Assembly: GCA_050084515.1 (NCBI GenBank) | Contig: CM114271.1 | Coordinates: 27,900,001-27,964,000, forward strand | Origin: Blasia pusilla | Taxonomy: Eukaryota | Direction: 5' to 3' | Length of the DNA: 64,000 bases | In this document: piece after piece, positions 1-64,000 of the stretch | Position numbering within the stretch: position 1 is the first letter of the stretch | How the letters are laid out: the number at the start of each line of letters is the position of its first letter | The notes under the pieces: model-generated | What the model saw: the letters and a program-made list of their open reading frames with translations, nothing else | Database searches by the model: none | Told to the model about the DNA's origin: nothing | Translations under genes and position numbers: made by a program

Positions 1-1999
1 TTAAGGGCGTTAGCCCTGTTGTGATGCTCCCAATTAAGGCCACGTGTGAAGCCTTTCAACTTTTTTATTTTATCTGTGCTAAGCCAAAACTCGAATAGAA
101 AAGATGTTTTATTAATTAACTTGATTTTTTGAAAAAATGAAATGTAAAAAAATAATATATGGTGAGTTTTTCTCATGATAATTTTTTTGATTTTAAAATT
201 TTAATTATTATTTTAAATATTTGGTAAAAAATAAAAATAAAAATATTTAAAATTAATTTTGGAAGGGAATTACATATTAATCTACACAAAATTAAACATG
301 TAATGGTAGAATAGTGGATTTGTTTTCAAAAAAATGAAAATTTTTTAGTTTTTTTTTCTCAAGCTTTAATTGTGAGGGATTTCTAAAGAATATTTTGAGA
401 CAAACATTGGATCAAAATGAATGATTTTTTTTTACTATTTGAGAGATGGGGGTTGGAAAAATAAGGATAACTGATTTTTTCTCACTTAATAAGGGAAAAG
501 ATAAGCATTTAAAAAAAATAAAAATTAGAGTCTCATGATTCTTCATATATTTAAGAAAAAACTTATCTTTACAATTTATATTTCAACTTTATAATTTCAA
601 CATATGTCGAATGAAATGGTTTCATTTGATTCTCTATTTGTGAGGTATTTTCATTTCCATCGATCTAGCTGAGTGCATGGCACAAGAAAAAATATTACTA
701 GTGGTTATAAATAGAATTCCCAAAAGATTTTACAAAAAATTCTTATGAGAATACAAGGTGTCTATCATAGTAAAATCATAATCTTTATATTTATTTAAGG
801 AAGGGCATGTTACTAAATGTGGAAAGTGTATTCCACAAGAAAAAATTTTGTCTATAAAAAGGAAAAATGAGATGTCATACTACTTCTTTTGGAGATGAAA
901 CAAGATGAGTCAATAATTCAAGTGCCGTTATATTACAAACTAATGTAAAACCTTCTTTGCATTAAGAAAATAGTTATCAGATATAGGATACTATCTCTAA
1001 GAAGATTTTCATATTTTTCCTTGTGATGAAAAAATATCATGCTCCACCAATCCTATATGTAAAGTAGAAGGCTTTTAAAAATGAAGAAGTCATTATGTCT
1101 TGATAGCATAGATGGAACACTTATTAGTTTCAACTTCATTATAATTGAAAGAATTGACTTTACTTCATTAACATGGTAGGAATATTGAAAAATAAGTGAG
1201 CCTTATTATAAAAAGATGAGAGATTTTCTTGGCTTTTCTAAAGCTAGCATACGGCTTGCATTAAATTTACCAAAAAAATGGAAATTTGTTTATCTTCCTG
1301 AAAACTTAAGAAGCATGAATGGAATGTTTTCCATTAGTTACTAGATTTTTCCTTACCAATTATGATGTTACCTTAATCTCTATATTATTCTTAGAGTACA
1401 CTTTCTTGATTTGCACTATTCAAATGCATTTAACACGTGGGGCCATAAGTAAATAATTTTGAAGGGCATATAACACTTAAGTAGCAAAATAATAAATTAC
1501 AGTAAAAATATAATATGTAGGTGTCATATATTAGGAAATAATGAATGAAATTTCTAAATATTGTAAGTTTTTAGCTTGGTAGACTCTATACGTTCTTAAA
1601 AAAATGATGAATAACTAAATTATTCATGGACAAGATTCTAAAAATATGAGATAGAGACTTGGAGGGATTCCTTTCTGCTCTCCAAAGATAGATGGTCCCT
1701 CTAGCCCAATGTATTACACAAGAAAAAACATACAAGTTATAGAGATTTACATTAAAAAATAAGTCTAAATTAATTTTCCTTAAAAAAATAAATTTAGAAT
1801 CTTATCTACACCTATCCTATCCTCCTCATTCTCATCCCCGCATATTTTTTCTGTTTATATTTATATATACGTGTGATAAAAAATGGTAAAAAAACAAATC
1901 AAGCCCGTGAGACCCAAAAGGTTTAAAGGCTTAAAAACACATCAAAAGTAATACACCAAAAGAAGAAAAGACCCTAAAGGCCTTATTCTAGCCAATGCC

Positions 2000-3110
2000 C
2001 AGAGCACTTGAACGATGAATAATGATATCACTAATATAATAATTTAAATCATAAAACATCAATTATAGTAAAGAATAGAAATTCCCCATATCATTTTTTT
2101 GAGATAGTCTAATCTCTTCATATCTATGACATGTAAGAAACACATGTTCTTTGTCCTCAATACTTCCTACGTCACATAACCTATGAATTTTTTCGTTTCT
2201 ATCAATGTTGAGCCATCATTTTTCCTTGATGCGTACTCTATGAGAAACTGTCCGCTGCCGTGCGATAATATGACGTAAGAAAGTGAAGATCCTTGCAAGT
2301 AGGTACCTTGTTCACAACATACAAGCATAGGATTAATCTGAAGTTGATACTACTCCATTTTTGTGTCCGGGCTGCTCCAAATAATGTTGAGAAATCACTT
2401 TGGTAGATGCTCGCAGGCTGCTATTTGTTTCAAGTCTCAATCCTGTTTAGTCACATTCCATTCTGTAGACCAAGTCACAAAATCTGTAATCCATCCTATG
2501 GAGTATATGACTCTTAAAGCTTGATGAGGGAGGCAAGAAATATCACCCTTGCGAAGAGCTTCCACCTCAAGCGGTAGACAACCTATTTCTGTAAGAAGAA
2601 TAATATTAGGAGTTTGATTTCTCACATCTAATTCTTCTTGTAGAAATGTCTTTTGTACCCTCCCCATGCGCTCCCAACCTATCTTCTTATAAGTCGGGCC
2701 TTAGACTTGGGTCCCATATGAGATTGAAGTGGTAACGGAGCTCTTAAATAAGAACTTCCTAAGATCCCAAGATACAATGTGAGCTTATCTACACGGATTT
2801 AAAAGTGAATATAGAGCTTTGTAACTTGCTTCTACTCTCTTTTCAAGGCAAAAGCGCCCAACTATATTTATGAGACAAATCAATGCCTAGATACTTTTAG
2901 CTCTTGGCTTATTCTAATTTTTTACCTTTGTAAAAGAACAAGAACTTGAATCTAGTACCCACTACAACAACTTTAGACTTCTCCGTGTTAACCTCCATTT
3001 GATTCTTGATACAAAAACTTTGCAAAGTGTTGAGGTGTTTTTGCAACCAGATTGCATGTGGTGTTAGTAACATATATCATCGGCATACAATAAAGCTTTG
3101 ATAACAATAT
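2000..3110 (-). pseudogene. Degenerate 5'-truncated LINE, reverse transcriptase and C-terminal region
   Basis: Minus strand reads VIKALLYADDICY (~3070-3105, RT YADD motif), the LINE-like segment of ORF 2437..2667 and a C-terminal EDKEHVFLTC zinc-knuckle remnant (~2130-2165). Many stops and frameshifts; boundaries approximate. Confidence 0.7.
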
Positions 3111-4361
3111 ATATGGGGGGTAGGCTTGAAATTTTCCTTACCAAATGTGTCTATCTTCTTTGCTCAAGGAAGGAGTTTTCCTCGCCTATTGTGCTCATAT
3201 ATTATAGACAACGAGTCTCTATCACTTTATAACGTGTTTGAGCTAATGGGCTTCTAAGGCTGGTTCAAGTTGTGGGAGACGCCATTACTAGAGGCTCTCA
3301 TATTGTTGGCCATGTTTCTTTAGTTGTTTTTGATATTTTTGGTGATGTTAGATTTTAGGGATTTCACCCATTTTCTTCCTCCCCAATGGGTATGGCCTTG
3401 AAGTTCCCCCACTATTGAATCTTCCCTTCTTGTACATTTGATGGGGTCCCCCATCTTCTTCTATTCATGTCATGTATTTTGATTTTTTTCCCCTATTTAA
3501 AAAATCTCTCTTCATCTCTCAGATGAAATTCAACCTTATCTCTCTTGCCCTCTTCTATTGAAAATTAATCATTTTCTAGTGAAATCCTTAGTTAAAATTT
3601 ATCTATTCCCCTCCTTTATTGAGTATTAGACACCTTCAAAACTAGTGTGCCCCCCTCATAATGTAAGATAAAGTAAGGTATTGGCAGAGTAGAATAGTAC
3701 AACAAGAAGATCCAACGTGATCTGCAACTTAACATGACATATGAGAAAATTTTAGATAAGGTGTCATAGATATAGGTAGAGCATTGAGGGGGATCCAAAT
3801 CCGTTTTGGGGTTCAGACTTTGGGGGTAAACATTCCTTGTGAATCAATCCCTTATTGGAAAAAAAAATCCTTTTCTCTCTTTTACTCCCCTATTGAAATA
3901 AAGAACGCTAGCCTTTTTAGAACTTTCTTTGTGAATTCGTTCCTAGCAAAAAAAAACTCTTTATGTCTTCTCATGCCATATTGAAACTTAGCATTGTAAT
4001 TTTCCCCTTATTAGACTCTCCATGTAAAAAATTTTGCTTTGGTTTTGGTCATTAAATTGGTTAAAATTCCACCTTATCTCCCCTCGTGAAAGGTTCAAAA
4101 TGTGAAAATAAATGTTGACACACAAAGAATATGACCACTCCCAAAACTCCATGTGGGAAGCCTTGCCACATGGCATTCATGTGATATCTTTTTACACCTT
4201 TATCTCTCCTCCCCACTAATAAGGAAATTTTAAAACTTTAAACTCTTTTTTATCGTGAAGCCCTCCCAACTTCTTATTATTTTTCATATCTTTCCTACTC
4301 GATTGGTAATTAAACATTTAAAAATATATGAACACTTCTTACCAAATGAGAGCCAAAGTTC

Positions 4362-4500
4362 ATTATGAAAGAGGGGCACAAGAGTCACCATGACGTCCTT
4401 TTAGGGTTTCAAGAGGAGGATTGGTGAGAGTTGTGGTAGATGGCTTACATAGAGTGGTGTGAGATACAATAGGTTCCTACACAAAGAACAGCCTCATCTC
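4362..4500 (+). repeat. Small decayed fragment of the gag 5' region of the DNMT3-bearing gypsy family
   Basis: gaggggcacaagagtcaccatgacgtccttttagggtttcaagagg aligns by eye with gaggggcacaagggccatcacggcatccttttaggattttgagagg at ~44576-44620; similarity continues to ~4500/44710. Confidence 0.6.
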
Positions 4501-4960
4501 ACAAAAACTCCATGCTTTATCTCATGGCGATAAAATCCATGGGTCTACTTTTTTCTTCAATTTGAAAAACAAATCCTGTAAAAATTTCAAAGAAATTTTT
4601 TGATATTTGGTATTAAGATTTTTTTTCATCCCCTAGTTTGTTGATTTAAATTTTAAAATTGCATTTTGAAAATTTCTTTTTAAGATTTAGCATGAAATGG
4701 GAATTCCAAAAGGTTTCCTCCATGGGTGGACATATTCTCTAATTTATTGAGTGAGACGCAAAAGCATCTTACCCTCGGTCAAGTTTAACCACGGTTCAGA
4801 CGACGTCTTCCACGTTGGGTCAATTAACAAGAGTGATGGCAGATTCAAATTTCAAATGTTAGGGCTTGGGCGTAGAGCTTCCGAATAGAAGAAATAAGTG
4901 TTCAGGTAGACGCTGCAGATGAGCGAACGGTGACGAAGAGAACGCGAGGAATTGAAGGAT

Positions 4961-6861
4961 ATGTCGATGGCGCTCCTGGAAGAAGGGGGCGATGAGGTGC
5001 TGTTCGACGAAGTATTGTTAGCTGCAGTGGATGCAGCTGTTTCAAGGCGATTGCGACGACCCGGGCAGCACGCGGCAGCACCGTCTCTGGTTCTGTCTAC
5101 TCCACAGAAGAAGCTTATGATCACTCATGTTTCGGAGAACTTGAAGCCTCCTCCCGTGGTTGCGCAGGCAGCGCCGACGTCTGATGCATGCTTCCAGAAT
5201 TTTGAGAGGGGAGATGGAGGAAGAGCAAACTACCCGAAGCAACCGGGATATGGTGGGGTTGCACCGCCTTGGTGTCCAGGAGGTGGTAAAAAGGAAATTA
5301 ATCAACAGGGATTTGGTGCAAATGGCGCTTCAATTTGGGGTAATGGGGCTGGTGAGACGAAACAAACAGGATTTCTGGCGAAGCAAGGTGCTGTTTGGGG
5401 TGGCCGACGGCCAATGCAAGAGCTAGCACCGGCTGTCAATTCACACTGGGTGGGTTCGCATGAAATGGTAGAGAGGCCATCCAGTACTCTATGGGTTCAG
5501 GCCGAGGTCCCGAGCTCTTCCAAGGAGCGTGATGGCTTGTGGTTTTCGGGTTTGACCGGAGTGTCGATGTTCAAAGAGTGTCAAGAAGCAGCTATGCGGG
5601 TTGGAAGATCTCTCAAACCCCCTGAATCCTCATATTAACTTTGAAGCATATCTCTCCGGAAGGACTTCAAATGTCTTTGGTGTAAATGTCTAAGGGTTTA
5701 TTTCTGCACTTTGATGACTCCTTAAGAATGATCGGATATCTTTTACCAGAAATGACGAGAAATCTACTAGATTTCGATATCTTTGTCTTTGTGCAACATC
5801 CTTTGCGAGCTTTCACTGTAGAATGAGCATGACTGGAGCATGGTCCGCATGATGGAAAGCAATGCAGCCGTATCTTCAGATGGAATTGGCTGACTAGGTC
5901 ATCTTATGTTGAATAAGCCCCAGGATGGAGCTACGTTGCTGACCGGCTGCTTTGGGGTGCACTGTCGAATCACAGACATTGGTGCCAACCGACTACATGA
6001 TGATGCAAGGGAAGCCATTCATAAAAAAGTCTGGTAAGAATCCGGCAATACAAATATACACATTTTACCGCACAGATGTTTGAAGGTTTTGAGTTTGTGC
6101 TTTGCAGTCATTATTCTATGATACGTTCTGGTCTCCAATCCAAAAGGAAACGTACCCTTGACTTCAGATGTGACAACTAAAGTTTTGCCAGCTATGGTCT
6201 GATTGACAATGGCTCACATGATTAAATTGCTTCTATCACGCACTCTGCTGAAATATGACTTTTCTTAGGTTGGCGGAAAATTGCCTTCTTTTTCAACATC
6301 TCGTTTGAGATCAAGGACAAAAACATACAATTTGACCCTAATGCGAATGTGCTGCGTGCTGAGTTTACTGTGCGAGCAAGCATGCCGTGGGTACCTCCGC
6401 ACCTTGACTCATCTGGTGCAATGGCTGGATTCTCTTAACATTTTTCAAATTATTTTTTGGAAACTGTGGAGGAAGATTTTTGTCGTGGACTACCGTGGAG
6501 AATTCTGACGGTGTGCTTCATCCTTCTCGGGTAAATCTTTAATCCGCTGGGAATGAACGTAAACCAGATCTGGACGCTTCACCGATTCATGGGGCTCCTG
6601 TGATCGTGGGGAAAAGAGATTTTCGAAGCCGAATCATGACATCCCCAGCACGGCAGAGACACGAGCTAAAACCAGAGCATGTCAGGTAATAATTTTGATG
6701 TACCGGACATCCAAGCACGGAGCCAAATCTGTGTGTCATGCGTCTCGCAGCCATGCTGTTCTCCGTGGACGCCTTTACTCGCGTGCCTGACTCTCCCAAC
6801 TCTGGTTTTGCAGGATTTGCTGGGCATTGGGGAGTATAAATCAGATGGTGGAGTCCACTGA
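4961..6861 (+). CDS. Conserved plant uncharacterised protein, 5 exons: low-complexity N-terminus, conserved C-terminal domain
   Basis: GT-AG exons 4961-5599, 5976-6033, 6269-6386, 6568-6685 and 6814-6861 splice in frame to ...FKECQEAAMR-TLVPTDYMMMQGKPFIKKSGWRKIAFFFNISFEIKDKNIQFD...GRFTDSWGSCDRGEKRFSKPNHDIPSTAETRAKTRACQDLLGIGEYKSDGGVH*. Confidence 0.85.
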
Positions 6862-7974
6862 TGAACTCATGCCACGACCATTTTAAAGAGTGGATTTCGA
6901 AGTCAAAAGCAGCTTTAACGGGAAGCGGATCTGGCGAAGCAACTTTCCGGGTGTGGTCCATTGCGCTATCCATCCTCCTGGAAACGGCGCTTTCACATAT
7001 ATTACTCCTCATCGTACTGTTTAATGTGGAAGTAGATCCTCTTCCCCACTTCTGGTGGAAAATGAGACGTGCGAAAGCGCCGAAATCATTTTTTACTTGG
7101 TTTAATGTGAAGCCAGAACACCGTCTGTACAGTTATCGGATAGATAGAAGAAGGGTGTCATTCCCCCTTGCACGTTGAATATTTGGTGCACCTATCACCC
7201 TCCACGTTTTGACTTTCACGTGATGCGTGTTGAACATTTACTGTACCTGTTTCTTCCACGTCTTACAATCCAAACGATTACACATTCAGAACTTTCGGCT
7301 TGTACAACGTTCAAATTTGTCCACAATTTTTACTTTGTGTAAACTTATTGTCCTCTGTTGCCACCCGCTTCCAGGTAAAAGAGCCATCTGACTTTACCAT
7401 TCTGAATTAACTTTTTAAATGATAGAATTCGACAGTTCCAGAAAAGTCTTCTGTCTTGCTATAAAAAGAAATTGCGCAGACACAATATCCACTAGCAGAT
7501 AATAGCTCTTTGTCTCGTGAGAACTTTATGAACCCCTTCACGCTAAAAGGTGGACTAGTACGACGCAGATGGATACGAAGTTTTCCACAAAGACGTATCA
7601 TCATTGGAAGCTTCCTCCCTGCGATTCTAAGAGCATGTACTTCACTGCTCGCAATCTAGAATCTGATATGATCAGTGCACACAAAACTGGCAGTTTAGCG
7701 TCTGTTTATCACGCTAGTTTAATGCTGGAAGGTTCCTTGACGTATCGGCACGATCCGTGGATTCCGTGCTACTTCAATTCCTAAACTTTCTCCGTCCGCT
7801 TCAAAAGACTAGGAGACTGTTGAGTATCCCAAATGAACAAAAGCAATCCTCCTCCGAGTCCTCCCCACGGAGCCCCGCAGTATGATAAATTATGGATTTG
7901 TGGGGGTCCACCACGGATGAGTCCCCCGCAACTGGTGAATATTTGCAGCCCTAATTGTACGATATACCACACCA

Positions 7975-10900
7975 TCAACTTCTCCACGCAGCTGACTCTT
8001 CGAGATCGACGTCGTCCTCCCACCACGTGGACGTCTGTGCAAAATTAAGAAATGTGAGACTTCTTCGTTCACCAATTAGGTGGAACGAACGTGCGACGAT
8101 GTGCGTTGGTCTTCAAGAACACACACAAGTCTTCTTGGAAGGTCAAAAGGTACGAGACAGGAGGAAATGAACACAAACCTTGTAACCCCTTCTAAGAAAA
8201 GCAAGTGTTGAGCCCTCTTCTTCTTGCAGACCTAGCGATGTCAGCAGCTCCTCCTTGGTCTGCAACGAAGAAATGGCTGGTGAGAACTATTGGCTGGCAA
8301 GTTCACCTCACCTATGAATATCCGAATGAAAAGAAGTCATGGCGAAAACTCCATTAGGCCGGAAGGGACGTCTCACGGGGAGTCCAAAAATAAGCGAGCC
8401 ACATGGGGCCCTCAATAGAGTGAAAGGTTGAACCCTTCCCGAATGCGAAATAGATCCACAACAGCTGAAGTTTGTACCTGGCCCAGAGTATATCGGTCTT
8501 TGCTTTCCGCAATACAAGCATAAGAACCATCCACCTGTTTTAGCATCACCTGCCAGGGCCCTATCGAGCACGAAAACATTTGAGGACATCAAGTCGATCA
8601 CAAGGAATGAAATTCAGATGGTATTCTTCTACGAACGTATGAAACATTTGTTCCCAGAAATTCCAGCTCAAAATCTTCGTAAACTGCCCTGTCCTGCTCC
8701 CAACAGTTCTCCCGGCAGAACAATAATCCGAAATCTGAAGAAGTAATCTTGATATCCATCAAGCTCCAACGAACCTGGGTGCTGTCGAAACAGAGCGCCG
8801 CTGTAGTTAAGGATGAACGGAGCAACAGGTATGCTCTGCGCCGGGAGGCCAAAACGGTTTAGTACATTCGTTGCTATTTGCAATGAAATGATATGAAAAT
8901 TTCAGAAGTGCATCATGAGTGTATGAGATCTCAATGTTGAGTCATTGAGTGTATGCGCATGGTCCTAATTTTAGGACGATGTTCACCTTAGAGTAGTCTC
9001 TGGTCCGAATGTAGAAAACAGGCATAAATTGTGCGAGGAATCTGTAATGGACGTCTTTGGTCGGAAATCCAAACAGTCCAAGATCTGACCTGAAGATCAT
9101 GACAAATCTAACCGAGTAAGATCCTCACGGTTCTTAGCGAAAGTAACTATTCAACAAATATATAGGTTCAAATCCTATTTATGCGTAAACTAAATAATCA
9201 TACTCAAAAAGAAGAGTTTGATCCTGGCTCAGAATGAACGCTAGCGATATGCTTAACACATGCAAGTCGAACGTTGTTTTCGTCCTTACGTGTTGACACA
9301 ACTGAGTGAACGAGAATCTTCCAATCTACCTGACATATTTGTCAAATGTACCAATTATTTCAACATGACTTGTTCAGTTAGTGGCGAGCCTGTGCTGCTT
9401 GTAGTGTAAAAGCAAAGAATCATTGAGAACAAAGTTTTTATACCGGAGCGTGTCTATCTCCAGATTGAATAGAAGAAACGGAGTAGTTTTGGCGAAATAC
9501 TCCTGCGTATGACAAGCGGAGTTGGTCAGTCTACACTCTCGACAATCTGCGATCTCGAATGGCAGGTCTCGGTAGATTATCTTTACCGCGTATTGCTCGA
9601 CAGCAGGTAGCTCGTTGGTAGTGCAGTTTATGATGATGTACAGGTTGGGCGATGCGTTTTCTTGTCCTGCACATGCAACAGAAAGACAAGACAACACAGA
9701 AGAAATGGATCAGTTAGTTTCGACAATCATGAGGAGCTGAAGACAGATGTAAAGCGAGTTCATCTCCAAGTCCTGCTCTACAGATGATTTCTCTATAGCC
9801 TGGTTGCTGATGATAACTTTTTTCTCACTCCCTTTTCGCTAGGGTATCACTCCCTAATATCGCTTTTCAATATAACATCAAGTAATCAATTTTGTAGACC
9901 GCAGGGATCTTCAGTGTCCCAAGGATGGTTGTCTGTCCACATCATGCTATTTTACCTTTCCACATCAGGATTGTCTTCGTCTCTATCGAAACATGACTTA
10001 ATAAATTTCAGTCGTCCAACTCAAGTTCGACAATTTACAAGACTCGAGAATCCTCAACACATCAGCTGGACAGGGGAAGAGACTGACCATTTTGACGTGG
10101 ACAACAAAGAAAAAAAAGCACATCTACTTGAGCGCAAATCGACAAAAATTAAAGATATGGTTCAGTTATGAATGGAGCAAAATCACACTACCTCCGACAT
10201 CTTCTTCAAAATCGAAATCAAAGACATTTCGTATTTGTCCCAGGAAATTGTTGCTCGCTCCCCCAGGAACATCGTCCAAGGAACCGAAGCTGATGCAAGG
10301 GGTCTGTACAATGGCAGATTGATTTAGAAGATCACATTCTTGTACAAATGCCTGTGCTCGGAACCAATTTATACGGTGAATATCTCTAAGGGAAACTCCA
10401 AAATCTGTATGGGTGAGAATACTACACGGGGTCAGCGTTCACCTGCCACAAAATAACCGACAGAGAATTTGAGAAGTGTAGGTAAGTTTGTTTTATCGCT
10501 AAAATGCTTCTGACTGCAAGAAAGTGCGAATCTGATTTTGATGTATCTTACCAGTTCCAGAGCTGACTTGAACACTCGTGAACCCCTTCGTCTTTCGGGT
10601 TTGTCAGGGAATACCTTAAGAGAAAATCAGGATCTCGAGCGTTACAACATTTGCTGAAAGTAAGGAACCTGAAGATTGGCTATTGAAATTCATGAGACAG
10701 ACCTCAACGTCAGACAAAGGATGAACTACCTAATCGGCGAGACTTTCTAAGATGACATAGAAACAAGTTACTTGCTAATTCGTCCTCAATTCCTCAGGTA
10801 GCAGCATGGTTCTATTTATTAATTTCCCTGTAAACTTGCCTCATCAAGCTGGCAGCTTAGATAATAATCTCAGCGTCAGACATTCGCTTGCTCACTTTTG

Positions 10901-12392
10901 CCCCTTCGGCAACCAGCCTTCGAGCTTCTACAGATGTTTTGAACCAAGGGAATGACGAATGACAAATCTGGTCACTGAGGGCTTGAATTCTCTGATGCAA
11001 GTAGCTCTACAACACGACACTAGGACTGACGACAATTCGCAGAGGGTGTCCACAACCAGAACTTACAATTTTCGTGGTAATCCCTTTGAGCTCGTGCAAC
11101 TTACGAGCCAATGTCACAGCAAGTTGTATGTTGGCATCGATGAACTCATCCGATGATCCCTGTCAGCAGACAGACGAGAAAAAAAAATTCAGAGAAAAAT
11201 ATACGTGCACGGTTGGCCCACTGGAAAGTTATGTTCAGCACATAAAAGAAAATTCATATGGATACCGATGTGACAAGGAAGATCGAAGATGTTCGCGATA
11301 AAAAAACCCAGGTAATACTTATGATAGCTCGACTAGAATTGATTTGTTTTGGTAACTTAAATTCATACCAAATCTTAACAGAATGCATGAGAAAAGTCCT
11401 CAACTCCTTAACCTTCGGCTGTTCCGCTATATCACGACATCTTCAAAAACATAAAGCAGAAAGTAAACAATTTCCTCGGAAAACTACGAGTTCGATTATG
11501 ATGGACACTGTTTTGCTGGTCCATACAATTGTGAACGAGCATCACTAACATCCAATTACACACTGGTTTGGAGAAGCTGGCAGCCGCACCTTGTAGCCTG
11601 ACACGCTGCTTGGCAGAGGTCTGAATCGAAAGTCCATGACAAGCATTAAGAGGAATAAATCAGAGTGTCAGTCGAGATCTCTGCGGGATTCAAAAAGAGT
11701 TCCGAAATCAACCAGAAACCACTCTCCCATCCACTGGGATGTCGTAGAACCATGTTGAACTGTGGCTACTTGAAGTTGAAAAACTTGACGAGAGCTTACG
11801 GGAATTCAACTTCCATTCGTAGCTTCCCCTCGTCGAGAGCATACGCCACAGAGTTCGCTGCGTCTGCATCAGCCACCGAAAAACTTTCTTTGTCTGAGAC
11901 TAGTCGGATGGAAATTGAATCTCAGCGGCCTCGTCTCACATCTCAAGTCATTCATTCATTAATTCGACGCAAGTAGAACGCAATATACAAGCAACGTCGC
12001 AACATTCTACTACGGAATTGAGGGTACTATGACGAAAATTTCCCACTTAGCACTGAATTCTCAACTCAACATGAACGGCACGAGAAATTACCGGTCACCA
12101 AGACATCATACGAAGCTGGCTTATAAACATCCACTCCAGCTGCGGCTGTGGATCCTTCCTCCACTTGTGCCGTTGCTCTAACGGTGCAACCGCACCAGCT
12201 CCGTCTCCTGATGCTCTCAGCTTTCATATGGCTCTGCTCACGCAATGTCGGCACTCTTCTTAAGGCTCCTGCGCCAAAACAAACTCCGCTCGGCCTCCAT
12301 TCCACAGCTTCCGTTACAACATCTCTCGCCACAGATCCACACACAGCAAGAGGCGAAACTCTCCCGATTCCGGTCGCTGCTGTGAGCGCCAT
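7975..12392 (-). CDS. LPA3: LOW PSII ACCUMULATION 3-like chloroplast protein (DUF1995), 13 exons
   Basis: Exons approx. 12092-12392, 11800-11863, 11590-11620, 11067-11159, 10552-10614, 10192-10303, 9586-9666, 9444-9502, 8987-9089, 8775-8835, 8478-8560, 8179-8259 and 7975-8034. Spliced product has a transit-peptide-like start, then [25 protein letters not shown]...[15 protein letters not shown]...[10 protein letters not shown]...[19 protein letters not shown]...[16 protein letters not shown]...[14 protein letters not shown], matching LPA3. Confidence 0.93.
9155..9282 (+). rRNA. rrn18: NUMT: 3' half of a mitochondrial tRNA, spacer and 5' ~70-85 nt of mitochondrial SSU rRNA (non-functional fragment in an LPA3 intron)
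   Basis: AGAGTTTGATCCTGGCTCAGAATGAACGCTAGCGATATGCTTAACACATGCAAGTCGAACGTTGTTTTCG at 9213-9282 is a plant-mitochondrial-type SSU 5' end. A perfect T-arm ATAGG-TTCAAAT-CCTAT lies at 9162-9178. Confidence 0.85.
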
Positions 12393-13968
12393 TGATCTCA
12401 GCTGCACCGAATTCAAATCGCCTCTTCTCTCCTCTCCTCTCCTCTCCTCTCCTGTCTCTGTCCTCTCCCGTGCTTCAAATTGTACACGTCCCATTCTTCT
12501 GCTTCTTTCCCATCGACGAACTTGAACGGATGAGCGGATGGGGCTTATCTTCTCTCGCCACTCTAGAATTGGAGACGCTCCATATATAGCGTCTAGGTGT
12601 CCGGAGGACAACCTAGACGCTACCAGCGGTCTATTTAGTTGAGTTCTTATTTAGAGATCCTGATTTCAAAACGGATAATGGAACGTCTTCTTCCGTGGCA
12701 AGGCGTCCTCGACCCTCTGTATTTGACCGGGATGCCAAATTGGCCCGTATGTAGCGGGTTCCGGCTTTCGACTTGGCTGTTGGACTTAGTTCCAGACGCC
12801 GGTTCGTCCTTCGCTGCTTAGATATAGAAGAATTAAGTCCCCGAATTCAACTATTCCGCTAAATTTCCGCTCATTGTGCGAGTATCATATTTCTCTTCCC
12901 ACGCTTAACGCGAAGTTTGGTTGTTACGAGTTCTCTTTTCTTCGCACTCATGTTGGTGGCAGTAGCTCTGAGAAGCTATGTTTTCTTTCCCATCCGTGTC
13001 TTCGAAACTGGTTCCCCGTACCCCATGGTGCGATTGATTCGGTGTCAAGCCAAAGAGTTGAGATCAGTATGTGGAGAATGGGTTGTCCGGTTTGTGCCCA
13101 CGAGAATCCTCTTCCCTACGGTGCAAGTCCAAGCGGATTTGGGAGGAGAGTTTTTTCCGTATCGCTCTTTTAGGCTTTGGTCACGCCTCGTTTCTTACAT
13201 ATCACTCTTTTATGCTGTGGTCGCGCATCGGTTGTGAATTTTTGTTACAGGCAGGAAAGTTTTTTTTCTCACTTAGAATGTAACGAAGTATGGCTTTAAA
13301 GAGTAAATAGGTTGAAGTATAGCATTCAATTTTGGTTTGTACTTCATGTCAGAATTGAGGGTTTTCCTATGTTTTTAATCTCAAAACCACTCATTTGTGT
13401 TGATATGCCGAAGAGCATGTGGAAGAGATACTCTGGACACGAAGGCTAACTAAAGTTACGGTCCACAACATACCTATGTCTAATGTATTATCACAGGAAC
13501 TGGGGTTAGATATGTGAACTTATTCTGTGGAAATTTCCTCTATCAGTACGAGTACAATGCTTGCTTGGATTTCTGTAGCATGATGTCCCAGAAACTTTCA
13601 TCACCAAGTCCAAATCGGACTCCTGCCTCAAAGAAATCCTCAATATGGGCTACGGAGTGTCCTCGGGCATATTTAATCCAACCAGAGTACATCAGAGCCA
13701 ATACTCTTTTCAGCATCTGGACGACTCTCATGGTATCTCAAATACATCTGAATTTGAATGCTTAATCTAATATCCTGGTCAGGACCAGATGTGAAATTCT
13801 ACAGTCTGGTACTGATTTTTCTAGGTCTCAAATTACTACACTTCACCAGCAATTCGTGGTTGAAGGTCTGTGTGATGTTGAATCCTTCGGATTTTTCAAG
13901 AATGCAAGACTGTGTTTCCTTTCGCCAAAGCGCAAAGGATCCATGGCAAGGATGGCTGATGGTAACTA

Positions 13969-16900
13969 TCAGTTAGTGTCAAGTGACATTTGGGAATCGA
14001 ATTCAGAGAAATCCTCAAAGTAGGCTTTGAAGTGTTGGTATGCATATCCAACATCATCGACTCCACACATCTCCCTTATGCTGTGCATAGAAAGCTGTGG
14101 TGTTCCAACATCAACTGTTCGTATGCCAGTTCCACTTGCCACGATAGGTCCGATGGTGGATCCACAACCCATATCATTCCGAACCACAAACTCCTGTACA
14201 AAATGGCCACAAGGATTAGAGCATTCAGGTAGACAGTCTCAGATTCATATAGGGATTTCAGCTTAGTCATAAAACTGGACCTGCAGATATTCTCAGGGAT
14301 AATCAAGCATCTTCAAGACTTGAAGTAATTCCAGAGCACTCCTGCTGGACTAATGAGCTTCAGATGGACAGATTTCTCAGGGACTCGAAGAACTAGGCCA
14401 CGAGAGACTCTTATACCAGTGAACAGTGATATTAGGCATCTCTCGGGCCCCTTGGAAGATAACTTCAAGTAAGTTCCAATCCAGTTCTTCAAGAAAGACA
14501 TCCAAGGATTTGACTTGGTTTTACAGGAGAAGAGTTTCAAACAAGCCCGTTCAGAAGTCAACTTACTATTCAGGTGAAGAGAGTTTGCAAGCAGAGATAC
14601 CTGAGTTGGTATGTCATGGCGATTCCCAATTTCTCCAAATATCAGGGCAGTTACAGCATTGGTGGCGTATCTCTGATTAGCATTGTGTTTGATCACTAAG
14701 CCTTTATGCACTTGTGGCTGATGCCTTTCATCATGCTTGTCCTGTATTGAAACAAACAGCAGATTCATCCAATAAATGTGGTCTTCCAAATTGAAGCTTA
14801 TTTATGAGATTAAACATCTCATTGCATAGTTAAATTGACCCGTTTTCATGCATAAAATTATCTCAAGAGGTGTGTTGTTACCATATAATTCGGATGAAGG
14901 GAGTGTGCCATGTCTGCAGACACGAAGAAACTTCGCTGGATTGCTTGCTCAAAAACACTCTGAACACAGAAAACAAAACATAACTTCCAGCTCAATCCAC
15001 ATATTGATTGCCCAAACTTAACTTTTGACACCTCAATGGCATCCAACAGGCAGATTGTGTAATAAATTATGCATTTCTGCAGTGCTCGTGTCAAACAGAA
15101 CCTTCAATTTAGAATCACTTGAAAATATTTATGCAGCAAACTTGAGAGAAGATCGAATATGAAATACCACTACTATGCATAGTATTAAGGAGAATACCAA
15201 GTATTACTGCTTCAACTATGACTATCCACTCACCTTAGAGGTCGAGTCTGCTTCTGTAAAATGCGCAGTAATTCTTTTTAGTGCATCGATAAAGACAGGA
15301 GAGCCAGCACCTTGAGCTGATTTAGATCCTATTTCCTCGTGGTCAAACAACGCAATCATCCTCACCCCAACCTCATTAGTCAGAGCGTCTTCACTTGATG
15401 TCGCATCAATAAGACCCTGCCAAATAAAAGATCCGGATGATCAGTGAAATTCGACATCTGACTGCATATCGTATCTCTAAGCTTTCATCATCTGTACCCT
15501 TGAAAGGTGATTCTACATCCACAGGTGATCTGTCTGATAAAGAACCCAAGCAGCTTCTACTGCAGTCATCACGCAACAGTCAACTATCCAGGTAGTCCAC
15601 ATGGATAAAGCACAATACTCAAGTAACGGGAATATCCCCCACCTTTAGGGCACAGAATGAGCTGCAGAGGTTGTCAAGACGACCAGAGAAAATGAACTCG
15701 TTCAATGCACCACCTATTGCACTTGGTTGGGTGTCAATCACATCCATATCAAAGTTGCAGATATCATCTGGTTGACACTTCAATTCATCTGCCAAAATCT
15801 GCATAAATAGGGGATACAGTTATTGGCCCATCACGTACACAGGACGGAAGGGGATGATGATTCACGTGTACTAAGTTCCAATCAGTAAGAACTTGCATGC
15901 AAAAACTACTTTCTGCTCAGGTGCCCTGGGGTTTCAATCAAGACACAATAATGGCTATAACTGTGTCTAGCACTTGCCTGCAAAAGAAGTGGATGGTGAT
16001 TCTGATTCTTGAGCACCTTGAGATCTGCTGACTTGTCAACAGTCTCACAGGTTGGTTCTGAAGCAGACATAGGCCTACAAATCCTATCCTGTTTTCCATA
16101 CATTTAAGTTAGCTTCCGTCTGCTGTAAATAGATTATATGGATCTTAGGATGTGTGAATAATAGGATGATATTCACACATCCTAAGATCCACAAAACAGT
16201 ATTTTGCAGATGGACCCAATCTCCAAGACATTCCTTCCATCTCATGACAGAAATCTCATCACAGACAACAGACATTCGGTGCTACAATCATGGTACCATA
16301 GTTTAAAATAAAATGCCCAGTCCCTTCACCATGAACAGCAACATATAATGGCACTAATATAACTTTCCAGTTTTCAAGTACAGTTACTCATCAAGGAGTT
16401 TTTTTTCGCTTCCTTGCCATGACACTGTGCTGAAGAGTCATCAAGTACCAACAGCTTTGGCTAATTGGTGAAGCCAGGAACAGTCAAGACAAGATGCTAG
16501 TTCTGGAAATGAAATGGAAACCGACCTTGATTACAGTTGCCAAAACTGGCACAAACTGAGTCTGGTTGTTGAACTTAAAGCCATCAGACACATTTCTGTG
16601 CAAAATGATACACTCGTTAGGTTGGAATGTTCCTATGAATTCATTAAAAATGCCATAAAGTTATGTGCCGGAAAAAGCCCTGTCACCCTGAGAGTTGCAG
16701 TATCATTACAAATAAATCTTCTCATCACACCTGTTCACTATCTATCATTAATACTCAAGTTTTAAAGTGCAGAGACAATATCAAGAAAACACCAAAGCCA
16801 ACAATCAACTACTAAAGAAGTGAGCTCCGTGAATTTACCACCTGTCCAAGTGAATAGCTAGAGTGGGCACTCGGAGAATTGCTCTGGGAATATGAACCAG

Positions 16901-18281
16901 TTCATGTGAAAGTATCTCCTTCCCCTCTTTGATTCGCCTAACAAACACGCGGCCCCCCACTGTCAAATCCCGGTCAAACCACGTGTGCCACAATCCACCT
17001 CCATACAACTGAACTCCGAGTTGCAAGAAGCCACCTTTGGAAGTCTGGACAAAACCTCCTGATTAGTAACGAGAAACCCCACACTCCATCTGAAAAGTTC
17101 TTTTGTTTCAAGCCACTGAGGATATCGAAAAATTCATTGGGCGATTTTTCCACCAGTGACAAGGACTCCTAACCACCTTTCCACAATGAAATCATCTTTC
17201 CGTTACCAGTAGAAAAAAAAACTGTTATAAAAGCAGGTAGAAGTAGGAGACAAGATTTGGTAACATGAATTCTACTCCTTCAGTCCCTGGATCAATCCCT
17301 ATCGACAATAAATCCATTCACTCATTCGTTTTTTTGGACTTACCTACTGATGGGAGACTACATTCCTAAGATGGACGCAAGAAGAAATGATGGTTTGCTG
17401 TCCACAAGTCCAAAGGACCAAATCATCATCATCCAAACAACATATTAAAGCATTAGATCAATTGTGAAATAGCCCAGTACCAAGCAGAAGAAAATCTCAT
17501 GGATTACTCGAAATTTACCTTTGAAACAGGCTTTAACTTGGGACATGGGCTATCAGTATGACAGCCAATAGCAATAAACCCATTTCCTGCCTTGTACCTG
17601 CAACATCATGTCACCTACTCGAAATCAATTGCAGTGCTACTTAACGGGCGTGATTTCTGAGTTTCCCATCCTTCGCATGCTAGAGCAGAAATGCCAACCC
17701 TGAGGCCCAAATTGCAGTGGAGAGCCCCAGGGGAAGCTCTCTTGATTATTGGAGTGCAACAGTCGTACCTCTTCCCAACAGCGAACGCCACAATGGTCGA
17801 TTGATTACGCGTAAAATAGTACTTGCCCCCTGGGCTCAAATCCCATGTCTCCCTCTCGGACAAATGCACGTACCCTGCCTGTTTCAACCTCACCTTGGCC
17901 TCATCTGTGAAACGAATACAGAGAGTAGAATTAGACTTCCAAAGTGCACGTCTCCGGGACATCATTCGGCACCAGCCAACCCCATCGATCCATCGATCAT
18001 CTATTCAAAACTGACAGGAGCTTCTCGCTAACAGAAGTGATGGCAAAAAGGACCCAGACTTAAACCCTAAGACCTCCCCAGCTGAGCGTCAATGGAGTTG
18101 CACTCACAAACATCGCGCACTTACGAACTGCATGGAAAGGAGTGCACGCCCCATTCAGAAACCCCACAAGCTCCTCCGCCACGCTCTCCTTCGCCGCCAT
18201 CGATCCATTCGGAATTCCCTCTCCCTCGCCCGCTTCCACCACCTCGGAATTGAGGATCATCTTGTCGGATTCCACACTCAT
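13969..18281 (-). CDS. Aspartyl aminopeptidase (peptidase M18), ~11 exons
   Basis: Exonic motifs [148 protein letters not shown]. First in-frame ATG taken as 18281; an alternative start is at 18200. Confidence 0.93.
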
Positions 18282-18988
18282 TTGAAGCTTTCCGCTCGTT
18301 ATCAAAATTCTTGCAGATGCGTAATCCGAAGAATCTCCGACTACCTCCACACACCTCTAGGTCCGCGTCCGTCTCAAGCGCCCTGCACTGCTTGGAACAA
18401 CGATCACCCTGTCTGTACCTACACACGGGACTCAGCCCAGTGGTTCCTCGCCATGGAGAAATAGCAACAAATCAGGAAGCGTAAGAGTGTGCAAACCAAG
18501 AAATCTCGGCACCTTCTCTACTACTAGACACTCCATGCTAGACACTGTCTTTTCAGGTAGGTGGCCATTGGCTGTGCCACCTGTCTTCTCTAAATGTTCA
18601 GTTCCATCTAACTACGCTGGAGAAGCATGCAAGATGACGGTCGGAGATCTCGTAAGAATTCTTTGCTGAGCACGAGCAACCTAAACAATCGCCCTCCCAT
18701 TCCATTCTAATCTCAAGGCGCCCGAGTAAGTAATAATTCAAATGGAACAGGATACAGTGATTTAAATTAAATAGGTTTTGACACACACTTGGTCGTGCTT
18801 TCCCAAACTAAAATTCCACCCTCTAATACTGGGAAGGGTGGAAAAGGATTTTGTGTAATGGAGAATCATTTATGTTTATGATAATTACTAATAAGATTGA
18901 ATAATATGCAAATTTGCATTTGGAAAATAAGTTTTAATATTTTGAAAAAGATAAGAAAATTAAAAATGAAAACGTATTTTAATTAAAA

Positions 18989-20203
18989 ATAGTAGATTGT
19001 CCGTGCATGGATAATTGGAAAATAAATCTCATTCTTTTATTTCAATCAAGGATCTTCTTATACATTACATTTCGCGTGTAATGACCTTCTTTATTTGAAT
19101 ATTCATTGCTTCCAATCGTAATTTGGATAGAACTTCTCTTCCCTACTCTAGATAACGCTACATACAATTAACCATGAGAGAAAATTGGAGTAGGCAACTA
19201 AATTCCAACAATTTGAAGAGTTTGATCTTGATACTTATTAATAGTCATAGCAAAAGTTGGACGAATAGGGAATTGAAATCTACGTAGATCAAATGGCAAA
19301 CTAGAGTTGGATGCAATCAATGGGATACGTGGAATAAAAACTCAATCTCTAATATTCTTCCATGTGATGATTCCAGAATCTATGCAATGTTGCATCAATC
19401 CACAAATCACCAATCTCGTCACGCTTGCTTGTTCTTGTGATCCATTCATGTTTCATAAAAGCATGATTGGTGAACAAATTTTCAAACATAAACGATGTGG
19501 AGGTAGTCCAGAAGGCAAGCATGCGTTCAAATATTTAGTGGGATATATATGAGTCATCCCCTCGTCAGGAATAGAATCAACGTTGAGGTATATATGATCC
19601 TATCAACAATAAAAGAGAATGTTAGGAAAAGAATGATAATAAGACTTTATGAAAGATTAATGAAATCCACTAAAATTAGAAAGAATAATGATAAGTGTAA
19701 AATAATCATTACCTCTCCAGGAAATCGAGACATGATATCTGCGTTTATATCGTCAAGGTCTCTAATTCTCGGTGTTAGAATAGTCGTATCTCTCAAGAAG
19801 TCAATATTATGAAATTGGCTACATGAATTTCCATAGATGGTATTTATAAGATCACGTATATTATTACTTTTAGTAACCATTTCTGATAGTAATCGTATAA
19901 AATCATCTCCAAAAGGAGGGTACAGAGATACACGACCCCCTCCCACCTCCAATAACCAATTAGCGAAATCTTGTTGATCAGCACGCAAATGAGCTTCTTT
20001 CCGTTGTTCTCGCATGTTTGTCATTAACTTCATTAATTTGACATTAAACCATAGAAATGACCACTTAATAGTTGCTTGGATAGTTTGTGGACAATCCCCA
20101 TGACGGACAACATGCAATACTTGACGAAAGTCACCATCAAATATAATGAGTTTGCCTCCAAATGGTACTTGTCGTAATTGAGGAGAGACCATGCCCATAA
20201 TAA
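18989..20203 (-). pseudogene. Helitron PIF1-family helicase, C-terminal part, with an intron and a probable 3' terminus
   Basis: PFGGKLIIFDGDFRQVL, FANWLLEVGGG, ILTPR, SGLPPHRLCLK, VFIPRIPL, RRFQFPIRPTFAMTINK and FSHG*LYVALSRV. A GT-AG intron follows FPGE (~19603-19712). A small palindrome (tccatgcacgga on minus) and a degenerate CTAG end lie near 18990-19012. Confidence 0.85.
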
Positions 20204-21137
20204 AACTAGTAGAAAAGGGGCTATTTTAAACCCAAGTGTTAGTGACTCATGTTACTAAGAGTCATTAAAACTATTAATAATTACTCAACAACCAATCAAG
20301 TGACTTGTTTATTTCTCATACTATCGTGGAGTCACAATTACTGACTAGAGTAAAATAGAGGGAAGAAGTTTTTTTTATCTGCTAATTCATGCTTAATAGC
20401 TCATGAACTACTTCTTTATATTTATGAATAATGATAGGTCCTCTAGAAAGCGCTTAAGAAACAACTATATCTCAAGGGAGAGGGGTAAAAGTTGTGCTAG
20501 TAGGGGTTAGAAAATTGACTAACACTAACTAAGGCAAGAGAGGATACTATAACTAGAGATCTTAAGAAGGAAATATGAGAAAATGAAGTTAACCCTAAGA
20601 CATTAGAAGCCTAAACCTGCATGCTTTGTTCAAGCACGTCGTCATCCAAAGGCGCGCTTTCCCTTTCGTGCACTCACTCTTCATTTTTTCCGAGAGCTTT
20701 GCAGAGGGCTTTATGTGTGAAAGTAGAAGGAGGGTGTGTGTTGTAAGCGTGATTCGAGTGGAAGTAGCTGACATGACTCCATCGGCGCATTTCTGCCTTG
20801 TGAGTTCTTCGTTTTGCTCAATACCTATTCTTTTCTGAAAAATTGTGAGACACTTTATTTTATTTCTGTTGTGTTGAGATTTTTCGCGAGTTGCCGTAGT
20901 GTTTTGAGGCAATGCGTCACCATTTACAGTCCTGAATCTTCCGCATTTGTTCAATATAGTTAACACATCATCCATCTATCCACCCCACCACTCATCGACT
21001 AGCTATCTCCCCTGATCCATACCACTTAATACTTATTCAATTTTTCGCCTTCACAACCGCAGCTAGCACATTCACAACCAGCGGATTCCCATCTTCACTT
21101 CTCCACTATTACTCCAACAACAAACATTGATCAATCT

Positions 21138-21206
<69 letters not shown>
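21138..21206. repeat. Compound (CT)n(AT)n microsatellite
   Basis: Direct reading. Confidence 0.95.
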
Positions 21207-21209
<3 letters not shown>

Positions 21210-21446
21210 ACCGAAGGTAGCACTCACAATCAGAGCAGCTCCGATGAGATTCGTGTTGGTAGCATCCAAATAAACTCGCGGAGAAGTTATACATTATTTT
21301 TTTTTTGGTCCTGCGGTCCCTTCCTTTCCACCGCCCATTCAAAAACTTTGTCGTTGGCATCATAGATGTATTCCATAGTGTTATCCAACACTATTATGCC
21401 CTCGATGTCCACTAACCTCGTCTTCATCCATTTCTGCATCCTTGGA

Positions 21447-21644
<198 letters not shown>

Positions 21645-23139
21645 GTGGAGGCATTGCACACAATGATGTTGATTTTTGGCAACCGTGTATCCAAATTGCG
21701 ATCTGTGCATTGACCTAGAATGTGGAACACCTCATCAACAACTCAAATTTGTTCTCCCATTGCACAGTTGTGTCCCTTGGATCCCAGATCGTGGGAGTGG
21801 GTCGGTAGGAAGAGTGCTTTAGTGATGCATGAGTGGAACCTCATATGTGGAAGCGTACAAAGTCGGTCTATGCTGATCTTTGTTCTTCATTGGCGCCCTC
21901 TACAATACATTTCTTATCATTTGTAGTCTGAATTCTTTATCACCTTGATTACGCGTCGATCATAGAGAACTTTCTAGCAAATCTTGCAGTGCGTCTCGTG
22001 AGTCCGCCCTTTTTTATCTCAAGCCAGATCTCTCCTTGGATACAGGCAGGGATTAGCCTTTCATTCAGAGTGACTGGCGTATTGTAAACCTCAAGTCTTG
22101 CGTGGTTTTGAAGTATGAACCGATGTGTGCAGCGGTTCTTACCGCACACATCTTACGCGAGCTTGCCTTTCCAGAGAAGCATTGCTTATGTTCAAGGATT
22201 GCTCTCTCTCTCTCTCTCTCTCTCTCTTATCCCCTTCTCTTCTCCTCTCAAATACAATCTCACAGAATCCGTTGCATGTTAGCGCATTCCGATGCGCTAC
22301 AAGGCGACGGATTAGTTTTGCTTTGCTATGATCTCCTCACCGCTCTTACGCTCTACTCTAATCTGCACTTTGAATGCCATGCAATGCAGCGTAAGGGAAT
22401 TGATTCATATCCATCAAGCCTAGAGACTCCATTATCCTACAAAGCCTCTCTCGGGACTCTACCGTACTAAATGCATCGGAAAAACATGAAGTGGGGCATT
22501 TTTGTTTAAGGTTGTTCAAACTATAAGTAGTGTGCAAATTTTATATAGATACTGTAATGGTGTAATAAACACCAGTGGATAGATTTATCAACCTTGGCCG
22601 ATAGAACATCGGGAAGCATGTTTTTGTTTTTTTGTCCTGTGGTACCTAAAATGAATTACCGATGAGAATTGGGAGAGAAAATTTTGGAATTTCCATTTTG
22701 TTTCATCTTTAAAGCGCGAGTTCATAGAGCATTTCCAAAGGGACTGGGGACATATCATGGTCTCTCTCTCTTTTGCATATGCTCCTAATACAAAGCTGCT
22801 ACGGTGTCTACTTCACTATAGTTGGATCTTAAGATCGACAATGCTAGCTGCTTTGCTGTAAGTTGTGTGCAAACTGAATAGTTCTTAGCAGAACCGTCTT
22901 GTTGGATTAAGCTTCGATCGACAAGAATCAAGCAATAGATGAAACCATCCATCTTGGTTTGAGACAGAATACACACTCTCTAACTTTGGTAAAAAAGACT
23001 CATTTGCTCTCAAAATGAGAGCAAATGAGACTCCCCTCGCATATTTTATGTTTGGGTGATTACCATTGAGACTATTAGGAGAGCTCCAGGATTCAGAAAA
23101 TAAACTCTTAACAACACTTTCTACCTTACCTGATTGGGG

Positions 23140-23222
23140 ACACCAAAATCATTCTCTGTTTCCAGACTTGAAAATAAGTTCCATCAAACTTAGGAATATT
23201 TGAAGCTCTAAGATGAGCCATT
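23140..23222 (-). pseudogene. Possible Ty1/copia gag N-terminal remnant
   Basis: Minus strand reads MAHLRASNIPKFDGTYFQVWKQRMILV, resembling the copia gag PKFDGxNF..WK.RM motif; no further support. Confidence 0.45.
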
Positions 23223-23526
23223 ACAAGATTCACCTGGCTTTCCTCTCAATTTCTACGCCCTCAATTGGAGTAAGATTTAAAGCACATGAAAGCACACCCA
23301 CTTTGGGCGCGCGCTTGATATCTCTAGCCAGTCACACAAATGTCCTTCTATAGAAACACAATGCTTCTTGGACATTCTTCTAAGACAAAACTGATCAGGC
23401 ATTGCTTCTCATGACTCGTCATGGGTCACTTATGGACTCCTCATTTGCTTCTCTCTCTATACCCATCCTAGTCTCAAGCACCGTCCAACCTACTTAAAGT
23501 GCTACGTTTGGCACTACTTAATGGAT

Positions 23527-23530
<4 letters not shown>

Positions 23531-23620
<90 letters not shown>
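23531..23620. repeat. (TC)~45 microsatellite
   Basis: Direct reading. Confidence 0.97.
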
Positions 23621-23623
<3 letters not shown>

Positions 23624-25214
23624 GTGTGAGTGTTGACATAAAGTGTTGGTGCAGAGATTCAAGTGTTATAATTGTTGGTGGTTGGTAGAGCTTTGAAAGA
23701 GTCAGAGCATATAATAAGCAGGTATAAAAATCTGGAAGCTACGATTTCCCTGAATGCGGTTAAAAAGGTATGAAATCTGATTGAAATTCATGGGATTTTC
23801 TTGTAGGAACTTATTGGATATCTTAATGGACATGTGCGTCATATAGTGCAATAGAAAAAATCCAAGAGTTATACAAAAACAATCCCTCCTCAATATCAGA
23901 GATCCCTTGTACCAATCCATGAAAAGATCCATAAGTGGATACTTGAGGGAGAGGTGGATGATCTGTATGGTGACTTCTTTGTATACTTAGTTTTGAACTA
24001 CTGTTTTGTTCCTTAGTAAATATTTAGGAATGTAACATCCTTCATGTCTCTGGATAGCATCAGAGTGATGGCGGGTGTTTCGTTCCAACCAATAGTTGAA
24101 AATGACTCAGGGTACTTTTTGTCCGGATTAAGGAGCCTTCCTTTTGAAGTGAAGGTCAAGATCTTTACCATGAGCAGGCCTACTAGTCTTTTGGACCGTA
24201 TCCTTGTCATCCCAGAATTTGCAAGGGCAAACATTTGTTACTTTCGTGCTTACTCTGACCGTTATTGGACCCCAAATAGGCGACAAAGGCGGACTAGGAA
24301 TTGGCTATTCCGCTTAGAAGATCCCCACGTGTATGTGCGATTTGTAGACATTGTTATGTGGAGGGAGGATACAAGAGCACTATTAGCATGGCTAATGCTT
24401 GGGATCACCCGCAAGGTCACTCTTCATATGTGTCATGATGCAGGGGGATTCTCCGCGGGGAGGATCATCCCATTGTTAGGAAGGCACGAGCCATCATTGA
24501 ATATGCGCGTTCTACTGCTAGCCACAGGGTAGAGGTTATTCTTGAGTATTGTAGTATTGGGGAAGTTGTAACCTCGGGGGACTTAGTATGCATTCGCTCA
24601 AGTCGTAGAACAATTTCTAGGAAAGTTTGCATATGTTGCCTAGACATCTGCCATGAGGTTGTAGTATGGCAACGAGTCAGATCCGTAACCTAACTTAAGG
24701 CCCTTCATGTGGCAGACGGATAACATTTGTAATTGTAAACATGAAGACAATAAGAGGATCCATTTTTGCCAATCATTGATTAAGTCACCAATATTTTTCT
24801 TCATTGATGGAATTGGGCTTATTTTGAGGGGGCATGGTGTGTGTACACTCTTGACCTTGGACGATAAAATATGCTATTACGGGGATGTATACAACCAAAT
24901 AATTAATAAGAAATAATGATTTTTGTAGAAACAATTGCTTCTTATGCTACTTAACTTTAACTTGTTCTATGTACAGGTACGAAAGGATCGACTATTGGAA
25001 ATCCGAGTATCGTGAAGGCTATAGGTAACCTCCACATCCACTGACATCCATTTTTTAGCTTTTTTTTTTCCATGCGTGAATCATGGACATTCAAGATCCA
25101 TTGAATTTCTACACCTATTCCTAATCTTATTGTCTTTTGTCTCGAAATGTAGGAGTAACCAATGTACAAGGATGGCGTGCCTGAAATACCAGCCCAAGAA
25201 AACCCCCGAGGTGA

Positions 25215-25828
25215 GCACTTATGCGCCATATAGTGCAATTCAGGTTTTGCAAAAGGAAGCCCACATTTATGCAATCTGTGATGATGGGGAAGACCTGGTT
25301 GTTTGCGACGGGCCTTGTGCTAGACACTTCCACGCAACTGCAGAATCAACGGGGGCTATAGAGAACTCTTGTCCAGGGCTCAACCTCCCACCAAACCACG
25401 AGGGGAGCTGGTTGTGCTAGGATTGTGTGAAGCAAATGGCGAGGTGTGCCAAGTGTGGTCTAGAGGGGAGTTTTGCAGAGAGCGAGGATTCTGGGGTTCG
25501 TGTGAGAAAGTGCCCAGATACCTTTTGTGTGAGGTTTTTTTGCTTTACTTGTTTGCCTACGGGAGTGGAGTCTTGCCCCATGCATTATTGCCTAGAATGC
25601 CATAAGCATGATGAGGATTTGTGGGAGGACATGGTCTATTGTCCTAGATGCCCCACTGCATGGCATTGGACTTGCTTGAAGAAGGCTATGAGCAAGGGTT
25701 ATGCATGCGATCGGATTATATATGACCATGCTGCATGTGGTGAGGATAGGTGGTGGTTCTATTGCCACCAGCACAAAGTTGTTCCCACACTTCAGATTCC
25801 TTTGGGAGATCATATTTCATGGATTTGA
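25215..25828 (+). pseudogene. EDM2/NSD-like multi-PHD finger module carried by the CACTA element (one premature TAG)
   Basis: ORFs 25076..25420 and 25427..25828 share a frame across one TAG: AICDDGEDLVVCDGPCARHFHAT...CPGL...WLC*DCVKQMARCAKCG...CPDTFC...CPMHYCLEC...CPRCPTAWHWTCL...FYCHQHK...PLGDHI, colinear with the EDM2 PHD region. Confidence 0.8.
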
Positions 25829-26344
25829 TTTTCAGGTAGGCAGATTAGAGATTTGTGTCTGAACAGAATTTCGTGGCATTTTGGTGGAGAGTGCAGGGTA
25901 GCCACTTCTGATGTAAAGAGGGTCGAGGCTCTAAACATGCTTACTAGGTAGGTGGTATGACTTTGTATAGAGACTCGTCATTACCTACCCTCTGATTTTG
26001 AGAGTTCCAATCTTTTGAAATTTTGATCGAATGGCCATAATTGCGAAACTTTATAATATCAGGTTTTGTATCAACATTATGCAGTTTTTTTTGTTATGGA
26101 AGAATGAAATGTAATCATGGTGGTTTCTAAAAGACTGTTGTGATTAGGCTCTTGATTAGGACGTGTCTTTTTGCAGGTGGAATTCTGTATTCATTTATCA
26201 TCCATTGCCATATCCAATCATGCAAGTATAGCTTTAGAGCTAGGTAGTCCATCATGGAAAAACATTGGCAACAAAGTACCAAAATTAGAATTGTTGAGCT
26301 TCCCCCACTCCCAAGTGACGGTGTCTCTAAAGTGTTAATGTGTC

Positions 26345-27100
26345 ATGAGACCTTACCCGGATCCCTGCAAAAAGAGAGGTTGGCATCGTATCCCATGCCA
26401 ACCTCTCTTTTTAGCCTGCATCATGGCCTCCCCTGAATTGCCCCATGATGAATGGTGTCGGCTTAAGACAAACTTTGTGAAATTGGGTGGGAGAGAGACT
26501 GATTGTCTCCGTGACGCCACACATGGCATTTCTGGGAATTGGGTAAGAGTTTTGGAGCATTTCAGATGGACCATCCTGAATTCCCAGAGGAATGAACGGG
26601 GTGTTAAATATGTCCACATAGATTGGTTGTCCTTCTCCAAGTAGGATGTAAGATTGCATAACCCTGACGACCATGATCTATTCCAAAGTAAATCAAGCTC
26701 GATGGCTATTCTGAGGGAAAAGAAATTGTATTGGAAGAATGTGAGGGAAGGGAAACCACTCCTAATTGGTCCGCCACCCACTCCACATCCAACTATGTTT
26801 GGTCGGGTGAGGGTAGTATTTGTCCCTGACATTATATCTCAATGGAGGTTGACATGGATGAAGAGAAAAATTCTAGAATGTGGTGGGCATGTGGAAGACA
26901 TGGTGGATAGGAATACCATCCACTTGATTTGCTGATCCTTTTCCAAAGCCCGTAGACATCATGGAAAGACATTGATTCATTTGTGGATCTCATCTCAAGG
27001 TCTGTATGTGCTTCATTACAACTGGGTCAAAGAATCCATTGAATTGGGAAACTTGGTAGAAAGTAGTCCACATGACTTGATTGGAAACAAGCCAGTGAAA
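26345..27100 (+). pseudogene. Tandem BRCT-like domains in the CACTA element
   Basis: Repeat 1: PLFLACIMASPELPHDEWCRLKTNFVKLGG...DATHGI...VKYVHIDWLSFS. Repeat 2: TMFGRVRVVFV...MKRKILECGGHVEDMVDRNTIHLIC...VLHYNWVKESIELG. Both show the BRCT GG, THLI and WxxxS pattern; interrupted by stops. Confidence 0.7.
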
Positions 27101-27639
27101 TAGCCATACCGGATCAACCAAGTCTTTGGAGACATGGAGGAGCTTACAGATGAGTGGCAAACCACAGATGACGAAGAAACAAATTCCACCAGTTTGGATG
27201 GTTGCGAAAGTAGTGCATAGACCATATACTAAGACATGTATTATTTTATTCAATGTGGGTTCCGTCTCATTGATTTTGCCTCAATACCAGGTTGCTCGAA
27301 TATGTCCACATGTAGTGACTACGTTCCAAGCTGGCCAATCAATTGTATAAAGGTGGGGAATATCAACAGCCTCGCGCATTTTTGTTACCACCCTATAAGT
27401 TTATAAACATATTTTTTTATGGTTGATAGTGAAGTTTGGTATCTTTAGGGTTTCATGGATGTCCCACCTAGCATTTTGCCTCCCTACTGGGGGCAAAATG
27501 CTCATCATCATGCACCCATAGGCAATCCTCCACACCGCTTCGGACCTAAAACAAGCAGGTTACCATTCCTTGGTTTTTTTATGTCGTTGCTCACCAGATA
27601 CCGGTTGGCTAATAATGGCATGACCTCTACAGGAAATGT

Positions 27640-28397
27640 AATATGGAGAAAAATGCACATATTGGGGGTGGTGGAGCGGGCTTTCCACCATTCACAGAAT
27701 GGATTCGATTGGCAATCCGAGAGCATTCAGCACTACACCCAAATATGGACCGGGATGTCTATCTTCTGTCCGCTCCACCTCGAATGTCCGTCTTAGCTTA
27801 CAAGAGAATGAAGCCTATGGAAACCGCTTCTATGTGGTAGATCAAAGTGACGATCATTTTGTCACATATGATTTAGGGTTGCTATCTGTATTCGAGCAAA
27901 TGAGCAATCACCAAGACAAAGGATGGATGCAAATGGGATACATAGGAGAGCTAACTGACATATGGAAATTGGACTATGGGAACACATCCAATCCTATCAT
28001 TCTCATGAAAGGGACTTGGGTGCGACCAGATTGGCGTGTGGCTAGGGCTACAATAAAGCGTGATAGTGATGGATTCTTACTAGCAAACTTCAGGCAAATG
28101 CAACCTGAATGGTTTGAACCTTTTGTATTCCCTAGTGAGGTTGAACAGGCTTTCTTCCTAGACGTGGAGGAATCGCTCGGATGGCGAGTAGTGTACCACA
28201 AGCAGGTAAGGAATCGTAGGGTATCAAGTTATACTTTGGAGTTCAGTTTAGATGGCCACGGGGCTTTTGAAGCTCCCAATAGAACGGTTCAACCTGTCAC
28301 AATTGTCGGAAGTCAGTTTGTACCTTTGATGAGGGTAGAAAGATGGGAAGGCAACATTGAGATTGCAGAGGAACTTAATGATGCCATGGGTTCTTAA
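27640..28397 (+). pseudogene. CACTA TnpD C-terminal DUF4216-like domain
   Basis: YGNRFYV...YIGELTDIWKLDYG...ILMKGTWV...IKRDSDGFLLANF...EPFVFPSEVEQAFFLD...GWRVV; frameshift near 27810. Confidence 0.8.
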
Positions 28398-28679
28398 AGA
28401 AATTTTTGTGTGGTGTGTTCTGTCAGTGGGCATGGGTTCATGGGACATGTAGGTTTTTTTTGTTTTTGAAGGTATTTGATGGAAAACGTGAATGAAATGT
28501 GTGACCCTGTTGAGGCTCGTGCGGCTTATGTGAACAGACGCCTTAAGGAATTGGCGGAAGAACTCAAACATAGAGGCGTTGAATTTTAAGCTTTGACATA
28601 TTGAGCACTCAGGTCTGGGCCTTTATGAATGAATCAAAAGCATTGTGCATAATTCATGTTCTTGAAAAACTTATCCTCA

Positions 28680-31600
28680 TGTGTAGGGCGGAGGCTTGTT
28701 CTAAGCAAGTACGTGCCCCACGACCTGCAAAGAGGGAGCCTCTCCATCTTGGACCGAAGCGGAGGAGCTCTCGATTGCTTGGAAAGGTATTGGCAGCGAT
28801 GGAAAAATCTATTGATGACATTGATGCTCGGACTAGAGGTGAAGAATCTCCCACTTGTGATCCAGAGTTTGTTGCAGACTTTGGTGAAGAGGATCAATCA
28901 GGCTCAGATCAGCTTCCGGCTCTTAAGGAGCCGTGTCCATCAACTATTGGGGGAAAGAAGAAGCAGGTAATTTTTTTGATTAATTAGACAGGATGTGTAT
29001 CTACAATTGTGTTTCAAGGTTAGTGGCATTTGAAAGAAATTGTCTCTAATTGTTGGGTTGCATTGCATTGGCAGAAAGGGACAGTTGGGAGGCAAGCTAC
29101 TTGGGCAAGGGATGTTGCACCTGGGCGTGTACCTGAAAGTCGTATTCCTCTCAAACAACAAGTGGATGTACAATATAGTGGAGAGGGATAGGCAAGCATG
29201 TCTCAAGGCGGTAGAGATGGACCCTATGCACAGAACCCCAAGCCAAGTTTGTTATACGGTGGATATTGTCCAACGGGACAAGGGTGGAATAGTATGAATC
29301 TATCGATTTGCAATCTCAAATTTCTCTTTCATTATATATCATAGGATGATGCTGGGAAGGTTGTATATGTGTCTGTACTACACTAACATATATGTGATGT
29401 GTAGGCTCTATGCAGGGTGGATTCTCCAACTACACCGAGGGACCCTATCATGCGGTGCCAAATAGTCAACATCGGTTTGGAAGTAGCCAATACCTTTATG
29501 GACTCAATGATAGCACTCCAGAAATGTATGGACAACCTCAATGGTTGGGGCTAGGATCCACTCAATGAGTGCAAATGACAAAAGCTACATGTAATGGCAA
29601 GTCATATATATATAGAGAAGTATCATCCCTATTTGGAGAATTTTTCCTCATGTTTTCACGAAGTAGTGACCTAACATCGATGCATAGAGTCTGTTTGTAG
29701 GCATAAAGAATTGCAAAGTGGGCAGCAATCTTGACTGAAGATATTCATGTGTGCAGCAAACTATATGACTCTAGGCTTGTGACGGGCAAGCGTATGGACA
29801 ACATACACACCAAACTCGGTGACTGAGATCAGTGTGCAAGGCGAGGGGGTAAAGGTCGGAAAAGTGGGTGTGAACAACTCTGGTTGGATCACCACAACTT
29901 GAGAAGGAAAGAATAGGTGGCATACAGATTTTAGAGCCGAGGTGTTGCGATGGCTTGACATCTCCATTGTGAATTTTTCAGACCAACACTCAGGGGATTG
30001 GAATTCGGTGTTGAGTGATATTTCTACAACATGGAAGTATGTTGGAAACAATGGCAATGGAGTGGCTGTTCCATGTTTGGAGGAATATGCAAAAAAAAAA
30101 AATACTGAAGACGGAGAGATTTAGATTGCGTCTGACATGGAAAGAAGCTGGAGGAAGCAAGAAGGTGGCCCCATCACCTCATGTAGACCCAACCAATGGG
30201 GGAGATTACTTACGCACTTCATGAGCGAGACTACAAAGACAAAGAGTGAGCAGATGTCCAAAGCACGGGCAACGGTGACCAATCCAAACCCGGCAGGAAG
30301 AAAAGGGAATGCACCAATTGCAGAGCGCTTGGTATGAATAATATTGAAGGATCCATCTTTAATTTCTATTACCGCCATGCATATAGTTTGGCAATTGGTG
30401 TTTGGTAGACTAAACTTGGTCGGTGTAACATGTGTTGTAGAGAAAAGAGAAGGGGCAAACCCCTACTAATGCGCAGGCGCATGAGGAGGCACAGAACCAA
30501 AGGAGTTATGGTACAAGTACAATATCAAAGCAAGTATTTGCATTTGGTTGCTTTAGAGTAGAGGTGAATCTAGTGTATTTCTAGTACATACCTGTTGATA
30601 TAGAGTGAGATCCAAGTCTTGTATTTCAGGCGCCAGGAACATCTGAGCTGACAGAGATCTCTGCCCGATTAAAGTTTATGGAGTTGTTTCCCGAGTCTGT
30701 GACTTACATCATTGATCGCATGGATGCATTCTCCAATAGCATGGACGTGCTAGAGGCATAAAGACTGTTGTTGCTAATAAACAAGAGAACTTCACAAAGT
30801 TGATGGAATTGATTTCCATGAGCTTGAGAAGGGACCATGAGGATATAAGGGATTCCAAGGAGAGGTCGGAAAATCCAAGAGTTGTATCCTCTCCTCATGG
30901 AGTTAGTGATCGAGACCCAGCTCCAAGTGGAGCACTTGCCTCTATGCCGTTGAGTGTATCCTCTCCTCATTCAATCACCGGACCACCTTCAAGGGAGAGT
31001 GCACCCTCTCCGGAGCTGGTTACTATTGTTCCTTTGCCTCCAGTTCTTCCACAGGTTGCCAAGGGTGTTCGTACAGTAAGAGGACTAGATACAGATGTTG
31101 GCATTGCACCAATTGGTCCAAAGAAAAAGGGAGGCACAAGAGAGGTTAATGCTACTGTGTTTGCGAGTGACCCTTTGAGTTCAGGTATGTGAGTTTAGAG
31201 TGATGTTGTGCATTTTACTTTGAAGTTGTTGAAAATCATGATCTATTTGAAAGGGCAGTGAGACGTTCTTGTTGATTGTGATTGTAGAGACCACGGATGA
31301 GGCCCCGGCCGTTGTAGGCAAACGCCAAGTGAGGACATCGCGGAGATGCAATTTGGAGGCCACGGTATTTTCAGAGGAGAATGAGGATAGTGTAGGGATG
31401 TTGGGGAGTGGTGGACCCATGGAGTTGGATCAATTGGATCTTCTGCAAAAGCCAATGATAGTGAGAAGAGCGACACTCAGGAAGAGGACCCGGGAGGCTA
31501 CCACGCTGGTGTTGAAATCTGTTGTGCCTCCGTTGCAGCAGTTGATATCACGTGAGAACCCCTCTGTGGTTGTAGGTTATGGCACCTTGCATGATGGTTG

Positions 31601-31787
31601 TTCTATTTTCCATGGATGTGACATTCCAGATGGGCATTCTATTCTCCATTTGAGAGAGGTCTGCAAGAAGAAATATGTATTGCCATTTCCAAATATGACT
31701 GACGATCCACCGTAGATTTATGTTGTAGATGCCATTGATAGTGTAGTGCTATGGCCATCTCATCTTGTTATGCCTTCTCAGAAATAG
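28680..31787 (+). pseudogene. CACTA TnpA-like multi-exon gene, decayed
   Basis: Exon-like blocks with GT/AG borders, e.g. SEQMSKARATVTNPNPAGRKG. Last exon VVVGYGTLHDGCSIFHGCDIPDGHSILHL...LPFPNMTDDPP*...VVLWP resembles the Tnp1/En-Spm C-terminal domain. Confidence 0.6.
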
Positions 31788-32494
31788 GGGCACCTTCACT
31801 TTGTGTGTATAATTTTTGAGTAAACCTTCCCTTTGACATCCCTCTTGAGTGTGGTGATCTCCATATACTTGTAACTTTTGTACTCATAAGTAGAGGAATT
31901 TGATGTTTGTGTTTTAGTTTTGAGTGTTACAATAGAGATGTTTGTGTTTCATGTCTCAATTTTGAGAATATCTGAGGGGGAAGTTTGCAATGAGAAGTAG
32001 ATATTGTGTTCTTCCATTGATGACCATCTTTCACTATAATTCACTAGGCATTCTTCTGACGTAAGAAAATATTCCATTTCAAGGTGTATGGATACATTTT
32101 GTAGCTTTGGACTTATGGCCACAATTGGATGTAAGAAACATTTGCTAGTTGTACCTTTCAATAGATAAGGATTTTTTACTGTGAAAAACTGATCTAATCA
32201 GATGCTACAAAATTGATGGGTGGTACAGGAGTAATGTGCTTGTATGTTTTTACACGATGCTAGTAGCATTAGGACTATACAACAGATATATAATTGCATC
32301 TCCATTGCATGGATGTAAAAGAAGTAGTGATAGGTGTAGGGAGGATAGGTAGGAAGGAGTAATTCATATTCATGGATACAAAATGGACTCAAATGCCAAT
32401 TTCATGTACATATTTCTCCCAGCAATAAAGCAATCTGTTATACATAATGATTGGTATAGTTATTTGGATATTGTCAATGAATAGGATTGTAAAT

Positions 32495-32870
32495 GACATG
32501 GAGAAGTCATTTTAATGACTTAGTCATTCTCTTGTGACGCATAAAGTCATTATTTATTTCTCTGAGTAGTCATAGTTAACGACTCGCCTAGTCATTCTTA
32601 ATGAAGAGTCTAGTCAATCCTTATGACTCTTCCAATCATTCTTTATTACTCCTTTAGTCATTTCTTATGACTTAACCTAGTCATACAAAATGACTATGTA
32701 AAGTCATATTTAGTGACTATGTTGAGTAACAAAAAAGAGACTCAAATAAGACTACCCTCGGTTTGAGTAATAACTTATACGACTAGGAGTAATTTTTATT
32801 ACTAGAGTCTGGTTAAGTACTTACTTAGTCACAAGTCACACATGCCCGGTTTGAGTAACATCTAGTCATT
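32495..32870. repeat. CACTA subterminal repeat array (TAGTCA/TGACTA motifs)
   Basis: Dense agtca/tgact motifs in both orientations; the same motif occurs at 20240-20350. Confidence 0.75.
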
Positions 32871-33050
32871 TTACGCATTTGAGGCAGTGAATCACACTTT
32901 TCAAGATACACTAGTACAAAACCCCCCTTTGGATGACTTATGACTCATAGATGCTTCATCCCATATAATAAGCATTGCAGCTCGAATTAAGCGGGCTCTT
33001 GGACTATTGATTGATAAGCTACAAATGAAACATGTCATTGAAATTAAATT
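32864..33050 (-). pseudogene. Upstream piece of the split Helitron helicase (motif II); 32864-32908 is inverted
   Basis: Minus 33030->32940 reads CSLSINSPRARLIRAAMLIIWDEASMSH. The next residues YAFEAVNHTFQD are on the plus strand at 32872-32907, and the protein resumes as IMGMVSPQL at 20200 (minus). Confidence 0.85.
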
Positions 33051-33224
33051 AGAACTTATCATTTATGGGAGCCTTTTAATTTCTTGAGAAATAAGCTTGT
33101 GAGTGTAGAAGCTACTTACTTGCATGTAGAGCTCTCGTGAAGATTGATTGGAATCTTGAAGCGTGAATGTGTAGTACGTCCTCCATCTAATAGTAACGCT
33201 ACTATTCCGGATGACGCCACAGCC

Positions 33225-36200
33225 TAAGCTTCGATCAACTATACCATCAATGTTCGGAAGGTAACACGGCGCACAGTTACGCACATGGTCATTCCAAACC
33301 ATATCATCGCGTCCCTCCAATAAGAGAATACTTGATGGCAAAACCTCACGCAGTCTCAAGATGATGCGCTCTGTAGTCACATCCAACGTCGTGGGTGTCG
33401 TCTACTGCAAGAACACATAGTCTCCATGATTAAACCTCCGGATAGTAGGTCAATAACCGCCTCCCCGAATAGTCGCATACCTCAATGTATCCCGATGCTG
33501 CGCAATTGCCAAGTTCTCAAACGCCATGGGCATCACTCTCCGAAACAATTCAGCCCTCTGAGAACATGCTTGCATCCATATATCAGGATCATAAAGGTTC
33601 AACACCTCACCAACATCTCGAAGAATGGCCATAGGTAAATCTGGCTCTCCGCCATACAAAAACAAGTATGGTGAGAAAGACGCGAAGGATGCCTGTGTGC
33701 TGAATGTGTATCCCATCGCCAACCATAGCAACTGGAGGTCCCAATCTCCTAGATGACCTCTATGCAAGCCATACTTGCGCAATCCTCTCTTCATCGTCTG
33801 CACAACCCGCTCCGCTAATCCATCCGCCTTAGGATGATCTCGCGAAGTAGTGCGGTGGTCGATCAGTGCCTGATCACACAAGGCCTGAAACTCCTCGCGG
33901 AACTCTATATCTTGGTTTGTCAACACCTCACCTGGTGCGCCGTAATGACTCAGCACCCAATCTAGGAAGGCATACTCTACTCCCTCACTCGCTTTGTTAG
34001 GCAATGCAACCAACTCTATCCATTTGGAGAAGTGCTCAACCATCACCAACACATAACGACTATGGTGCTCCGTCAAAGGTAAAGGTCTTGCAAAATCCGA
34101 ACTCCATCTATAACCTAAACCCATGATTGAAAGTGGATACAATTGTGGAGTCAAAGCATAGCATGATTCCTAGACTTGATCACACACCATGCATCTGGAA
34201 AAAAATTGTTGAACGCCAGTCTGCATCCCTCGCCACCAATACTGAATCTAGAGCAAGTTGTATGCCTGCTTCACTCCAAAGTGACCTAACTCCTTGTGGG
34301 CATGACGCACCAAACGTGTTCTCTGCAAAGGATGAGGCACTACAGGTTCTCTACCATCCTCCCACACTCGCAACACATGTGTCCCCTCCCACCTGAACCG
34401 TCTGGCTCGCTGTAGGATTCGATCCCGATCTCCAGCATCCACTATGCTTGCGACGCTGCTAGTACGCGGGTACTCTAAGACTACTCCATCTTCATGAATA
34501 TCTCGGCCACATGTTGTCTCCTCACCGGCCTATGGATCTAAGGACTCTCCATCAGACCTCGCCATCGAAGTCTCAACAATCTGGCTCTCCATGGCCAAGA
34601 AGCCCAAATAGGTTGACATGTGCCATCTTGGCTCCAACTCCTCATCACTCTCTCCATGCCATCGAGCTCCAGTCCCATCTCGTTGACTCGAGCATGGGTT
34701 ACGGCTCAAACCATCTGCATCTTGGTTGAGCATCCCAAGTCTATGTACCACTTGGAAGTCATACCCCTGCAACAAAAGAGCCCACCTCGCAAGCTTCCTT
34801 GTAAGCTTGTCGGACTCCATCAACCACTTAAGTGGTTGATGATCAATAATGATGGTAAAAGGATGCCTGAATGGATAACATCTGAAATGTGCGACATCCC
34901 ACACTACAGCCACGCACTGACCCTCATACTGCAATTGTGAATTGAATGGGTAATGAGCTAAGGCGCCCATCATCCGACTGCCATCCTGGTCTGTAGGACA
35001 TTGACTCCTCCCAATAATCCAGGAAAAACCCCATCAGATATAACACTCCTCCACCAACCAAGATGTCGTAGGACTCTGCATCAATCACTATCGTCTTGGC
35101 TCGCACCATGGACTCATCTGTAGGATGTCCCGGGAAAATCCTCACCACGATCTTATGTCCGGTGATTAACTGTGTGGTACTTGCTCCACCCAAGGATGTA
35201 TGTATCTGGAATGGACAACGCTCCATATCGACTCTCCAATCCTCTCATTGACGCTTTCCCCAAGCCCAATCCTCTCAATGACGCTTTTCCCAAGATTAGA
35301 GGTTGCGCTCTTGAATCCAACAAGATGCGTTGCGGACTAAAATTAAGCTCTACCTTTGAGAATCACCACCTGGAAGACCTCTCCCTGATTATCGAGAAAC
35401 ACAACACCATGGCAGGCCATGGCACGCTCTATCATGGGTCTAGCGGGCATCTTTGCCATCCTAGCAACTGCAACCTGCCATGAATCTAACGTGGACGGCC
35501 GGAGCATCTGCTCCAAAGGCAGGTCCATCACCTCCTCCGCAATCACCTTTGAACGTGATGCAAGAACTCCAACTCCACGCTCACATAGCGTAGCGGGCCG
35601 CCGGAACACCTCGACGGACGTACCTCCCAATACCATAACATCGGAAGCAGAAAATACCGGAGCATGGTACACCATCGTGGCCACCCCCAACATCGTACTC
35701 GACATTGCTCCTCTTGAGCATCAGCAATAGGATTCGTCGCACTAGCTTCTCCCATCGTCCTTGGTGCCTTCATACCAACAACATCACCAACTCTCCAAGA
35801 ACTTTGATCAGGACCCATTGATGGGGTCCTCACTGAGGAAGCCTAGTCTGTTTCGTGGCTTCCCCTCATTGTGGATCCAACTCTGCGGCTGCTCTATGCG
35901 TAACAATATGGCGGCCTCCATTTGGGCAACCCCGCACATCCAACCAAGATCCTCCATATCTATGGAGGCTCCATAAGACATCAATGCCACGGATCCGGCA
36001 TCGGGTTATCTCAATACCATAGCGGCAATCTGCTGCTGTAGCTGATGTATCTGAGCAGCCATCCCAGCCTCACGCCCAGCGTCTCCCTCAATGCGTCTGG
36101 GCGGTGGGACTCTACCTCCTCCACGTGCAACTCCACCACCCCCTTGGACAAATCCAACTCCTCCTCCCCCAACGGGACCACTGATGCACGACTTCTAGGC

Positions 36201-38473
36201 CCATCCAGACCAATAACTCGCTTTGGTGCCCTCTTTGGCCCTCAGTCCGGACGTAACTCAGGGTGCAAGCTGAAACACCTGGCACGTGTGCGATCGTACC
36301 TCTGACAATAGTCATACTGATAACCTCCTGGTGTAGCACCATCTCCTCCATCCTGAGGCACGCGACCATGATCATGACGAGTGCAATCGCGTTGATGATG
36401 AGCTCCACCACATGACCGACAAGTAATCGTAGGTGGTTGCTGCTGAGCCACATATGAAGATGCAGGTCTCCGTGGCACGGCCTCCTGGTATCCTCCCTGA
36501 CCTCGTGGTGCCACAGTTGACCTATCTCAGAGTCCACGTTGCTGGATTGGTGGTGCAGGAAATCGTGACTACTCTCGTCTAGAACCCATGTTGGCTACGC
36601 TCTCCTCCACCATGTTGTGGTCAATGTTCTCGGTGGTCCTAAAAATATCTCTCAACGTAGGGGAGGTGTTCATAAGAAGCGTCCCCCCCCCTCCTCCCCG
36701 CACCCGTGTCCACAGGGTCTGGCCCAGCATCGCGTACCATGAGTGGATAGCCTGAGCCTCTATCACCCCCTGAGTGACGTTGATCAACCGGTGCAAGCGA
36801 GTGTAAGCCTCACGCAAAATCTCACCCGAGTACCTCTGGAAGTCATGGATGCTCCGTAACTTCTCCGTCCGTACCCTCTGGTAGCTTGCCGCTCGTGGCC
36901 GTACGACACCATCTCGATCGCGGAGCCGCTCCTTCACTAAGGAGCATAGCGTGTGTATTGCTGATTGAGGAGAATATACCACGGCGTTTTGCATCCCTTT
37001 CCCTCGCTCGCATGATACTCGCTCATCATCAAGCGGCTACCAATCACAACATAGCAGAATAAAATGAAAATTCAAACACCATAACCCGAGATCACCTGCC
37101 ATCACTCGTTGATGATGAAACTGCGATGACGATAGCGGCCACAACAAAGTAGATGGTGGTAGCGCAAGTGAGAGAATCAACGGTCATTGTGGAAGACCGT
37201 CCACTTTAGAATGGTGGCAATGGAAACCAAAGGCGGATAACAGACGAATGCGGCTCTAAGCGGCGGTCGAAGGTCGACGGCGGACGGCGACGATAGACCA
37301 TTGACGGTGGGCCGTCGACAATGATGGTAAAGCGTCAATGGTTTGCCATTGACGGTGATGGTTGACTGTTGAAGGCGACGGCCACGTCCGGCGCGGCGGT
37401 TGGTTTAGGGTTTGAACAATTTTACCCTAAAAATCGCCTAACAATGGGAGTTTTGCAAAATTGGCCATAACTTTCTACTCGCAGCTCCAAATTGTGCACT
37501 CTCTGTTGCAAAACATGCACAACTTCACGATCTACGATGATGCTAAAAATTATTTTGAATTGGACCTTCCAATAAAAAACTGACATGGATTGTTGTAAAT
37601 CCCAATATCTCTTCTCCTACATAAATTTTGGCAACCCTTCCGCGCTGATTTCTCCCAACAAAAATGTAAAACCTATGAAAATACAAATCAGCAAGCTACA
37701 TGGTGGTCCCAAGAGTAGTGGCATGGGGCAACTTGTCCCCATACTCAATCCCTATAAAAAATTGGGCATCGATTGTGTGCGCCACTCTCACACACGAAAA
37801 ATCGACACACAAACGTCAAAACAACGCGGCTCTTGCTTCCGTGAGCACTCCCATGAGCCATGAAGTGGGGAACACGGTCCCCAACCTGCACCAAATATCA
37901 AGCAACCATCAAGCTCCCCCATGAAGCTCTCTCACCTTCTTATTGTCTTTTTGTAAAAATAAGGTGAAATCTCTCTTAACACCCTAGCTCTTTAATGTGT
38001 GCACTCTCACATGTCTGTCTCAATGTCCAACCAACCCACTCTCCTAATGAGAGGCTTGGGTTACACTCACAAGGCAAGCAAGACCATAGCTCCGCCACCT
38101 CCTGCCAAGAGGTTCAACAAAGAGAGAATGAGCTCTCAAGTTATCTCTCCTTGAGGTATATCCCTCCCCTCTCCCAAGCTCTTTCCATGGTAACATATGC
38201 TCCCAAGTCACCTCCTTGTCTCTTGACCTGATGTAGGAGGTCAAGGGCCACTTCCCAAAATATAAAATTGACCATATACTCAAAATGGTACTTACCTAAA
38301 ATAGAAGTTCATCAATATGGCTCCAAATGAGCCGAAACGAAGGGGAAACCTCCTCTCTCAGGGGAAACCTGCTTTCTCAGGTTTCCCCGGGCCTCAACAA
38401 GTCATCCTTGACCTCATGAGCCTGTCCTCCACTACTTGCGAGGCGCTCTACTAGATCTCACCGATCTATCATA
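33225..38473 (-). mobile_element. DNMT3/PHD gypsy family copy A, internally deleted (no MTase or RT) and 3'-truncated
   Basis: 5' LTR 37960-38473; gag remnant with CRSCGGAH and YCQRYDRTRARC knuckles; protease LLDSRAQP; protease joined directly to the RNase H tail near 34930; integrase core in ORF 33450..34154. Confidence 0.85.
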
Positions 38474-39321
38474 AAAGACGTGATACCTTACTTGCCTTCG
38501 TGTTCCATACTCCTCTATTTCTTCCTCCCTCCACCTCCACTCCCTCCTCCCTCATTGCTCCACTCATCCTTGCCTTGCCTTCCATCATGAACTATAAGTG
38601 TGGGTCCCATATCATAGAACCCATGTCCGTGGATATGTCAAGACTTGTCAGTCCATGTCTGTACTAAGGAAGGACTTGTCCGGTTTTGTGCAACCATGTC
38701 TGTCTTGGTATGTGTGAATGTCTCAAAGAGATATGCATTTACTCTTGGGATGAGATGCATAGCCTCTCACATCTAAATTCAATATAGAATTTCCATAACA
38801 AAGTGGGAAAGGGAGTGCCCAGAAACCCTATATATGTATAATCTTGTTGCGTGCATATATATTATTCATAACAGAAATATATGCTATCATCCATACAACA
38901 CATAAAACCCAAAAGCACACACAAATATGAAAACCAGATACATACACTATCATTTTTGAAACAAGACTCTCTCTCCCTCCTCTCTCTCTCTAAAATTGTT
39001 AAGATGGTCATACCAGAATTGTTCAACACATTCAATAGCCTTGATTCATTGCCCAAAGCTGTTGCATTGGTAAGTAATGTCTATTGAGGTTCCTAGTCAG
39101 GTAAAGTAGATGGTGTGATGAAGAGTTTCTTGGTTGACACTTGGAAGCTCCGCACGAAAATATTGTTTGGTCAGCACTCACACTATATGAGAGTGTCTCC
39201 CTCCTCTCATATGATATCTTATTCGCTTCTTCCTCTCTCTACACCCATCCCAGTCTCAAGCAGCGTCCAACCAGGGCGCAGGATCTATGGTTGCAAGACT
39301 ACAACAGACACTTTTTAATGA

Positions 39322-39325
<4 letters not shown>

Positions 39326-39377
<52 letters not shown>
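39326..39377. repeat. (CT)n microsatellite
   Basis: Direct reading. Confidence 0.95.
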
Positions 39378-39381
<4 letters not shown>

Positions 39382-39429
39382 TGATTACATCTCCTCCAAC
39401 AAGGGAGACTTTGGGAGACTAGGCAGTAT

Positions 39430-39850
39430 ATATCTAAAAAAAATGGAGAAAGTATGAGGCGCTACCACACCCTCATGAACACTATCAGATCCATACATCA
39501 AGCCTTTTACATATTTGTCACCATTCCCACTAAGTTATGTCATACATTAGTGAGATTTAGATGTGGCTCAACTCACCTTGAAATTATCATGGAAGAAAAG
39601 GGAGGAAAAATTATGTAGTTTTTGCAACTCGAGGCTCATTGATGATGAACATCATTACCTCTTCCATTGCACCTTTCACAATCATATTAGACTTGACTTC
39701 CCAAATCTCTTTGCTCACCCATTTCTCAAAGTCTCTGAATTCGTGGCTAGGAAAAATCAGATTCAAATTGCTAAATTGTTACATTGTTGTGTGTGGACTA
39801 GAGAAAATAACCTAACACAAAGGATCTCTTAGGCCCTTGCTAGTGCTTCT
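39430..39850 (+). pseudogene. LINE 3'-end fragment with CCHC zinc knuckle
   Basis: RFRCGS...EEKLCSFCNSRLIDDEHHYLFHC. A second copy of the 3' tail lies at ~40474-40545. Confidence 0.7.
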
Positions 39851-39904
39851 TTCAAATTTTTGTCATTTTTGCAAAACTAAGTCCCATGGCCCTATGGGTT
39901 CCTC

Positions 39905-40455
39905 TTGGATCTTCCAGAGCAACAAGTAGTCTACTTCAATGATGCTGAGGCTCCAAAAGATATTCTGCAACATAAAAGAGAGACAACTTTGACAAAATGG
40001 TTTGTAACCAATCTATCTGATTCTAATGCTCGAAAATATCTATATTTAGATTTTCCTTCATATTATGGTTGGAGCAACAAGAAATGGATTCATAGGGTAC
40101 AGAATGTAAATGGTTGGGGCCATCCCATTGGCCGCTTATACCTTACTTATCCAAGTAAAAGTTCTTTGTATATTTGCAATATATATTATCCTCTAAAGCG
40201 ATGTATTTTTTTTGGAATGTGGGCTAATTTATTTAACTTTTTCATAAGTAAAGGAGAACGTTATTGGTTGAGATTGCTCGTCCATCATGTTTGAGGAGCA
40301 ACTACATACGAATGCTTAAGAATTGTTCAAGGGGTATTAAGTCCAATGTTCAAGGAAGCTGCTATTCAACTAGGACTTCTTGAGGATGATAGGGAAGTGT
40401 TCTCTTGCTTTCAAGAAGCTTTTATCATCCGTACAGGTTCTTCACTGCGCCATAA
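39905..40455 (+). pseudogene. Helitron RepHel central fragment
   Basis: LPEQQVVYF...TTLTKWF...ARKYLYLDFPSYYGW...IGRLY...GERYWLRLL...GATTYECLRIV...FKEAAIQLGLLEDD, with a ~95-nt intron-like interruption. Confidence 0.8.
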
Positions 40456-41258
40456 TTTAGATCCCTAAGTTTCTACATTGTTGTGTGAAGACTAGAGAAA
40501 ATCACGTGGTAGAAAGGACCTTGTAGGCCCTTGCTGGTGCTTTGCTCATTCTTTCTTCCAAGAATTTTTTGGACATTACTTTGTCATGAATGGGCGGGTG
40601 AGGTTGGAAGGTTTTCGGAAAACCTTCTTTCTCATGTTTTCACTCATCTTTTTGGGATTTTGTGGGAGCTTAAGCTCTAGAGTTTGGATTCCCTCATAGC
40701 TCCAAATGGATATGTGGATTTTGAGAGTGGAGTTGGCCATGTTAGTCATTTTTTTGTGTGGCCTTGGTGCACCTAAATGAGTTTCTTTTCATGTGTGTTT
40801 GGATCTATTCGTGCGCTAAGAAGATTGATGGTGTTTGTTATGCACATGTGAACATCAATGTGAATTGTGTAACACTCCATATGCTCACAACATAGTCTCT
40901 ATTCCTCATTATTTTCCACTAGAAATAATTTGAAAATTCACCTTTCTTATTGAGGTAAAAAATCATTTCATTTTTGGTCCCATTTCCATACTAAATATCC
41001 ACCCATGCCACTACTTTTGGCCCTAATGCAAAGGTGGATCGGACATCCAAACTCTGTGTTCCATTATTTGAACCCCATAAAGACTTTGAATTCTATTGAA
41101 TCTCCTAGCTCCTTTTGCCCTTTCTTGAATTACCAACCCCTCATTGGCCTCTTACCTTCGGTTTTTATGTCTTATGGTTGATTGCTCATAAATCTCACCA
41201 CCATTTGCAATTTGTAGTTTATCTCATAGCACAATCATCCATCTTGATTATTCCCAAG

Positions 41259-42287
41259 TGTTGCGACCCTCATAACCAAATGAACAACAAATAGGCACTA
41301 ATTAGAACATCAAAACTCTAGTGGACTCATGCTACGATGATCGCACTTTGGAGAGGCTTTTGGAAAGGTTTCTTGGAAAAGTCCAAGAGACGAAACGTGG
41401 AACACAGTTGTGTGTTTCATGCGTTAGTGGTCGTAACCAAGAAATTTAGACCAAACGCGAACTAAGACTTGAGATGAGTTGAATCTTGGAAGGTTGGTTG
41501 CCAAAGAGATGAGAACCAATTTTGGAACACGACTAGCGTTTGGAAATTTGACTGTGTTTTGGACCATAACGTTTAGCCCTGAGATGCATTCAAGATAAGT
41601 AAAGGCGCATTGGAATGCTTATCCGGAGACGCTTCCAATGCATCAAAGATCTTAGCAAACACATTAGTAGAGGTTGAGATATTGGCCCAAAAATGATTGT
41701 GAGAGCAATCAAGTTGAGGGCCAATCTGAGGGGCATGATTGTCTTTCCCTAAAGTTAGGGGAGGGTGGAGATCCCCAGAAGAAGTAGTAAGGGGGAGTCT
41801 CTCCAAGGAGTCTTGGAACACGAACCCCACCTTGAGCACCAAACGGCATCTCCAAAGCACGGGATGGAACGGGAGGTTGAGCTTGGAACTCAAAACCCAA
41901 AACTGATCGAAGAGAGTGGACTTCGTAAGCCACACTTGGATGCCAACCAGAGATTTATGTTTGTGACTTGCGGTTAGGGACTCATTGAATGCCCATTGGA
42001 CAACTGGAACCGCCAAGCACGAAACACCCTTTGAGGTTCCTGAAACCGACTATAAAGTCTATCCCAAGTCTTTTGAGATTTACATGTGTCATAAACTGCG
42101 AAACTAGGAAGGTTAAGCTTGATGAGAGGCCAAATAAAAAACTCAGCAAGTTAGAACCGCTGATTGATCCATACTCGACTCGCCCGAATGCGTGTTTGGA
42201 TGCAGATCAACGCTGAAAACCTGACCTACTGAACGCACGCTTCAGCAACAACAAAGATTATCGTTCAAGGAGAGTAGGCGCATGACA
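41259..42287 (+). repeat. Older solo LTR related to the chromovirus at 51158-58496
   Basis: Starts TGTTGCGACCCTCATAACCAAA (chromovirus sense: TGTCGCGACCCTCATGACCAAA) and ends GTTCAAGGAGAGTAGGCGCATGACA (GTTCAAGGAGAGTAGGGGCGCGACA). Flanks ccaag/ccacc may be a degenerate TSD. Confidence 0.8.
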
Positions 42288-42532
42288 CCACCCACAAGCC
42301 GTTTAACTTCTACTTGTGCTATCCTCAAGGCTTGCTTACCCTTTTGGTTCATCCTTATTTCAATAAATGGTCCCTCCCTTTTCTCCTTAGATGTGTCTCA
42401 ATGCACAAGCATATCATGACTAGCCGTGACCTGAGGCACAATCTATGGCTCTTGGCCATCTTGGTTTATTCCCTAAACTTCTTGCTCATCTTGACCTTTC
42501 TTTAGCAAATCACTTCGAAGAGTCACATCTCT

Positions 42533-43030
42533 TAGGATAGATCGGTGAGATCTAGTAGAGCGCCTTTATGAGTAGCGGAGGACAACTCAATTGGCTGAGG
42601 ATGACCTGCTGAGGCCCCGGGAAACATGAGAGAGCAGGTTTCCCCTTCGTTTCGGCTCATTTGGAGCCATATTGAGGAACTTAATATTTTAGGTAAGTAC
42701 TATTTTGAGTATATGACCAAATTTCTATTTTTGGTAAGTGCCCTTGACCTCCTACATTAGGTCAAGAGCCAAGGAGATGACTTGGGAGCATAGGTTACCA
42801 TGGAGAGAGCTTGGGAGAGGGGAGGGGTATACCTCAAGGAGAGAGAGCTTGAGAGCTCATTCTCTTTTGTTGAACCTCTTGGCATGAAGTGGCGGAGCTA
42901 TGGTCTTGCTTGCCTTGTGTGTGTAACCCAAGCCTCTCATTAGGAGAGTGGGTTTGGTTTGACATTGAGAGACACAAGAGAGAGTGCACACATGTAGGAA
43001 CTATAGTGTTGTGAGAGAGATTTGATCTTA
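42533..43030 (+). repeat. ~500-bp LTR of the DNMT3-gypsy family (homologues at 37960-38473 and 50095-50589, both minus)
   Basis: Three copies share sequence from TA(A/G/T)GATAGATCGG to (GAT/CAC)CTTA. It lies upstream of gag in A and B and just downstream of the integrase-PHD stop in C1. Confidence 0.8.
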
Positions 43031-44776
43031 CTTAACAAAGAGAGAATGAGAGAGTGAGAGAGCTTCATGGGGGAACTTGCTAGTCACTCACTGTTTTTGC
43101 ACCTTGGGGACCGTGTTCCTTGTTCAACGGCTCATGGGAGTGCTCACCGGAGCAAGTGTTGCTTTGATTATTCTTTGCATTTGCCGATTTTTTGTATGGA
43201 AGAGTGGCGCGTGGAAGCGCTGCCCAATTTCTGATAGGGATTGATTATGGAGGCGGGTTGCCCAATGCCGCTGCTCTGGGCATAGCTTGTTGATTTGTAT
43301 TTTTATAGGTTTTACATTTTCGTTGGGAGAAATCAGCACGGAAGCGCTGCCAAATTTTGTGTAGGAGAAAGAGACATTGGGCTTTACAACAGTTATTGTC
43401 ATTTTTTACTAGAATGTTCGATTCTAAATAGTTTTTGACGTTATTGTAGATCGTGAAGTTGTGCACGCTATGCAACAAAAAATGCATAATTTGGAGTTGC
43501 GAGCAAAAAGTCATGGTCAATTTTGCAAAACTTCCATTTCCAGGCGAGTTTTAGGGTTAAATTGTTCAAACCCTAAATCGGCCGCCTAGCGGGCGGCGGT
43601 CGTCGCCGCCATAGTCACCGCAAATGGTTTGCCATCAACAATCAACCATCACCATCAACGGTCCACCATCCATTGTCCACCCTTTGGTTGTCATTGCCGC
43701 CATTACGGAGTGGAGGGTCTTCCACGACGTTCGTTGATTCTATGACTTGCCTTGCCACAACGTACTTTGTTTTGGCCGCCACCGTCATCGCAGTTTTGTC
43801 GTCAACAAATGATGGTAGATGACATCTGGTTATGGTGTTTGAGTTTTGATTTCATGCTGCTATGTTGTGATTGGTTTCCACTCGACGACAGTCAAGTACC
43901 GTGCCGTGACGCCCGTAGCCGCAACGCGCCGCCGATTGCTGCGCCGTGCCGCTCGTGGCCGCACCGCACCGTCTCGATCACGGAACCGCTCCTTCACTAA
44001 GGAGCAAAGCGTGCGAATTTTTGATTGAGGAGGGTATGTTGCCGAGTGCCGCATATTGAGGAGGGTATGCTTTCCGAGTGCCGTGCTGCTTGTAGCCGTT
44101 CCGTGCCGCCAGTGCCGCATTGGACCGCTCGACCTGCACCACACATCGAGGAGGTTGAGCAGCGTCAATACGAGAGGAGTACGACTTGCTTATTGGAGGA
44201 GATGTCTTCACGACCGAGTTGGGGTCAAGATTTGCAGTTGTCGAGGAGCGACATCGACATTATTGTGAGGTTATCCATTCTGCTCTTTTGACCTGCACGT
44301 GTGAGGGATTTCTGAATATTGGGAAGTTATTTGGGATATTGGGTTTCGTGTTGATGCTAGGAGCATCGATGATGTATGGGTTAAGGGGACATAGACCTGT
44401 GGGATGTCCAGAGTTGAGGATGGTTTGTCGATGAGACGATACATCAGTGATTTTCCGCACCACGCTGCTTGTTGCCACACAACACACGTCTTAGTGAGAG
44501 AGTGTAGATTGAGTGCCGCATGTTTAGTTTGCGTGATTGAGGGATTACTCGCAAGATTGAGAGTGATCATATGAGAGGGGCACAAGGGCCATCACGGCAT
44601 CCTTTTAGGATTTTGAGAGGCAAGGTAGTGGACCTGATGGTAGCTCTAGAGAGTTTACGCGGAGTGGTGCGGGGTTTCGAGGGTCTCCACGTGAGAGACC
44701 ACCTCGATCTCAATCTGTGTCGTCTTCAGACAAGGGGTAGCATATAGAGGAGTGTGTTAGTGATCCACCGTATACA

Positions 44777-45876
44777 TTGATTGGTCCTACCAGTTGGGCG
44801 TACAAGATGGATGACCAGGGTAGAAGACAACGTAGGTTTTTGGGTGTTGTAGGCACTATAGAGCTACACGACTTCATTGCGGAGTTTAGGAGTTGGTGTG
44901 ACTCACAGCGGGCGAGGAACTCTAGAGAGTTCAACCCATTTACAACATGGAATGATATGTTCCAGCATTTAGAGGGGATGCCCATGGGCAATTACCATGA
45001 GTTCTCCAACACATATGCCCAGGAGATTGAGGCATGGCGACTCTACTATGACCCACACTATGTGTCATGGACGGAGTCGTTCCCAGACGAGGAGGAGGAG
45101 TTAGGAAAGGCTACTTCCTCTTCCAATAGTGACGTTTTAGGAGGGGTCACTCGCACTAGAGCTATTGCACAATCTAGTCGGGTTCGTCCCATGTTCAACC
45201 CCATGGTTGAGTTCTCCGCCAAGTTGAGGGCCAGCTACCAAGGGGTACGGACAGAGAAGTTGCGGAGCATCCACGACTTCCAGAGGCACCCGGGTGAGAG
45301 TTTGCGTGAGGCTTACACTCACTTGCGTTGGTTGATCAACGTCACTCACGGGGTGACAGAGGCTCACGTTATCCAATCATGGTACGCGATGCTGGATCGG
45401 ACCATGTGGACACGTGTGCGGGAGGGGGTGCTTCTTATGAACACCTACCCTACGTTGAGAGATGTTTTTAGGACTGCCAAGAACATTGAGCACAACACGA
45501 CAGAGGAGAGCGTAGCCACCATGGGTTCTAGGCGAGAGCAGTCATGATTGTCTGCACCACCTGTGCAGCAACGTGGACTCCGAGATAGGTCGATTGTGGC
45601 ATCACGAGCTCAGGGAGGATATCAGAAGGCCGTGCCACAGAGACCTGCGCCTTCATACTTCATATGCGGCTCAGCACCAACCGCCTAATATTAGATGGTG
45701 CTGCACCAGGAGGTTATCAATGTGACTATTGTCACAGATATGGTCATACACGCGCTAGGTGTTTCAGTTTACATCCAGAGTTACGTACGGAACGAGGACC
45801 AGAGAGGGCACCAGAGCGAGTAGTCGGTCCGGGTGGGGCTAGAGGTCGTGCACCAGGTGGTCCCGTTGGGGGATGA
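44777..45876 (+). pseudogene. gag of copy B with CCHC knuckle
   Basis: ORF 44777..45547 (FIAEFRSWCD...FQRHPGESLREAYTHL) and CDYCHRYGHTRARC at ~45720. Confidence 0.75.
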
Positions 45877-46424
45877 GGAGCTGGAGTTTCCCGACAGGGT
45901 GGTGGAGCTGCCCGTGGAGGAGGTAGAGTCCCACCACCTAGACGTGTTGAGGGAGACGCCGGGCGTGAGGCTGGGATGGCTACTTAGATACAAAAACTAC
46001 AGGAGCAGATTGCCGCTATGGCATTGAGGTTACCCGATGCCGAATCCGTGGCATCAACATCATATGGAGTAGCCAAGGACATGGAGGATCCTCATTGGAT
46101 GTGCGGGGTTGCCCAAATGGAGGCCGCCGTAGTTGTGACACGTGGAGCATCTGCAGAGTGGGATCCACAACGAGGGGAAGCCAGGAAACAGACTAGGCTT
46201 CCTTAGTCTTTCACGTTGTCTGAGGCGATGAGGACCCCATCGATGTGTCCTCATCAAAGTTCTTGGAGAATTGGTGATGTTGTTGGTGTGTAGGCACGGA
46301 GGGAAATGGGAGAAGCAAGTGCGACGACTCCTATTGCTGATGCTCAGGAGGGGCATGTGTCGAGCACGTAGTTGGGGGCGGCCATCGTTGTGTACGCGCT
46401 TCTTTATTTTCTGCTTCCGATGTT

Positions 46425-47100
46425 ATGACGTTGGGAGGTACGCCCGCCGAGGTTTTTCGGCTGGCCACTACGCTATGTGAGCGTGGAGTTGGAGTTCCTT
46501 CATCACGTTCAGAGGTGATTGTAGAGGAGGTGATGGACCTGCCCTTGGAGCGGATGCTCAGGCCGTCCATGTCAGATTCATGGCAGGTTGCGGTTGCTAG
46601 GATGGCGGAGATGCCCGCTAGACCCGCTATAGAGCGTGCCATGGTTTCTCCTGGTGTTGTGTTGCTGGATAACCAGAGAGAGGTCTTCCAATTGGTGAGT
46701 CTCGGAGGTAGAGCTTTTAGTCGGCAACGCGTCTTGTTGGATTCAGGAGCGCAACCCCTGATGTTGGGTAAAGCGTCATTCAGAAGGATTGGGCTTGACG
46801 AGAGCCGATGTAGAGCGTTGTCCGTTCCAGATATAGATATCCTTGGGTGGAGCAAGAACCACATAGTATATCACCCGACAGGAGGTTGTGGTGAGGATTC
46901 GCCTAGGACATCCTACAGATGAATCCGTGGTGCGAGCCAAGACGATAGTGATTGATGCAGAGTCCTACAACGTCTTGGTCGGTGGAGCAATGTTATACCC
47001 GATGGGGTTTTCCTTGGATTACTAGGAGGAGTCAGCGTCCTACAGACTAGGATGGCAGTCAGGTGATGGGTGCCTTAGCTCATTACCCGTTTGATTCACA
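46425..47100 (+). pseudogene. Retroviral-type aspartic protease of copy B
   Basis: RVLLDSGAQPLMLGK...SYNVLVGGAMLY. Confidence 0.8.
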
Positions 47101-47449
47101 AGTGCAGTGATCGAGCAACGGCTAGGAGAGATGGTGACCTTAGCAGCATTTTGTAGTGCCATCACTTGGCCTAGTGATTTGATTGAGGGACATATCTATG
47201 CAGAGGATACTCCCATTCTTGACATTTCTATGGAGAGGAGTGTCATGGTAGCCGCATCAGTTTGTGGAGGAGAGGTGCCGCTTTGGGGCTCTACTGCGGA
47301 GCTTCGACGCTTAGCCACTGAGCATGTGCAGACCGCGTGGAGCGAGATATTTGCATTAGAATGTGATAGGTTAGAGGAACCCCAGGTAGGTAGGAGTGCT
47401 ACTAAGACCCCTTTGGACACCACCCCGATTGTGTGGTGCATCCTTGAGA

Positions 47450-48380
47450 AGGGTATTCGGATGTTGGATCTCTTTGGAGGGATCACCACTGTGTTAGCTG
47501 CTGTTTTGCACTCAAGAGTGTGTGTGCAGCAATATCTGTATGTGGAGATTGATGATGTTGCAAGGCGCGCTTTACTTCACCATGTGGCACTTTTACGCCT
47601 CTTTTTTCCCGACTTGTTGTCTACGTCCGCCATTAAGGCTAGAGTTCCCTACCTAGGGACATTTCATTGTTGGGGGCGCAGGACTTGGATCGGGTAGGGA
47701 CCATAAACTTGGTCATTGCTGGTTGGCCATGTCAGGGCCAATCGAGTGATGGACAAGGTAGCGGGTTAGCTGACACTCGCTCTAGGTTGTTTTGTGAAAT
47801 GATGCGGATCTTGCGACATTTACAAGAGCATCAGTCTCGTTCTCCAGCATATATTTTGGAGAATGTGACAATTTTGGGCAATTCGAGGTCCCACGTGGTG
47901 ACAAGTGCACATCAAGTGCGCGCAAGGATCGGCCCGGTAGTGTTGTTAGATGCAACGAGTGTGGGTTCACGAGCACATCGCCCATGTCTTTGGTGGACCA
48001 ACTTGGTACCACATGAGATATTGCGGAGGGTTTATGCGAGAGTGGAGCATCCCTTCGATTTGTTGGTAGATTCTATATTGGATCCAGGCCATCGATCACA
48101 GGCAGTGAGGCATGATGATCGACCGCCGTGGACTATGGTCAACAAGATTGGCATGCCACGAGCCGCCTTTCCCACATTGGTGAGTTTTTCCTATGCATTC
48201 AAGGAGGCCGGACTTGGCTTGGTTTGGGATGACCATGTACAGAGGTTGGTGGAGCCCAACGCCGATGAGCGAGAGCAAGCGATGGGATTCCCCATAGGAG
48301 TGACGGTAGTACCGTCACTATCCGAGACATCACGACGTCATGTCTTGGGTCAGGCGATGGACCTGAACTGCTTGACATAG
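47450..48380 (+). pseudogene. DNMT3-like C5 cytosine methyltransferase domain inside pol (copy B, one frameshift near 47640)
   Basis: Motifs in canonical order: I IRMLDLFGGI, II YLYVEID, III DIS, IV LVIAGWPCQG, V GLADTRSRLF, VI YILENV, VII LLDA, VIII RAHRPCLWWTNL, IX EREQAMGFP, X SRRHVLGQAMD. Confidence 0.92.
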
Positions 48381-48689
48381 ATTTTCAGCTTAGGAGTTGT
48401 TGAGCAGCGTCATTTGAGGATGCGACAGATCATAATTTTTGCATTGGTGAGCCCCATGCCTACCGAGATGGTTGAGGCAATGGCTGGGGGCGAGACCCGA
48501 GGAGATCGACACACCACGGGTGATCGAGAGAGACAACCTTGGATGTTTTGCAGATACGCCAAGAGATGATAGCCACAACATCGAGCGTGGTTCCGGGAAC
48601 TGCACGTGGAGATGGGAGTTCTATTGTTTAAGATAGGGTTGCACCATAGCAACCATCGACATCTACGCCGGAGAGTCCTATCGTAGTCA

Positions 48690-49962
48690 CGATGGAGACT
48701 TGGAAGCCAGATACGGACCCTAAGTTGACGGGAGGAGAGCGGCGTCGGATACACCAATTCCTTAGGAGTTATAGGAGCTGTTTTGCATTTAGTATGCATG
48801 ATTTGGATACATTGAAGGGTCCAGGGATCCGCATTGAGTTGTCGAGTGACACGCCAATCTTCCGACGACCCTACACAAACAATGACATGGAGAGGGCTCT
48901 GATTTAGAGTAGGAGCCAAGACTTGGTTGGAGCAGGACTAGTGGAGATGTTGCATGGAGAGTATGCATCTGCCATTGTCATGCCCGACAAGAAGGATGTG
49001 CATGGCAACTAGACGGATAGGCGAATGTGTGGAGATTACCGACCTATAAATTGGCAAACAAAGTCCGATATGTATGCCATGCCCACCCTTGAGGAGATCT
49101 TCGATGCAATTGGGCATGCAAAGGTCTTTAGTTCATTGGATTTGCGAGCCGGATACCTATCAGATTGGAGGACAGGCAGAAGAGGGCATTTTGGGGCATC
49201 AATCCTCATGGGAAGGATTGTTTGTACCAGTGGTCGTTCTTACCATTCGGGTTAAAGAACGCCCCGGCTGAGTTTCAGAGGGTCATGGATAGGATCTTGG
49301 TAGGTCTGGATTTTGCTAGGTGTTATATTGATGACATCATAGTCATTAGCGCTACGGTTGAGGAGCATGAGCGACATCTAGAGGAGGTATTTCGACAATT
49401 GCAGTTATATGGGCTAAAGCTATATCCAGGCAAGTGCAAGTTCTTCTACGACCAGATTGAGTACTTGGGTCATACAATATACCCTGGGGGCCTTGGTGTG
49501 CAACAGACAAAGGTAGAGGCTATTTCACGCATTCCACGCCCTACAGATGTGAGTCGAGTTCGTGCATTCATGGGATTGCCGAACTTCTATCGACGGTACC
49601 TCAAGGGTTTCAGTTCAATTGCGAAGCCGCTAACCTTGATGACCAAGGTGGATCAGGAGTGATACTCGGGGGATGAGCAAGAGAGAGCATTTCAGATGCT
49701 TAAGGACATATTGACGTCCGTACGCATATTGAGGAGACCGATCAGGGGTCGTCCTTTCTAGTTGCATACAAATTGGAGCATGTTGGGGCATCGAGCCATG
49801 CTCACCTAGCATGATGATGATGGTAGAGAGTTTGTGGTGGCTTATGCTAGTCACTCGAACAATGCTGCAGAGGCGAAGTATAGCTTGTATGAGGATGAGT
49901 GCTTGGCTGCAGTGTGGGCTGTCGCACATTTCAGATGTTATCTATTCGGCAATCCCTTTACC
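48690..49962 (+). pseudogene. RT and RNase H of copy B
   Basis: RMCGDYRPIN, FSSLDLRAGY, LPFGLKNAPAEFQRVMD, CYIDDIIV, IEYLGH, VVAYASHSN, ECLAAVWAVAHFRCYLFG; several premature stops. Confidence 0.9.
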
Positions 49963-50619
49963 ATGTTGTGCGCATACACATTGCTACACAACATACATCG
50001 TTGTCATCGAACACACACACAAACACACACAATCCCATGCTAACTCATGGCATCCATAGACAGAGGCGAGAAGTACCAAATATCTCCAAAATAATAAGAT
50101 CCAATCTCTCTCACAACACCATAGTTCTCACATATGTCCACTCTCACATGTCTGTCTCAATGTCAAACCAAACCCACTCTCCTAATGAGAGGCTTGGGTT
50201 ACACACACAAGGCAAGACCATAGCTCTGCCGCCTCATGCTAAGAGGTTCAACAAAGAGAGAATGAGCTCTCAAGCTCTCTCTCTTGGAGGTATACCCCCT
50301 TCCCTCTCCCAAGCCCTCTCAACGATAACATATGCTCGTAGGTCATCTCCTTGGCTCTTGACCTGCTGTAGCGGGTCAAGGGCCACTTCCCAAAGTGGAA
50401 ATTCAACTATCCCCAATATGGAAACTTACCCCAAATAGTAAGTTTTCTATATGGCTCCAAATAAGCCGAAACGAAGGGGAAACCTGCTCTCTCAGCTTTC
50501 CCAGGGCCTCAACAGGTCATCCTCGACCTCTTGGGCATGTCCTCCACTACTCGTGCAGACGCTTTGCTAGATCCCACCGATCTATCTTAATCCGAATCAA
50601 AATCTACCTAGTATCTCCT

Positions 50620-50760
50620 CTATATACATCTGAGACACATCCATCGTCCCCGAGGAATCCTAGTAAGAGGTGGCGTCAAACATGCCATATGCCAACCTCT
50701 CAAACATCCATCATAGACTAGCATCGTGGCCGCACCATGAGTAGAACCACACAACATACA
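50620..50760 (-). pseudogene. PHD finger at the integrase C-terminus
   Basis: CMLCGSTHGAATMLVYDGCLRGWHMACLTPPLTRIPRGRWMCLRC* (C4HC3 with one C>Y). Confidence 0.88.
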
Positions 50761-52153
50761 ACGCAAGCCTGCAGGAACTACTGTTGAGCTTGGATCTGCT
50801 GTACCATCAATGTTAGGAAGATGACATGGCGCACAATTACGCACATGGTCCTTCCATACCATACCATTGCGTCTCTCCAGGAAGAGAACACCGGATGGCA
50901 AAACGTCGCGCACTCTCAAGATAGTGCACCCTGCAGTCACATCCAACGTCGTCGGTGCCGTCTGCTACAAGTAGACATAATCTCCCTGATGAAACCTCCA
51001 AATAGTTGGTCGATAATCACCACCCGAATAGTCGCATACCTCAACGTATCCCGATGTTGCGCAATCGCCAAGTTCTCGAACGCAATGGGCATCACTCTCC
51101 AAAATAACTCCGCCCTTTGAGAACATGCTCGCATACATACATCTGGGTCATCAAGGTTGTCGCGCCCCTACTCTCCTTGAACGTCAATCTTTAGTGTTGC
51201 GGAAGCGTGCGTTCAGTAGGTCACGAACTCATCGCCGATCTGCACCCAAACACGCACTCTCGTTAGTCGGGTTTGGCCAACCGGTGTTCCAACCCACCGA
51301 GTCCTAAACTCGGCGTCTCATCAAGCTCAACCTTCCTTAGTTCCTAGCTCCCAACACATGGCAAGTCCTTCAAGACTTGGACGGACTTCTGGTTAGTCCA
51401 GGGGATCTCAAACGGCACTTGCACGCCTAGCGATCCCAACTGTTCAACGGTCCTCGTGTGAGTTCCGAACCGAGACCCAAGTAATTGAGTCGTGGCGTGA
51501 AATCCAAGAGGGATGTCTAAAATCGACTCAATGGACTTGGTGCAGGTTTTCCAACCCAACGCCCAAACTCGCGTTCCGTTCCATGCCCTTGAGCGCCCAT
51601 GGCGCCCAAAGTGGGGTTTGGGTTCCAAGCACTCTCGGAGACCTTCCCCTTACTAGTACTTCTGGGGTTCTCCAATAACCCCTCCCCTTTGGGAAAAGAG
51701 GTTCGGGCCCTTCATTGTGGCCCTCAACCCGACACCACTTACAGTCGTTTTGGGTTGTATCTCGGCCGCTGCTTATGCGTTTGCAGCGATCTTTAGTGCG
51801 TTTTGACCGGCTCTCCATAAGCTTTCCAACGCATCCTTATTTGCTCCAAACGCATCTTGGTACTAAAAGTTATGGCTAGAAATACAGTCAGAAACTCTCA
51901 AACGCAAGTGGCGTTCCAAATCCGGATCTTTCCTTTGGCAACCCACTTCCTAGACTCGACTTCTTTCAAGTCTCATTCGCGTTTGGTCCAGGTTTTTGAG
52001 TTGCGACCATCACATCTGAAACGCGACTTTCGCTCGCGTCTCGTCTCTTGTCTCCTCTTTGAGACAACTCCAACGCAAGAAACCATCTTAGCGTGAGTCC
52101 GCTAATGTTCCGATGTTCCGCTTGGCACTTGTTTGGTCATGAGGGTCGCGACA

Positions 52154-52167
52154 CTCACCCCTCTTTT
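52154..52167 (-). other. Polypurine tract of the chromovirus
   Basis: AAAAGAGGGGTGAG immediately before the 3' LTR. Confidence 0.85.
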
Positions 52168-52844
52168 AGAGTTTGATGCCCTCATCAACGCAAACCTTTA
52201 TTATGTCAAGTCTCCTGGGCAGCCTACCCCTTGACATTGAATTGCGTTCTGGTGGCTAACCCGCAATTCCTCTTAGTCTTTAGTTGTCGCTTTGCCCCAC
52301 TTAGAATTATTAGCCTCTCATCTTCGATAAGCCTGGACTAGTTCCAAGGAACTAACCTATCAAATAAGCTAACTAAGTGTGCAACCTTAGACTCTTTCGA
52401 CTCATTACTGTAAACATCACACCTGTTTACCTGGTCCACAAATCGTACTACTATTGGGTCGCTCTCGTATTCGACTTAGGCGCGTCACTAAGTTTACTTA
52501 TGTGGCCACAAGTAAGATCACCCCAAGCCCCAAGACAGACTTCATCTGCCCCGCCGACGCTAGGGCGAGCCCGAGTGTAATCCAACACAAGGTCCTGTTC
52601 TAGGTGCTTATCCACATACGAGCTCTCACCTCAAATACTCCTTGTCTGTCTTCTTGTCGTACATTCTAAGTCTATGATGAACGACTCATAGCCATGCACT
52701 ACCACATACAAATTGCAATCAACACTGGTATCGAATCTCCAAATCCATACACTCCTTTATTGCAACACTAGCATATTCTAGTTACAACGGCCTTCGGCCC
52801 AAGATTCCAGTGATTACAAGTCATGTCTCTAGCTTCTCCTCATA

Positions 52845-53270
52845 CTAACGTATGTGCTTCGCTTGTGTTCGCTTGAAGTCACACAACAACTCTTGCGCGT
52901 GTTCCAAATCCGCCTCCGCAATCCAAGTCGCCTCCTTCACATGGTAGCCCTTCCATTTTACCAAGTATTCATACTTGTTGGCCCGACGCCTCGAACGTAA
53001 GATGGTCTCCACCTCGAACTCCGGCTCCTCATTTACGATGACCAGGTGCGGTCTCACCACCTGTCTCCGCTCGAAACGTCCATTATCTTGAAGGTATTTC
53101 TTCAATAATGACACATGAAAGGTTGGGTGAATCTTGAACTCGTCCGGCAGCCTCAACGTATACACATCCTCAAACGGGTTTGCCACAATCACATACGGTC
53201 CAGCATACTTGGCAGACAACTTAGTAGACAACTCTTTCGGAAGAGTGAGATTCTTCACACTCAACCACAC
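52845..53270 (-). CDS. Integrase GPY/F module and chromodomain of the chromovirus
   Basis: KLSAKYAGPY...IHPTFHVSLLK...EFEVETILRSRRR...YLVKWKGY...ATWIAEADL. Confidence 0.9.
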   Translation of the reverse strand: MWLSVKNLTLPKELSTKLSAKYAGPYVIVANPFEDVYTLRLPDEFKIHPTFHVSLLKKYLQDNGRFERRQVVRPHLVIVNEEPEFEVETILRSRRRANKYEYLVKWKGYHVKEATWIAEADLEHAQELLCDFKRTQAKHIR

Positions 53271-53299
53271 TTGTTCTCCGACTTGAATCGATTTTGGCG

Positions 53300-56200
53300 C
53301 CGACTCTTGTTAGCATGCTTCACGTACCTCATTTGAGCCTTTGCAAGACTTAGCCTCGCGCTCACTTCTCGTTCTCGCATCTCTACCAACAAACTTTCTA
53401 CCGCCGCTTGTCGTGTTCGTGCCAATGTAGTACCCTTCGAAGGGCTAGATCAAGAGGCCCTTCGGCTCTCGTCCATTTGCCAGGAGAAACGGAGATTCTC
53501 CTATTGCGAATGCTTGGTCGAGTTGTAGCAAAGATTCCGCCATGCTCGACCACTTGACCCAATCGCGTTGATCAAGACGACATAATTCCTCAAATCTTGA
53601 TTCACGATAGAGTTTACCTTTTCGATCTGTCCATCCGTCGTGGGTGGAAAGCCGTCATGAAACTCAGCTTGGTCTTAAACCTTCAACAAGTGCTTCGAAA
53701 AGCATGGTAAACTTTGGATCCCGATCTGAAACAATGCTCCTCGGCAAACCATGAGCACGCCACCACTATCGAGGAATAGTTCGCGTCAGATACGCCGTTC
53801 ATGGAATCCACCGTCGGCACGAATCTCACCAACTTGCTAAACCGATCAACAATCACAAGTATAGCGTTGTATCCCAGATTCGGAAGACTCGTGATAAAAT
53901 CCATACTCACACTTTGCAAGGGTCCTTCGGGATCGGCAAGGGATGCAACAAGCCCTGTTTCTTATCATAAGAGACTCTATTCGCTAAGGAGTCACATGGT
54001 CTTCACATATTGAGCAACATCCTCCTTCATAATGGGCCAAAAGAACCGCCGACAGAACACCTAGCGAGATTTCTCTCCTTTATGTCCGCCAAGGGCCCGT
54101 CGTGACATTCCGCTAACACCTTGGTTCGATTCCCGCCTTGCCCTACATAGATCCTACTCTGTTTGAACCTTAGTAAACCGTGCCTCAAACTTATGTTGGC
54201 CACCTTCTCAACCCCGCTTCAACTTCCTCGGTATTCCCTCGCTTGAGCATCCTTCATATATCCTTCACGAATCCTTCTCTCCGGATGTGTTTCCTTAGGG
54301 AACATTGCTCTCAAAACTGTGTCGTCGATGGCATGTGTTCCTCCTTGCGACTTAACGATCTGGAATCACATTATCTTTACCTGGCTTGTGGATCAACTCT
54401 ACATCCATCAGCAAGGTATCATGCCACCATGATTGTTTTGGTGTCACTCGATCCTCGGTCTCAAAATACTTGAGTGATATATTATCGGTGAATACTCGAG
54501 TCTGTGGAGCCCTAGATAATGCCGCCACTTCCTCAAGCAATGTACCACCGCATGAACAACTCTTTTCGTGAGTAGGCCATCTCCTTTCAGATCGCTAAGC
54601 TTCTTGCTCTCATATGCCACCGGTCTTCCTTCTTGCACCAACATTCCTGCAACCGCGAAATCACTAGCATCGGTATGCACTTCGAACGGTTTGTCAAACT
54701 TCGGCACCTTTAACACTAATTCCTGCGATAGAATCTGCTTCACTCGGGTTGAATGCCTCATTAACTTCCTGGGTCCAAGTCGTGTTGGCAAACTTTGCCG
54801 TCCAATCCGTGAGAGGTCTCACAATTCCCGAAAAGTTTTTTACATAAGTACGGTAAAATTGCACAGCACCTATGAACCTCCTCATCCCCTTTACAGTGGA
54901 TGGGGGTTCCCACTCGGAAATCGCTTTTACCTTTTCCATGTGTGGACTGACGCCATCTGCACTGACCACGTGACCCAAGAATTTGATCTTACTCAAACCA
55001 AATTCGCTCTTCTCTACATTTGCATACAGCTGATTTGCCCTTAGCTTAGACAAGACCGCTCTCACATGTCGAACGTGCTCCTCTAGTGACTTCGAATAGA
55101 TAAGTATATCATCGATATAGATGATAACATACTCATCCATTTCCTTGTGAAAAATGGAGTTCATCAATGTGGTGAACGTCGGAGGCGCGTTACATAGACC
55201 GAAAGGCATCACTACAAACTCAAAGGAACCGTATCTCGTCCTGCACGCAGTCTTCTCACATCTGCCTCGGCAATCCAAATCTGGTAATATCCTGACTTCA
55301 AGTCAATCCTACTGAAATATCTCGCGCCTGCCAGCCTATCAAAGAGATTATCTATCCTTAGAAGAGGATAATTGTTCCGAACCACCACTTTGTTCAATGC
55401 ATGGTAATCAACACACAGCCTCATCTTTCCATCCTTCTTCTTTACAAAGAGAACAGGTGCTCCATAAGGTGACTTGCTAGTCCTAATGTAACCCTTTTCC
55501 AAGAGCTCACTTAACTGCTTTTTCAACTCAAGAAGTTCCTCCTGATTCAACCTATATGGTGCTTTTGAAGGCGGTTGGGAACCGGGTATGATCTCTATCT
55601 TATGATCTACGGCTCTATGCGGCGGCAATTCAGTCGGAAGCTCATTTGTCAAGACATCCTCAAACTCCTTGACCACTTCCTGGAGTGGTTCTGGGATTCC
55701 CCTTGAAGCAGCGTCCTGATCTCTGCGTATACTGCTTGTAGCCTCCTCCACTTGTCTCATCAAGCAGAGAAATCCATCCTCCAACTCAGTCATGCTCCTC
55801 CTTGTGATCGAGTTCACCAACTCCATCTTCGCTGGAACCTCACGGACCAACCGCACTCAGAATCGTTTGCCTTTTAGCAAGACGCTCAACCTCAATGGTC
55901 GGGCGTCTTAACTCCACCTCATACGCATCTAGGAATGTATTCCCCAAAACTCCGTCAATGCCGTCCATTTATACATCTGTGAAATTCTCCTTCAACTCGA
56001 ATACCCGCATCCCCTCTTGTCAAACCCAAGACCAAATCAGAAGTCCGATGAGACTTGCCTCCTGCAAATCCCACTCGATGGGCTCGTCCGCCTTAGAGGT
56101 AGATGCCCCAGTTCCTTCACGATTCTCGGGCTTAGGAAGGAGTGCGGCACTGTATCCACGAGCAACAACACATCGCGATCAGCAATCTTGGATCTTAGGT

Positions 56201-57345
56201 ACACCAAATTGTGCGCCCTCTTGGTGACTTGAAGGGACGTCTCCATATCGCCCGCCAACAGATGCTTAGCAGCAAACGCAATCATACTCCCATTACTAAC
56301 CTTCGGTTTCAAACACCCTTTCGACAGGTGACCCGGTTCGCCATAGTTGTAGCATACGACCTTGCCGTTCCCTGTCTTTGAGTGTTGTCCTCCTTTCGGC
56401 CGCATGAAGTTCCACTCGTTTCTTTGCCTGCCGGCATTTACGACTCCTGGTTCGTGTTGGCCCCCACTCCGCCTCTTTTGAACGCCTCCTTATTTTTCGA
56501 CTTCTTCGAAAAAACTTTTGACTCGAAGGGTTTCTGGGTTTGGACCTCATCGTCCCCAATCCGCTCCGCTAGATTCAGAAGGTCCGCACAGGTCTCTGGC
56601 AACGTCGGCATTCGGTAAAGGGCCTTCTCAGCGCTCGGCTTGAGTCCACTAATGAAGATAGCCTTCTTCGCGTGCTCATCCATCTTCGGACTAGAAGTCG
56701 GGCCGCACTAAACTCCCTCACATACGCGCTTAAGGAACCACTCTGCCGCATCCGCACGCATTCCACCGTGTCACGCAACCCTTGGTACTCCGGAGTGAAC
56801 CAATCCCCAATCAACTTCTTGAACTCCTCCCAACTCAGAGGTGACTCACCGCCCAAATATTCCTCTCGTTGAGCGGTCCACCATTGCAGAGCATGATCCT
56901 TAAGGAAAGTAACGGCTACCGTCACCTTGTCCTGCTCAGCAGCCTTCTGCGCCTTGAAGTACAGTTCCAGTTCCGTAAGGAAATCCTTCACTTTCCGCGA
57001 GCGCCCCACTCCAGTAAATGGCGTGGGCAGGTTCGTCTTGCAGAGCTTTTTGCCCGCACTCGGGTTTCGAGTGGCCTCTAACTCCGCAATCCGCTTGCTT
57101 TGCTGGGACATCTGCTCCACCAACACCTTCAACAAGTCCAACGTCTGGCTCGACTCCGTCCTTTCCCCTGAGTTTGGGCCCACTGGCCCCGCGGAAGGAG
57201 TCGCCACTGGGACGTCCTCACGACTGGCGTTCAGCTCTTCGGGAGTCTCCGACTCCTCTATAGCTTCACGGTCCGGCATTGGTTCCTCTCTCGGTTCACG
57301 TCGCTTGATTCGGCGCTTCTTGGGTTGTTCTCCCTCGATCGCCAT
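53300..57345 (-). pseudogene. gag-pol of the chromovirus, frameshifted
   Basis: Gag ORF 56575..57351, CYNYGEPGH knuckle, LLVDT protease, [41 protein letters not shown]. Confidence 0.9.
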
Positions 57346-57480
57346 CTCCAAGCCAACTCACTCAGATCTCCTCCTCGTTTCTTGCGTCCCTCCTTGAGCG
57401 TCCGAGTCTAGCCGCTACCTTGAAATTTCCCAAGCATCCGGCTGATCCCACGACCCCAAGTTGTCGCTCACCAAGGATAA

Positions 57481-57492
57481 GCTCTGATACCA
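57481..57492 (-). other. Primer binding site (initiator tRNA-Met) of the chromovirus
   Basis: TGGTATCAGAGC 2 nt inside the 5' LTR boundary. Confidence 0.92.
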
Positions 57493-58543
57493 CTTGTCGC
57501 GCCCCTACTCTCCTTGAACGTCAATCTTTAGTGTTGCGGAAGCGTGCGTTTAGTAGGTCACGAACTCATCGCCGATCTGCACTTAAACACACACTCTCGT
57601 TAGTCAGGTTTGGCCAACCGGCGTTCCAACCCACCGAGTCCTAAACTCGACGTCTCATCAAGCTCAACCTTCCTTAGTTCCTAGCTCCCAACACATGGCA
57701 AGTCCTTCAAGACTTGGAACAGACTTCCTGGTTAGTCCAGGGATCTGAAACGGCACTTGCACGCCTAGCGATCCCAACTGTTCAACGGTCCTCGTGTGAG
57801 TTCCGAACCGAGACCCAAGTAATTGAGTCGTGGCGTGAAATCCAAGAGGGATGTCTAAAATCGACTCAATGGACTTGGTGCAGGTTTTCCAACCCAACGC
57901 CCAAACTCGCGTTCCGTTCCATGCCCTTGATCCGCCCCGCGGCGCCCAAAGTGGGGTTTGGGTTCCAAGCACTCTTGGAGACCTTCCCCCTTACTAGTAC
58001 TTCTGGGGTTCTCCAATAACCCCTCCCCTTTGGGAAAAGAGGTTCGGGCCCTTCATTGTGGCCCTCAACCCGACACCACTTACAGTCGTTTTCGGGTTGT
58101 ATCTCGGCCGCTGCTTATGCGTTTGCAGCGATCTTTAGTGCGTTTTGACCGGCTCTCCATAAGCTTTCCAACGCATCCTTATTTGCTCCAAACGCATCTT
58201 GGTACTAAAAGTTATGGCTAGAAATACAGTCAGAAACTCTCAAACGCAAGTGGCGTTCCAAATCCGGATCTTTCCTTTGGCAACCCACTTCCTAGACTCG
58301 ACTTCTTTCAAGTCTCATTCCGCGTTTGGTCCAGGTTTCTGAGTTGCGACCATCACATCTGAAACGCGACTTCTCGCTCGCGTCTCGTCTCTTGTCTCCT
58401 CTTTGAGACAACTCCAACGCGCAAACCATCTTAGCATGAGCCCGCTAATGTTCCGATGTTCCGCTTGGCACTTGTTTGGTCATGAGGGTCGCGACAAAGG
58501 TCCTGCATCTCACCAACATCTCGATGAATGGCCGCAGGTAAAT

Positions 58544-58730
58544 CTTAGCAATAGTCCTTGCAGGCTTGCGGTGTATGTTGTGTGGTTCCGCTTGTGGTGC
58601 AGCCACTATACTAGTCTGTGATGGGTGTTTGAGAGGATGGCATATGGCATATTTGACACCACCTCTCACTAGGGTTCCTCAAGGATGATGGATGTGTCCC
58701 AGATATACATAGAGTAGGTAGTTCTACATT
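58544..58730 (+). pseudogene. Inverted second copy of the integrase PHD finger
   Basis: Plus strand LRCMLCGSACGAATILVCDGCLRGWHMAYLTPPLTRVPQG*WMCPRY lies between two minus-strand integrase segments. Confidence 0.85.
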
Positions 58731-61700
58731 CCAAGTTCTCGAATGCCATGGGCATCACTCTCCGAAACAACTGAGCCTATGGAGAACATGCTCGCATCCA
58801 TACATTTGGGTCATCAAGGTCCAGCACCTCACCAACATCTCGACGAATGGCTGTAGGTAAATCTAGCTCTCGGCCATAAAGTAGCAAGTACGGTGAAAAT
58901 TACGCTAAGGATGCCTTCTTGCTGAATCTGTATCCCATCGCCAACTACCGCAACTGGAGGTCCCAATCTCCTAGGTGACCTCTCTGCAAGCCATACTTGC
59001 ATAAACCCCTCTTCACCGTTTGCACAACTCTCTCGGCTAATCCATTCGCCTCGGGATGATCTCGCAAAGTTGTGCGGTGGTCGATCAGTGCCTGATTACA
59101 CAAGGCCTGGAACTCACTGCGAAATTTGCTACCTTGGTCTGTCAACACCTCAACCGGTGCACCATAATGACTCAGCACTCTGTCAAGGAAGGCATAAGCC
59201 ACTCCCTCACTTGCTTTGTCAGGCAATGCTACCAACTCGATCCACTTCGAGAAGTACTCGACCATCACCAACACATAACGATTGTGATCCTCCGTCAAAG
59301 GCAAAGGTCTGGCAAAATCCAAACCCCATCTATACCCTAAGCCCATGATTGGTAATGGATGCAATTGTGGAGTCGGAGCATTGAACGATGCTCAGACCCG
59401 ATCACACACCATGCACCTGGCAATAAATTGCTGAACGTCAGTCTGCATGCCTCACCACCAATACTGAATCTGGAGCAAGTTGTACGTCCACTTCATCCCA
59501 AAGTGACCCAACTCCTTGTGGGCATGTTGCAGTAGATGTGCTCTTTGTGAAGGATGCGGCACTACGCATACTCTACCATCCTCCGAAACCCTCAAAACAT
59601 GTGTCCCCTCCCAACGGAACCGTCTGGCCCGCTGTAGGATCTGATCCCGCTCTCTAGCATCCACGGTGCTCGCAACGCTGCTAGTACGAAGGTACTCCAA
59701 GACTACTCCATCATCATGAATATCTCGGCCACCTATCGTCTCTTCAGTGGCCTCGGGATCCAAGGACTCTCCACTAGACCTCGCCATCGAAGTCTCCACA
59801 CTTTGGCTCTCCAAAGCCAACATGCCTAAATAGGCTGACGCGTGCCATCCTGGCACTGACTCCTCATCACTCTCTCCATGCCATCGAGCTCTAGTCGCAT
59901 CTCGCTGACTCGGGCATGGGTTACGACTCAACCCATCTGCATCCTGGTTGAGCGTCCCAGGTCTATGTACCACATGAAAATCATACTCCTGCAACAACAG
60001 AGCCCATCTCGAAAGCTTCCCTGTAAGCTTGTCGGACTCCATCAACCACTTCAGTGGTTGATGATCAATGAAGATGGTAAAGGGATTTCCGAATAACTAA
60101 CACCTAAAATGTGTGACAGCCCACACTTCAGCCATGCACTCATCCTCATACGAGTTGTACTTCATCTCTGCAGCGTTGTTCGAGGGGCTAGCGTAAGCCA
60201 CCAGGAACTCTCTACCCTCATCATCATGTTGGGTGAGCACCGCTCCAAGCCCTAACATGCTCCAATCTGTGTGCAACTGGAAAGGAAGCCCCCTCATCGG
60301 TCTCCTTAATATGGGCGCGGACGTCAACCTGTCCTTGAGCATCTAAAATGCTTGCTCGTGCTCATCCCCCTAGTGCCACTCGTGATCCACCTTGGTTAGC
60401 AAGGTTAGCGGCTTCTCAATCGAACTGAATCCCTTGACGTATCGCCGATAGAAGTGTGCCAATCCCATGAATGCACGAACATGGCTCACATCTATAGGGC
60501 GTGGAATGCGTCAGATAGCCTCTGCCTTCGTTTGCTGAACACCAAGGCCCCCTGGATATATCGTATGACCCAAGTACTCAATCTAGTCGTAGAAGAACTT
60601 GCACTTGCTTGGATGTAGCTTCAGCCCATGTAATTGCAATCGTCGAAACACCTCCTCTAGATGTCGCTCATGCTCCTCAACCGTGGCGCTAATGACTACG
60701 ATGTCATCAATATAACACCTAGAAAAATCCAGAACAGCCAAGATCCTATCCATGACCCTCTGAAACTCAGCCCGAGCGTTCTTTAATCCAAATGGTAAGA
60801 ACCGCCAATGGTACAAACAATCCTTCCCGTGAGGATCCATGCCCCAAAATACCGTCTTCTACCTATCCTCCAATCTGATAGGTAGCTGATGGTATCCAAC
60901 TCGCAAATCCAATGAACTGAAGACTTTTGTGTGACCAATCGCATCAAAGATCTCGTGAGGGATGGGCATGGCAGACCTATCGGACTTCGTCTACCGATTG
61001 ATAGGTCGGTAATCCCCACACATCCGCCTATCCGTCCAGTTGCCATGCACATCCTTCTTGGCACGCATGACAGTGGCAGATGCATACTCTCCATGCGACA
61101 TCTCCACTTGTCTTGCTCCGACCAAGTCATGGCTCCTACTCTGAATCAGAGCCCTCTCCATATCACTGTACCTGTAGGGTTGTTGGAAGATCCGCGTATC
61201 ACTCAACAACTCAATGCGCATCCCCGGTCCCTTCAGCATACCCAAATCCTCCATGCTAAAAGCAAAGCAACTCCTATAACTCTTGAGGAACTGATGTATC
61301 CGGCGCCGCTCTCCTCCTTTCAACTTAGGGCCCATATATGGCTCCCAAGTCTCCATCGTGACTACGATAGGACTCTCTGGCATGGGTATCGGTGGTTGCT
61401 ATGGTGCAACCTTGTCTCGAACAACAACACTTGGCCGCTCTCCTACAGCCAACTGCAAACTCTGATCTCCTCCACGTGCAGTGCCCAGAACGATGCTCGA
61501 TGCTGTGGCTATCATCTCCTGGCGTACATGCAAAACATCCCAAGAAGTCCAAGGGTATCTCTCTTGATCTCCCCTAGTGTGTAGATCTCCTCGGGTCTCG
61601 CCCCCGGCCAGTGACTCCACCGTCTCGGTAGGCATGGGGCTCACCAACGCAACCGTTGTGATCAGTCGCGATCTCATACGGCGCTGCTCATCCACTCCCA

Positions 61701-64000
61701 AGTTGAGGATCCATGTCAAGTAGTTCAGGTCCATTGCCTGACCCAAGACATGGCGTCATGATGCCTCTGACACTGATGGTACTACCGTCACTCCTGTGGG
61801 AAATCCCATCACTCGCTCTCTTTCATCCGCGTTGGGCTCCACCAACCGCTGAACCTGGTTATCCCAAACCAAGCCAGGATTGGCCTCCTTGTATGCATAG
61901 GCAAGGCTAGGCGCGGCCTGCCTACCCTGTTGACCATAGTCAAGGATGGTCGATCATTGTGCCTCATTGCCTGTGATCGACGACCTGGATCCAGAATGGA
62001 ATCCACTAACAAATGGGAGGGGCGCTCCACCCTCGCATACGCCCTCCATAACACCACATGGGGCACCAAGTTGGTCCACCATAGACGCGGGCGATGGGCT
62101 CTAGAACCTACACTCGTCACATCCAAGAACACTGCTGGGCCAATCCAGGCACGTACCTGATGAGCACTCATCACCACCCGTGACCTGGAGTCTCCTAAGA
62201 TTGGCACGTTCTCCAGAATGTAGACTGGAGAACGAGACTAGTGCTCCTACAACTGCCATACAATCCTCAACATCTCACATAACAACCTAGATCGAGTGTC
62301 AGCCAGCCCGCTGCCTCATCCAGCACTCGATTGGCCTTGTCATGGCCAACCGACAATGACCAAATCAATGGTCCCTACTCGCTCTAAGTCCTATGCCCCC
62401 AGCAAGGAAATATCCCTTAGTAGGGAACTCTGGTGCCCCTGTACCGCGGACGTAAACAATAAGTCAGGAAAACGTAGGCCTTACTGCGCCACATGTCAAA
62501 ATGAGATGCGCCTCGCAACATCATCACTCTCCACATAGAGGTACTGCTACACTTGCACTCTGCCTTCAAAACAACAGCTAACCCGATGCTAATCCCTCCA
62601 AAGAGATCTAACACTCAAATATCCTCCTCCGGGATACACCACACAATGGGTGTGGTATCCAAGGGTGTCATCGTAGCACTCCCTGCTACCTCGGGTTTCT
62701 CAGACCCGTCACGCTCTGGTGCAAACGCCTTGCTCCACGCGGTTTGCACGTACTTATCTACCAATCGTTGAAGTTCCTGAATCCAACAAGATGCTTTGCG
62801 GACTAAAAGGCCTATCTCCGAGACTCACCAACTTGAAGACCTCTCCCTGGTTATCCAACAACACAACACCAGGAGAAGCCATGGCACGCTCTATGGCGGG
62901 TCTAGCGGACATCTCCGCCATCCTAGCAGCCGCAGCCTGGCATGAATTTGACGAGCATCCGCTCCAAGGGCAGGTCCATCACCTCCTCTGCAATCACCTC
63001 TGAATGTGATGCAGGAACTCCAACTCCGCGCTCACATAGTGAAACGGCCAGCCGAAAAGCCTCGGCGGGTGTACCCCCCAACGTCATAACATCGGAAGCA
63101 AAAAATAAAGGAGTGCGGTACACAACGATGGCCGCCCCCAACAACGTGCTCGACACATGCCCCTCCTGAGCATCAACAATAGGAGTCGTCGCACTTGCTT
63201 CTCCTATGGCCCTCTGTGCCTACACACCAACAACATCACCAACTCTCCAGGAACTTTGATGAGGACCCATCGATGGGGTTCTCATCGCTTTGGACAACGT
63301 GAAAGACTGAGGAAGCCTAGTATGTTTTCTGGCTTCCCCTTGTTGTGGATCCAACTCTGCGGCTACTCCACGTGTCACAACTGCGGCGGCCTCCATCTAG
63401 GCAACCCCGCACATCCAACCACGATCCTCCATATGATGTCGATGCCACGGATCCGGTATCGGGTAACCTCAATGCCATAGAGACAATCTGCTCCTGTAGC
63501 TGCTGTATCTGAGCAGCTATCCTAGCCTCACGTTCGGCGTCTCCCTTAGCGCGTCTAGGTGGTGGTACTCTACCTCCTCCACGGGCAGCTCCACTATCCT
63601 GTCAGGCCCCAACCTCTCTAGGCCCACCCGGATCGGCTACTCGCTCTAGTGCCCTCTCTAGCCCTCGTTCCGTACGTAACTCAGGATATAAACTGAAACA
63701 CCATACCTCTGACAATAGTCACACCAATAACCTCCTGGTGCAACACCATCCTCTCCTCCATGCTGAGGCACACGTCGATGACCCTGACGAGTGCAATCTC
63801 GCTGATGATGGGCTCCACCACATGACCAAGAAGTAATAGTAGGCGGCTGCTGCTGAGCCGCATATGAAGGTGGAGGTCTCTGTGGCAGGGCCCTCCAGTA
63901 TCCTCCCTAAGCTCATGGTGCCACAGTCGACCTATCTTGGAGTCCACATTGCTGCACAGGTGGTGCAGCCAATCGTGACTGCTCTCGCCCAAAACCCATG
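58731..64000 (-). mobile_element. DNMT3/PHD gypsy family copy C2 (gag end, partly deleted PR, MTase, RT, RH, IN), running off the window end
   Basis: Colinear with copy B: LLDSG ~62785, MTase 62620-61710, RT YIDD ~60710, RH LHTDWS ~60270, IN 59364-58731. Confidence 0.9.
61710..62620 (-). pseudogene. DNMT3-like methyltransferase domain of copy C2 (stops and frameshifts)
   Basis: LDLFGGISIGL...RDISLLG...IDLVIVGWP*QG...GLADTRSRLL...YILENV...RAHRPRLWWTNL...MGFP...LGQAMDLN; the catalytic Cys codon is TGA. Confidence 0.88.

Follow-up and report, generated by a model that had tools for sequence, protein, structure and literature searches.

EDM2 of Arabidopsis thaliana is a protein of 1297 amino acids, which combines an N-terminal RFD-like domain (the Pfam DNMT1-RFD domain of EDM2-like proteins), a composite module of three PHD fingers and an extended C-terminal region. 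Binding to H3K9me2-containing peptides is a property of the PHD module as such, and the original prediction of an EDM2-like module within a CACTA transposon had drawn on it. The binding of EDM2 to H3K9me2-marked chromatin, the suppression of proximal polyadenylation in heterochromatic introns and the formation of transcripts that run through such introns have been described (PMC7529245). In the present study, we analysed a stretch of 64,000 nucleotides from Blasia pusilla, referred to as the window, which contains an ORF coding for a comparable module. All three NSD-type Pfam finger models (PF23011, PF22908 and PF23004) register in EDM2, whereas the window copy gives scores for the first and the third alone, both below the cut-off, and the module stands alone in an ORF of 218 codons. 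With NSD1, NSD2 and NSD3, the window module has in common a three-finger alignment to PHD1-PHD3 and a superposition on PHD5-C5HCH, but the identity is ~20% and the PWWP and SET domains of the NSD proteins are missing here.

Several proteins carried by transposable elements can be compared with what we propose for this locus, as they are element-borne proteins dealing with host chromatin. VANC proteins of VANDAL/Hiun MULEs have an anti-silencing activity and TET/JBP genes are present in fungal DNA transposons (PMC5735166, PMC10398659, PMC12730594), and the transposases of Rehavkus elements contain a PHD finger (PMC6446971). However, VANC binds DNA and has no relationship to PHD fingers, and the Rehavkus PHD finger is part of the transposase, whereas the PHD module in the window is a separate ORF and a homologue of a host heterochromatin reader, on what is probably a CACTA-type element. 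CACTA elements that carry gene fragments offer a further parallel, since in these, likewise, host-derived coding sequence is found in a non-autonomous CACTA-type repeat. Host fragments captured by CACTA elements are usually partial and young; unlike these, the window ORF spans the entire coding unit, and the family to which it belongs is old, diverged and monophyletic. Among the articles listed in full-text literature searches, none was found to describe a CACTA- or transposon-borne EDM2-like PHD gene.

The PHD module is encoded in a single frame on the plus strand, which runs from an ATG at position 25172 to a TGA at 25826-25828 and for which no intron is necessary; the sole good splice donor nearby (CAG/GTAGG, ~25833) is located 3' of the ORF stop. 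The original prediction had described an intronless Cys/His array, and indeed all the motifs it quoted are present in one frame and in the listed order, with a single in-frame stop (TAG) at a position where homologues carry N or P (Table 1). The start assigned at the time, 25215, lies 43 nt inside the ORF, and a second lesion, the loss of the first zinc ligand, had not been mentioned. This ligand is a Cys residue in 5/5 members of a family of short proteins described below and in 123 of the 124 EDM2-likes, and a Tyr residue in the window copy. The window copy retains 26 of the 27 conserved Cys/His columns and its zinc-ligand set is thus incomplete; all zinc-binding Cys and His residues are present in the intact family members P0002 and P0004. 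The lesions are of the G-to-A / C-to-T type. With a premature stop and a lost zinc ligand, the window ORF is a dead copy, that is, a pseudogene.

Table 1. Features of the window, with positions counted from its first nucleotide.
Feature	Position	Strand	Basis or remark
Gamma-tubulin-complex (GCP) gene fragment, left edge of repeat	23855..24013	+	PF17681 GCP_N_terminal, E 3.1e-5, below cut-off
Multi-copy repeat unit (~9 kb) containing the ORF	23979..32861	+	Read depth; bounds approximate, 329-nt bins
Stand-alone triple-PHD ORF, EDM2/NSD type, pseudogenised	25172..25828	+	218 codons + TGA; homology
TAT = Tyr replacing the first zinc-binding Cys	25268..25270	+	Cys in relatives
In-frame TAG, codon 83	25418..25420	+	Separates the final two Cys of finger 1
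Short palindromic insert of higher copy number, MITE-like	26340..26450		Between PHD ORF and transposase remnant
DUF4216-like ORF (C-terminal part of CACTA TnpD-type transposase)	27642..28394	+	ESM-Atlas look-alikes
Transposase_24 fragment (Ptta/En/Spm, TnpA-like), sub-threshold	30125..30334	+	PF03004, E 1.7e-4
Subterminal-repeat region, candidate right terminus	32500..32890	+	...CAGTG at 32885-32889; depth falls

In a BLASTP comparison with Arabidopsis thaliana EDM2 (P0156), the window protein was aligned to residues 226-432 with an E value of 1e-14 and 56/210 identical positions (27%), and the alignment is colinear through all three fingers to the closing DH motif. A profile was constructed from P0002, P0003 and the two halves of the window copy and searched against 1.84 billion representatives, which yielded 336 matches with E values of 1e-3 or lower; of these, 170 were at or below 1e-10 and 8 at or below 1e-30. 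The ranking is headed by small proteins, followed by proteins of liverworts (Calypogeia, Riccia, Marchantia) and then by many proteins of 1200-1400 amino acids. In these EDM2-likes, profile positions ~35-220 are aligned to residues ~220-440 with E values of 1e-18 to 1e-22; one matched cluster includes Arabidopsis EDM2 and others are labelled 'ENHANCED DOWNY MILDEW 2-like'. Among solved structures, the profile matched NSD2 (residues 651-794, E 4e-8) and NSD3 (residues 19-149, E 1e-7) across three fingers. The likeness to the composite PHD region of EDM2, which the original prediction had proposed to check against EDM2 and NSD proteins, is therefore confirmed by both comparisons.

In the window copy, the Pfam scores fall short of the cut-off of 27, at 14.8 bits for PHD-1st_NSD and 15.3 bits for PHDvar_NSD, and Pfam did not detect PF22908. 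Both NSD-type models that score in the window copy match P0002, P0003 and P0004 at the corresponding two positions, and the gathering cut-off is passed by P0004 for PF23011 (27.7) and by P0009 for PF23004 (31.2) and PF22908 (28.3). When the window ORF was used as a single sequence, a search of the PDB gave weak matches alone (E 0.03-0.9), and a word search for longer relatives of the PHD ORF found none among 88 candidates. An AlphaFold (AF2) model based on 21 sequences had a mean pLDDT of 79.9 and a pTM of 0.77. Using this model, Foldseek returned exclusively H3-binding tandem PHD modules, including the PZP modules of JADE1 and BRPF1 (E 3e-4 to 1e-3) and the PHD5-C5HCH module of NSD proteins (probability 1.0, target TM 0.53-0.60). 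As judged from these sequence comparisons, the window ORF is homologous to the composite PHD region of EDM2, far beyond chance. Its product is not an EDM2 protein: the ORF has 218 codons with a start and stop of its own, it falls into a separate clade, and no match to the RFD domain is found nearby. We detected neither the RFD domain nor any other part of EDM2 in 33 ORFs of at least 70 amino acids on both strands between 14.3 and 34.2 kb, or among 97 plus-strand ORFs of at least 30 amino acids between 20.8 and 33.2 kb.

Two short relatives of the window ORF were obtained in word-seeded searches: P0002, a protein of 220 amino acids with 55% identity (99% query cover, E 2e-77), and P0003, which has 230 amino acids and is 45% identical. 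Of 151 classified hits, 17 are nearer to such short proteins (~160-250 amino acids) than to EDM2-likes. We constructed a tree of 132 PHD regions, from which extra members of represented clusters and hits falling short of profile positions 46-200 were excluded. In this tree, the window copy and seven short proteins form one clade with a local support of 1.0 and a stem of 1.6 substitutions per site, which is separate from all 124 EDM2-likes, bryophyte and seed-plant proteins alike. The short family starts with 'MA...', followed by a basic stretch, and ends with 'DHISW', with the stop codon at once or soon after; P0002 begins with 'MA' and finishes with 'DHISW' just as the window ORF does. The middle finger contains a Cys residue in 5/5 members and a loop that is ~20 residues shorter than in EDM2-likes, whereas EDM2 has a His residue together with the longer loop, and His is found in 120 of the 124 EDM2-likes.

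The intact form of the short family comprises ~220 amino acids and consists of a short basic N-terminus and the three-finger PHD module alone; an effector domain is absent. A comparison of five members that are 40-55% identical showed that 22 of 30 columns with a Cys/His majority are invariant versus 25 of the 133 others. Such conservation of the ligand columns at this level of identity indicates that selection has acted in the past to maintain a zinc-binding protein, as opposed to the free decay of a captured fragment. Three of the 17 representatives (P0002, P0004 and P0005) are intact over their full length and carry all ligands. The others are cut, frameshifted or mutated, and one of them, P0015, shares the Cys-to-Tyr change of the window copy. 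Since only these three are intact and the rest have decayed, the short family turns over in the way repeats do. Searching metagenome contigs with P0003 and the C-terminal half of the window copy did not reveal a relative. Genes of wheat and Aegilops annotated as 'EDM2-like' (P0017, P0174-P0182) code for 259-339 amino acids and consist nearly of the PHD module alone; according to their position in a different clade, they represent a second, independent stand-alone form.

On the plus strand, the PHD ORF is followed by a DUF4216-like ORF, a Transposase_24-like fragment and then subterminal repeats (Table 1). For the DUF4216-like ORF, PF13952 is assigned to 28 of the 30 nearest ESM-Atlas clusters, with a top score of 0.96; Pfam gave no match for this ORF even at E 10, and a word search for longer relatives found none among 562 candidates. 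The match to PF03004 has 22.2 bits versus a cut-off of 28.7 and covers profile positions 2-50 of 138. In the candidate right terminus, five of the eight matches of TAGTCATT in the window are located between positions 32521 and 32870, a total of eight being reached by 0/100 shuffles. Furthermore, AGTCAT/ATGACT occurs 58 times in the window, of which 15 are within 32500-32999, and a dense cluster of these is seen on the right side only, ending close to the CAGTG at 32885-32889. Neither subterminal repeats nor a terminus were found at the left side of the repeat. A search around the ORF did not reveal CACTA/CACTG inverted repeats accompanied by a target duplication of 3 bp, and no counterpart of the 16-nt word at the right end was detected when up to 3 mismatches were allowed. 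The module had been placed 'inside the CACTA TIRs', which could not be confirmed, as no flanking TIR pair was found and a terminus-like region was seen on the right side only. Likewise, neither the Tnp2 DDE domain (PF02992) nor DUF4218 (PF13960) was detected among the 97 plus-strand ORFs mentioned above. When the standard layout of CACTA elements is used for comparison, the order of these parts fits a CACTA element from which the catalytic transposase part and the 5' end are missing. The assignment to a CACTA transposon is thus retained in part: the ORF shares its strand with the CACTA-type coding remnants of a repeat that occurs in many copies, while TIRs and a DDE transposase were not found.

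The left edge of the repeat contains a piece of a gamma-tubulin-complex gene. Position 23959 within it is a C in every RNA and DNA read, which indicates that the reads originate from another copy, perhaps the parent gene, and the presence of this fragment shows that the repeat does pick up host DNA. For the ORF at 24020-24529, upstream of the PHD ORF, the ESM Atlas gave unnamed clusters and low-scoring F-box rows, which were uninformative. A BRCT-like appearance of the region 26645-27100, noted by eye, was rejected as Pfam support is absent.

The copy number of the repeat was assessed from genomic reads with the same species label (run X11, ~1% read, likeness of at least 90%, summed depths). 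The depth is 7 in the left flank (23650-23978) and 16-24 at 23979-25294, so that the left 1.3 kb of the repeat have about half the depth of the rest. It increases to ~42 at 25295-25623, ~40 at 25624-25952 and ~36 at 25953-26281, is 31-35 at 26611-27597 and ~41-62 (mostly 44-55) at 27598-31874, and falls to 22-31 at 31875-32861 and to 9.5 beyond, in the right flank. A depth of 93 was observed in the bin 26282-26610, which contains a small palindromic insert at about twice the surrounding depth; an 'opposite strands' joint at 26361/26414 is seen in 205 reads, and 259 loose ends fall at 26446. This insert has the appearance of a nested repeat of the MITE or hairpin type. Based on read depth, the repeat is probably present in tens of copies or more. 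The original prediction had considered that the module could be present in this copy only; instead, the ORF has a depth of ~42x compared to ~7-10x in the flanks, and at least 17 diverged clusters exist elsewhere. Neither blastn nor tblastn detected the ORF or the repeat a second time within the 64-kb window. The depth over the PHD ORF matches that over the transposase remnants, which does not strictly prove that the two are linked in the other copies.

Most of the reads differ clearly from the window: 2976 of 3848 are 90-95% alike and 132 are at least 99% alike. At many positions, all 10-33 reads disagree with the window letter, indicating that the window locus itself contributes little to the depth. 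Compared to the window copy, the reads contain 277 C>T and 288 G>A differences, the classes to which the lesions of the window copy belong, and ~140 each of A>G and T>C. A bias towards C>T and G>A is known to result from the decay of methylated repeats.

Expression was judged from the raw reads of three stranded RNA runs. RNA reads were found over 24966-26281, at a depth of 0.1-1.7, and on the GCP fragment, and nowhere else in the repeat; specifically, none of the three runs had reads over 26282-32532. In all reads on the ORF region, the first mate is on the minus strand, which means that the RNA has sense orientation, assuming the usual library type. The reads are 90-95% alike to the window and break off at 25253, 25348 and 25781. 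This divergence and these breaks point to a diverged paralogue as the source, not the window locus. When the letters of the paralogue 5' of 25253 were read by hand, they were found to remain homologous to the ORF up to a stop codon, which stands where the family has a conserved Gln codon, so that the transcribed paralogue looks broken, too. The RNA-type letters were also present in genomic reads, namely in 7/27 at 25307 and in 3/30 at 25327, and the RNA-type paralogue therefore seems to be repeated as well. Among the reads covering the window ORF, we saw no intact expressed copy in Blasia pusilla.

The surroundings of the repeat contain both host gene and repeat sequences. Exons of a host gene of the M18 aspartyl-aminopeptidase type are located on the minus strand at 14316-18004 (Pfam Peptidase_M18, E 1e-10 and 4e-12, profile positions 327-379 and 11-64), and a PIF1-like helicase fragment, which we take to be a probable Helitron remnant, is found on the same strand at 19650-20225 (PF05970, E 6e-21). 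Two perfect dinucleotide arrays, (AG)95 at 21451-21641 and (TC)45 at 23531-23620, are ~2 kb apart and mutually complementary. On the other side, the segment 33191-33500 has a DNA depth of 188 and a clear RNA depth, and an integrase ORF of the Ty3/gypsy type (rve, E 5e-9) lies on the minus strand at 33453-34169. Further to the right are nested inverted duplications, which are 80-90% alike (34.9-38.3 versus 42.7-47.1 kb and 45.5-50 versus 60-64 kb).

Taking these results together, we propose, with a probability only slightly above one half (roughly 0.55), that ORF 25172-25828 is a decayed copy of an accessory reader gene carried by a CACTA-type (En/Spm) transposon, whose family would have multiplied in the Blasia pusilla genome. 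The decay of the window copy could also be explained by passive transduplication ('Pack-CACTA'), in which a piece of an EDM2-like host gene was captured once, never had a function and decayed neutrally in all copies. Such a history would account for the stop and the lost ligand in the window copy, for the stop in the transcribed paralogue and for the merely three intact sequences among the 17 short-family representatives, and the GCP gene fragment shows that host sequence is present in the same repeat. It accords poorly with the long and fully supported branch that sets the short family apart from all 124 EDM2-likes, with the retention of its own start, stop and family-specific changes such as the middle-finger Cys (5/5), and with the ligand columns, which at 40-55% identity are far better kept than the others. 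An intact, whole ORF across such divergence is not expected of a neutrally decaying fragment, and we regard passive capture as unlikely.

One might alternatively speculate that the short proteins are a host family of small, PHD-only EDM2-likes and that a pseudogene of this family came to lie beside CACTA debris in the window by chance or as part of a segmental repeat. Relatives of wheat do have PHD-only EDM2-likes of 259-339 amino acids that are annotated as ordinary genes (P0017 cluster), but these grass proteins belong to a different clade. The presence of RNA on the ORF and its absence over 26282-32532, the failure to find TIRs and the step in depth from ~20-24 to ~42 near the ORF start would also be in line with a host family. 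On the other hand, the many-copy depth of the transposase remnants extends over the ORF, and the RNA-type variants at 25307 and 25327 appear to be multi-copy as well, which makes this explanation rather improbable in our view. That the ORF belongs as an exon to some larger gene as yet unrecognised, such as an orthologue of EDM2, might be considered because the module is found inside EDM2-like proteins of 700-1400 amino acids. Yet members of the short family share their start and stop, there is no GT donor ahead of the TGA, the RFD domain and other EDM2 parts are absent from the scanned ORFs and no longer relatives were found, so that we give this idea hardly any credence.

Returning to the accessory reader gene as the preferred explanation, we hypothesize that the intact protein binds to histone H3 tails, as the PHD modules of EDM2 and NSD proteins do. 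Due to the absence of an effector part, it could act most simply by occupancy or competition, or alternatively by tethering. In the former case, it would be a stand-alone occupant of, or competitor at, marked chromatin, presumably where H3K9me2-type heterochromatin covers silenced copies of the element itself. As a result, long transcripts of the element would be completed, similar to what EDM2 does for host genes. In the latter case, the protein might serve as a chromatin-tethering subunit of the transposition complex, linking TnpA/TnpD-type proteins to chromatin. The window copy is capable of neither role, since it has a stop, has lost a zinc ligand and is part of an element with no detectable DDE domain or left end. 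A real anti-silencing or targeting role seems quite improbable at present. Similarly improbable, as we see it, is the broader idea that a CACTA lineage has long carried its own EDM2/NSD-type PHD reader for use within silenced chromatin, where the reader may act as a competitor or a mimic of the EDM2 pathway of the host, so that long transcripts of the element pass through H3K9-methylated DNA, or may instead tether the transposition complex to marked nucleosomes.

To our knowledge, few transposon-encoded proteins deal directly with host chromatin marks. If the broader idea is true, it would reveal a novel way for mobile DNA to cope with silencing, based on its own version of the reader with which plants bring transcripts through heterochromatin, and it would provide a DNA-transposon counterpart to the chromodomain of chromoviruses and to VANC anti-silencing. 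While the window copy itself is dead, its value lies in the family that it indicates, intact members of which exist elsewhere. With ~220 amino acids, these may serve as a minimal EDM2-type PHD module for binding and structural work.

Follow-up and report, generated by a model that had tools for sequence, protein, structure and literature searches.

In a 64-kb stretch of the Blasia pusilla genome (hereafter the window), a retrotransposon family of the Ty3/gypsy type carries, next to its 5' terminal repeat, a short segment that is complementary to the interior of that repeat. The segment, at 43034-43050, and its partner are best read as the pairing sites of an element that probably primes its own reverse transcription in the manner of Tf1. 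This reading, put forward in the initial annotation of the window, is supported by complementarity across copies and relatives and by compensatory changes.

Self-comparison of the window and Pfam scans revealed a single family in three decayed copies, A, B and C (Table 1). When the copies are combined, the gene order is a gag-like region, DNMT, reverse transcriptase (RT), RNase H, integrase (H2C2 and rve) and a C-terminal PHD finger. The gag-like region has no Pfam match. The integrase is of the DDE type (Pfam rve and Integrase_H2C2). The DNMT piece of copy B has 26 sequence matches in the PDB, all of them DNMT3A, DNMT3B or DNMT3C, and the label “DNMT3-gypsy” given in the annotation is therefore fair. 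The best RT matches are liverwort proteins, from Calypogeia fissa (76%) and Marchantia polymorpha (71-74%), some of which also bear DNMT and PHD domains. The RT of copy B appears to be interrupted, near 49964-49967, by the insertion of copy C. The start of the copy B repeat is marked in genomic reads, whose depth steps up at 42523, with loose ends before 42522.

Table 1 Features of the DNMT3/PHD-gypsy family in the window
Feature	Position	Strand	Remarks
Copy A	38483 to ~33227	-	5' repeat (38483..37953) present; 3' end missing
Intact 17-mer, 5' repeat of copy A	38116..38132	-	CTCATTCTCTCTTTGTT, exact match
Decayed primer binding site of copy A	37939..37955	-	TACAAAAAGACAATAAG, 13 of 17 letters
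Copy B	42523 to ~49967	+	5' repeat present; truncated inside RT
5' terminal repeat (A1) of copy B	42523..43033	+	Self-BLAST and alignment with repeats of copies A and C
TATA-like TATACC, copy B	42828..42833	+	28 nt before 42856
Proposed RNA 5' end (self-primer), copy B	42856..42871	+	Reads CTCATTCTCT-TTTGTT; 1-nt deletion
Proposed self-primer binding site of copy B	43034..43050	+	AACAAAGAGAGAATGAG; adjoins 5' repeat
DNMT3-like cytosine methyltransferase domain, copy B	47643..48377	+	Pfam PF00145, E 5.9e-10
Reverse transcriptase fragment, copy B	49132..49659	+	Pfam PF00078, E 1.3e-22
Copy C	from beyond 64000 down to 49964	-	Split by an unrelated LTR element at 51158-58496
B2 segment after A2 of copy C	49964..50091	-	Relatives regularly have B1-A2-B2
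Repeat C1, the 3' copy (A2) of copy C	50092..50590	-	Intact 17-mer at 50266..50250
C-terminal PHD finger and stop codon, copy C	50623..50964	-	Pfam PF00628, E 1.8e-8

The proposed primer binding site (PBS) of copy B, AACAAAGAGAGAATGAG, is the exact reverse complement of a 17-mer, CTCATTCTCTCTTTGTT, that is intact in the repeat of copy A and in repeat C1. As the initial annotation had stated, copy B itself has lost one nucleotide of this segment, copy A has a decayed sequence at the PBS position, and a TATA-like motif precedes the segment start in copy B by 28 nt. The distance of 3 nt given there between the repeat end and the PBS is the upper limit of what we find: the copy B repeat ends at 43031-43033, so that the gap is 0-3 nt. 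No TGG-type site is found at the repeat end of copy B, also in agreement with the annotation; the nearest downstream TGG is at 43068, 35 nt off. As a control, the unrelated element nested in copy C, which is flanked by a 5-bp duplication (AAGGT), shows TGGTATCAGAGC 2 nt from its LTR (the reverse complement of 57481-57492). This sequence corresponds to the initiator-tRNA site usual in plants, so that a normal PBS is easily recognized in this genome.

The length of the complement was compared with that obtained in shuffles preserving dinucleotide composition, the complement being sought within 30 nt around the repeat end. A complement of at least 15 nt was reached in 0/5000 shuffles for repeat C1 and in 0/5000 for repeat A. 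Over the two sets the maximum was 14, found once, with repeat A; in a rerun with C1 it was 12.

Raw reads of the same species, from about 1% of the WGS run X19 and from the RNA runs X20-X22, were aligned to positions 42300-43500 at a likeness of at least 80%. Genomic depth was about 5000 over the repeat and about 1450 just inside the element. With such a depth over the repeat from about 1% of the run, the family must be very abundant in the genome. The C that is absent from copy B after 42865 is present in 3762 of 5122 DNA reads (73%). Position 43034 is T in 1240 of 1306 DNA reads (95%) and in all 115 RNA reads. Among the 40 variant rows listed out of 347, no other majority difference falls in 42856-42871 or 43035-43050. 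Because 43034 is mostly T and the missing C is mostly present, the usual complement in the family is 16 nt long, CTCATTCTCTCTTTGT pairing with ACAAAGAGAGAATGAG, which is thus the ancestral state. The 17th pair of copy B and its deletion are both private to that copy, and most family copies carry both segments.

The RNA reads are strongly sense-stranded; the family is therefore transcribed. At the repeat start nearly all of them extend upstream into element sequence, which indicates read-in at 3' copies. Molecule starts did not pile up in runs X20-X22, either at 42856-42860 or elsewhere in the repeat, and the RNA/DNA depth ratio declines, rather than rises, across the proposed start and the repeat.

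Relatives were collected from metagenome contigs by a profile search with the RT region, which gave 80 loci; an exact 20-mer from the window repeat had no match in these contigs. On contigs reaching far enough, tblastn places the DNMT about 1.5 kb before the RT and the PHD finger about 2.2 kb after it. The DNMT-RT-PHD order is kept across the set down to 40% RT identity, and close relatives with a full pol carry PF00628, not PF00385. Three further lineages with 5' ends, sharing the DNMT3, RT, integrase and PHD layout of the window family, could be compared with it.

Each of these lineages has a PBS of its own that pairs with its own repeat. In group 1 (L002, L004, L009, L028 and L003; RT 65-75% identical), the PBS of L002 and L004, ACTCAAAGAACTATGTT, is the exact reverse complement of AACATAGTTCTTTGAGT and overlaps the last repeat base. 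Its target lies 176 nt before the repeat end, as against 175-178 nt in the window: the geometry is alike but the sequence is different. In group 3 (L021, L017 and a second copy in L041), the pair consists of AATCACCAAAAG and CTTTTGGTGATT, the latter located 30 nt after a TATAAT. In the more distant group 2 (RT 40-46%; 12 distinct 5' ends, L055 for example), AATTCTAGAAAAACTA pairs with TAGTTTTTCTAGAATT, and a conserved GTATAAAAGG lies 30-31 nt (34 in two loci) before the start of the latter. The group 2 set leaves out L044 and L056, which have the same sequence as L049 and L057, as well as L064, L043 and L068, which gave fragment matches only. L014 and L015 contributed a 3' end only. Finally, L016, L072 and the 921-bp repeats of L044 and L049 belong to other or nested elements, showed no complement and were left out of the counts.

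Across the lineages, 124-178 nt separate the start of the target from the repeat end, and the PBS is located between -3 and +4 nt relative to that end. In the relatives, a TATA form (TATAAAAG, TATAAT or TAT(G/A)AAG) precedes the segment by 26-31 nt (34 in two loci). Cognate complements between PBS and repeat are 12-17 nt long in the four lineages, whereas non-cognate combinations give only 5-8 nt. The observed length was reached in 0/5000 shuffles for L002, 0/5000 for L055 and 11/5000 for L021.

Changes within lineages also bear on the pairing. Relative to L002, L003 shows compensatory changes on both sides at two pairs (UA to CG, GC to AU). In L038, of group 2, a G-to-A change in the target is matched by a C-to-T change in the PBS. 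In the proposed register 92.9% of the group 1 cells are paired, as compared with 30-48% for slid controls; taken alone, covariation in the five sequences of group 1 is not significant (81/500 shuffles). The comparison across copies and relatives, which the initial annotation had called for and which carries the decisive weight, came out in favor of its interpretation: the family majority keeps both segments, three other lineages pair with their own repeat and compensatory changes occur.

Individual copies are nevertheless decayed. At least 11 uninterrupted Watson-Crick pairs with the own repeat are kept in only 8 of 20 5' ends. The others are degraded, among them copy A, with 5 pairs, and copy B, which forms 10 plus 6 with its own repeat. 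The target of L028 was lost through a 14-nt deletion, and most of the PBS is missing in L059 and L061. The elements examined are old, dead copies. When RNAs running from target to PBS were folded, the helix between the 5' end and the PBS closed in 5/5 cases. Nucleotides 2-12 pair with the PBS at a probability of at least 0.9 in three of the five folds. In the L021 fold the probability is 0.77 at nucleotide 12. In that of L049 pairs form only from nucleotides 4-5 on, the first three nucleotides being unpaired (0.03-0.07 at nucleotides 2-3, 0.72 at nucleotide 4). Because we set the RNA ends ourselves, these folds give weak support. Unconstrained duplex folding, which produced spurious AU/GU-rich duplexes in group 2, was replaced by counts of exact complements at the homologous position.

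The site, the TATA geometry and the joint change across lineages agree with self-priming, which is their most economical reading. In such a scheme, 43034-43050 would be the minus-strand primer binding site of a self-priming Ty3/gypsy-type element. Transcription would begin at 42856 or at most 3 nt from it, some 30 nt past the TATA-like box. The first 13-16 nt of the RNA would fold back across an R-U5 region of about 175 nt and pair with the site adjoining the repeat. The RNase H of the element would presumably cut the RNA at the end of the duplex, as in Tf1, and the freed 3'-OH would prime minus-strand DNA. If the established Tf1 scheme applies, plus-strand strong-stop synthesis would then copy the primer, and the PBS would be reset to the RNA 5' end in every cycle. 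Self-priming, if true, would thereby explain the co-evolution of PBS and repeat, since each cycle would rewrite the former from the RNA 5' end and the two would change together in each lineage.

The terminal repeats of the clade hold a second feature. In L002, the 3' repeat stands between two copies (94% identity) of a segment of 112-113 nt. This duplicated segment, B, flanks the 3' repeat in 16 of the 17 group 2 loci tested, the exception being L062, and is also found in L014, L015 and group 3 (L017, L041). No B segment precedes the 5' repeat A1 in any of the seven full elements. The layout of the clade is therefore A1-PBS-internal-PPT-B1-A2-B2, with a polypurine tract (PPT; a G-run) immediately before B1. 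At the A2/B2 joint the repeat end is fused directly to the start of B, and the B1/A2 joint of groups 1 and 2 is a palindrome in which CATGACAG meets CTGTCATG. Exact 4-bp duplications are observed at the A1 start and the B2 end of L002 (AAGG), L033 (ACCT) and L035 (ATAA); in the other four of the seven full elements the flanking duplications are imperfect or unclear. In the window, a B segment (50091..49964) follows C1. Its final 27 nt agree, at all but two positions, with what stands before the repeat in most genomic reads and nearly all RNA reads. Interpreting C1 as a solo repeat between ATTTTG flanks is less satisfactory than the B1-A2-B2 arrangement of relatives, in which ATTTTG is the start of B.

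Split direct repeats in a clade that encodes a DDE integrase are more surprising than self-priming. Since the PPT precedes B and the PBS follows A, the LTR expected from canonical reverse transcription consists of B plus A. The expected product would be B-A-internal-B-A, whereas the integrated copies, with their 4-bp duplications, are A-internal-B-A-B, that is, a circular permutation. The A2/B2 joint resembles the junction of a 2-LTR circle, and the B1/A2 palindrome is built from the TG...CA termini of the element. A conceivable though rather unlikely explanation is that the ends made by reverse transcription differ from those used by integrase. The substrate would contain a circle junction, and the DDE integrase would open it at a palindromic att site within the molecule, self-priming being the first step of a permuted cycle. 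Against this idea, the arrangement A-B-A-internal-B, which a symmetric cut of such a site should also produce, was found in 0/9 5' ends. Given the split repeats, the later replication steps are not canonical, and Tf1 may be a model for the first step only. What we conclude on minus-strand priming is unaltered by them.

The split repeats, which resemble those of DIRS and PAT elements and mean that replication is not wholly Tf1-like, do lend some weight to a different role for the pairing. It could be real and selected and yet serve to close R-U5 for packaging or dimerisation, or to hide signals of the 5' copy, the minus strand being primed otherwise, perhaps as in other split-repeat retroelements. 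The lack of a start pile-up at the proposed RNA start points in the same direction. We consider this improbable, because the paired site lies exactly where a PBS is required, at the 5' repeat end, in all four lineages, and the partner segment begins at the start predicted from the TATA motif. Moreover, no other candidate PBS is present, the first TGG in the window being 35 nt away.

That the site binds a host small RNA (an internal tRNA region, a tRNA half or another RNA), the match to the repeat being secondary, seems very improbable. Half-tRNA priming does exist in plant copia lineages, as described in the main text of PMC6317226. The PBS was compared with the element repeats alone, and ARAGORN runs on the window and on 50 of the 80 related loci yielded no tRNA gene. 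A conserved host RNA would, however, have fixed the PBS sequence. Four lineages with four PBS sequences, each changing in step with its own repeat, argue against such a primer, as does the absence of TGG at the repeat end. Chance complementarity in a GA/CT-rich, low-complexity repeat with its GAGAG runs is effectively refuted, since 0/5000 shuffles reach the observed length in three lineages and the same position shows the complementarity again in other sequences.

Confirmation would extend self-priming beyond Tf1/sushi chromoviruses and two predicted plant lineages to a separate, old clade with a DNMT3 and a PHD finger of its own, whose members share as little as 40% RT identity and which is very abundant in the Blasia pusilla genome. 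Independence of host tRNA would, if true, remove a handle available to the host, for example inhibition of priming by tRNA fragments. The permuted cycle, if true, would be a mode of replication not described for integrase-bearing LTR elements. The same loci raise a sharper question, namely how an integrase-bearing element maintains split direct repeats.

The primer duplex of Tf1 is 11 nt long, and the one proposed for the clade, at 13-17 nt, is longer. In the part of PMC4600332 that concerns priming, Tf1 and Tf2 of Schizosaccharomyces pombe and Tj1 of S. japonicus are described as having, by the 5' LTR, a PBS complementary to the 5' end of their own mRNA and no tRNA primer; titles in its reference list refer to cleavage of the RNA duplex by RNase H. 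The window family is alike in that its PBS adjoins the 5' repeat, is complementary to a segment of its own repeat and is not of the tRNA type. One feature of a self-primed element, a PBS complementary to the repeat interior rather than to a tRNA 3' end, is found over 12-17 nt in four lineages, with no TGG at the repeat end in the window family. Other features set the clade apart from Tf1, Tf2 and Tj1. Its polyprotein ends with a PHD finger, carries a DNMT3 domain and has no chromodomain match; the C-terminus of copy C, for which a Tf1/sushi element would show a chromodomain, is a PHD finger in Pfam (PF00628). Its terminal repeats are split (A...B-A-B) instead of forming two equal LTRs, with A1...B1-A2-B2 in relatives and A2-B2 in copy C. 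The nearest RT matches outside the clade (45-47% identity) include chromodomain-bearing proteins.

Among plant elements, the main text of Neumann et al. 2019 (PMC6317226) predicts self-priming for 12% of the LTR elements surveyed, with Tcn1 chromoviruses of mosses and club-mosses and the TAR lineage of Ty1/copia as the predicted self-primers. These plant LTR elements, like the present clade, have no tRNA-type PBS and are predicted to self-prime. The clade differs from them by a PHD finger in place of the chromodomain, by the DNMT3 domain and by its split repeats. The words Marchantia, PHD and methyltransferase do not occur in the main text of PMC6317226.

By its description, KnitGypsy-Dnmt3 is one of the closest known elements; de Mendoza et al. 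2018 (PMC5890265) found this DNMT3-carrying gypsy element in Klebsormidium nitens. The legend to their Fig. 4 gives it DIRS-like repeats and a domain composition typical of Gypsy, and the main text contains no occurrence of PBS or primer binding. The likeness to the window family thus lies in a gypsy-type pol with DNMT3 and in DIRS-like repeats, as worded there (PMC5890265). The family has a DNMT3-like domain within a pol of gypsy order (RT-RNase H-integrase), and its relatives have the A-coding-B-A-B layout, of which the window shows only the A2-B2 end of copy C. Its closest proteins are from liverworts. Literature searches returned no paper on split-repeat gypsy elements, on liverwort DNMT-gypsy elements or with further use of the name KnitGypsy.

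Tyrosine-recombinase retrotransposons of the DIRS, PAT and Ngaro type have the layout A1-internal-B1-A2-B2. The clade shares this layout, which the Fig. 4 legend of PMC5890265 also implies for DIRS-like repeats. It departs from the DIRS order, characterized by a tyrosine recombinase and no target duplication, in having a DDE integrase and, at three of seven full elements (L002, L033 and L035), exact 4-bp target duplications. As to priming, the mechanism is already known and self-priming has been predicted for two plant lineages; the DNMT3/PHD-gypsy clade would therefore be a new carrier of a known mechanism rather than a new mechanism.

In the gypsy clade that encodes integrase, the direct repeats are split. 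The order is A1-internal-B1-A2-B2, where A1 and A2 are the 5' and 3' repeats and B1 and B2 are the segments before and after A2. The B segment measures ~112-180 nt, with one copy on each side of the 3' repeat. No B segment was found ahead of the 5' repeat in any of seven elements. The polypurine tract, a run of G, is positioned upstream of B1, and the B1|A2 junction carries a palindrome composed of TG...CA termini. Split repeats were observed in 16 of 17 tested loci of group 2, the lineage with 40-46% RT identity. Among the seven full elements of the split-repeat clade, three have exact 4-bp target duplications.

The DNMT3/PHD-gypsy family is extremely abundant. About 1% of one WGS run gave a depth of ~5000 over the repeat, with reads placed on 42300-43500 of the window, the 5' repeat region of copy B. 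In three RNA-seq runs mapped on the same region, nearly all transcripts were sense-strand.

Copy C of the family is interrupted by an unrelated LTR element. Its 1005-bp LTRs are 97% identical to each other and the element has TG...CA ends. It is bordered by a 5-bp duplication, AAGGT (51153-51157 and 58497-58501). Its primer binding site is TGGTATCAGAGC, the reverse complement of 57481-57492. The adjoining sequence is rearranged. Sequence from the integrase end is directly duplicated there over 90 bp (88% identity), and part of the PHD-coding region recurs in inverted orientation (86% identity). Self-BLAST also revealed, directly 5' of copy B, inverted fragments akin to the nested-element LTR (72-77% identity) and, elsewhere in the window, a perfect short-period microsatellite with an inverted copy 2 kb away.

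Coordinates of split repeats, nested elements and rearranged sequences
Feature	Location	Strand	Source
Split-repeat loci, metagenome contigs	L002:10238-10805; L033:8706-9335		
Split-repeat locus, window	49964-50590	minus	
Nested LTR element, copy C	51158-58496	minus	
Rearranged flanking stretches	58502-58820; 51068-51157		self-BLAST
90-bp direct duplication	51068-51157; 58731-58820		
Inverted PHD fragment	58549-58714 (against 50618-50783)		
Inverted LTR-like fragments	41428-42287		self-BLAST
Microsatellite and inverted copy	21451-21641; 23531-23620		self-BLAST
921-bp repeats, L044/L049	5527-6438; 10502-11418		

In the metagenome contigs L044/L049, a different LTR element with 921-bp repeats is nested in a group-2 copy, inside its RT region. 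There, ~75 bp of host-element sequence is duplicated around the nested element, which resembles the 90-bp duplication in the window.

Follow-up and report, generated by a model that had tools for sequence, protein, structure and literature searches.

Cytosine methylation is the main route by which plants silence transposons, and a transposon carrying its own de novo methyltransferase therefore reverses the usual picture. The question raised by this locus of Blasia pusilla is whether a retrotransposon family encodes such an enzyme within its own polyprotein, and whether the enzyme has been kept for use. The window, that is, the whole stretch of 64,000 nucleotides that was analysed (contig CM114271.1, positions 27,900,001 to 27,964,000), holds four copies or fragments, A to D (Table 1), which very probably belong to one Ty3/gypsy family whose Gag-Pol carries a DNMT3-like C5 cytosine methyltransferase between protease and reverse transcriptase (RT). 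An earlier sequence-only reading had proposed a Ty3/gypsy family with a methyltransferase in this interval of pol, and the motifs, the protease DSG and the RT match bear it out.

Table 1. Retrotransposon features and methyltransferase motifs in the window (positions of the window, strand and remarks).
Feature	Position	Strand	Remarks
Copy C: 5' LTR, gag, protease, then RNase H end and integrase	33227..38483	-	
Copy A 5' LTR and leader	42523..43900	+	start sharp, end approximate
Copy A gag, zinc knuckle C-x2-C-x4-H-x4-C	44741..45876	+	decayed
Copy A aspartic protease	46341..47030	+	DSG 46734-46748; frame break ~46784
Copy A DNMT3-like C5 cytosine methyltransferase domain	47401..48380	+	motifs I-X in canonical order, catalytic Cys kept
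Copy A motif I	47467-47490	+	DLFGGITT
Copy A motif IV	47721-47738	+	GWPCQG
Copy A motif VI	47853-47867	+	ILENV
Copy A motif VIII	47967-48005	+	SRAHRPCLWWTNL
Copy A motif IX	48252-48293	+	EPNADEREQAMGFP
Copy A motif X	48342-48368	+	VLGQAMDLN
Copy A RT and first part of RNase H	48650..49964	+	PF00078, E 1.3e-22, 49132-49662
Fragment D: integrase C-terminal part, PHD finger (~50620-50790), first 500 bp of LTR	50090..51158	-	
Copy B RT, RNase H, integrase (zinc-binding domain and core)	58731..61400	-	PF17917, PF17921, PF00665
Copy B methyltransferase domain, same as A	61723..62650	-	stop at catalytic Cys codon
Copy B motif X	61723-61749	-	
Copy B motif IX	61798-61839	-	
Copy B motif VIII	62067-62105	-	
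Copy B motif VI	62205-62219	-	
Copy B motif IV	62334-62351	-	GWP*QG, stop replaces catalytic Cys
Copy B motif I	62585-62608	-	
Copy B protease remnant and part of gag	62775..64000	-	DSG 62775-62789

The copies are connected by matches to one another and to database proteins. The 5' LTR of copy A (42523-43607) matches that of copy C (38483-37374) at 81% in inverted orientation, and its first part (42532-43030) matches the LTR start of fragment D (50590-50095) at 84%, likewise inverted. Fragment D in turn resembles copy C over 50787-51158 (84% to 33227-33599) and, over 50090-50590, the LTR of copy C; its PHD finger was recognised by PF00628 (E 1.8e-8), and the fragment also matches P0041 residues 1513-1650. 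The gag of copy A aligns over 44831-45670 with residues 12-306 of the Marchantia protein P0005 (44%), its ORF at 45589-45876 encoding CDYCHRYGHTRARC, and the methyltransferase region (47646-48512) aligns with residues 946-1236 of the same protein (62%). Copy B aligns with P0007 691-1190 over 61362-59590 (59%) and with P0039 1106-1239 over 59382-58981 (74%). Copy A is truncated at 49964-49967, and loose read ends at 49964 indicate that other members continue past this point; in copy B the counterpart of A 46750-47297 is missing, and the copy continues beyond the end of the window. Most DNA reads depart from the protease sequence of copy A by an indel at 46784.

In copy C, RT and the greater part of RNase H were deleted along with the methyltransferase: the match to P0005 658-757 stops at 34939 and the match to P0007 1043-1190 begins at 34928. 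Copy C was therefore read as a deletion derivative, and the idea that it represents an ancestral form lacking the methyltransferase was rejected, since these other parts of pol are gone as well. The idea that A and B are arms of one recent inverted duplication was also rejected, as identity ranges from 75% to 92% and dS from 0.10 to 0.74 along the element. The Ty3/gypsy Pol order of protease, RT, RNase H and integrase is present, including RT_RNaseH and H2C2 integrase domains, and the full order of the family is gag (CCHC), protease, DNMT, RT, RNase H, integrase and PHD finger. The same LTR start precedes gag in A and C and, in D, follows immediately on the PHD finger; judged from these copies, each of which lacks at least one end within the window, the arrangement looks like one of ordinary direct LTRs. 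No conserved host gene was recognised by Pfam in 10 further window ORFs, which gave PIF1 helicase, PHD fingers and chromovirus domains only.

Within the domain, motifs I, IV, VI, VIII, IX and X occur in canonical order in both copies, at positions that fit the two ranges first proposed (47450-48380 and 61710-62620). The claim of ten unpermuted motifs stands directly for these six, which the pattern check covered; for motifs II, III, V and VII it stands through the HMMER alignment to DNMT3A. This alignment is colinear between motifs I and VIII, and a further stretch, weak in score (i-Evalue 0.75), takes in IX-X and keeps the order. PF00145 matched at 47643-48380 (E 5.9e-10; profile positions 49-120 of 324), its 39.5 bits exceeding the curated cut-off of 22, as the earlier reading had anticipated; the other three of the four ORF fragments (the N-terminal ORF of A and two ORFs of B) gave no PF00145 match at E<=0.01. 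The intact catalytic PCQ that had been reported is found in the copy at 47450-48380 and is lost in the other (61723-62608), where a stop occupies the Cys codon. Both copies are mutated, as had been noted: the domain of A has one frame break at ~47640 and one stop directly past motif X, whereas in B the frame is broken twice and interrupted by no fewer than 10 stops. The copies in the window are dead and yield no enzyme.

The position of the domain bears on a trivial explanation, namely that a host DNMT3 fragment, a separate insertion inside one copy or an assembly chimera has produced the appearance of a transposon-borne enzyme. The region is crowded with transposon fragments, and at least one insertion is nested, a setting in which such an artefact could be suspected. 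However, the domain has the same position and reading direction in two diverged copies, and coding runs from protease through the domain towards RT on one strand with no added repeats. In copy A the domain lies between the protease DSG and an RT match that starts at 48701; the spacing originally estimated, ~400 bp past the protease domain and ~300 bp ahead of RT, was right. The same order is also found in single ORFs of other organisms, and PWWP and ADD domains of the host type do not lie alongside. An artefact is thus extremely improbable.

The kinship of the domain was assessed against sequences and structures in the PDB. With phmmer, Marchantia P0005 matched DNMT3A (1.7e-8) and DNMT3B (1.9e-7), followed by HaeIII (1e-3) and tobacco DRM (2.6e-3). 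A profile of 12 domains again ranked DNMT3 first among PDB chains, with DNMT3A at 1e-21 (80 bits), DNMT3C at 3.7e-20 and DNMT3B at 1.1e-19, and the next family, tobacco DRM, at 4.4e-10 (42 bits), followed by DRM2 (3.5e-8), HaeIII (4.3e-8) and DNMT2 (2e-5); no chain named DNMT1 appeared at E<=0.01. In the DRM alignment, profile positions 86-211 (motifs I-IV) pair with residues 228-347 of the DRM chain, its C-terminal part, as expected if DRM alone is permuted. Furthermore, in a Foldseek search with an AlphaFold model, all listed rows were DNMT3A or DNMT3B (E ~1e-14 to 6e-13, target TM 0.35-0.69), a result given moderate weight because the mean pLDDT of the model is 62, with 146 of 472 residues below 50. 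By sequence and fold, the closest solved relatives are thus DNMT3A/B/C, well ahead of DRM, and this comparison, made with solved structures in the PDB alone, supports a DNMT3-like rather than a DRM-like domain, in agreement with the initial assignment to the DNMT3 type over the permuted DRM enzymes.

Host DNMT3 enzymes (human and mouse DNMT3A/B/C) share the motif order of the window domain and differ from it in several respects. They carry PWWP and ADD reader domains, for which no Pfam family was found in P0005, P0007, P0093, P0270, P0281 or P0275; in the Klebsormidium element discussed below, as its text describes it, the domain likewise lies inside Pol. In addition, the window domain sits inside a polyprotein and has no introns, unlike host DNMT3 enzymes, and its VIII-IX stretch is roughly 30 residues longer (~82 in copy A against ~50 in DNMT3A in the alignment). 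A plant host DNMT3 has been described as MpDNMT3b (bioRxiv 10.1101/2021.02.12.428880).

Selection on the domain was estimated from a single copy pair, A against B. The C part of the methyltransferase (231 codons) gave dN 0.109 and dS 0.736, a ratio of 0.15, with differences at the three codon positions of 30/24/78, so that 78 of 132 lie at the third position; the N part (107 codons) gave 0.32. Values for RT and RNase H were 0.30 and 0.29, and those for the C part of gag and the N part of the protease were 0.72 and 0.96, at a dS of only 0.10-0.14. The methyltransferase was under purifying selection before copies A and B died, and its ratios are not near 1, the value that the sequence-only reading had named as contrary to its proposal. 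Purifying selection implies that the domain matters to the element; it does not indicate the substrate.

These values bear on the view that the methyltransferase is a passenger, captured once, functionless and decaying neutrally. Such a view can point to the breakage of both A and B, to the missing catalytic Cys in B, to the domain being the most diverged part of the element (75-79% identity between A and B, against 84-92% in the flanks) and to a fall in read depth over the domain. It is contradicted by the low ratio at a dS of 0.74 and by the excess of third-position differences, as well as by the wider lineage, in which 46 of the 48 database rows that group with the window in the domain tree keep the catalytic Cys (PC in 41, EC in 5), the domain is maintained from Closterium to liverworts and Sphagnum, and intact polyproteins exist. 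Neutral carriage is accordingly very unlikely. Motif VI is conserved too, with ENV in 42 of the same 48 rows.

The lineage is large. At least 52 longer relatives were found at E<=1e-3 and 361 at E<=1e-20; among the 120 of these 361 that were listed, the named organisms are Marchantia polymorpha, M. paleacea, Riccia sorocarpa, Calypogeia fissa and three Sphagnum species, and the alga Closterium is a further named member. The lineage spans Closterium, liverworts and Sphagnum. The land-plant setting, earlier suggested from neighbouring genes, is thus supported through liverwort and Sphagnum transposon relatives and not through host genes. In 36 database proteins, the domain is preceded by protease or gag and followed by RT. 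All four uninterrupted gag-pol ORFs tested, of 2138-2327 aa, have the order DNMT, RT, RNase H, integrase. In P0093 and P0270 these are preceded by CCHC (530-547) and protease (796-888), with DNMT at 978-1226, RT at 1421-1575, RNase H at 1638-1766 and integrase at 1895-2061; P0281 has a protease match and no CCHC match, and P0275 the reverse. The domain therefore belongs to a replicating family and is not a one-off capture, as its recurrence at the same place in A and B had already suggested. A profile search returned 530 clusters at E<=1e-30, the best 150 of which were all below 1e-72 and all of transposon type. Protein atlas clusters, labelled as generic short phage-type C5-methylase, were set aside as they offered no useful taxonomy.

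A second arrangement, in which DNMT follows RT and RNase H and is itself followed by integrase and PHD, is complete in 41 of 213 proteins compared. In the domain tree (FastTree), one branch with SH-like support of 99 splits all 36 rows of the window's order from all 99 rows of the other order. A search with a methyltransferase of the other order (P0041 residues 780-1110) found 63 proteins, all metagenome or EukProt records. The only named element of this order is a 'pol' of Scenedesmus sp. PABB004, the others being algal or metagenomic; no publication on such elements was found, and they are known as database entries. Scenedesmus-type elements share the methyltransferase clade and the integrase-plus-PHD tail of the window family, but their domain lies between RNase H and integrase rather than between protease and RT. 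Backbone trees are weak, with a single nested chromovirus RT as outgroup: the branch that sets the window's type apart in the integrase tree has a support of only 16, and the RT-RNase H tree needs two changes of order, of which the starred branches force only one. A history in which a DNMT-bearing Ty3/gypsy lineage moved its module from the rear of RNase H into the gap between protease and RT, was inherited from the ancestor of Zygnematophyceae and land plants, and is still high-copy and transcribed in bryophytes can be offered as a conjecture, and a rather doubtful one.

Reads of the source organism were counted at a likeness of at least 88%, using ~1% of the DNA run and three RNA runs. In the run index, the best DNA runs share 0.24-0.27 of words, and no RNA runs were among those listed; runs with small shares, including an air metagenome, were left out. 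DNA depth ranged from 980 to 1920 over protease and RT, and over the methyltransferase domain it was 240-630, only ~15-35% of flank depth at 88% likeness. This dip fits the higher divergence of the domain and would also fit many members without it. Among the joints listed, none that is well supported skips the whole domain (40 further joints lie outside the listing). The expectation that most members carry the domain holds for both window copies that reach it and for the 36 database proteins, while the share in the source organism is blurred by the depth dip. In all three RNA runs, reads with the first mate on the minus strand prevail over those with the opposite orientation (protease region, 35-65 to 0-10; RT, 41-94 to 0.7-9.6; methyltransferase domain, 0.4-10 to 0-0.5), which indicates sense RNA, given the usual stranded libraries. 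The family is highly repeated in the source organism, and its RNA reads are mainly from the sense strand.

The window family is a land-plant branch of a known kind, Gypsy-DNMT3, reported in 2018 from the alga Klebsormidium, the sole streptophyte case so far described. KnitGypsy-Dnmt3 of Klebsormidium nitens (de Mendoza et al., 2018, Nat Commun 9:1341, PMC5890265) was compared by its text description, at the level of domain type, catalytic residues, selection, host and repeats. According to that description, both have an unpermuted DNMT3-type domain inside a Gypsy-type Pol polyprotein with catalytic residues kept, both are under purifying selection (Ka/Ks<0.2 there, 0.15 here), and both belong to streptophyte hosts. 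The algal element differs in its DIRS-like repeat arrangement, against apparently ordinary direct LTRs in the window family, of which no complete copy is present. Relatives here come from liverworts, Sphagnum and Closterium and not from Klebsormidium, no sequence of that name being among the matches of five relative searches, including that with P0041. SymbioDIRS-Dnmt3 and SymbioLINE-DNMT of Symbiodinium also carry a cytosine methyltransferase inside a retrotransposon, and the SymbioDIRS form is described with two coexisting domain orders; they differ in their backbone (DIRS with tyrosine recombinase, or LINE) and host kingdom, and are regarded in the same account as independent acquisitions (PMC5890265).

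The novelty in land plants that was originally suggested holds in part. No description of a land-plant Gypsy-DNMT3 element was found in the text of the literature searched (bryophyte members may appear in figures or supplements), and one paper states in its text that such elements are absent from land plants. The kind itself is known, and public databases already contain gene models of Marchantia, Riccia, Calypogeia and Sphagnum with the domain, annotated as 'hypothetical protein'; in some of them the protease-DNMT-RT order is evident as well.

In live members of the family, the enzyme would be made within Gag-Pol and would enter the virus-like particle together with RT and integrase, where it may be freed by protease cleavage or remain joined to RT. 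It is probably an active S-adenosylmethionine-dependent DNA cytosine methyltransferase; retrotransposon DNMTs are reported to be able to methylate CG de novo (de Mendoza et al., 2018, PMC5890265). Tentatively, it might act on the new cDNA of the element or on DNA at the insertion site, setting the methylation state of the copy at birth, an idea already proposed for the algal and dinoflagellate elements in the same paper. An active enzyme could instead serve another target, such as host chromatin near insertions, guided by the PHD finger of the integrase, mimicry of gene-body methylation, or defence against DNA viruses, the last being a speculation of Morozov et al. (2019, PMC6338049) on the antiviral role of transposon-borne methylases. 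The PHD finger that follows integrase in this family and in the 41 proteins of the other order speaks for such a target, and purifying selection is compatible with it, specifying no substrate. Against it, and as an argument from architecture, cDNA is the nearest substrate because the methyltransferase is co-packaged with RT in one polyprotein. A target of this other sort is possible, if rather unlikely.

Altogether, a large lineage under strong purifying selection, named in liverworts, Sphagnum and Closterium, carries this domain. If live members yield an active enzyme, they would provide land-plant genomes with de novo cytosine methylation that originates from a transposon, with possible effects on the fate of the element itself and on the host methylome. 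As Marchantia is a tractable model, what a transposon gains from DNA methylation would be testable in a land plant whose genome has copies that are naturally intact.

A methyltransferase (DNMT) domain sits at the matching place in copies A and B of a Ty3/gypsy family, four decayed pieces of which (copies A, B and C and fragment D) lie among LTR-retrotransposon fragments nested across the right-hand third of the window. Using three-frame translation and pattern searches, six motifs (I, IV, VI, VIII, IX and X) were checked explicitly and located in copy A and, in identical order, in copy B. The sequence-only reading had placed the domain between protease and RT with all ten motifs in order; its coordinates and spacings were correct, and the motif order holds for the six that were checked. 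The domain of copy A carries a single frame break, near 47640, with a stop directly after motif X, and in copy B the catalytic Cys codon is a stop, accompanied by two frame breaks and at least ten stops. The predicted match to Pfam PF00145 was recovered from the ORF at 47643-48380 (E 5.9e-10, 39.5 bits against a cut-off of 22), over profile positions 49-120 only, and was not found by Pfam in three other ORF fragments from the two domains.

Coordinates of the family pieces, their methyltransferase motifs and neighbouring features
Feature	Position	Strand	Content
Copy A	5' LTR from 42523, cut off at 49964-49967	+	5' LTR, gag, protease, methyltransferase, RT, start of RNase H
Copy A protease	46734-46748		DSG
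Copy A motif I	47467-47490	+	DLFGGITT
Copy A motif IV	47721-47738	+	GWPCQG
Copy A motif VI	47853-47867	+	ILENV
Copy A motif VIII	47967-48005	+	SRAHRPCLWWTNL
Copy A motif IX	48252-48293	+	EPNADEREQAMGFP
Copy A motif X	48342-48368	+	VLGQAMDLN
Copy A RT match	from 48701
Copy B	64000 down to ~58731	-	part of gag, protease remnant, methyltransferase, RT, RNase H, integrase; runs off window
Copy B motifs	62608 down to 61723	-	same six motifs
Copy C	38483 down to 33227	-	LTR, gag, protease, then end of RNase H and integrase
Fragment D	51158 down to 50090	-	integrase C-terminus, PHD finger (PF00628, E 1.8e-8), first 500 bp of family LTR
Family PHD finger	50620-50790		end of integrase
Second PHD segment	58541-58720		inverted, 84% identical
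Unrelated Ty3/gypsy chromovirus	51157-58496, between D and B	-	RT, integrase, SH3_Tf2-1, chromodomain
Chromovirus LTRs	51157-52153 and 57494-58496		~1 kb, 95-100% identical
PIF1-like helicase fragment	19647-20225	-	PF05970, E 5.9e-21
CT/GA dinucleotide repeat	~21300-21740		long; SLSL... and RERE... ORFs on both strands
Cys/His-rich ORFs	25025-25828	+	weak PHD-type match PF23011, E 8e-4, below cut-off
Low G+C stretch	1-2000		27% G+C, against 40-54% elsewhere in window

Copy C, in which one internal deletion removed the methyltransferase, RT and most of RNase H and left gag, protease and integrase, is a non-autonomous derivative. The family integrase ends in a PHD finger, not a chromodomain. The second PHD segment adjoins the end of copy B, where ~280 bp of the integrase C-terminus are absent, an arrangement that suggests local inversion accompanied by deletion. 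The chromovirus inserted among the methyltransferase-bearing fragments and is clearly younger than its surroundings. Elsewhere, the helicase fragment is possibly part of a Helitron, and the Cys/His-rich ORFs may belong to a host gene or to some other element.

Comparison with solved structures, by sequence and by predicted fold, supports describing the domain as DNMT3-like. When P0005, a Marchantia relative, was searched against all PDB sequences, DNMT3A ranked first (1.7e-8), followed by DNMT3B and DNMT3C, with HaeIII at 1e-3 and tobacco DRM at 2.6e-3. A profile built from an alignment of 12 domains matched DNMT3A (1e-21, 80 bits), DNMT3C (3.7e-20) and DNMT3B (1.1e-19), then tobacco DRM (4.4e-10, 42 bits), DRM2 (3.5e-8) and HaeIII (4.3e-8), and lower still HhaI (2.4e-7) and DNMT2 (2e-5); no DNMT1-named chain was present among its PDB matches at E<=0.01. 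In the DRM alignment, profile motifs I-IV fall on the C-terminal part of DRM, as expected if DRM is permuted and the element domain is unpermuted, and both the scores and the motif order uphold the proposed likeness to DNMT3 over DRM. Furthermore, an AlphaFold model of the database protein P0002, made from the same alignment (mean pLDDT 62, core mostly >80, 146 of 472 residues <50), retrieved DNMT3A or DNMT3B in all rows listed by Foldseek (E ~1e-14 to 6e-13, target TM 0.35-0.69). Neither PWWP nor ADD was found by Pfam alongside the domain in relatives P0005 and P0007 or in four uninterrupted ORFs.

In each of these four ORFs (2138-2327 aa), DNMT is followed by RT, then RNase H, then integrase. 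CCHC and protease matches are both present in P0093 and P0270; P0281 has a protease match without a CCHC match, and P0275 the reverse. Of 1412 candidates from a word-indexed search aimed at longer proteins, 52 matched at E<=1e-3; Calypogeia fissa (65% identity) and numerous gene models of Marchantia polymorpha scored best. With HMMER, the profile matched 13785 of 1.84 billion cluster representatives at E<=1e-3, a figure that probably takes in ordinary C5 methylases, 2433 at 1e-10 and 530 at 1e-30, the best 150 all falling below 1e-72. Best identities between the window family and the proteins collected were 65% (domain), 74% (RT) and 73% (integrase), and the family itself was not found in the protein collections searched.

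When 213 proteins were typed with phmmer, using domains excised from collected proteins as queries, two domain orders emerged for one methyltransferase clade: that of the window (gag, protease, DNMT, RT, RNase H, integrase) and a commoner one (RT, RNase H, DNMT, integrase, PHD), seen with all six domains typed in 41 of the 213 and partially in many more. Elements of the commoner order (P0041-P0268) form a very large, mostly metagenomic clade in which the DNMT follows RNase H and precedes integrase and then PHD; Scenedesmus, a chlorophyte, is their only named host, and no paper on them was found in the literature searched. The domain tree was built from 176 of 210 profile-matching proteins, the 34 that did not span pre-motif IV to motif X being left out. 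In this unrooted FastTree phylogeny, computed without bootstrap, a single branch (SH-like support 99) splits all 36 proteins of the window's order from all 99 of the other, with 41 untyped, and the window domain is sister to a group of Calypogeia, Marchantia and three further proteins. On the window's side, the catalytic Cys is kept in 46 of 48 database rows (41 PC, 5 EC) and ENV in 42. Agreement from the backbone trees is only weak: the branch that sets the window's type apart in the integrase tree has support 16, and two changes are required on the RT-RNase H tree. The integrase-plus-PHD tail is common to both types. The simplest reading is a single relocation of the DNMT module within one element lineage, and the domain order is possibly new.

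Alignment of copies A and B, a single pair, with substitutions counted in tblastn frames, indicated that selection has acted on the domain.

Divergence between copies A and B by region
Region	Codons	Differences by codon position	dN	dS	dN/dS
gag C part	86	9/8/10	0.103	0.144	0.72
Protease N part	114	13/10/8	0.096	0.099	0.96
Methyltransferase N part	107	21/21/35	0.207	0.647	0.32
Methyltransferase C part	231	30/24/78	0.109	0.736	0.15
RT, first part	133	8/21/28	0.111	0.372	0.30
RT second part and RNase H	249	24/24/52	0.100	0.349	0.29

The gag and protease regions had a recent common ancestor followed by ~10% neutral drift, whereas methyltransferase and RT split much earlier and were under purifying selection; the methyltransferase dN (0.109 in the C part) is no greater than that neutral drift. 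Since divergence differs by region, the element is a mosaic, for which recombination among sub-lineages of the family is the simplest explanation. The mosaic spans 45500-49990 against 60050-64000, with dS of 0.10-0.14 in gag/protease, 0.35-0.37 in RT/RNase H and 0.65-0.74 in the methyltransferase. Constraint on the domain while the family replicated was, for this pair, at least that on RT. With neither methyltransferase ratio near 1, the same position in both copies and uninterrupted polyproteins elsewhere, the domain is part of the replicating family, as had been proposed.

Sequencing runs under the same species label, one of DNA and three of RNA, were mapped to 44000-50000 at 88% likeness. 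With ~1% of the DNA run, depth was 980-1920 across protease and RT, marking the family as highly repeated, and 240-630 across the methyltransferase, a dip that matches the domain's higher divergence but leaves room for some members without it. Nearly all reads were 88-95% like the window copy and thus derive from other family members, whose reads carry an indel at the frame breaks of copy A. First mates on the minus strand predominated over the plus strand in all three RNA runs (protease region 35-65 vs 0-10, RT 41-94 vs 0.7-9.6, methyltransferase 0.4-10 vs 0-0.5), corresponding to the element's sense strand if the libraries are of the usual stranded kind. In addition, the window copy has A/T where at least one fifth of DNA reads have G/C at 326 places, against 112 of the reverse, and the observed/expected ratio of CpG stands at 0.67-0.71 for copies A, B and C and at 0.92-1.00 for the younger chromovirus; both the A/T excess and the CpG depletion fit decay of methylated cytosines.

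Altogether, protease and RT share their reading frame with a DNMT3-type catalytic domain, which occurs within uninterrupted polyproteins and has been retained by selection. Judging from these sequences, the enzyme would quite probably be made within Gag-Pol, enter the particle and be an active DNA cytosine methyltransferase. More tentatively, its substrate might be the cDNA of the element itself or the site of insertion, an idea put forward in the 2018 Klebsormidium paper, the abstract of which reports that retrotransposon DNMTs methylate CG de novo (PMC5890265). Other targets are equally open, namely host chromatin, for which the PHD finger of the family integrase (PF00628) offers a proposed route, mimicry of gene-body methylation, or antiviral action.

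Elements of the window's type occur, among the minority of proteins with named hosts, in liverworts (Marchantia polymorpha, M. paleacea, Riccia sorocarpa, Calypogeia fissa), mosses (Sphagnum fallax, S. troendelagicum, S. tenellum) and Zygnematophyceae (Closterium strains); no vascular plant is named among the 120 listed of 361 matches, which is not proof of absence. The available text of the 2018 paper reports KnitGypsy-Dnmt3 from no host but Klebsormidium and makes no mention of Marchantia (PMC5890265), and later accounts citing it speak of 'streptophytes' in the passages available (PMC12344493; bioRxiv 10.64898/2026.05.21.726589). The available portions of a further study treat only the host gene MpDNMT3b (bioRxiv 10.1101/2021.02.12.428880), and those of two others are silent on such elements in bryophytes (bioRxiv 10.1101/363937; PMC13398078). 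Full-text searching, covering main text outside subscription journals, figures and supplements, found no description of DNMT-bearing elements in bryophytes; trees in the supplements to PMC5890265 and PMC12344493 may be relevant to bryophyte members. As regards description, the suggested land-plant novelty holds within the literature searched, but the kind was already known, the sequences are public and the find is not near-unique. The initial observation is confirmed and its interpretation supported: the element is a land-plant-associated addition to the already known Gypsy-DNMT3 kind, public but unremarked, and such elements are worth pursuing in Marchantia.

Follow-up and report, generated by a model that had tools for sequence, protein, structure and literature searches.

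The window analysed here, i.e., the whole stretch of 64,000 nt of Blasia pusilla DNA, appears from its sequence to hold copies, now decayed and nested, of a bryophyte Ty3/gypsy LTR retrotransposon organized as GAG-PR-DNMT-RT-RH-IN-PHD. The order of the Pol domains recovered in the window by tblastn is the gypsy-type order that Pfam returns for its relatives (RVT_1, RT_RNaseH, RT_RNaseH_2, Integrase_H2C2, and rve), the closest named of which are proteins of Marchantia, Calypogeia, and Sphagnum. The features are listed in Table 1, where PHD copies are numbered and copies of the element are lettered.

Table 1. Features of the window, by position.
Feature	Position	Strand	Basis or remark
Copy C: 5' repeat, GAG-PR, RH, integrase; DNMT-RT internally deleted	33189..38483	−	ends just before PHD
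Copy A: 5' repeat, GAG (from ~44800), PR, DNMT (47643-48380), RT, RH	42523..49986	+	truncated within RNase H
Terminal repeat R: 3' LTR, whole or first 0.5 kb	50085..50590	−	begins ~30 nt past copy 1 stop; ~505 bp
Polyprotein stop codon	50620..50622	−	one residue between it and last PHD ligand
PHD finger copy 1	50626..50760	−	Pfam PF00628, ORF residues 69-113
Integrase C-terminal SH3-like barrel + linker	50761..50964	−	same frame as PHD; tblastn to P0034 residues 895-1027
Integrase tail upstream of barrel	50965..51157	−	broken: in-frame stop 50965-50967 and frameshift near 51024
Nested chromovirus splitting integrase tail	51158..58496	−	LTRs 51158-52153 and 57494-58496, 97% alike
Integrase tail continued beyond chromovirus insertion	58502..58552	−	read from sequence
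Inverted ~180-bp fragment bearing PHD copy 2 (finger 58572-58706)	58541..58720	+	blastn, tblastn, Pfam
Copy B: GAG, PR, DNMT, RT, RH, integrase up to motif AFENL	58731..64000	−	extends past window end

The minus-strand ORF 50620..50964 encodes 114 aa followed by a stop, and it ends in a PHD finger. PF00628 matches this ORF with an E-value of 1.8e-8 (34.7 bits) over its whole length and of 2.3e-9 (37.6 bits) for 50623-50790, the curated gathering cut-off of the family being 24 bits. A Tyr codon stands at ligand 3 and leaves the C4HC3 incomplete, with seven zinc ligands out of eight. Upstream, tblastn recovers the integrase tail as two pieces, 51158-51024 and 51024-50626, that differ in frame. 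The barrel gives no Pfam SH3_Tf2-1 match at E ≤ 0.01 in the tail ORF or its relatives; in the AlphaFold model of a Marchantia relative (P0002), its strands lie at residues 119-150 with a pLDDT of about 85-91. A Chromo match is likewise absent from the tail ORF and its relatives in the Pfam search, and the PHD occupies the chromodomain site. An earlier note, written from the letters of this DNA only, had described an integrase that ends in a PHD, just before the stop and the 3' LTR, where chromoviruses have their chromodomain. This description holds: the finger is in frame with the barrel, the stop and the repeat follow it closely (Table 1), and the nested chromovirus carries Chromo and SH3_Tf2-1 in its ORF 52845-53309.

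On both sides of the chromovirus, at 51153-51157 and 58497-58501, stands AAGGT, its 5-bp target duplication. When the two flanks are joined across this duplication, a single uninterrupted integrase reading results, and it matches copy B at 58860-58800. The RT of the chromovirus is just 31-37% identical to that of the element (tblastn). Immediately beyond the continued tail lies PHD copy 2, which the earlier note had treated as a second example of the same arrangement with different lesions. The lesions do differ, and copy 2 also passes the suggested PF00628 check (E 8.1e-8, 32.6 bits, its internal stop being read as X); six of its eight ligands are kept, with Tyr at positions 6 and 8. As a second integrase tail, however, it had to be rejected: it is a plus-strand fragment that is not read with integrase, wedged between two minus-strand integrase pieces and inverted relative to the adjoining integrase. 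A blastn comparison of 50612-50791 with 58720-58541 gives 83.9% identity in inverted orientation, and between the two PHD copies there are 23 transitions and 4 transversions. Both fingers of the window are thus dead relics, with zinc ligands lost, copy 1 being preceded by a stop and by a frameshift and copy 2 sitting in an inverted fragment.

Copies A, B, and C of the element are also seen in the window (Table 1). PF00145 (C5-DNMT) matches the methylase ORF of copy A, and the integrase core (rve, PF00665) of copy B is found by Pfam in ORF 58945-59391. In copy C, the stretch from 36890 down to 33189 stops right before the PHD and unrelated sequence follows. The terminal repeat R recurs 5' of copies A (42532-43030) and C (38474 down to 37955) with 81-84% identity by blastn, direct relative to the coding sense; since the repeat that follows the copy 1 stop also heads these two copies in direct orientation, the label "3' LTR" is reasonable. 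Its end point is uncertain, as copies A and C remain similar over 1.1 kb. No copy of the element in the window has both ends, and within the window R is seen as a plain direct repeat only. A split repeat layout (A-coding-B-A-B) is found at the related loci L040 and L014; a B-A-B layout sought around the 3' repeat of the window gave a 7-nt match only, which has no value as evidence. A flanking direct repeat was found at just 3 of the 23 related loci with enough flank, and none was found at L039, the best full-length one.

Dozens of proteins share 60-78% identity with the 114-aa tail. Among the 48 transposon-type relatives found with it, PF00628 is matched in 42, all eight ligands are present in 31, and PF00665 and PF00628 lie in one ORF in 13. 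The finger stands 1-14 residues from the stop in most of the 31 relatives with intact ligands (exceptions: P0037, P0046, and P0047). RT-RH-IN-PHD is encoded within a single ORF in P0034, P0036, P0039, and P0054 (the last derived from a transcript), DNMT-RT-RH-IN-PHD in P0043, and the entire polyprotein in one ORF of 2710 aa in P0198. The earlier note had named intact members without an in-frame PHD as the outcome that would speak against it; this is not what is seen, the PHD being in frame in undamaged relatives. With a profile that covers the integrase tail and the PHD, 459 representatives are retrieved at E ≤ 1e-30; the best 150 of these 459 all match it, in a single stretch or in two, with nearly every one matching across both the integrase tail and the PHD, and 135 of these 150 keep the C4HC3. 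The eight ligands are invariant in two family alignments, the rows of which had been picked for an intact finger. Many distant relatives have a C-terminal extension past the PHD, for which no recurring Pfam family was found across 23 proteins; in P0046, a match to the D12 N6-adenine methylase family stays below the cut-off (E 0.033, 14.3 bits vs. 22).

Over the 45 PHD codons, synonymous differences between subfamilies are saturated (pS 0.58-1.07) and pN is 0.25-0.47; for the pair L039/L038, dN is 0.069 and dS 1.32. The median dN/dS is 0.50 and the ratio is below 1 in 92% of the 190 usable pairs, values that are biased downward by a sample made of intact-ligand copies only. Taken together, these comparisons mark the PHD as a regular component of the element, apparently kept by selection and fused to the integrase SH3-like barrel at the site of the chromodomain in chromoviruses.

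What such a finger may read was approached through its matches of known structure. The 60 PDB sequence matches listed out of 76 include KAT6A, PHF12, CHD4, KDM5A/B/Lid, DPF2/3, ATXR5, AIRE, PHF21A, BAZ2A/B, ORC1b, and UHRF1 (E 4e-11 to 4e-4). In the AlphaFold model of P0002, the PHD has a pLDDT of 83-90 and superposes on DPF2/3, BHC80, ATXR5-H3, and BAZ2A-H3 at 0.6-1.9 Å over 48-53 residues with 35-44% identity. The likeness to KDM5/UHRF1-type fingers put forward by the earlier note is thus real. Fingers of the DPF2/3, BHC80, ATXR5, KDM5, and UHRF1 type bind the unmodified H3 tail, and by sequence and predicted fold the finger of the element groups with these readers. One has to keep in mind that the specificity of a PHD cannot safely be read from similarity: DPF fingers act only as tandem modules, and other close matches have different ligands. 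Our best guess, from the alignments and the model, is that the finger would tether integration to H3K4-unmethylated chromatin.

We thus favour, as reasonably probable, an element whose integrase-fused PHD is kept by selection and, in its active members, would tether the integrase to the K4-unmethylated H3 tail. Once the cDNA has been made, the PHD would hold the integrase at its ends on nucleosomes by binding the N-terminal tail of histone H3 when K4 is unmethylated, and new copies would spare H3K4-methylated promoters. Since most chromatin outside active promoters carries H3K4me0, avoidance of promoters would be expected rather than the heterochromatin targeting proposed by the earlier note. 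The heavy nesting in the window is weak evidence for steering, because insertions in repeat-rich DNA also survive longer. The DNMT of the element is a module of its own within this polyprotein; methylases of this kind may methylate the new copy, as published work on relatives suggests.

That writer and reader share one polyprotein is borne out by P0043, P0198, and all 23 integrase-PHD representatives that extend far enough upstream, in which the DNMT lies in the same ORF; conversely, the PHD is present in all 7 DNMT polyproteins that reach the end of the integrase. PF00145 itself is matched in P0043, P0096, and 16 of the 23 long representatives. At the level of loci, 31 related ones have 5.5 kb or more of upstream sequence, and in 20 of these a DNMT lies upstream on the same strand; the 11 where it was not seen may be degraded or may genuinely lack a DNMT. 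In 22 of the 23 long representatives, the order is RT-RH-DNMT-IN-PHD, with the DNMT directly upstream of IN-PHD, and both modules are kept in representatives only 27-38% identical to P0198 over the whole protein. The pairing without exception in long ORFs, the adjacency, and the joint retention at such a distance all favour another function for the finger: it may serve the DNMT rather than the integrase, sensing H3K4me0 as an ADD does and either recruiting the methylase or licensing it, whether before the polyprotein is cleaved or in trans, with methylation of the new copy or of its surroundings as the result. We consider this unlikely. In the window-type element P0043, about 1100 residues separate the DNMT at one end of Pol from the PHD at the other, and at L039 an in-frame stop lies between them; every member seen has its finger joined to the integrase barrel, where chromoviruses carry their targeting domain, and co-occurrence may simply reflect common descent in one clade. 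Nor does the finger look like an ADD, a comparison drawn in the earlier note: an ADD joins a GATA-like finger, an atypical PHD, and a helix, whereas this one is a single canonical PHD of 45 residues, and the 60 PDB matches listed out of 76 include no DNMT3 or ATRX ADD entry. The likeness to ADD was thus rejected.

A broader proposal would make the integrase-fused PHD and the DNMT of the element an obligate reader-writer pair, co-inherited across a large and old gypsy-like clade despite domain reshuffling. The PHD would then do for this methylase what ADD does for animal DNMT3, confining integration and self-methylation to H3K4-unmethylated chromatin, and new copies would arrive already silenced. 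We regard it as a tentative idea with a rather small chance of being correct.

Coming back to tethering by the unmodified H3 tail, the finger may bind another ligand (a methylated lysine, another histone, a host protein, or nucleic acid), in which case targeting would follow a different mark. PHD fingers are indeed diverse in their ligands. Several H3K4me0 readers use acidic residues ahead of the first Cys, and in the 28-row integrase-PHD alignment such residues are not evident, the flank reading ...AGLRC and the first loop being often basic. Whole-model Foldseek matches of P0002 are Tudor-PHD cassettes (PHF1, MTF2, and the TTD-PHD of UHRF1), which read methyl-lysine via their barrel; these matches, however, have an rmsd of 11-15 Å, so it is the domain content that is common to them and not the arrangement, and the barrel here is the ordinary C-terminal domain of an integrase. 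H3K4me3 readers have a cage Trp two residues ahead of the His ligand, a position at which all 28 rows of the alignment have Gly, and no H3K4me3 reader, as these are commonly classed, is found among the 60 PDB matches listed out of 76. Another ligand altogether therefore seems distinctly improbable to us. Finally, that the PHD of the window is foreign to the element, by chance match or as a host-gene exon lying beside transposon debris, is extremely improbable and was rejected despite the damage to both copies and the lack of an integrase in line with copy 2, given Pfam E-values of 2e-9 and 8e-8, the close relatives with integrase and PHD in one ORF, and the profile matches across integrase tail and PHD.

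Both PHD fingers in transposons and DNMT3-bearing gypsy elements have already been published. KnitGypsy-Dnmt3 of Klebsormidium nitens ("streptophyte Gypsy-DNMT3") is a Ty3/gypsy element with a Dnmt3-type methylase in Pol, the DNMT being under purifying selection; a DIRS-like repeat layout is reported for it, and retrotransposon DNMTs are described as carrying out de novo CG methylation (de Mendoza et al. 2018, PMC5890265). Going by this published description, the element studied here resembles it in the C5-DNMT inside a gypsy Pol and, at the related loci L040 and L014, in the A-coding-B-A-B layout, and differs in its bryophyte host; no K. nitens protein came up by name in the searches for relatives. 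The term PHD has no occurrence in the main text and legends of that paper, although the domain may be drawn in its figures or supplements. The constant pairing of DNMT and PHD is likewise undescribed in the texts searched, which for that paper were the main text and legends.

PHD fingers are known from CR1 LINEs, REM1 of Chlamydomonas, Chlamys Penelope-like elements, and Rehavkus (PMC6673714, PMC8557442), and a survey of 823 chromatin-TE fusion gene models found mostly PHD and Chromo (bioRxiv 10.1101/2021.11.30.470311). There, too, the element-encoded PHD is thought to read chromatin, and PHD together with RT and integrase domains is already in print; that an integrase-fused PHD and a DNMT constantly occur together is what the portions of these sources consulted do not describe. 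In REM1, the PHD reportedly lies in a separate, reverse-oriented ORF. EpiLTRs, which are gypsy-like and carry an adenine methylase, a DNMT, and a chromodomain (bioRxiv 10.64898/2026.05.21.726589), also unite writers of DNA methylation and a chromatin-targeting reader in one LTR retrotransposon. As far as the preprint text goes, their DNMT is sister to DNMT4, their reader is a Chromo, and their hosts are Euglena and C. tetramitiformis, whereas the present element has a PHD as reader and probably belongs to the lineage that the same preprint calls streptophyte Gypsy-DNMT3. Compared with the H3-tail readers of hosts (DPF2/3, KAT6A, BHC80/PHF21A, ATXR5, KDM5A/B PHD1, BAZ2A/B, AIRE, and UHRF1), the modelled P0002 finger is alike in sequence and fold to the extent given above and differs in its fusion to a retroelement integrase and in the acidic K4-sensing residues, which are not evident.

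Chromoviruses, for example MAGGY, are the textbook retrotransposons that choose their landing site via a histone reader. Their chromodomains direct gypsy integration (Gao 2008, cited in PMC6673714 and bioRxiv 10.1101/2021.11.30.470311). Here as there, the integrase carries a histone-reader domain behind its SH3-like barrel, but the reader is a PHD instead of a chromodomain, and an unmodified H3 tail would be the expected target instead of H3K9me. If true, this would be a second, independent reader-guided retrotransposon, probably with the opposite logic, since it would follow the absence of an active mark and not the presence of a repressive one. With a DNA methylase of its own, the element would also make it directly testable how mobile elements shape the epigenome of their host and do not merely endure it. 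The closest named relatives include proteins of Marchantia polymorpha, a laboratory model plant.

In the window copies of this Ty3/gypsy element, a GAG with a CCHC knuckle and an aspartic protease motif precede a C5 cytosine methylase (DNMT), a reverse transcriptase (RT), an RNase H (RH) and an integrase (IN); the closest named relatives, for the integrase tail (60-78% identity) and the DNMT (up to 65%) alike, belong to Marchantia polymorpha, Calypogeia fissa and Sphagnum species. This places the host among the bryophytes, probably the liverworts. A 114-codon open frame on the minus strand (50620-50964) ends in PHD copy 1: its last 45 residues match Pfam PHD (PF00628) across the full model, with 34.7 bits for the whole ORF and 37.6 bits for 50623-50790 (cut-off 24), and the 68 residues ahead are the SH3-like C-terminal part of a retroelement integrase. 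In the frame of the finger, this integrase part aligns to residues 895-1027 of P0034, an intact relative. Of the finger's eight zinc-ligand positions, seven are intact and the third is a Tyr codon; the gene upstream is disrupted by a stop (50965-50967) and a frameshift near 51024. The earlier note had described an integrase tail running into a PHD finger, a stop and a terminal repeat; frame, stop and repeat agree, and this layout is correct for copy 1, because the repeat that follows the stop also stands at 42532-43030 and 37955-38474 (81-84% identity), each time on the 5' side of another element copy and directly oriented with respect to the coding sense. The PHD feature is real and was correctly recognised, and the element copies in the window are dead.

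Features of the element copies in the window and terminal repeats of two related loci
Feature	Position	Strand	Remark
C5 cytosine methylase, PF00145	47643-48380	+ (copy A)	Pfam; PCQ and ENV motifs seen
Integrase, PF00665	58945-59391	- (copy B)	Pfam
PHD copy 1	50626-50760	-	Pfam PHD match
Stop codon	50620-50622	-	One residue separates it from PHD copy 1
Terminal repeat, ~505 bp	50590 down to ~50085	-	Begins ~30 nt past the stop
Copy B, read downward from 64000, through integrase motif AFENL	to 58731	-	First in minus-strand order
PHD fragment, 180 bp, reversed	58720-58541	+	After copy B in minus-strand order
Integrase piece, resuming from a point ~130 nt back in the gene	58552-58502	-	After the reversed PHD fragment
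Chromovirus	51158-58496	-	After the 58552-58502 integrase piece; LTRs 97% alike
Remaining integrase tail and PHD copy 1	below 51158	-	Last in minus-strand order
L040 terminal repeats	2190-2526 and 10824-11393		A-coding-B-A-B
L014 terminal repeats	1676-2017 and ~10236-10805		A-coding-B-A-B

With its internal stop taken as X, PHD copy 2 (58572-58706) also passes the PF00628 cut-off (32.6 bits); its ligand positions 6 and 8 both hold Tyr, and it lies on the plus strand, with minus-strand integrase on both sides. Between 58497 and 58860, one and the same integrase piece stands on either side of the reversed PHD fragment, a local duplication whose insert is inverted. The pattern resembles two template switches, in replication or reverse transcription, though two insertions followed by deletions may also have produced it. 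The duplicated pieces are 84-88% alike, comparable to any two window copies (83-85%). Between the two fingers there are 23 transitions and 4 transversions; the rest of the copies has a ratio of 1.8-2.1. The third copy, running from 36890 to 33189, ends just ahead of the finger, where the interrupting sequence (32700-33190, minus strand) gives on translation a helicase motif of Helitron or Pif1 type (…LIIWDEASM…). The chromovirus, flanked by a perfect 5-bp target duplication (AAGGT, 51153-51157 and 58497-58501), is nearly intact, with an open 154-aa ORF carrying SH3_Tf2-1 and Chromo; it interrupts the DNMT element within its integrase tail, so that the two types of integrase with a chromatin reader lie next to each other in the window. 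The nested-element block (44001-64000) has 47-52% G+C, and positions 1-4000 have 32% with a CpG o/e of 0.39; a dinucleotide microsatellite at 21451-21641 has its reverse complement 2 kb off (23531-23620), giving a ladder of 100% self-matches in 2-nt shifts.

At the level of the family, known designs are varied: a PHD takes the place of the chromodomain on a gypsy integrase, and a DNMT is always found with it. With the 114-aa ORF as query, we found 49 proteins, 48 of transposon type and one host PHF12-like protein. PF00628 is present in 42/48, integrase and PHD share one ORF in 13/48, and all eight ligands are intact in 31/48, the finger ending 1-14 residues ahead of the stop in most of these; the remaining 17 comprise nine ligand substitutions, six ORFs ending within or before the finger and two different C-termini. 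Intact members, P0034, P0043 and P0198 among them, do carry the finger in frame, so the outcome that the earlier note had named as refuting, its absence from such members, did not occur. The RT-RH-IN-PHD proteins P0034, P0036 (a cluster of 226 sequences), P0039 and P0054 (transcriptome-derived, marked as a complete ORF) have 1033-1083 residues; P0043 joins the DNMT to RT-RH-IN-PHD in a single ORF, and P0198, a single ORF of 2710 residues, runs from N-terminal CCCH fingers through DNMT, RT, RNase H and integrase to a terminal PHD. A profile of the integrase tail and finger, searched against 1.84 billion representatives, matched 459 at E<=1e-30; among the best 150 of these, the C4HC3 is intact in 135, and the match spans tail and finger together in nearly all. 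The full-length locus L039 (976-8229), from a metagenome contig, has an ORF1 of 1369 aa (GAG-PR-DNMT) and an ORF2 of 1047 aa (RT-RH-IN-PHD) in one frame with a single stop between them, which may serve readthrough or stem from one mutation; P0043 and P0198 have no stop at that position.

The idea of a writer and a reader in one polyprotein is borne out by P0043, P0198 and all of the long representatives. These are the 23 of the best 150 whose finger lies >1300 residues from the N-terminus, the criterion for a DNMT to be visible; BLAST against the family's DNMT places one upstream in 23/23, and Pfam (E<=0.1) in 16/23. In the reverse check, the proteins found with the window DNMT have a PHD in all six cases that reach the integrase C-terminus, as well as in P0043 (P0094, P0099 and P0104 end short of it and stay outside the count). 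Among related loci with 5.5 kb or more of sequence ahead of the tail, a same-strand DNMT precedes the RT in 20/31, and 11/31 are without it. Two domain orders occur: DNMT-RT-RH-IN-PHD followed by the stop, which is the window's type, and the commoner and more distant RT-RH-DNMT-IN-PHD followed by an extension (mostly 120-510 residues among 22 long ORFs) that matches no known Pfam family. As both orders have DNMT and PHD, the pairing outlived the reshuffling of Pol; it may nonetheless reflect mere common descent. In this more distant type, P0046, P0096, P0100, P0103 and ~77 of the best 150 representatives have 150 or more conserved residues after the finger, again without a Pfam family; P0046, with a DPFCGTGG motif in its sequence and a below-cut-off match to the D12 N6-adenine DNA methylase family (E 0.033), may carry a second methylase there.

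Transposon PHD fingers are known from CR1, REM1, Chlamys elements and Rehavkus (PMC6673714, PMC8557442), and in one survey PHD and Chromo were the chromatin domains most often joined to RT and integrase (bioRxiv 10.1101/2021.11.30.470311). Klebsormidium is known to have gypsy elements with a DNMT3 (PMC5890265). These are called streptophyte Gypsy-DNMT3 in a 2026 preprint, which further describes elements that combine two methylases with a chromodomain (bioRxiv 10.64898/2026.05.21.726589). Two related loci, L040 and L014, have repeats (A ~340 bp, B ~114 bp) arranged exactly as A-coding-B-A-B, the DIRS-like layout reported for the Klebsormidium KnitGypsy-Dnmt3 (PMC5890265), although the element has a DDE integrase; this shared layout suggests that they belong to the same lineage. 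"PHD" occurs zero times in the text of PMC5890265, as distinct from its figures and supplements, and the accessible portions of the cited texts on transposon PHDs and Gypsy-DNMT3 elements make no mention of a PHD in DNMT elements. A survey of plant LTR lineages (PMC6317226) mentions neither PHD nor methyltransferase, and our full-text literature search, covering running text rather than figures or supplements, returned no description of an element with DNMT and integrase-PHD.

A PDB sequence search with the window finger gave 76 matches; at the top of the 60 listed stand the second finger of KAT6A and DPF2/3, PHF12, CHD4 and the first finger of KDM5A, KDM5B and Lid, with ATXR5, AIRE, PHF21A/BHC80, ORC1b, BAZ2A/B and UHRF1. 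This bears out the proposed likeness to fingers of the KDM5 and UHRF1 kind; that to the ADD domain can stand for function and not for kinship, no ADD being among the 60 listed. In an AlphaFold model of the Marchantia relative P0002 (40-row alignment; mean pLDDT 72.8, barrel ~85-91, finger 83-90), the finger superposes on DPF2/3, BHC80, ATXR5-H3 and the complex of BAZ2A with unmodified H3; the rmsd is 0.6-1.9 A for 48-53 residues, and the identity 35-44%. The best whole-model matches are the Tudor-PHD cassettes of PHF1, MTF2 and UHRF1, at an rmsd of 11-15 A, so the likeness is only in the succession of barrel and finger. The solved fingers matched here are known as readers of an H3 N-terminus whose K4 or R2 is unmethylated. 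Readers of H3K4me3 have a cage Trp two residues ahead of the His ligand; the family has Gly at this position in 28/28 aligned members.

Beyond the established architecture, its conservation and the finger class, we lean somewhat towards an integrase finger guided by H3K4me0, with the DNMT as a separate module. In active members, the finger would keep the integration complex on H3 tails without K4 methylation, new copies would thereby avoid active promoters, and the DNMT would act on the cDNA or the new copy, as proposed for other DNMT-bearing retroelements (PMC5890265). The main rival, in which the finger serves the methylase in the manner of an ADD, appears unlikely to us. One has to keep in mind that H3K4me0 spans most chromatin, so steering into heterochromatin, as first suggested, overstates the reach of such a reader; the heavy nesting offered in its support does not discriminate between readings.

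Selection on the finger was assessed on 80 related loci taken from metagenome contigs, 27 of which have an undamaged finger. Between subfamilies, over 45 finger codons, pS is saturated (0.58-1.07), while non-synonymous differences remain at 0.25-0.47; for L039 against L038, dN is 0.069 and dS 1.32. The median dN/dS is 0.50, with 92% of pairs below 1 (190 usable of 351 pairs, intact-ligand copies only, which somewhat lowers dN). The closely related decayed copies L040 and L001 give 0.79, near neutrality.
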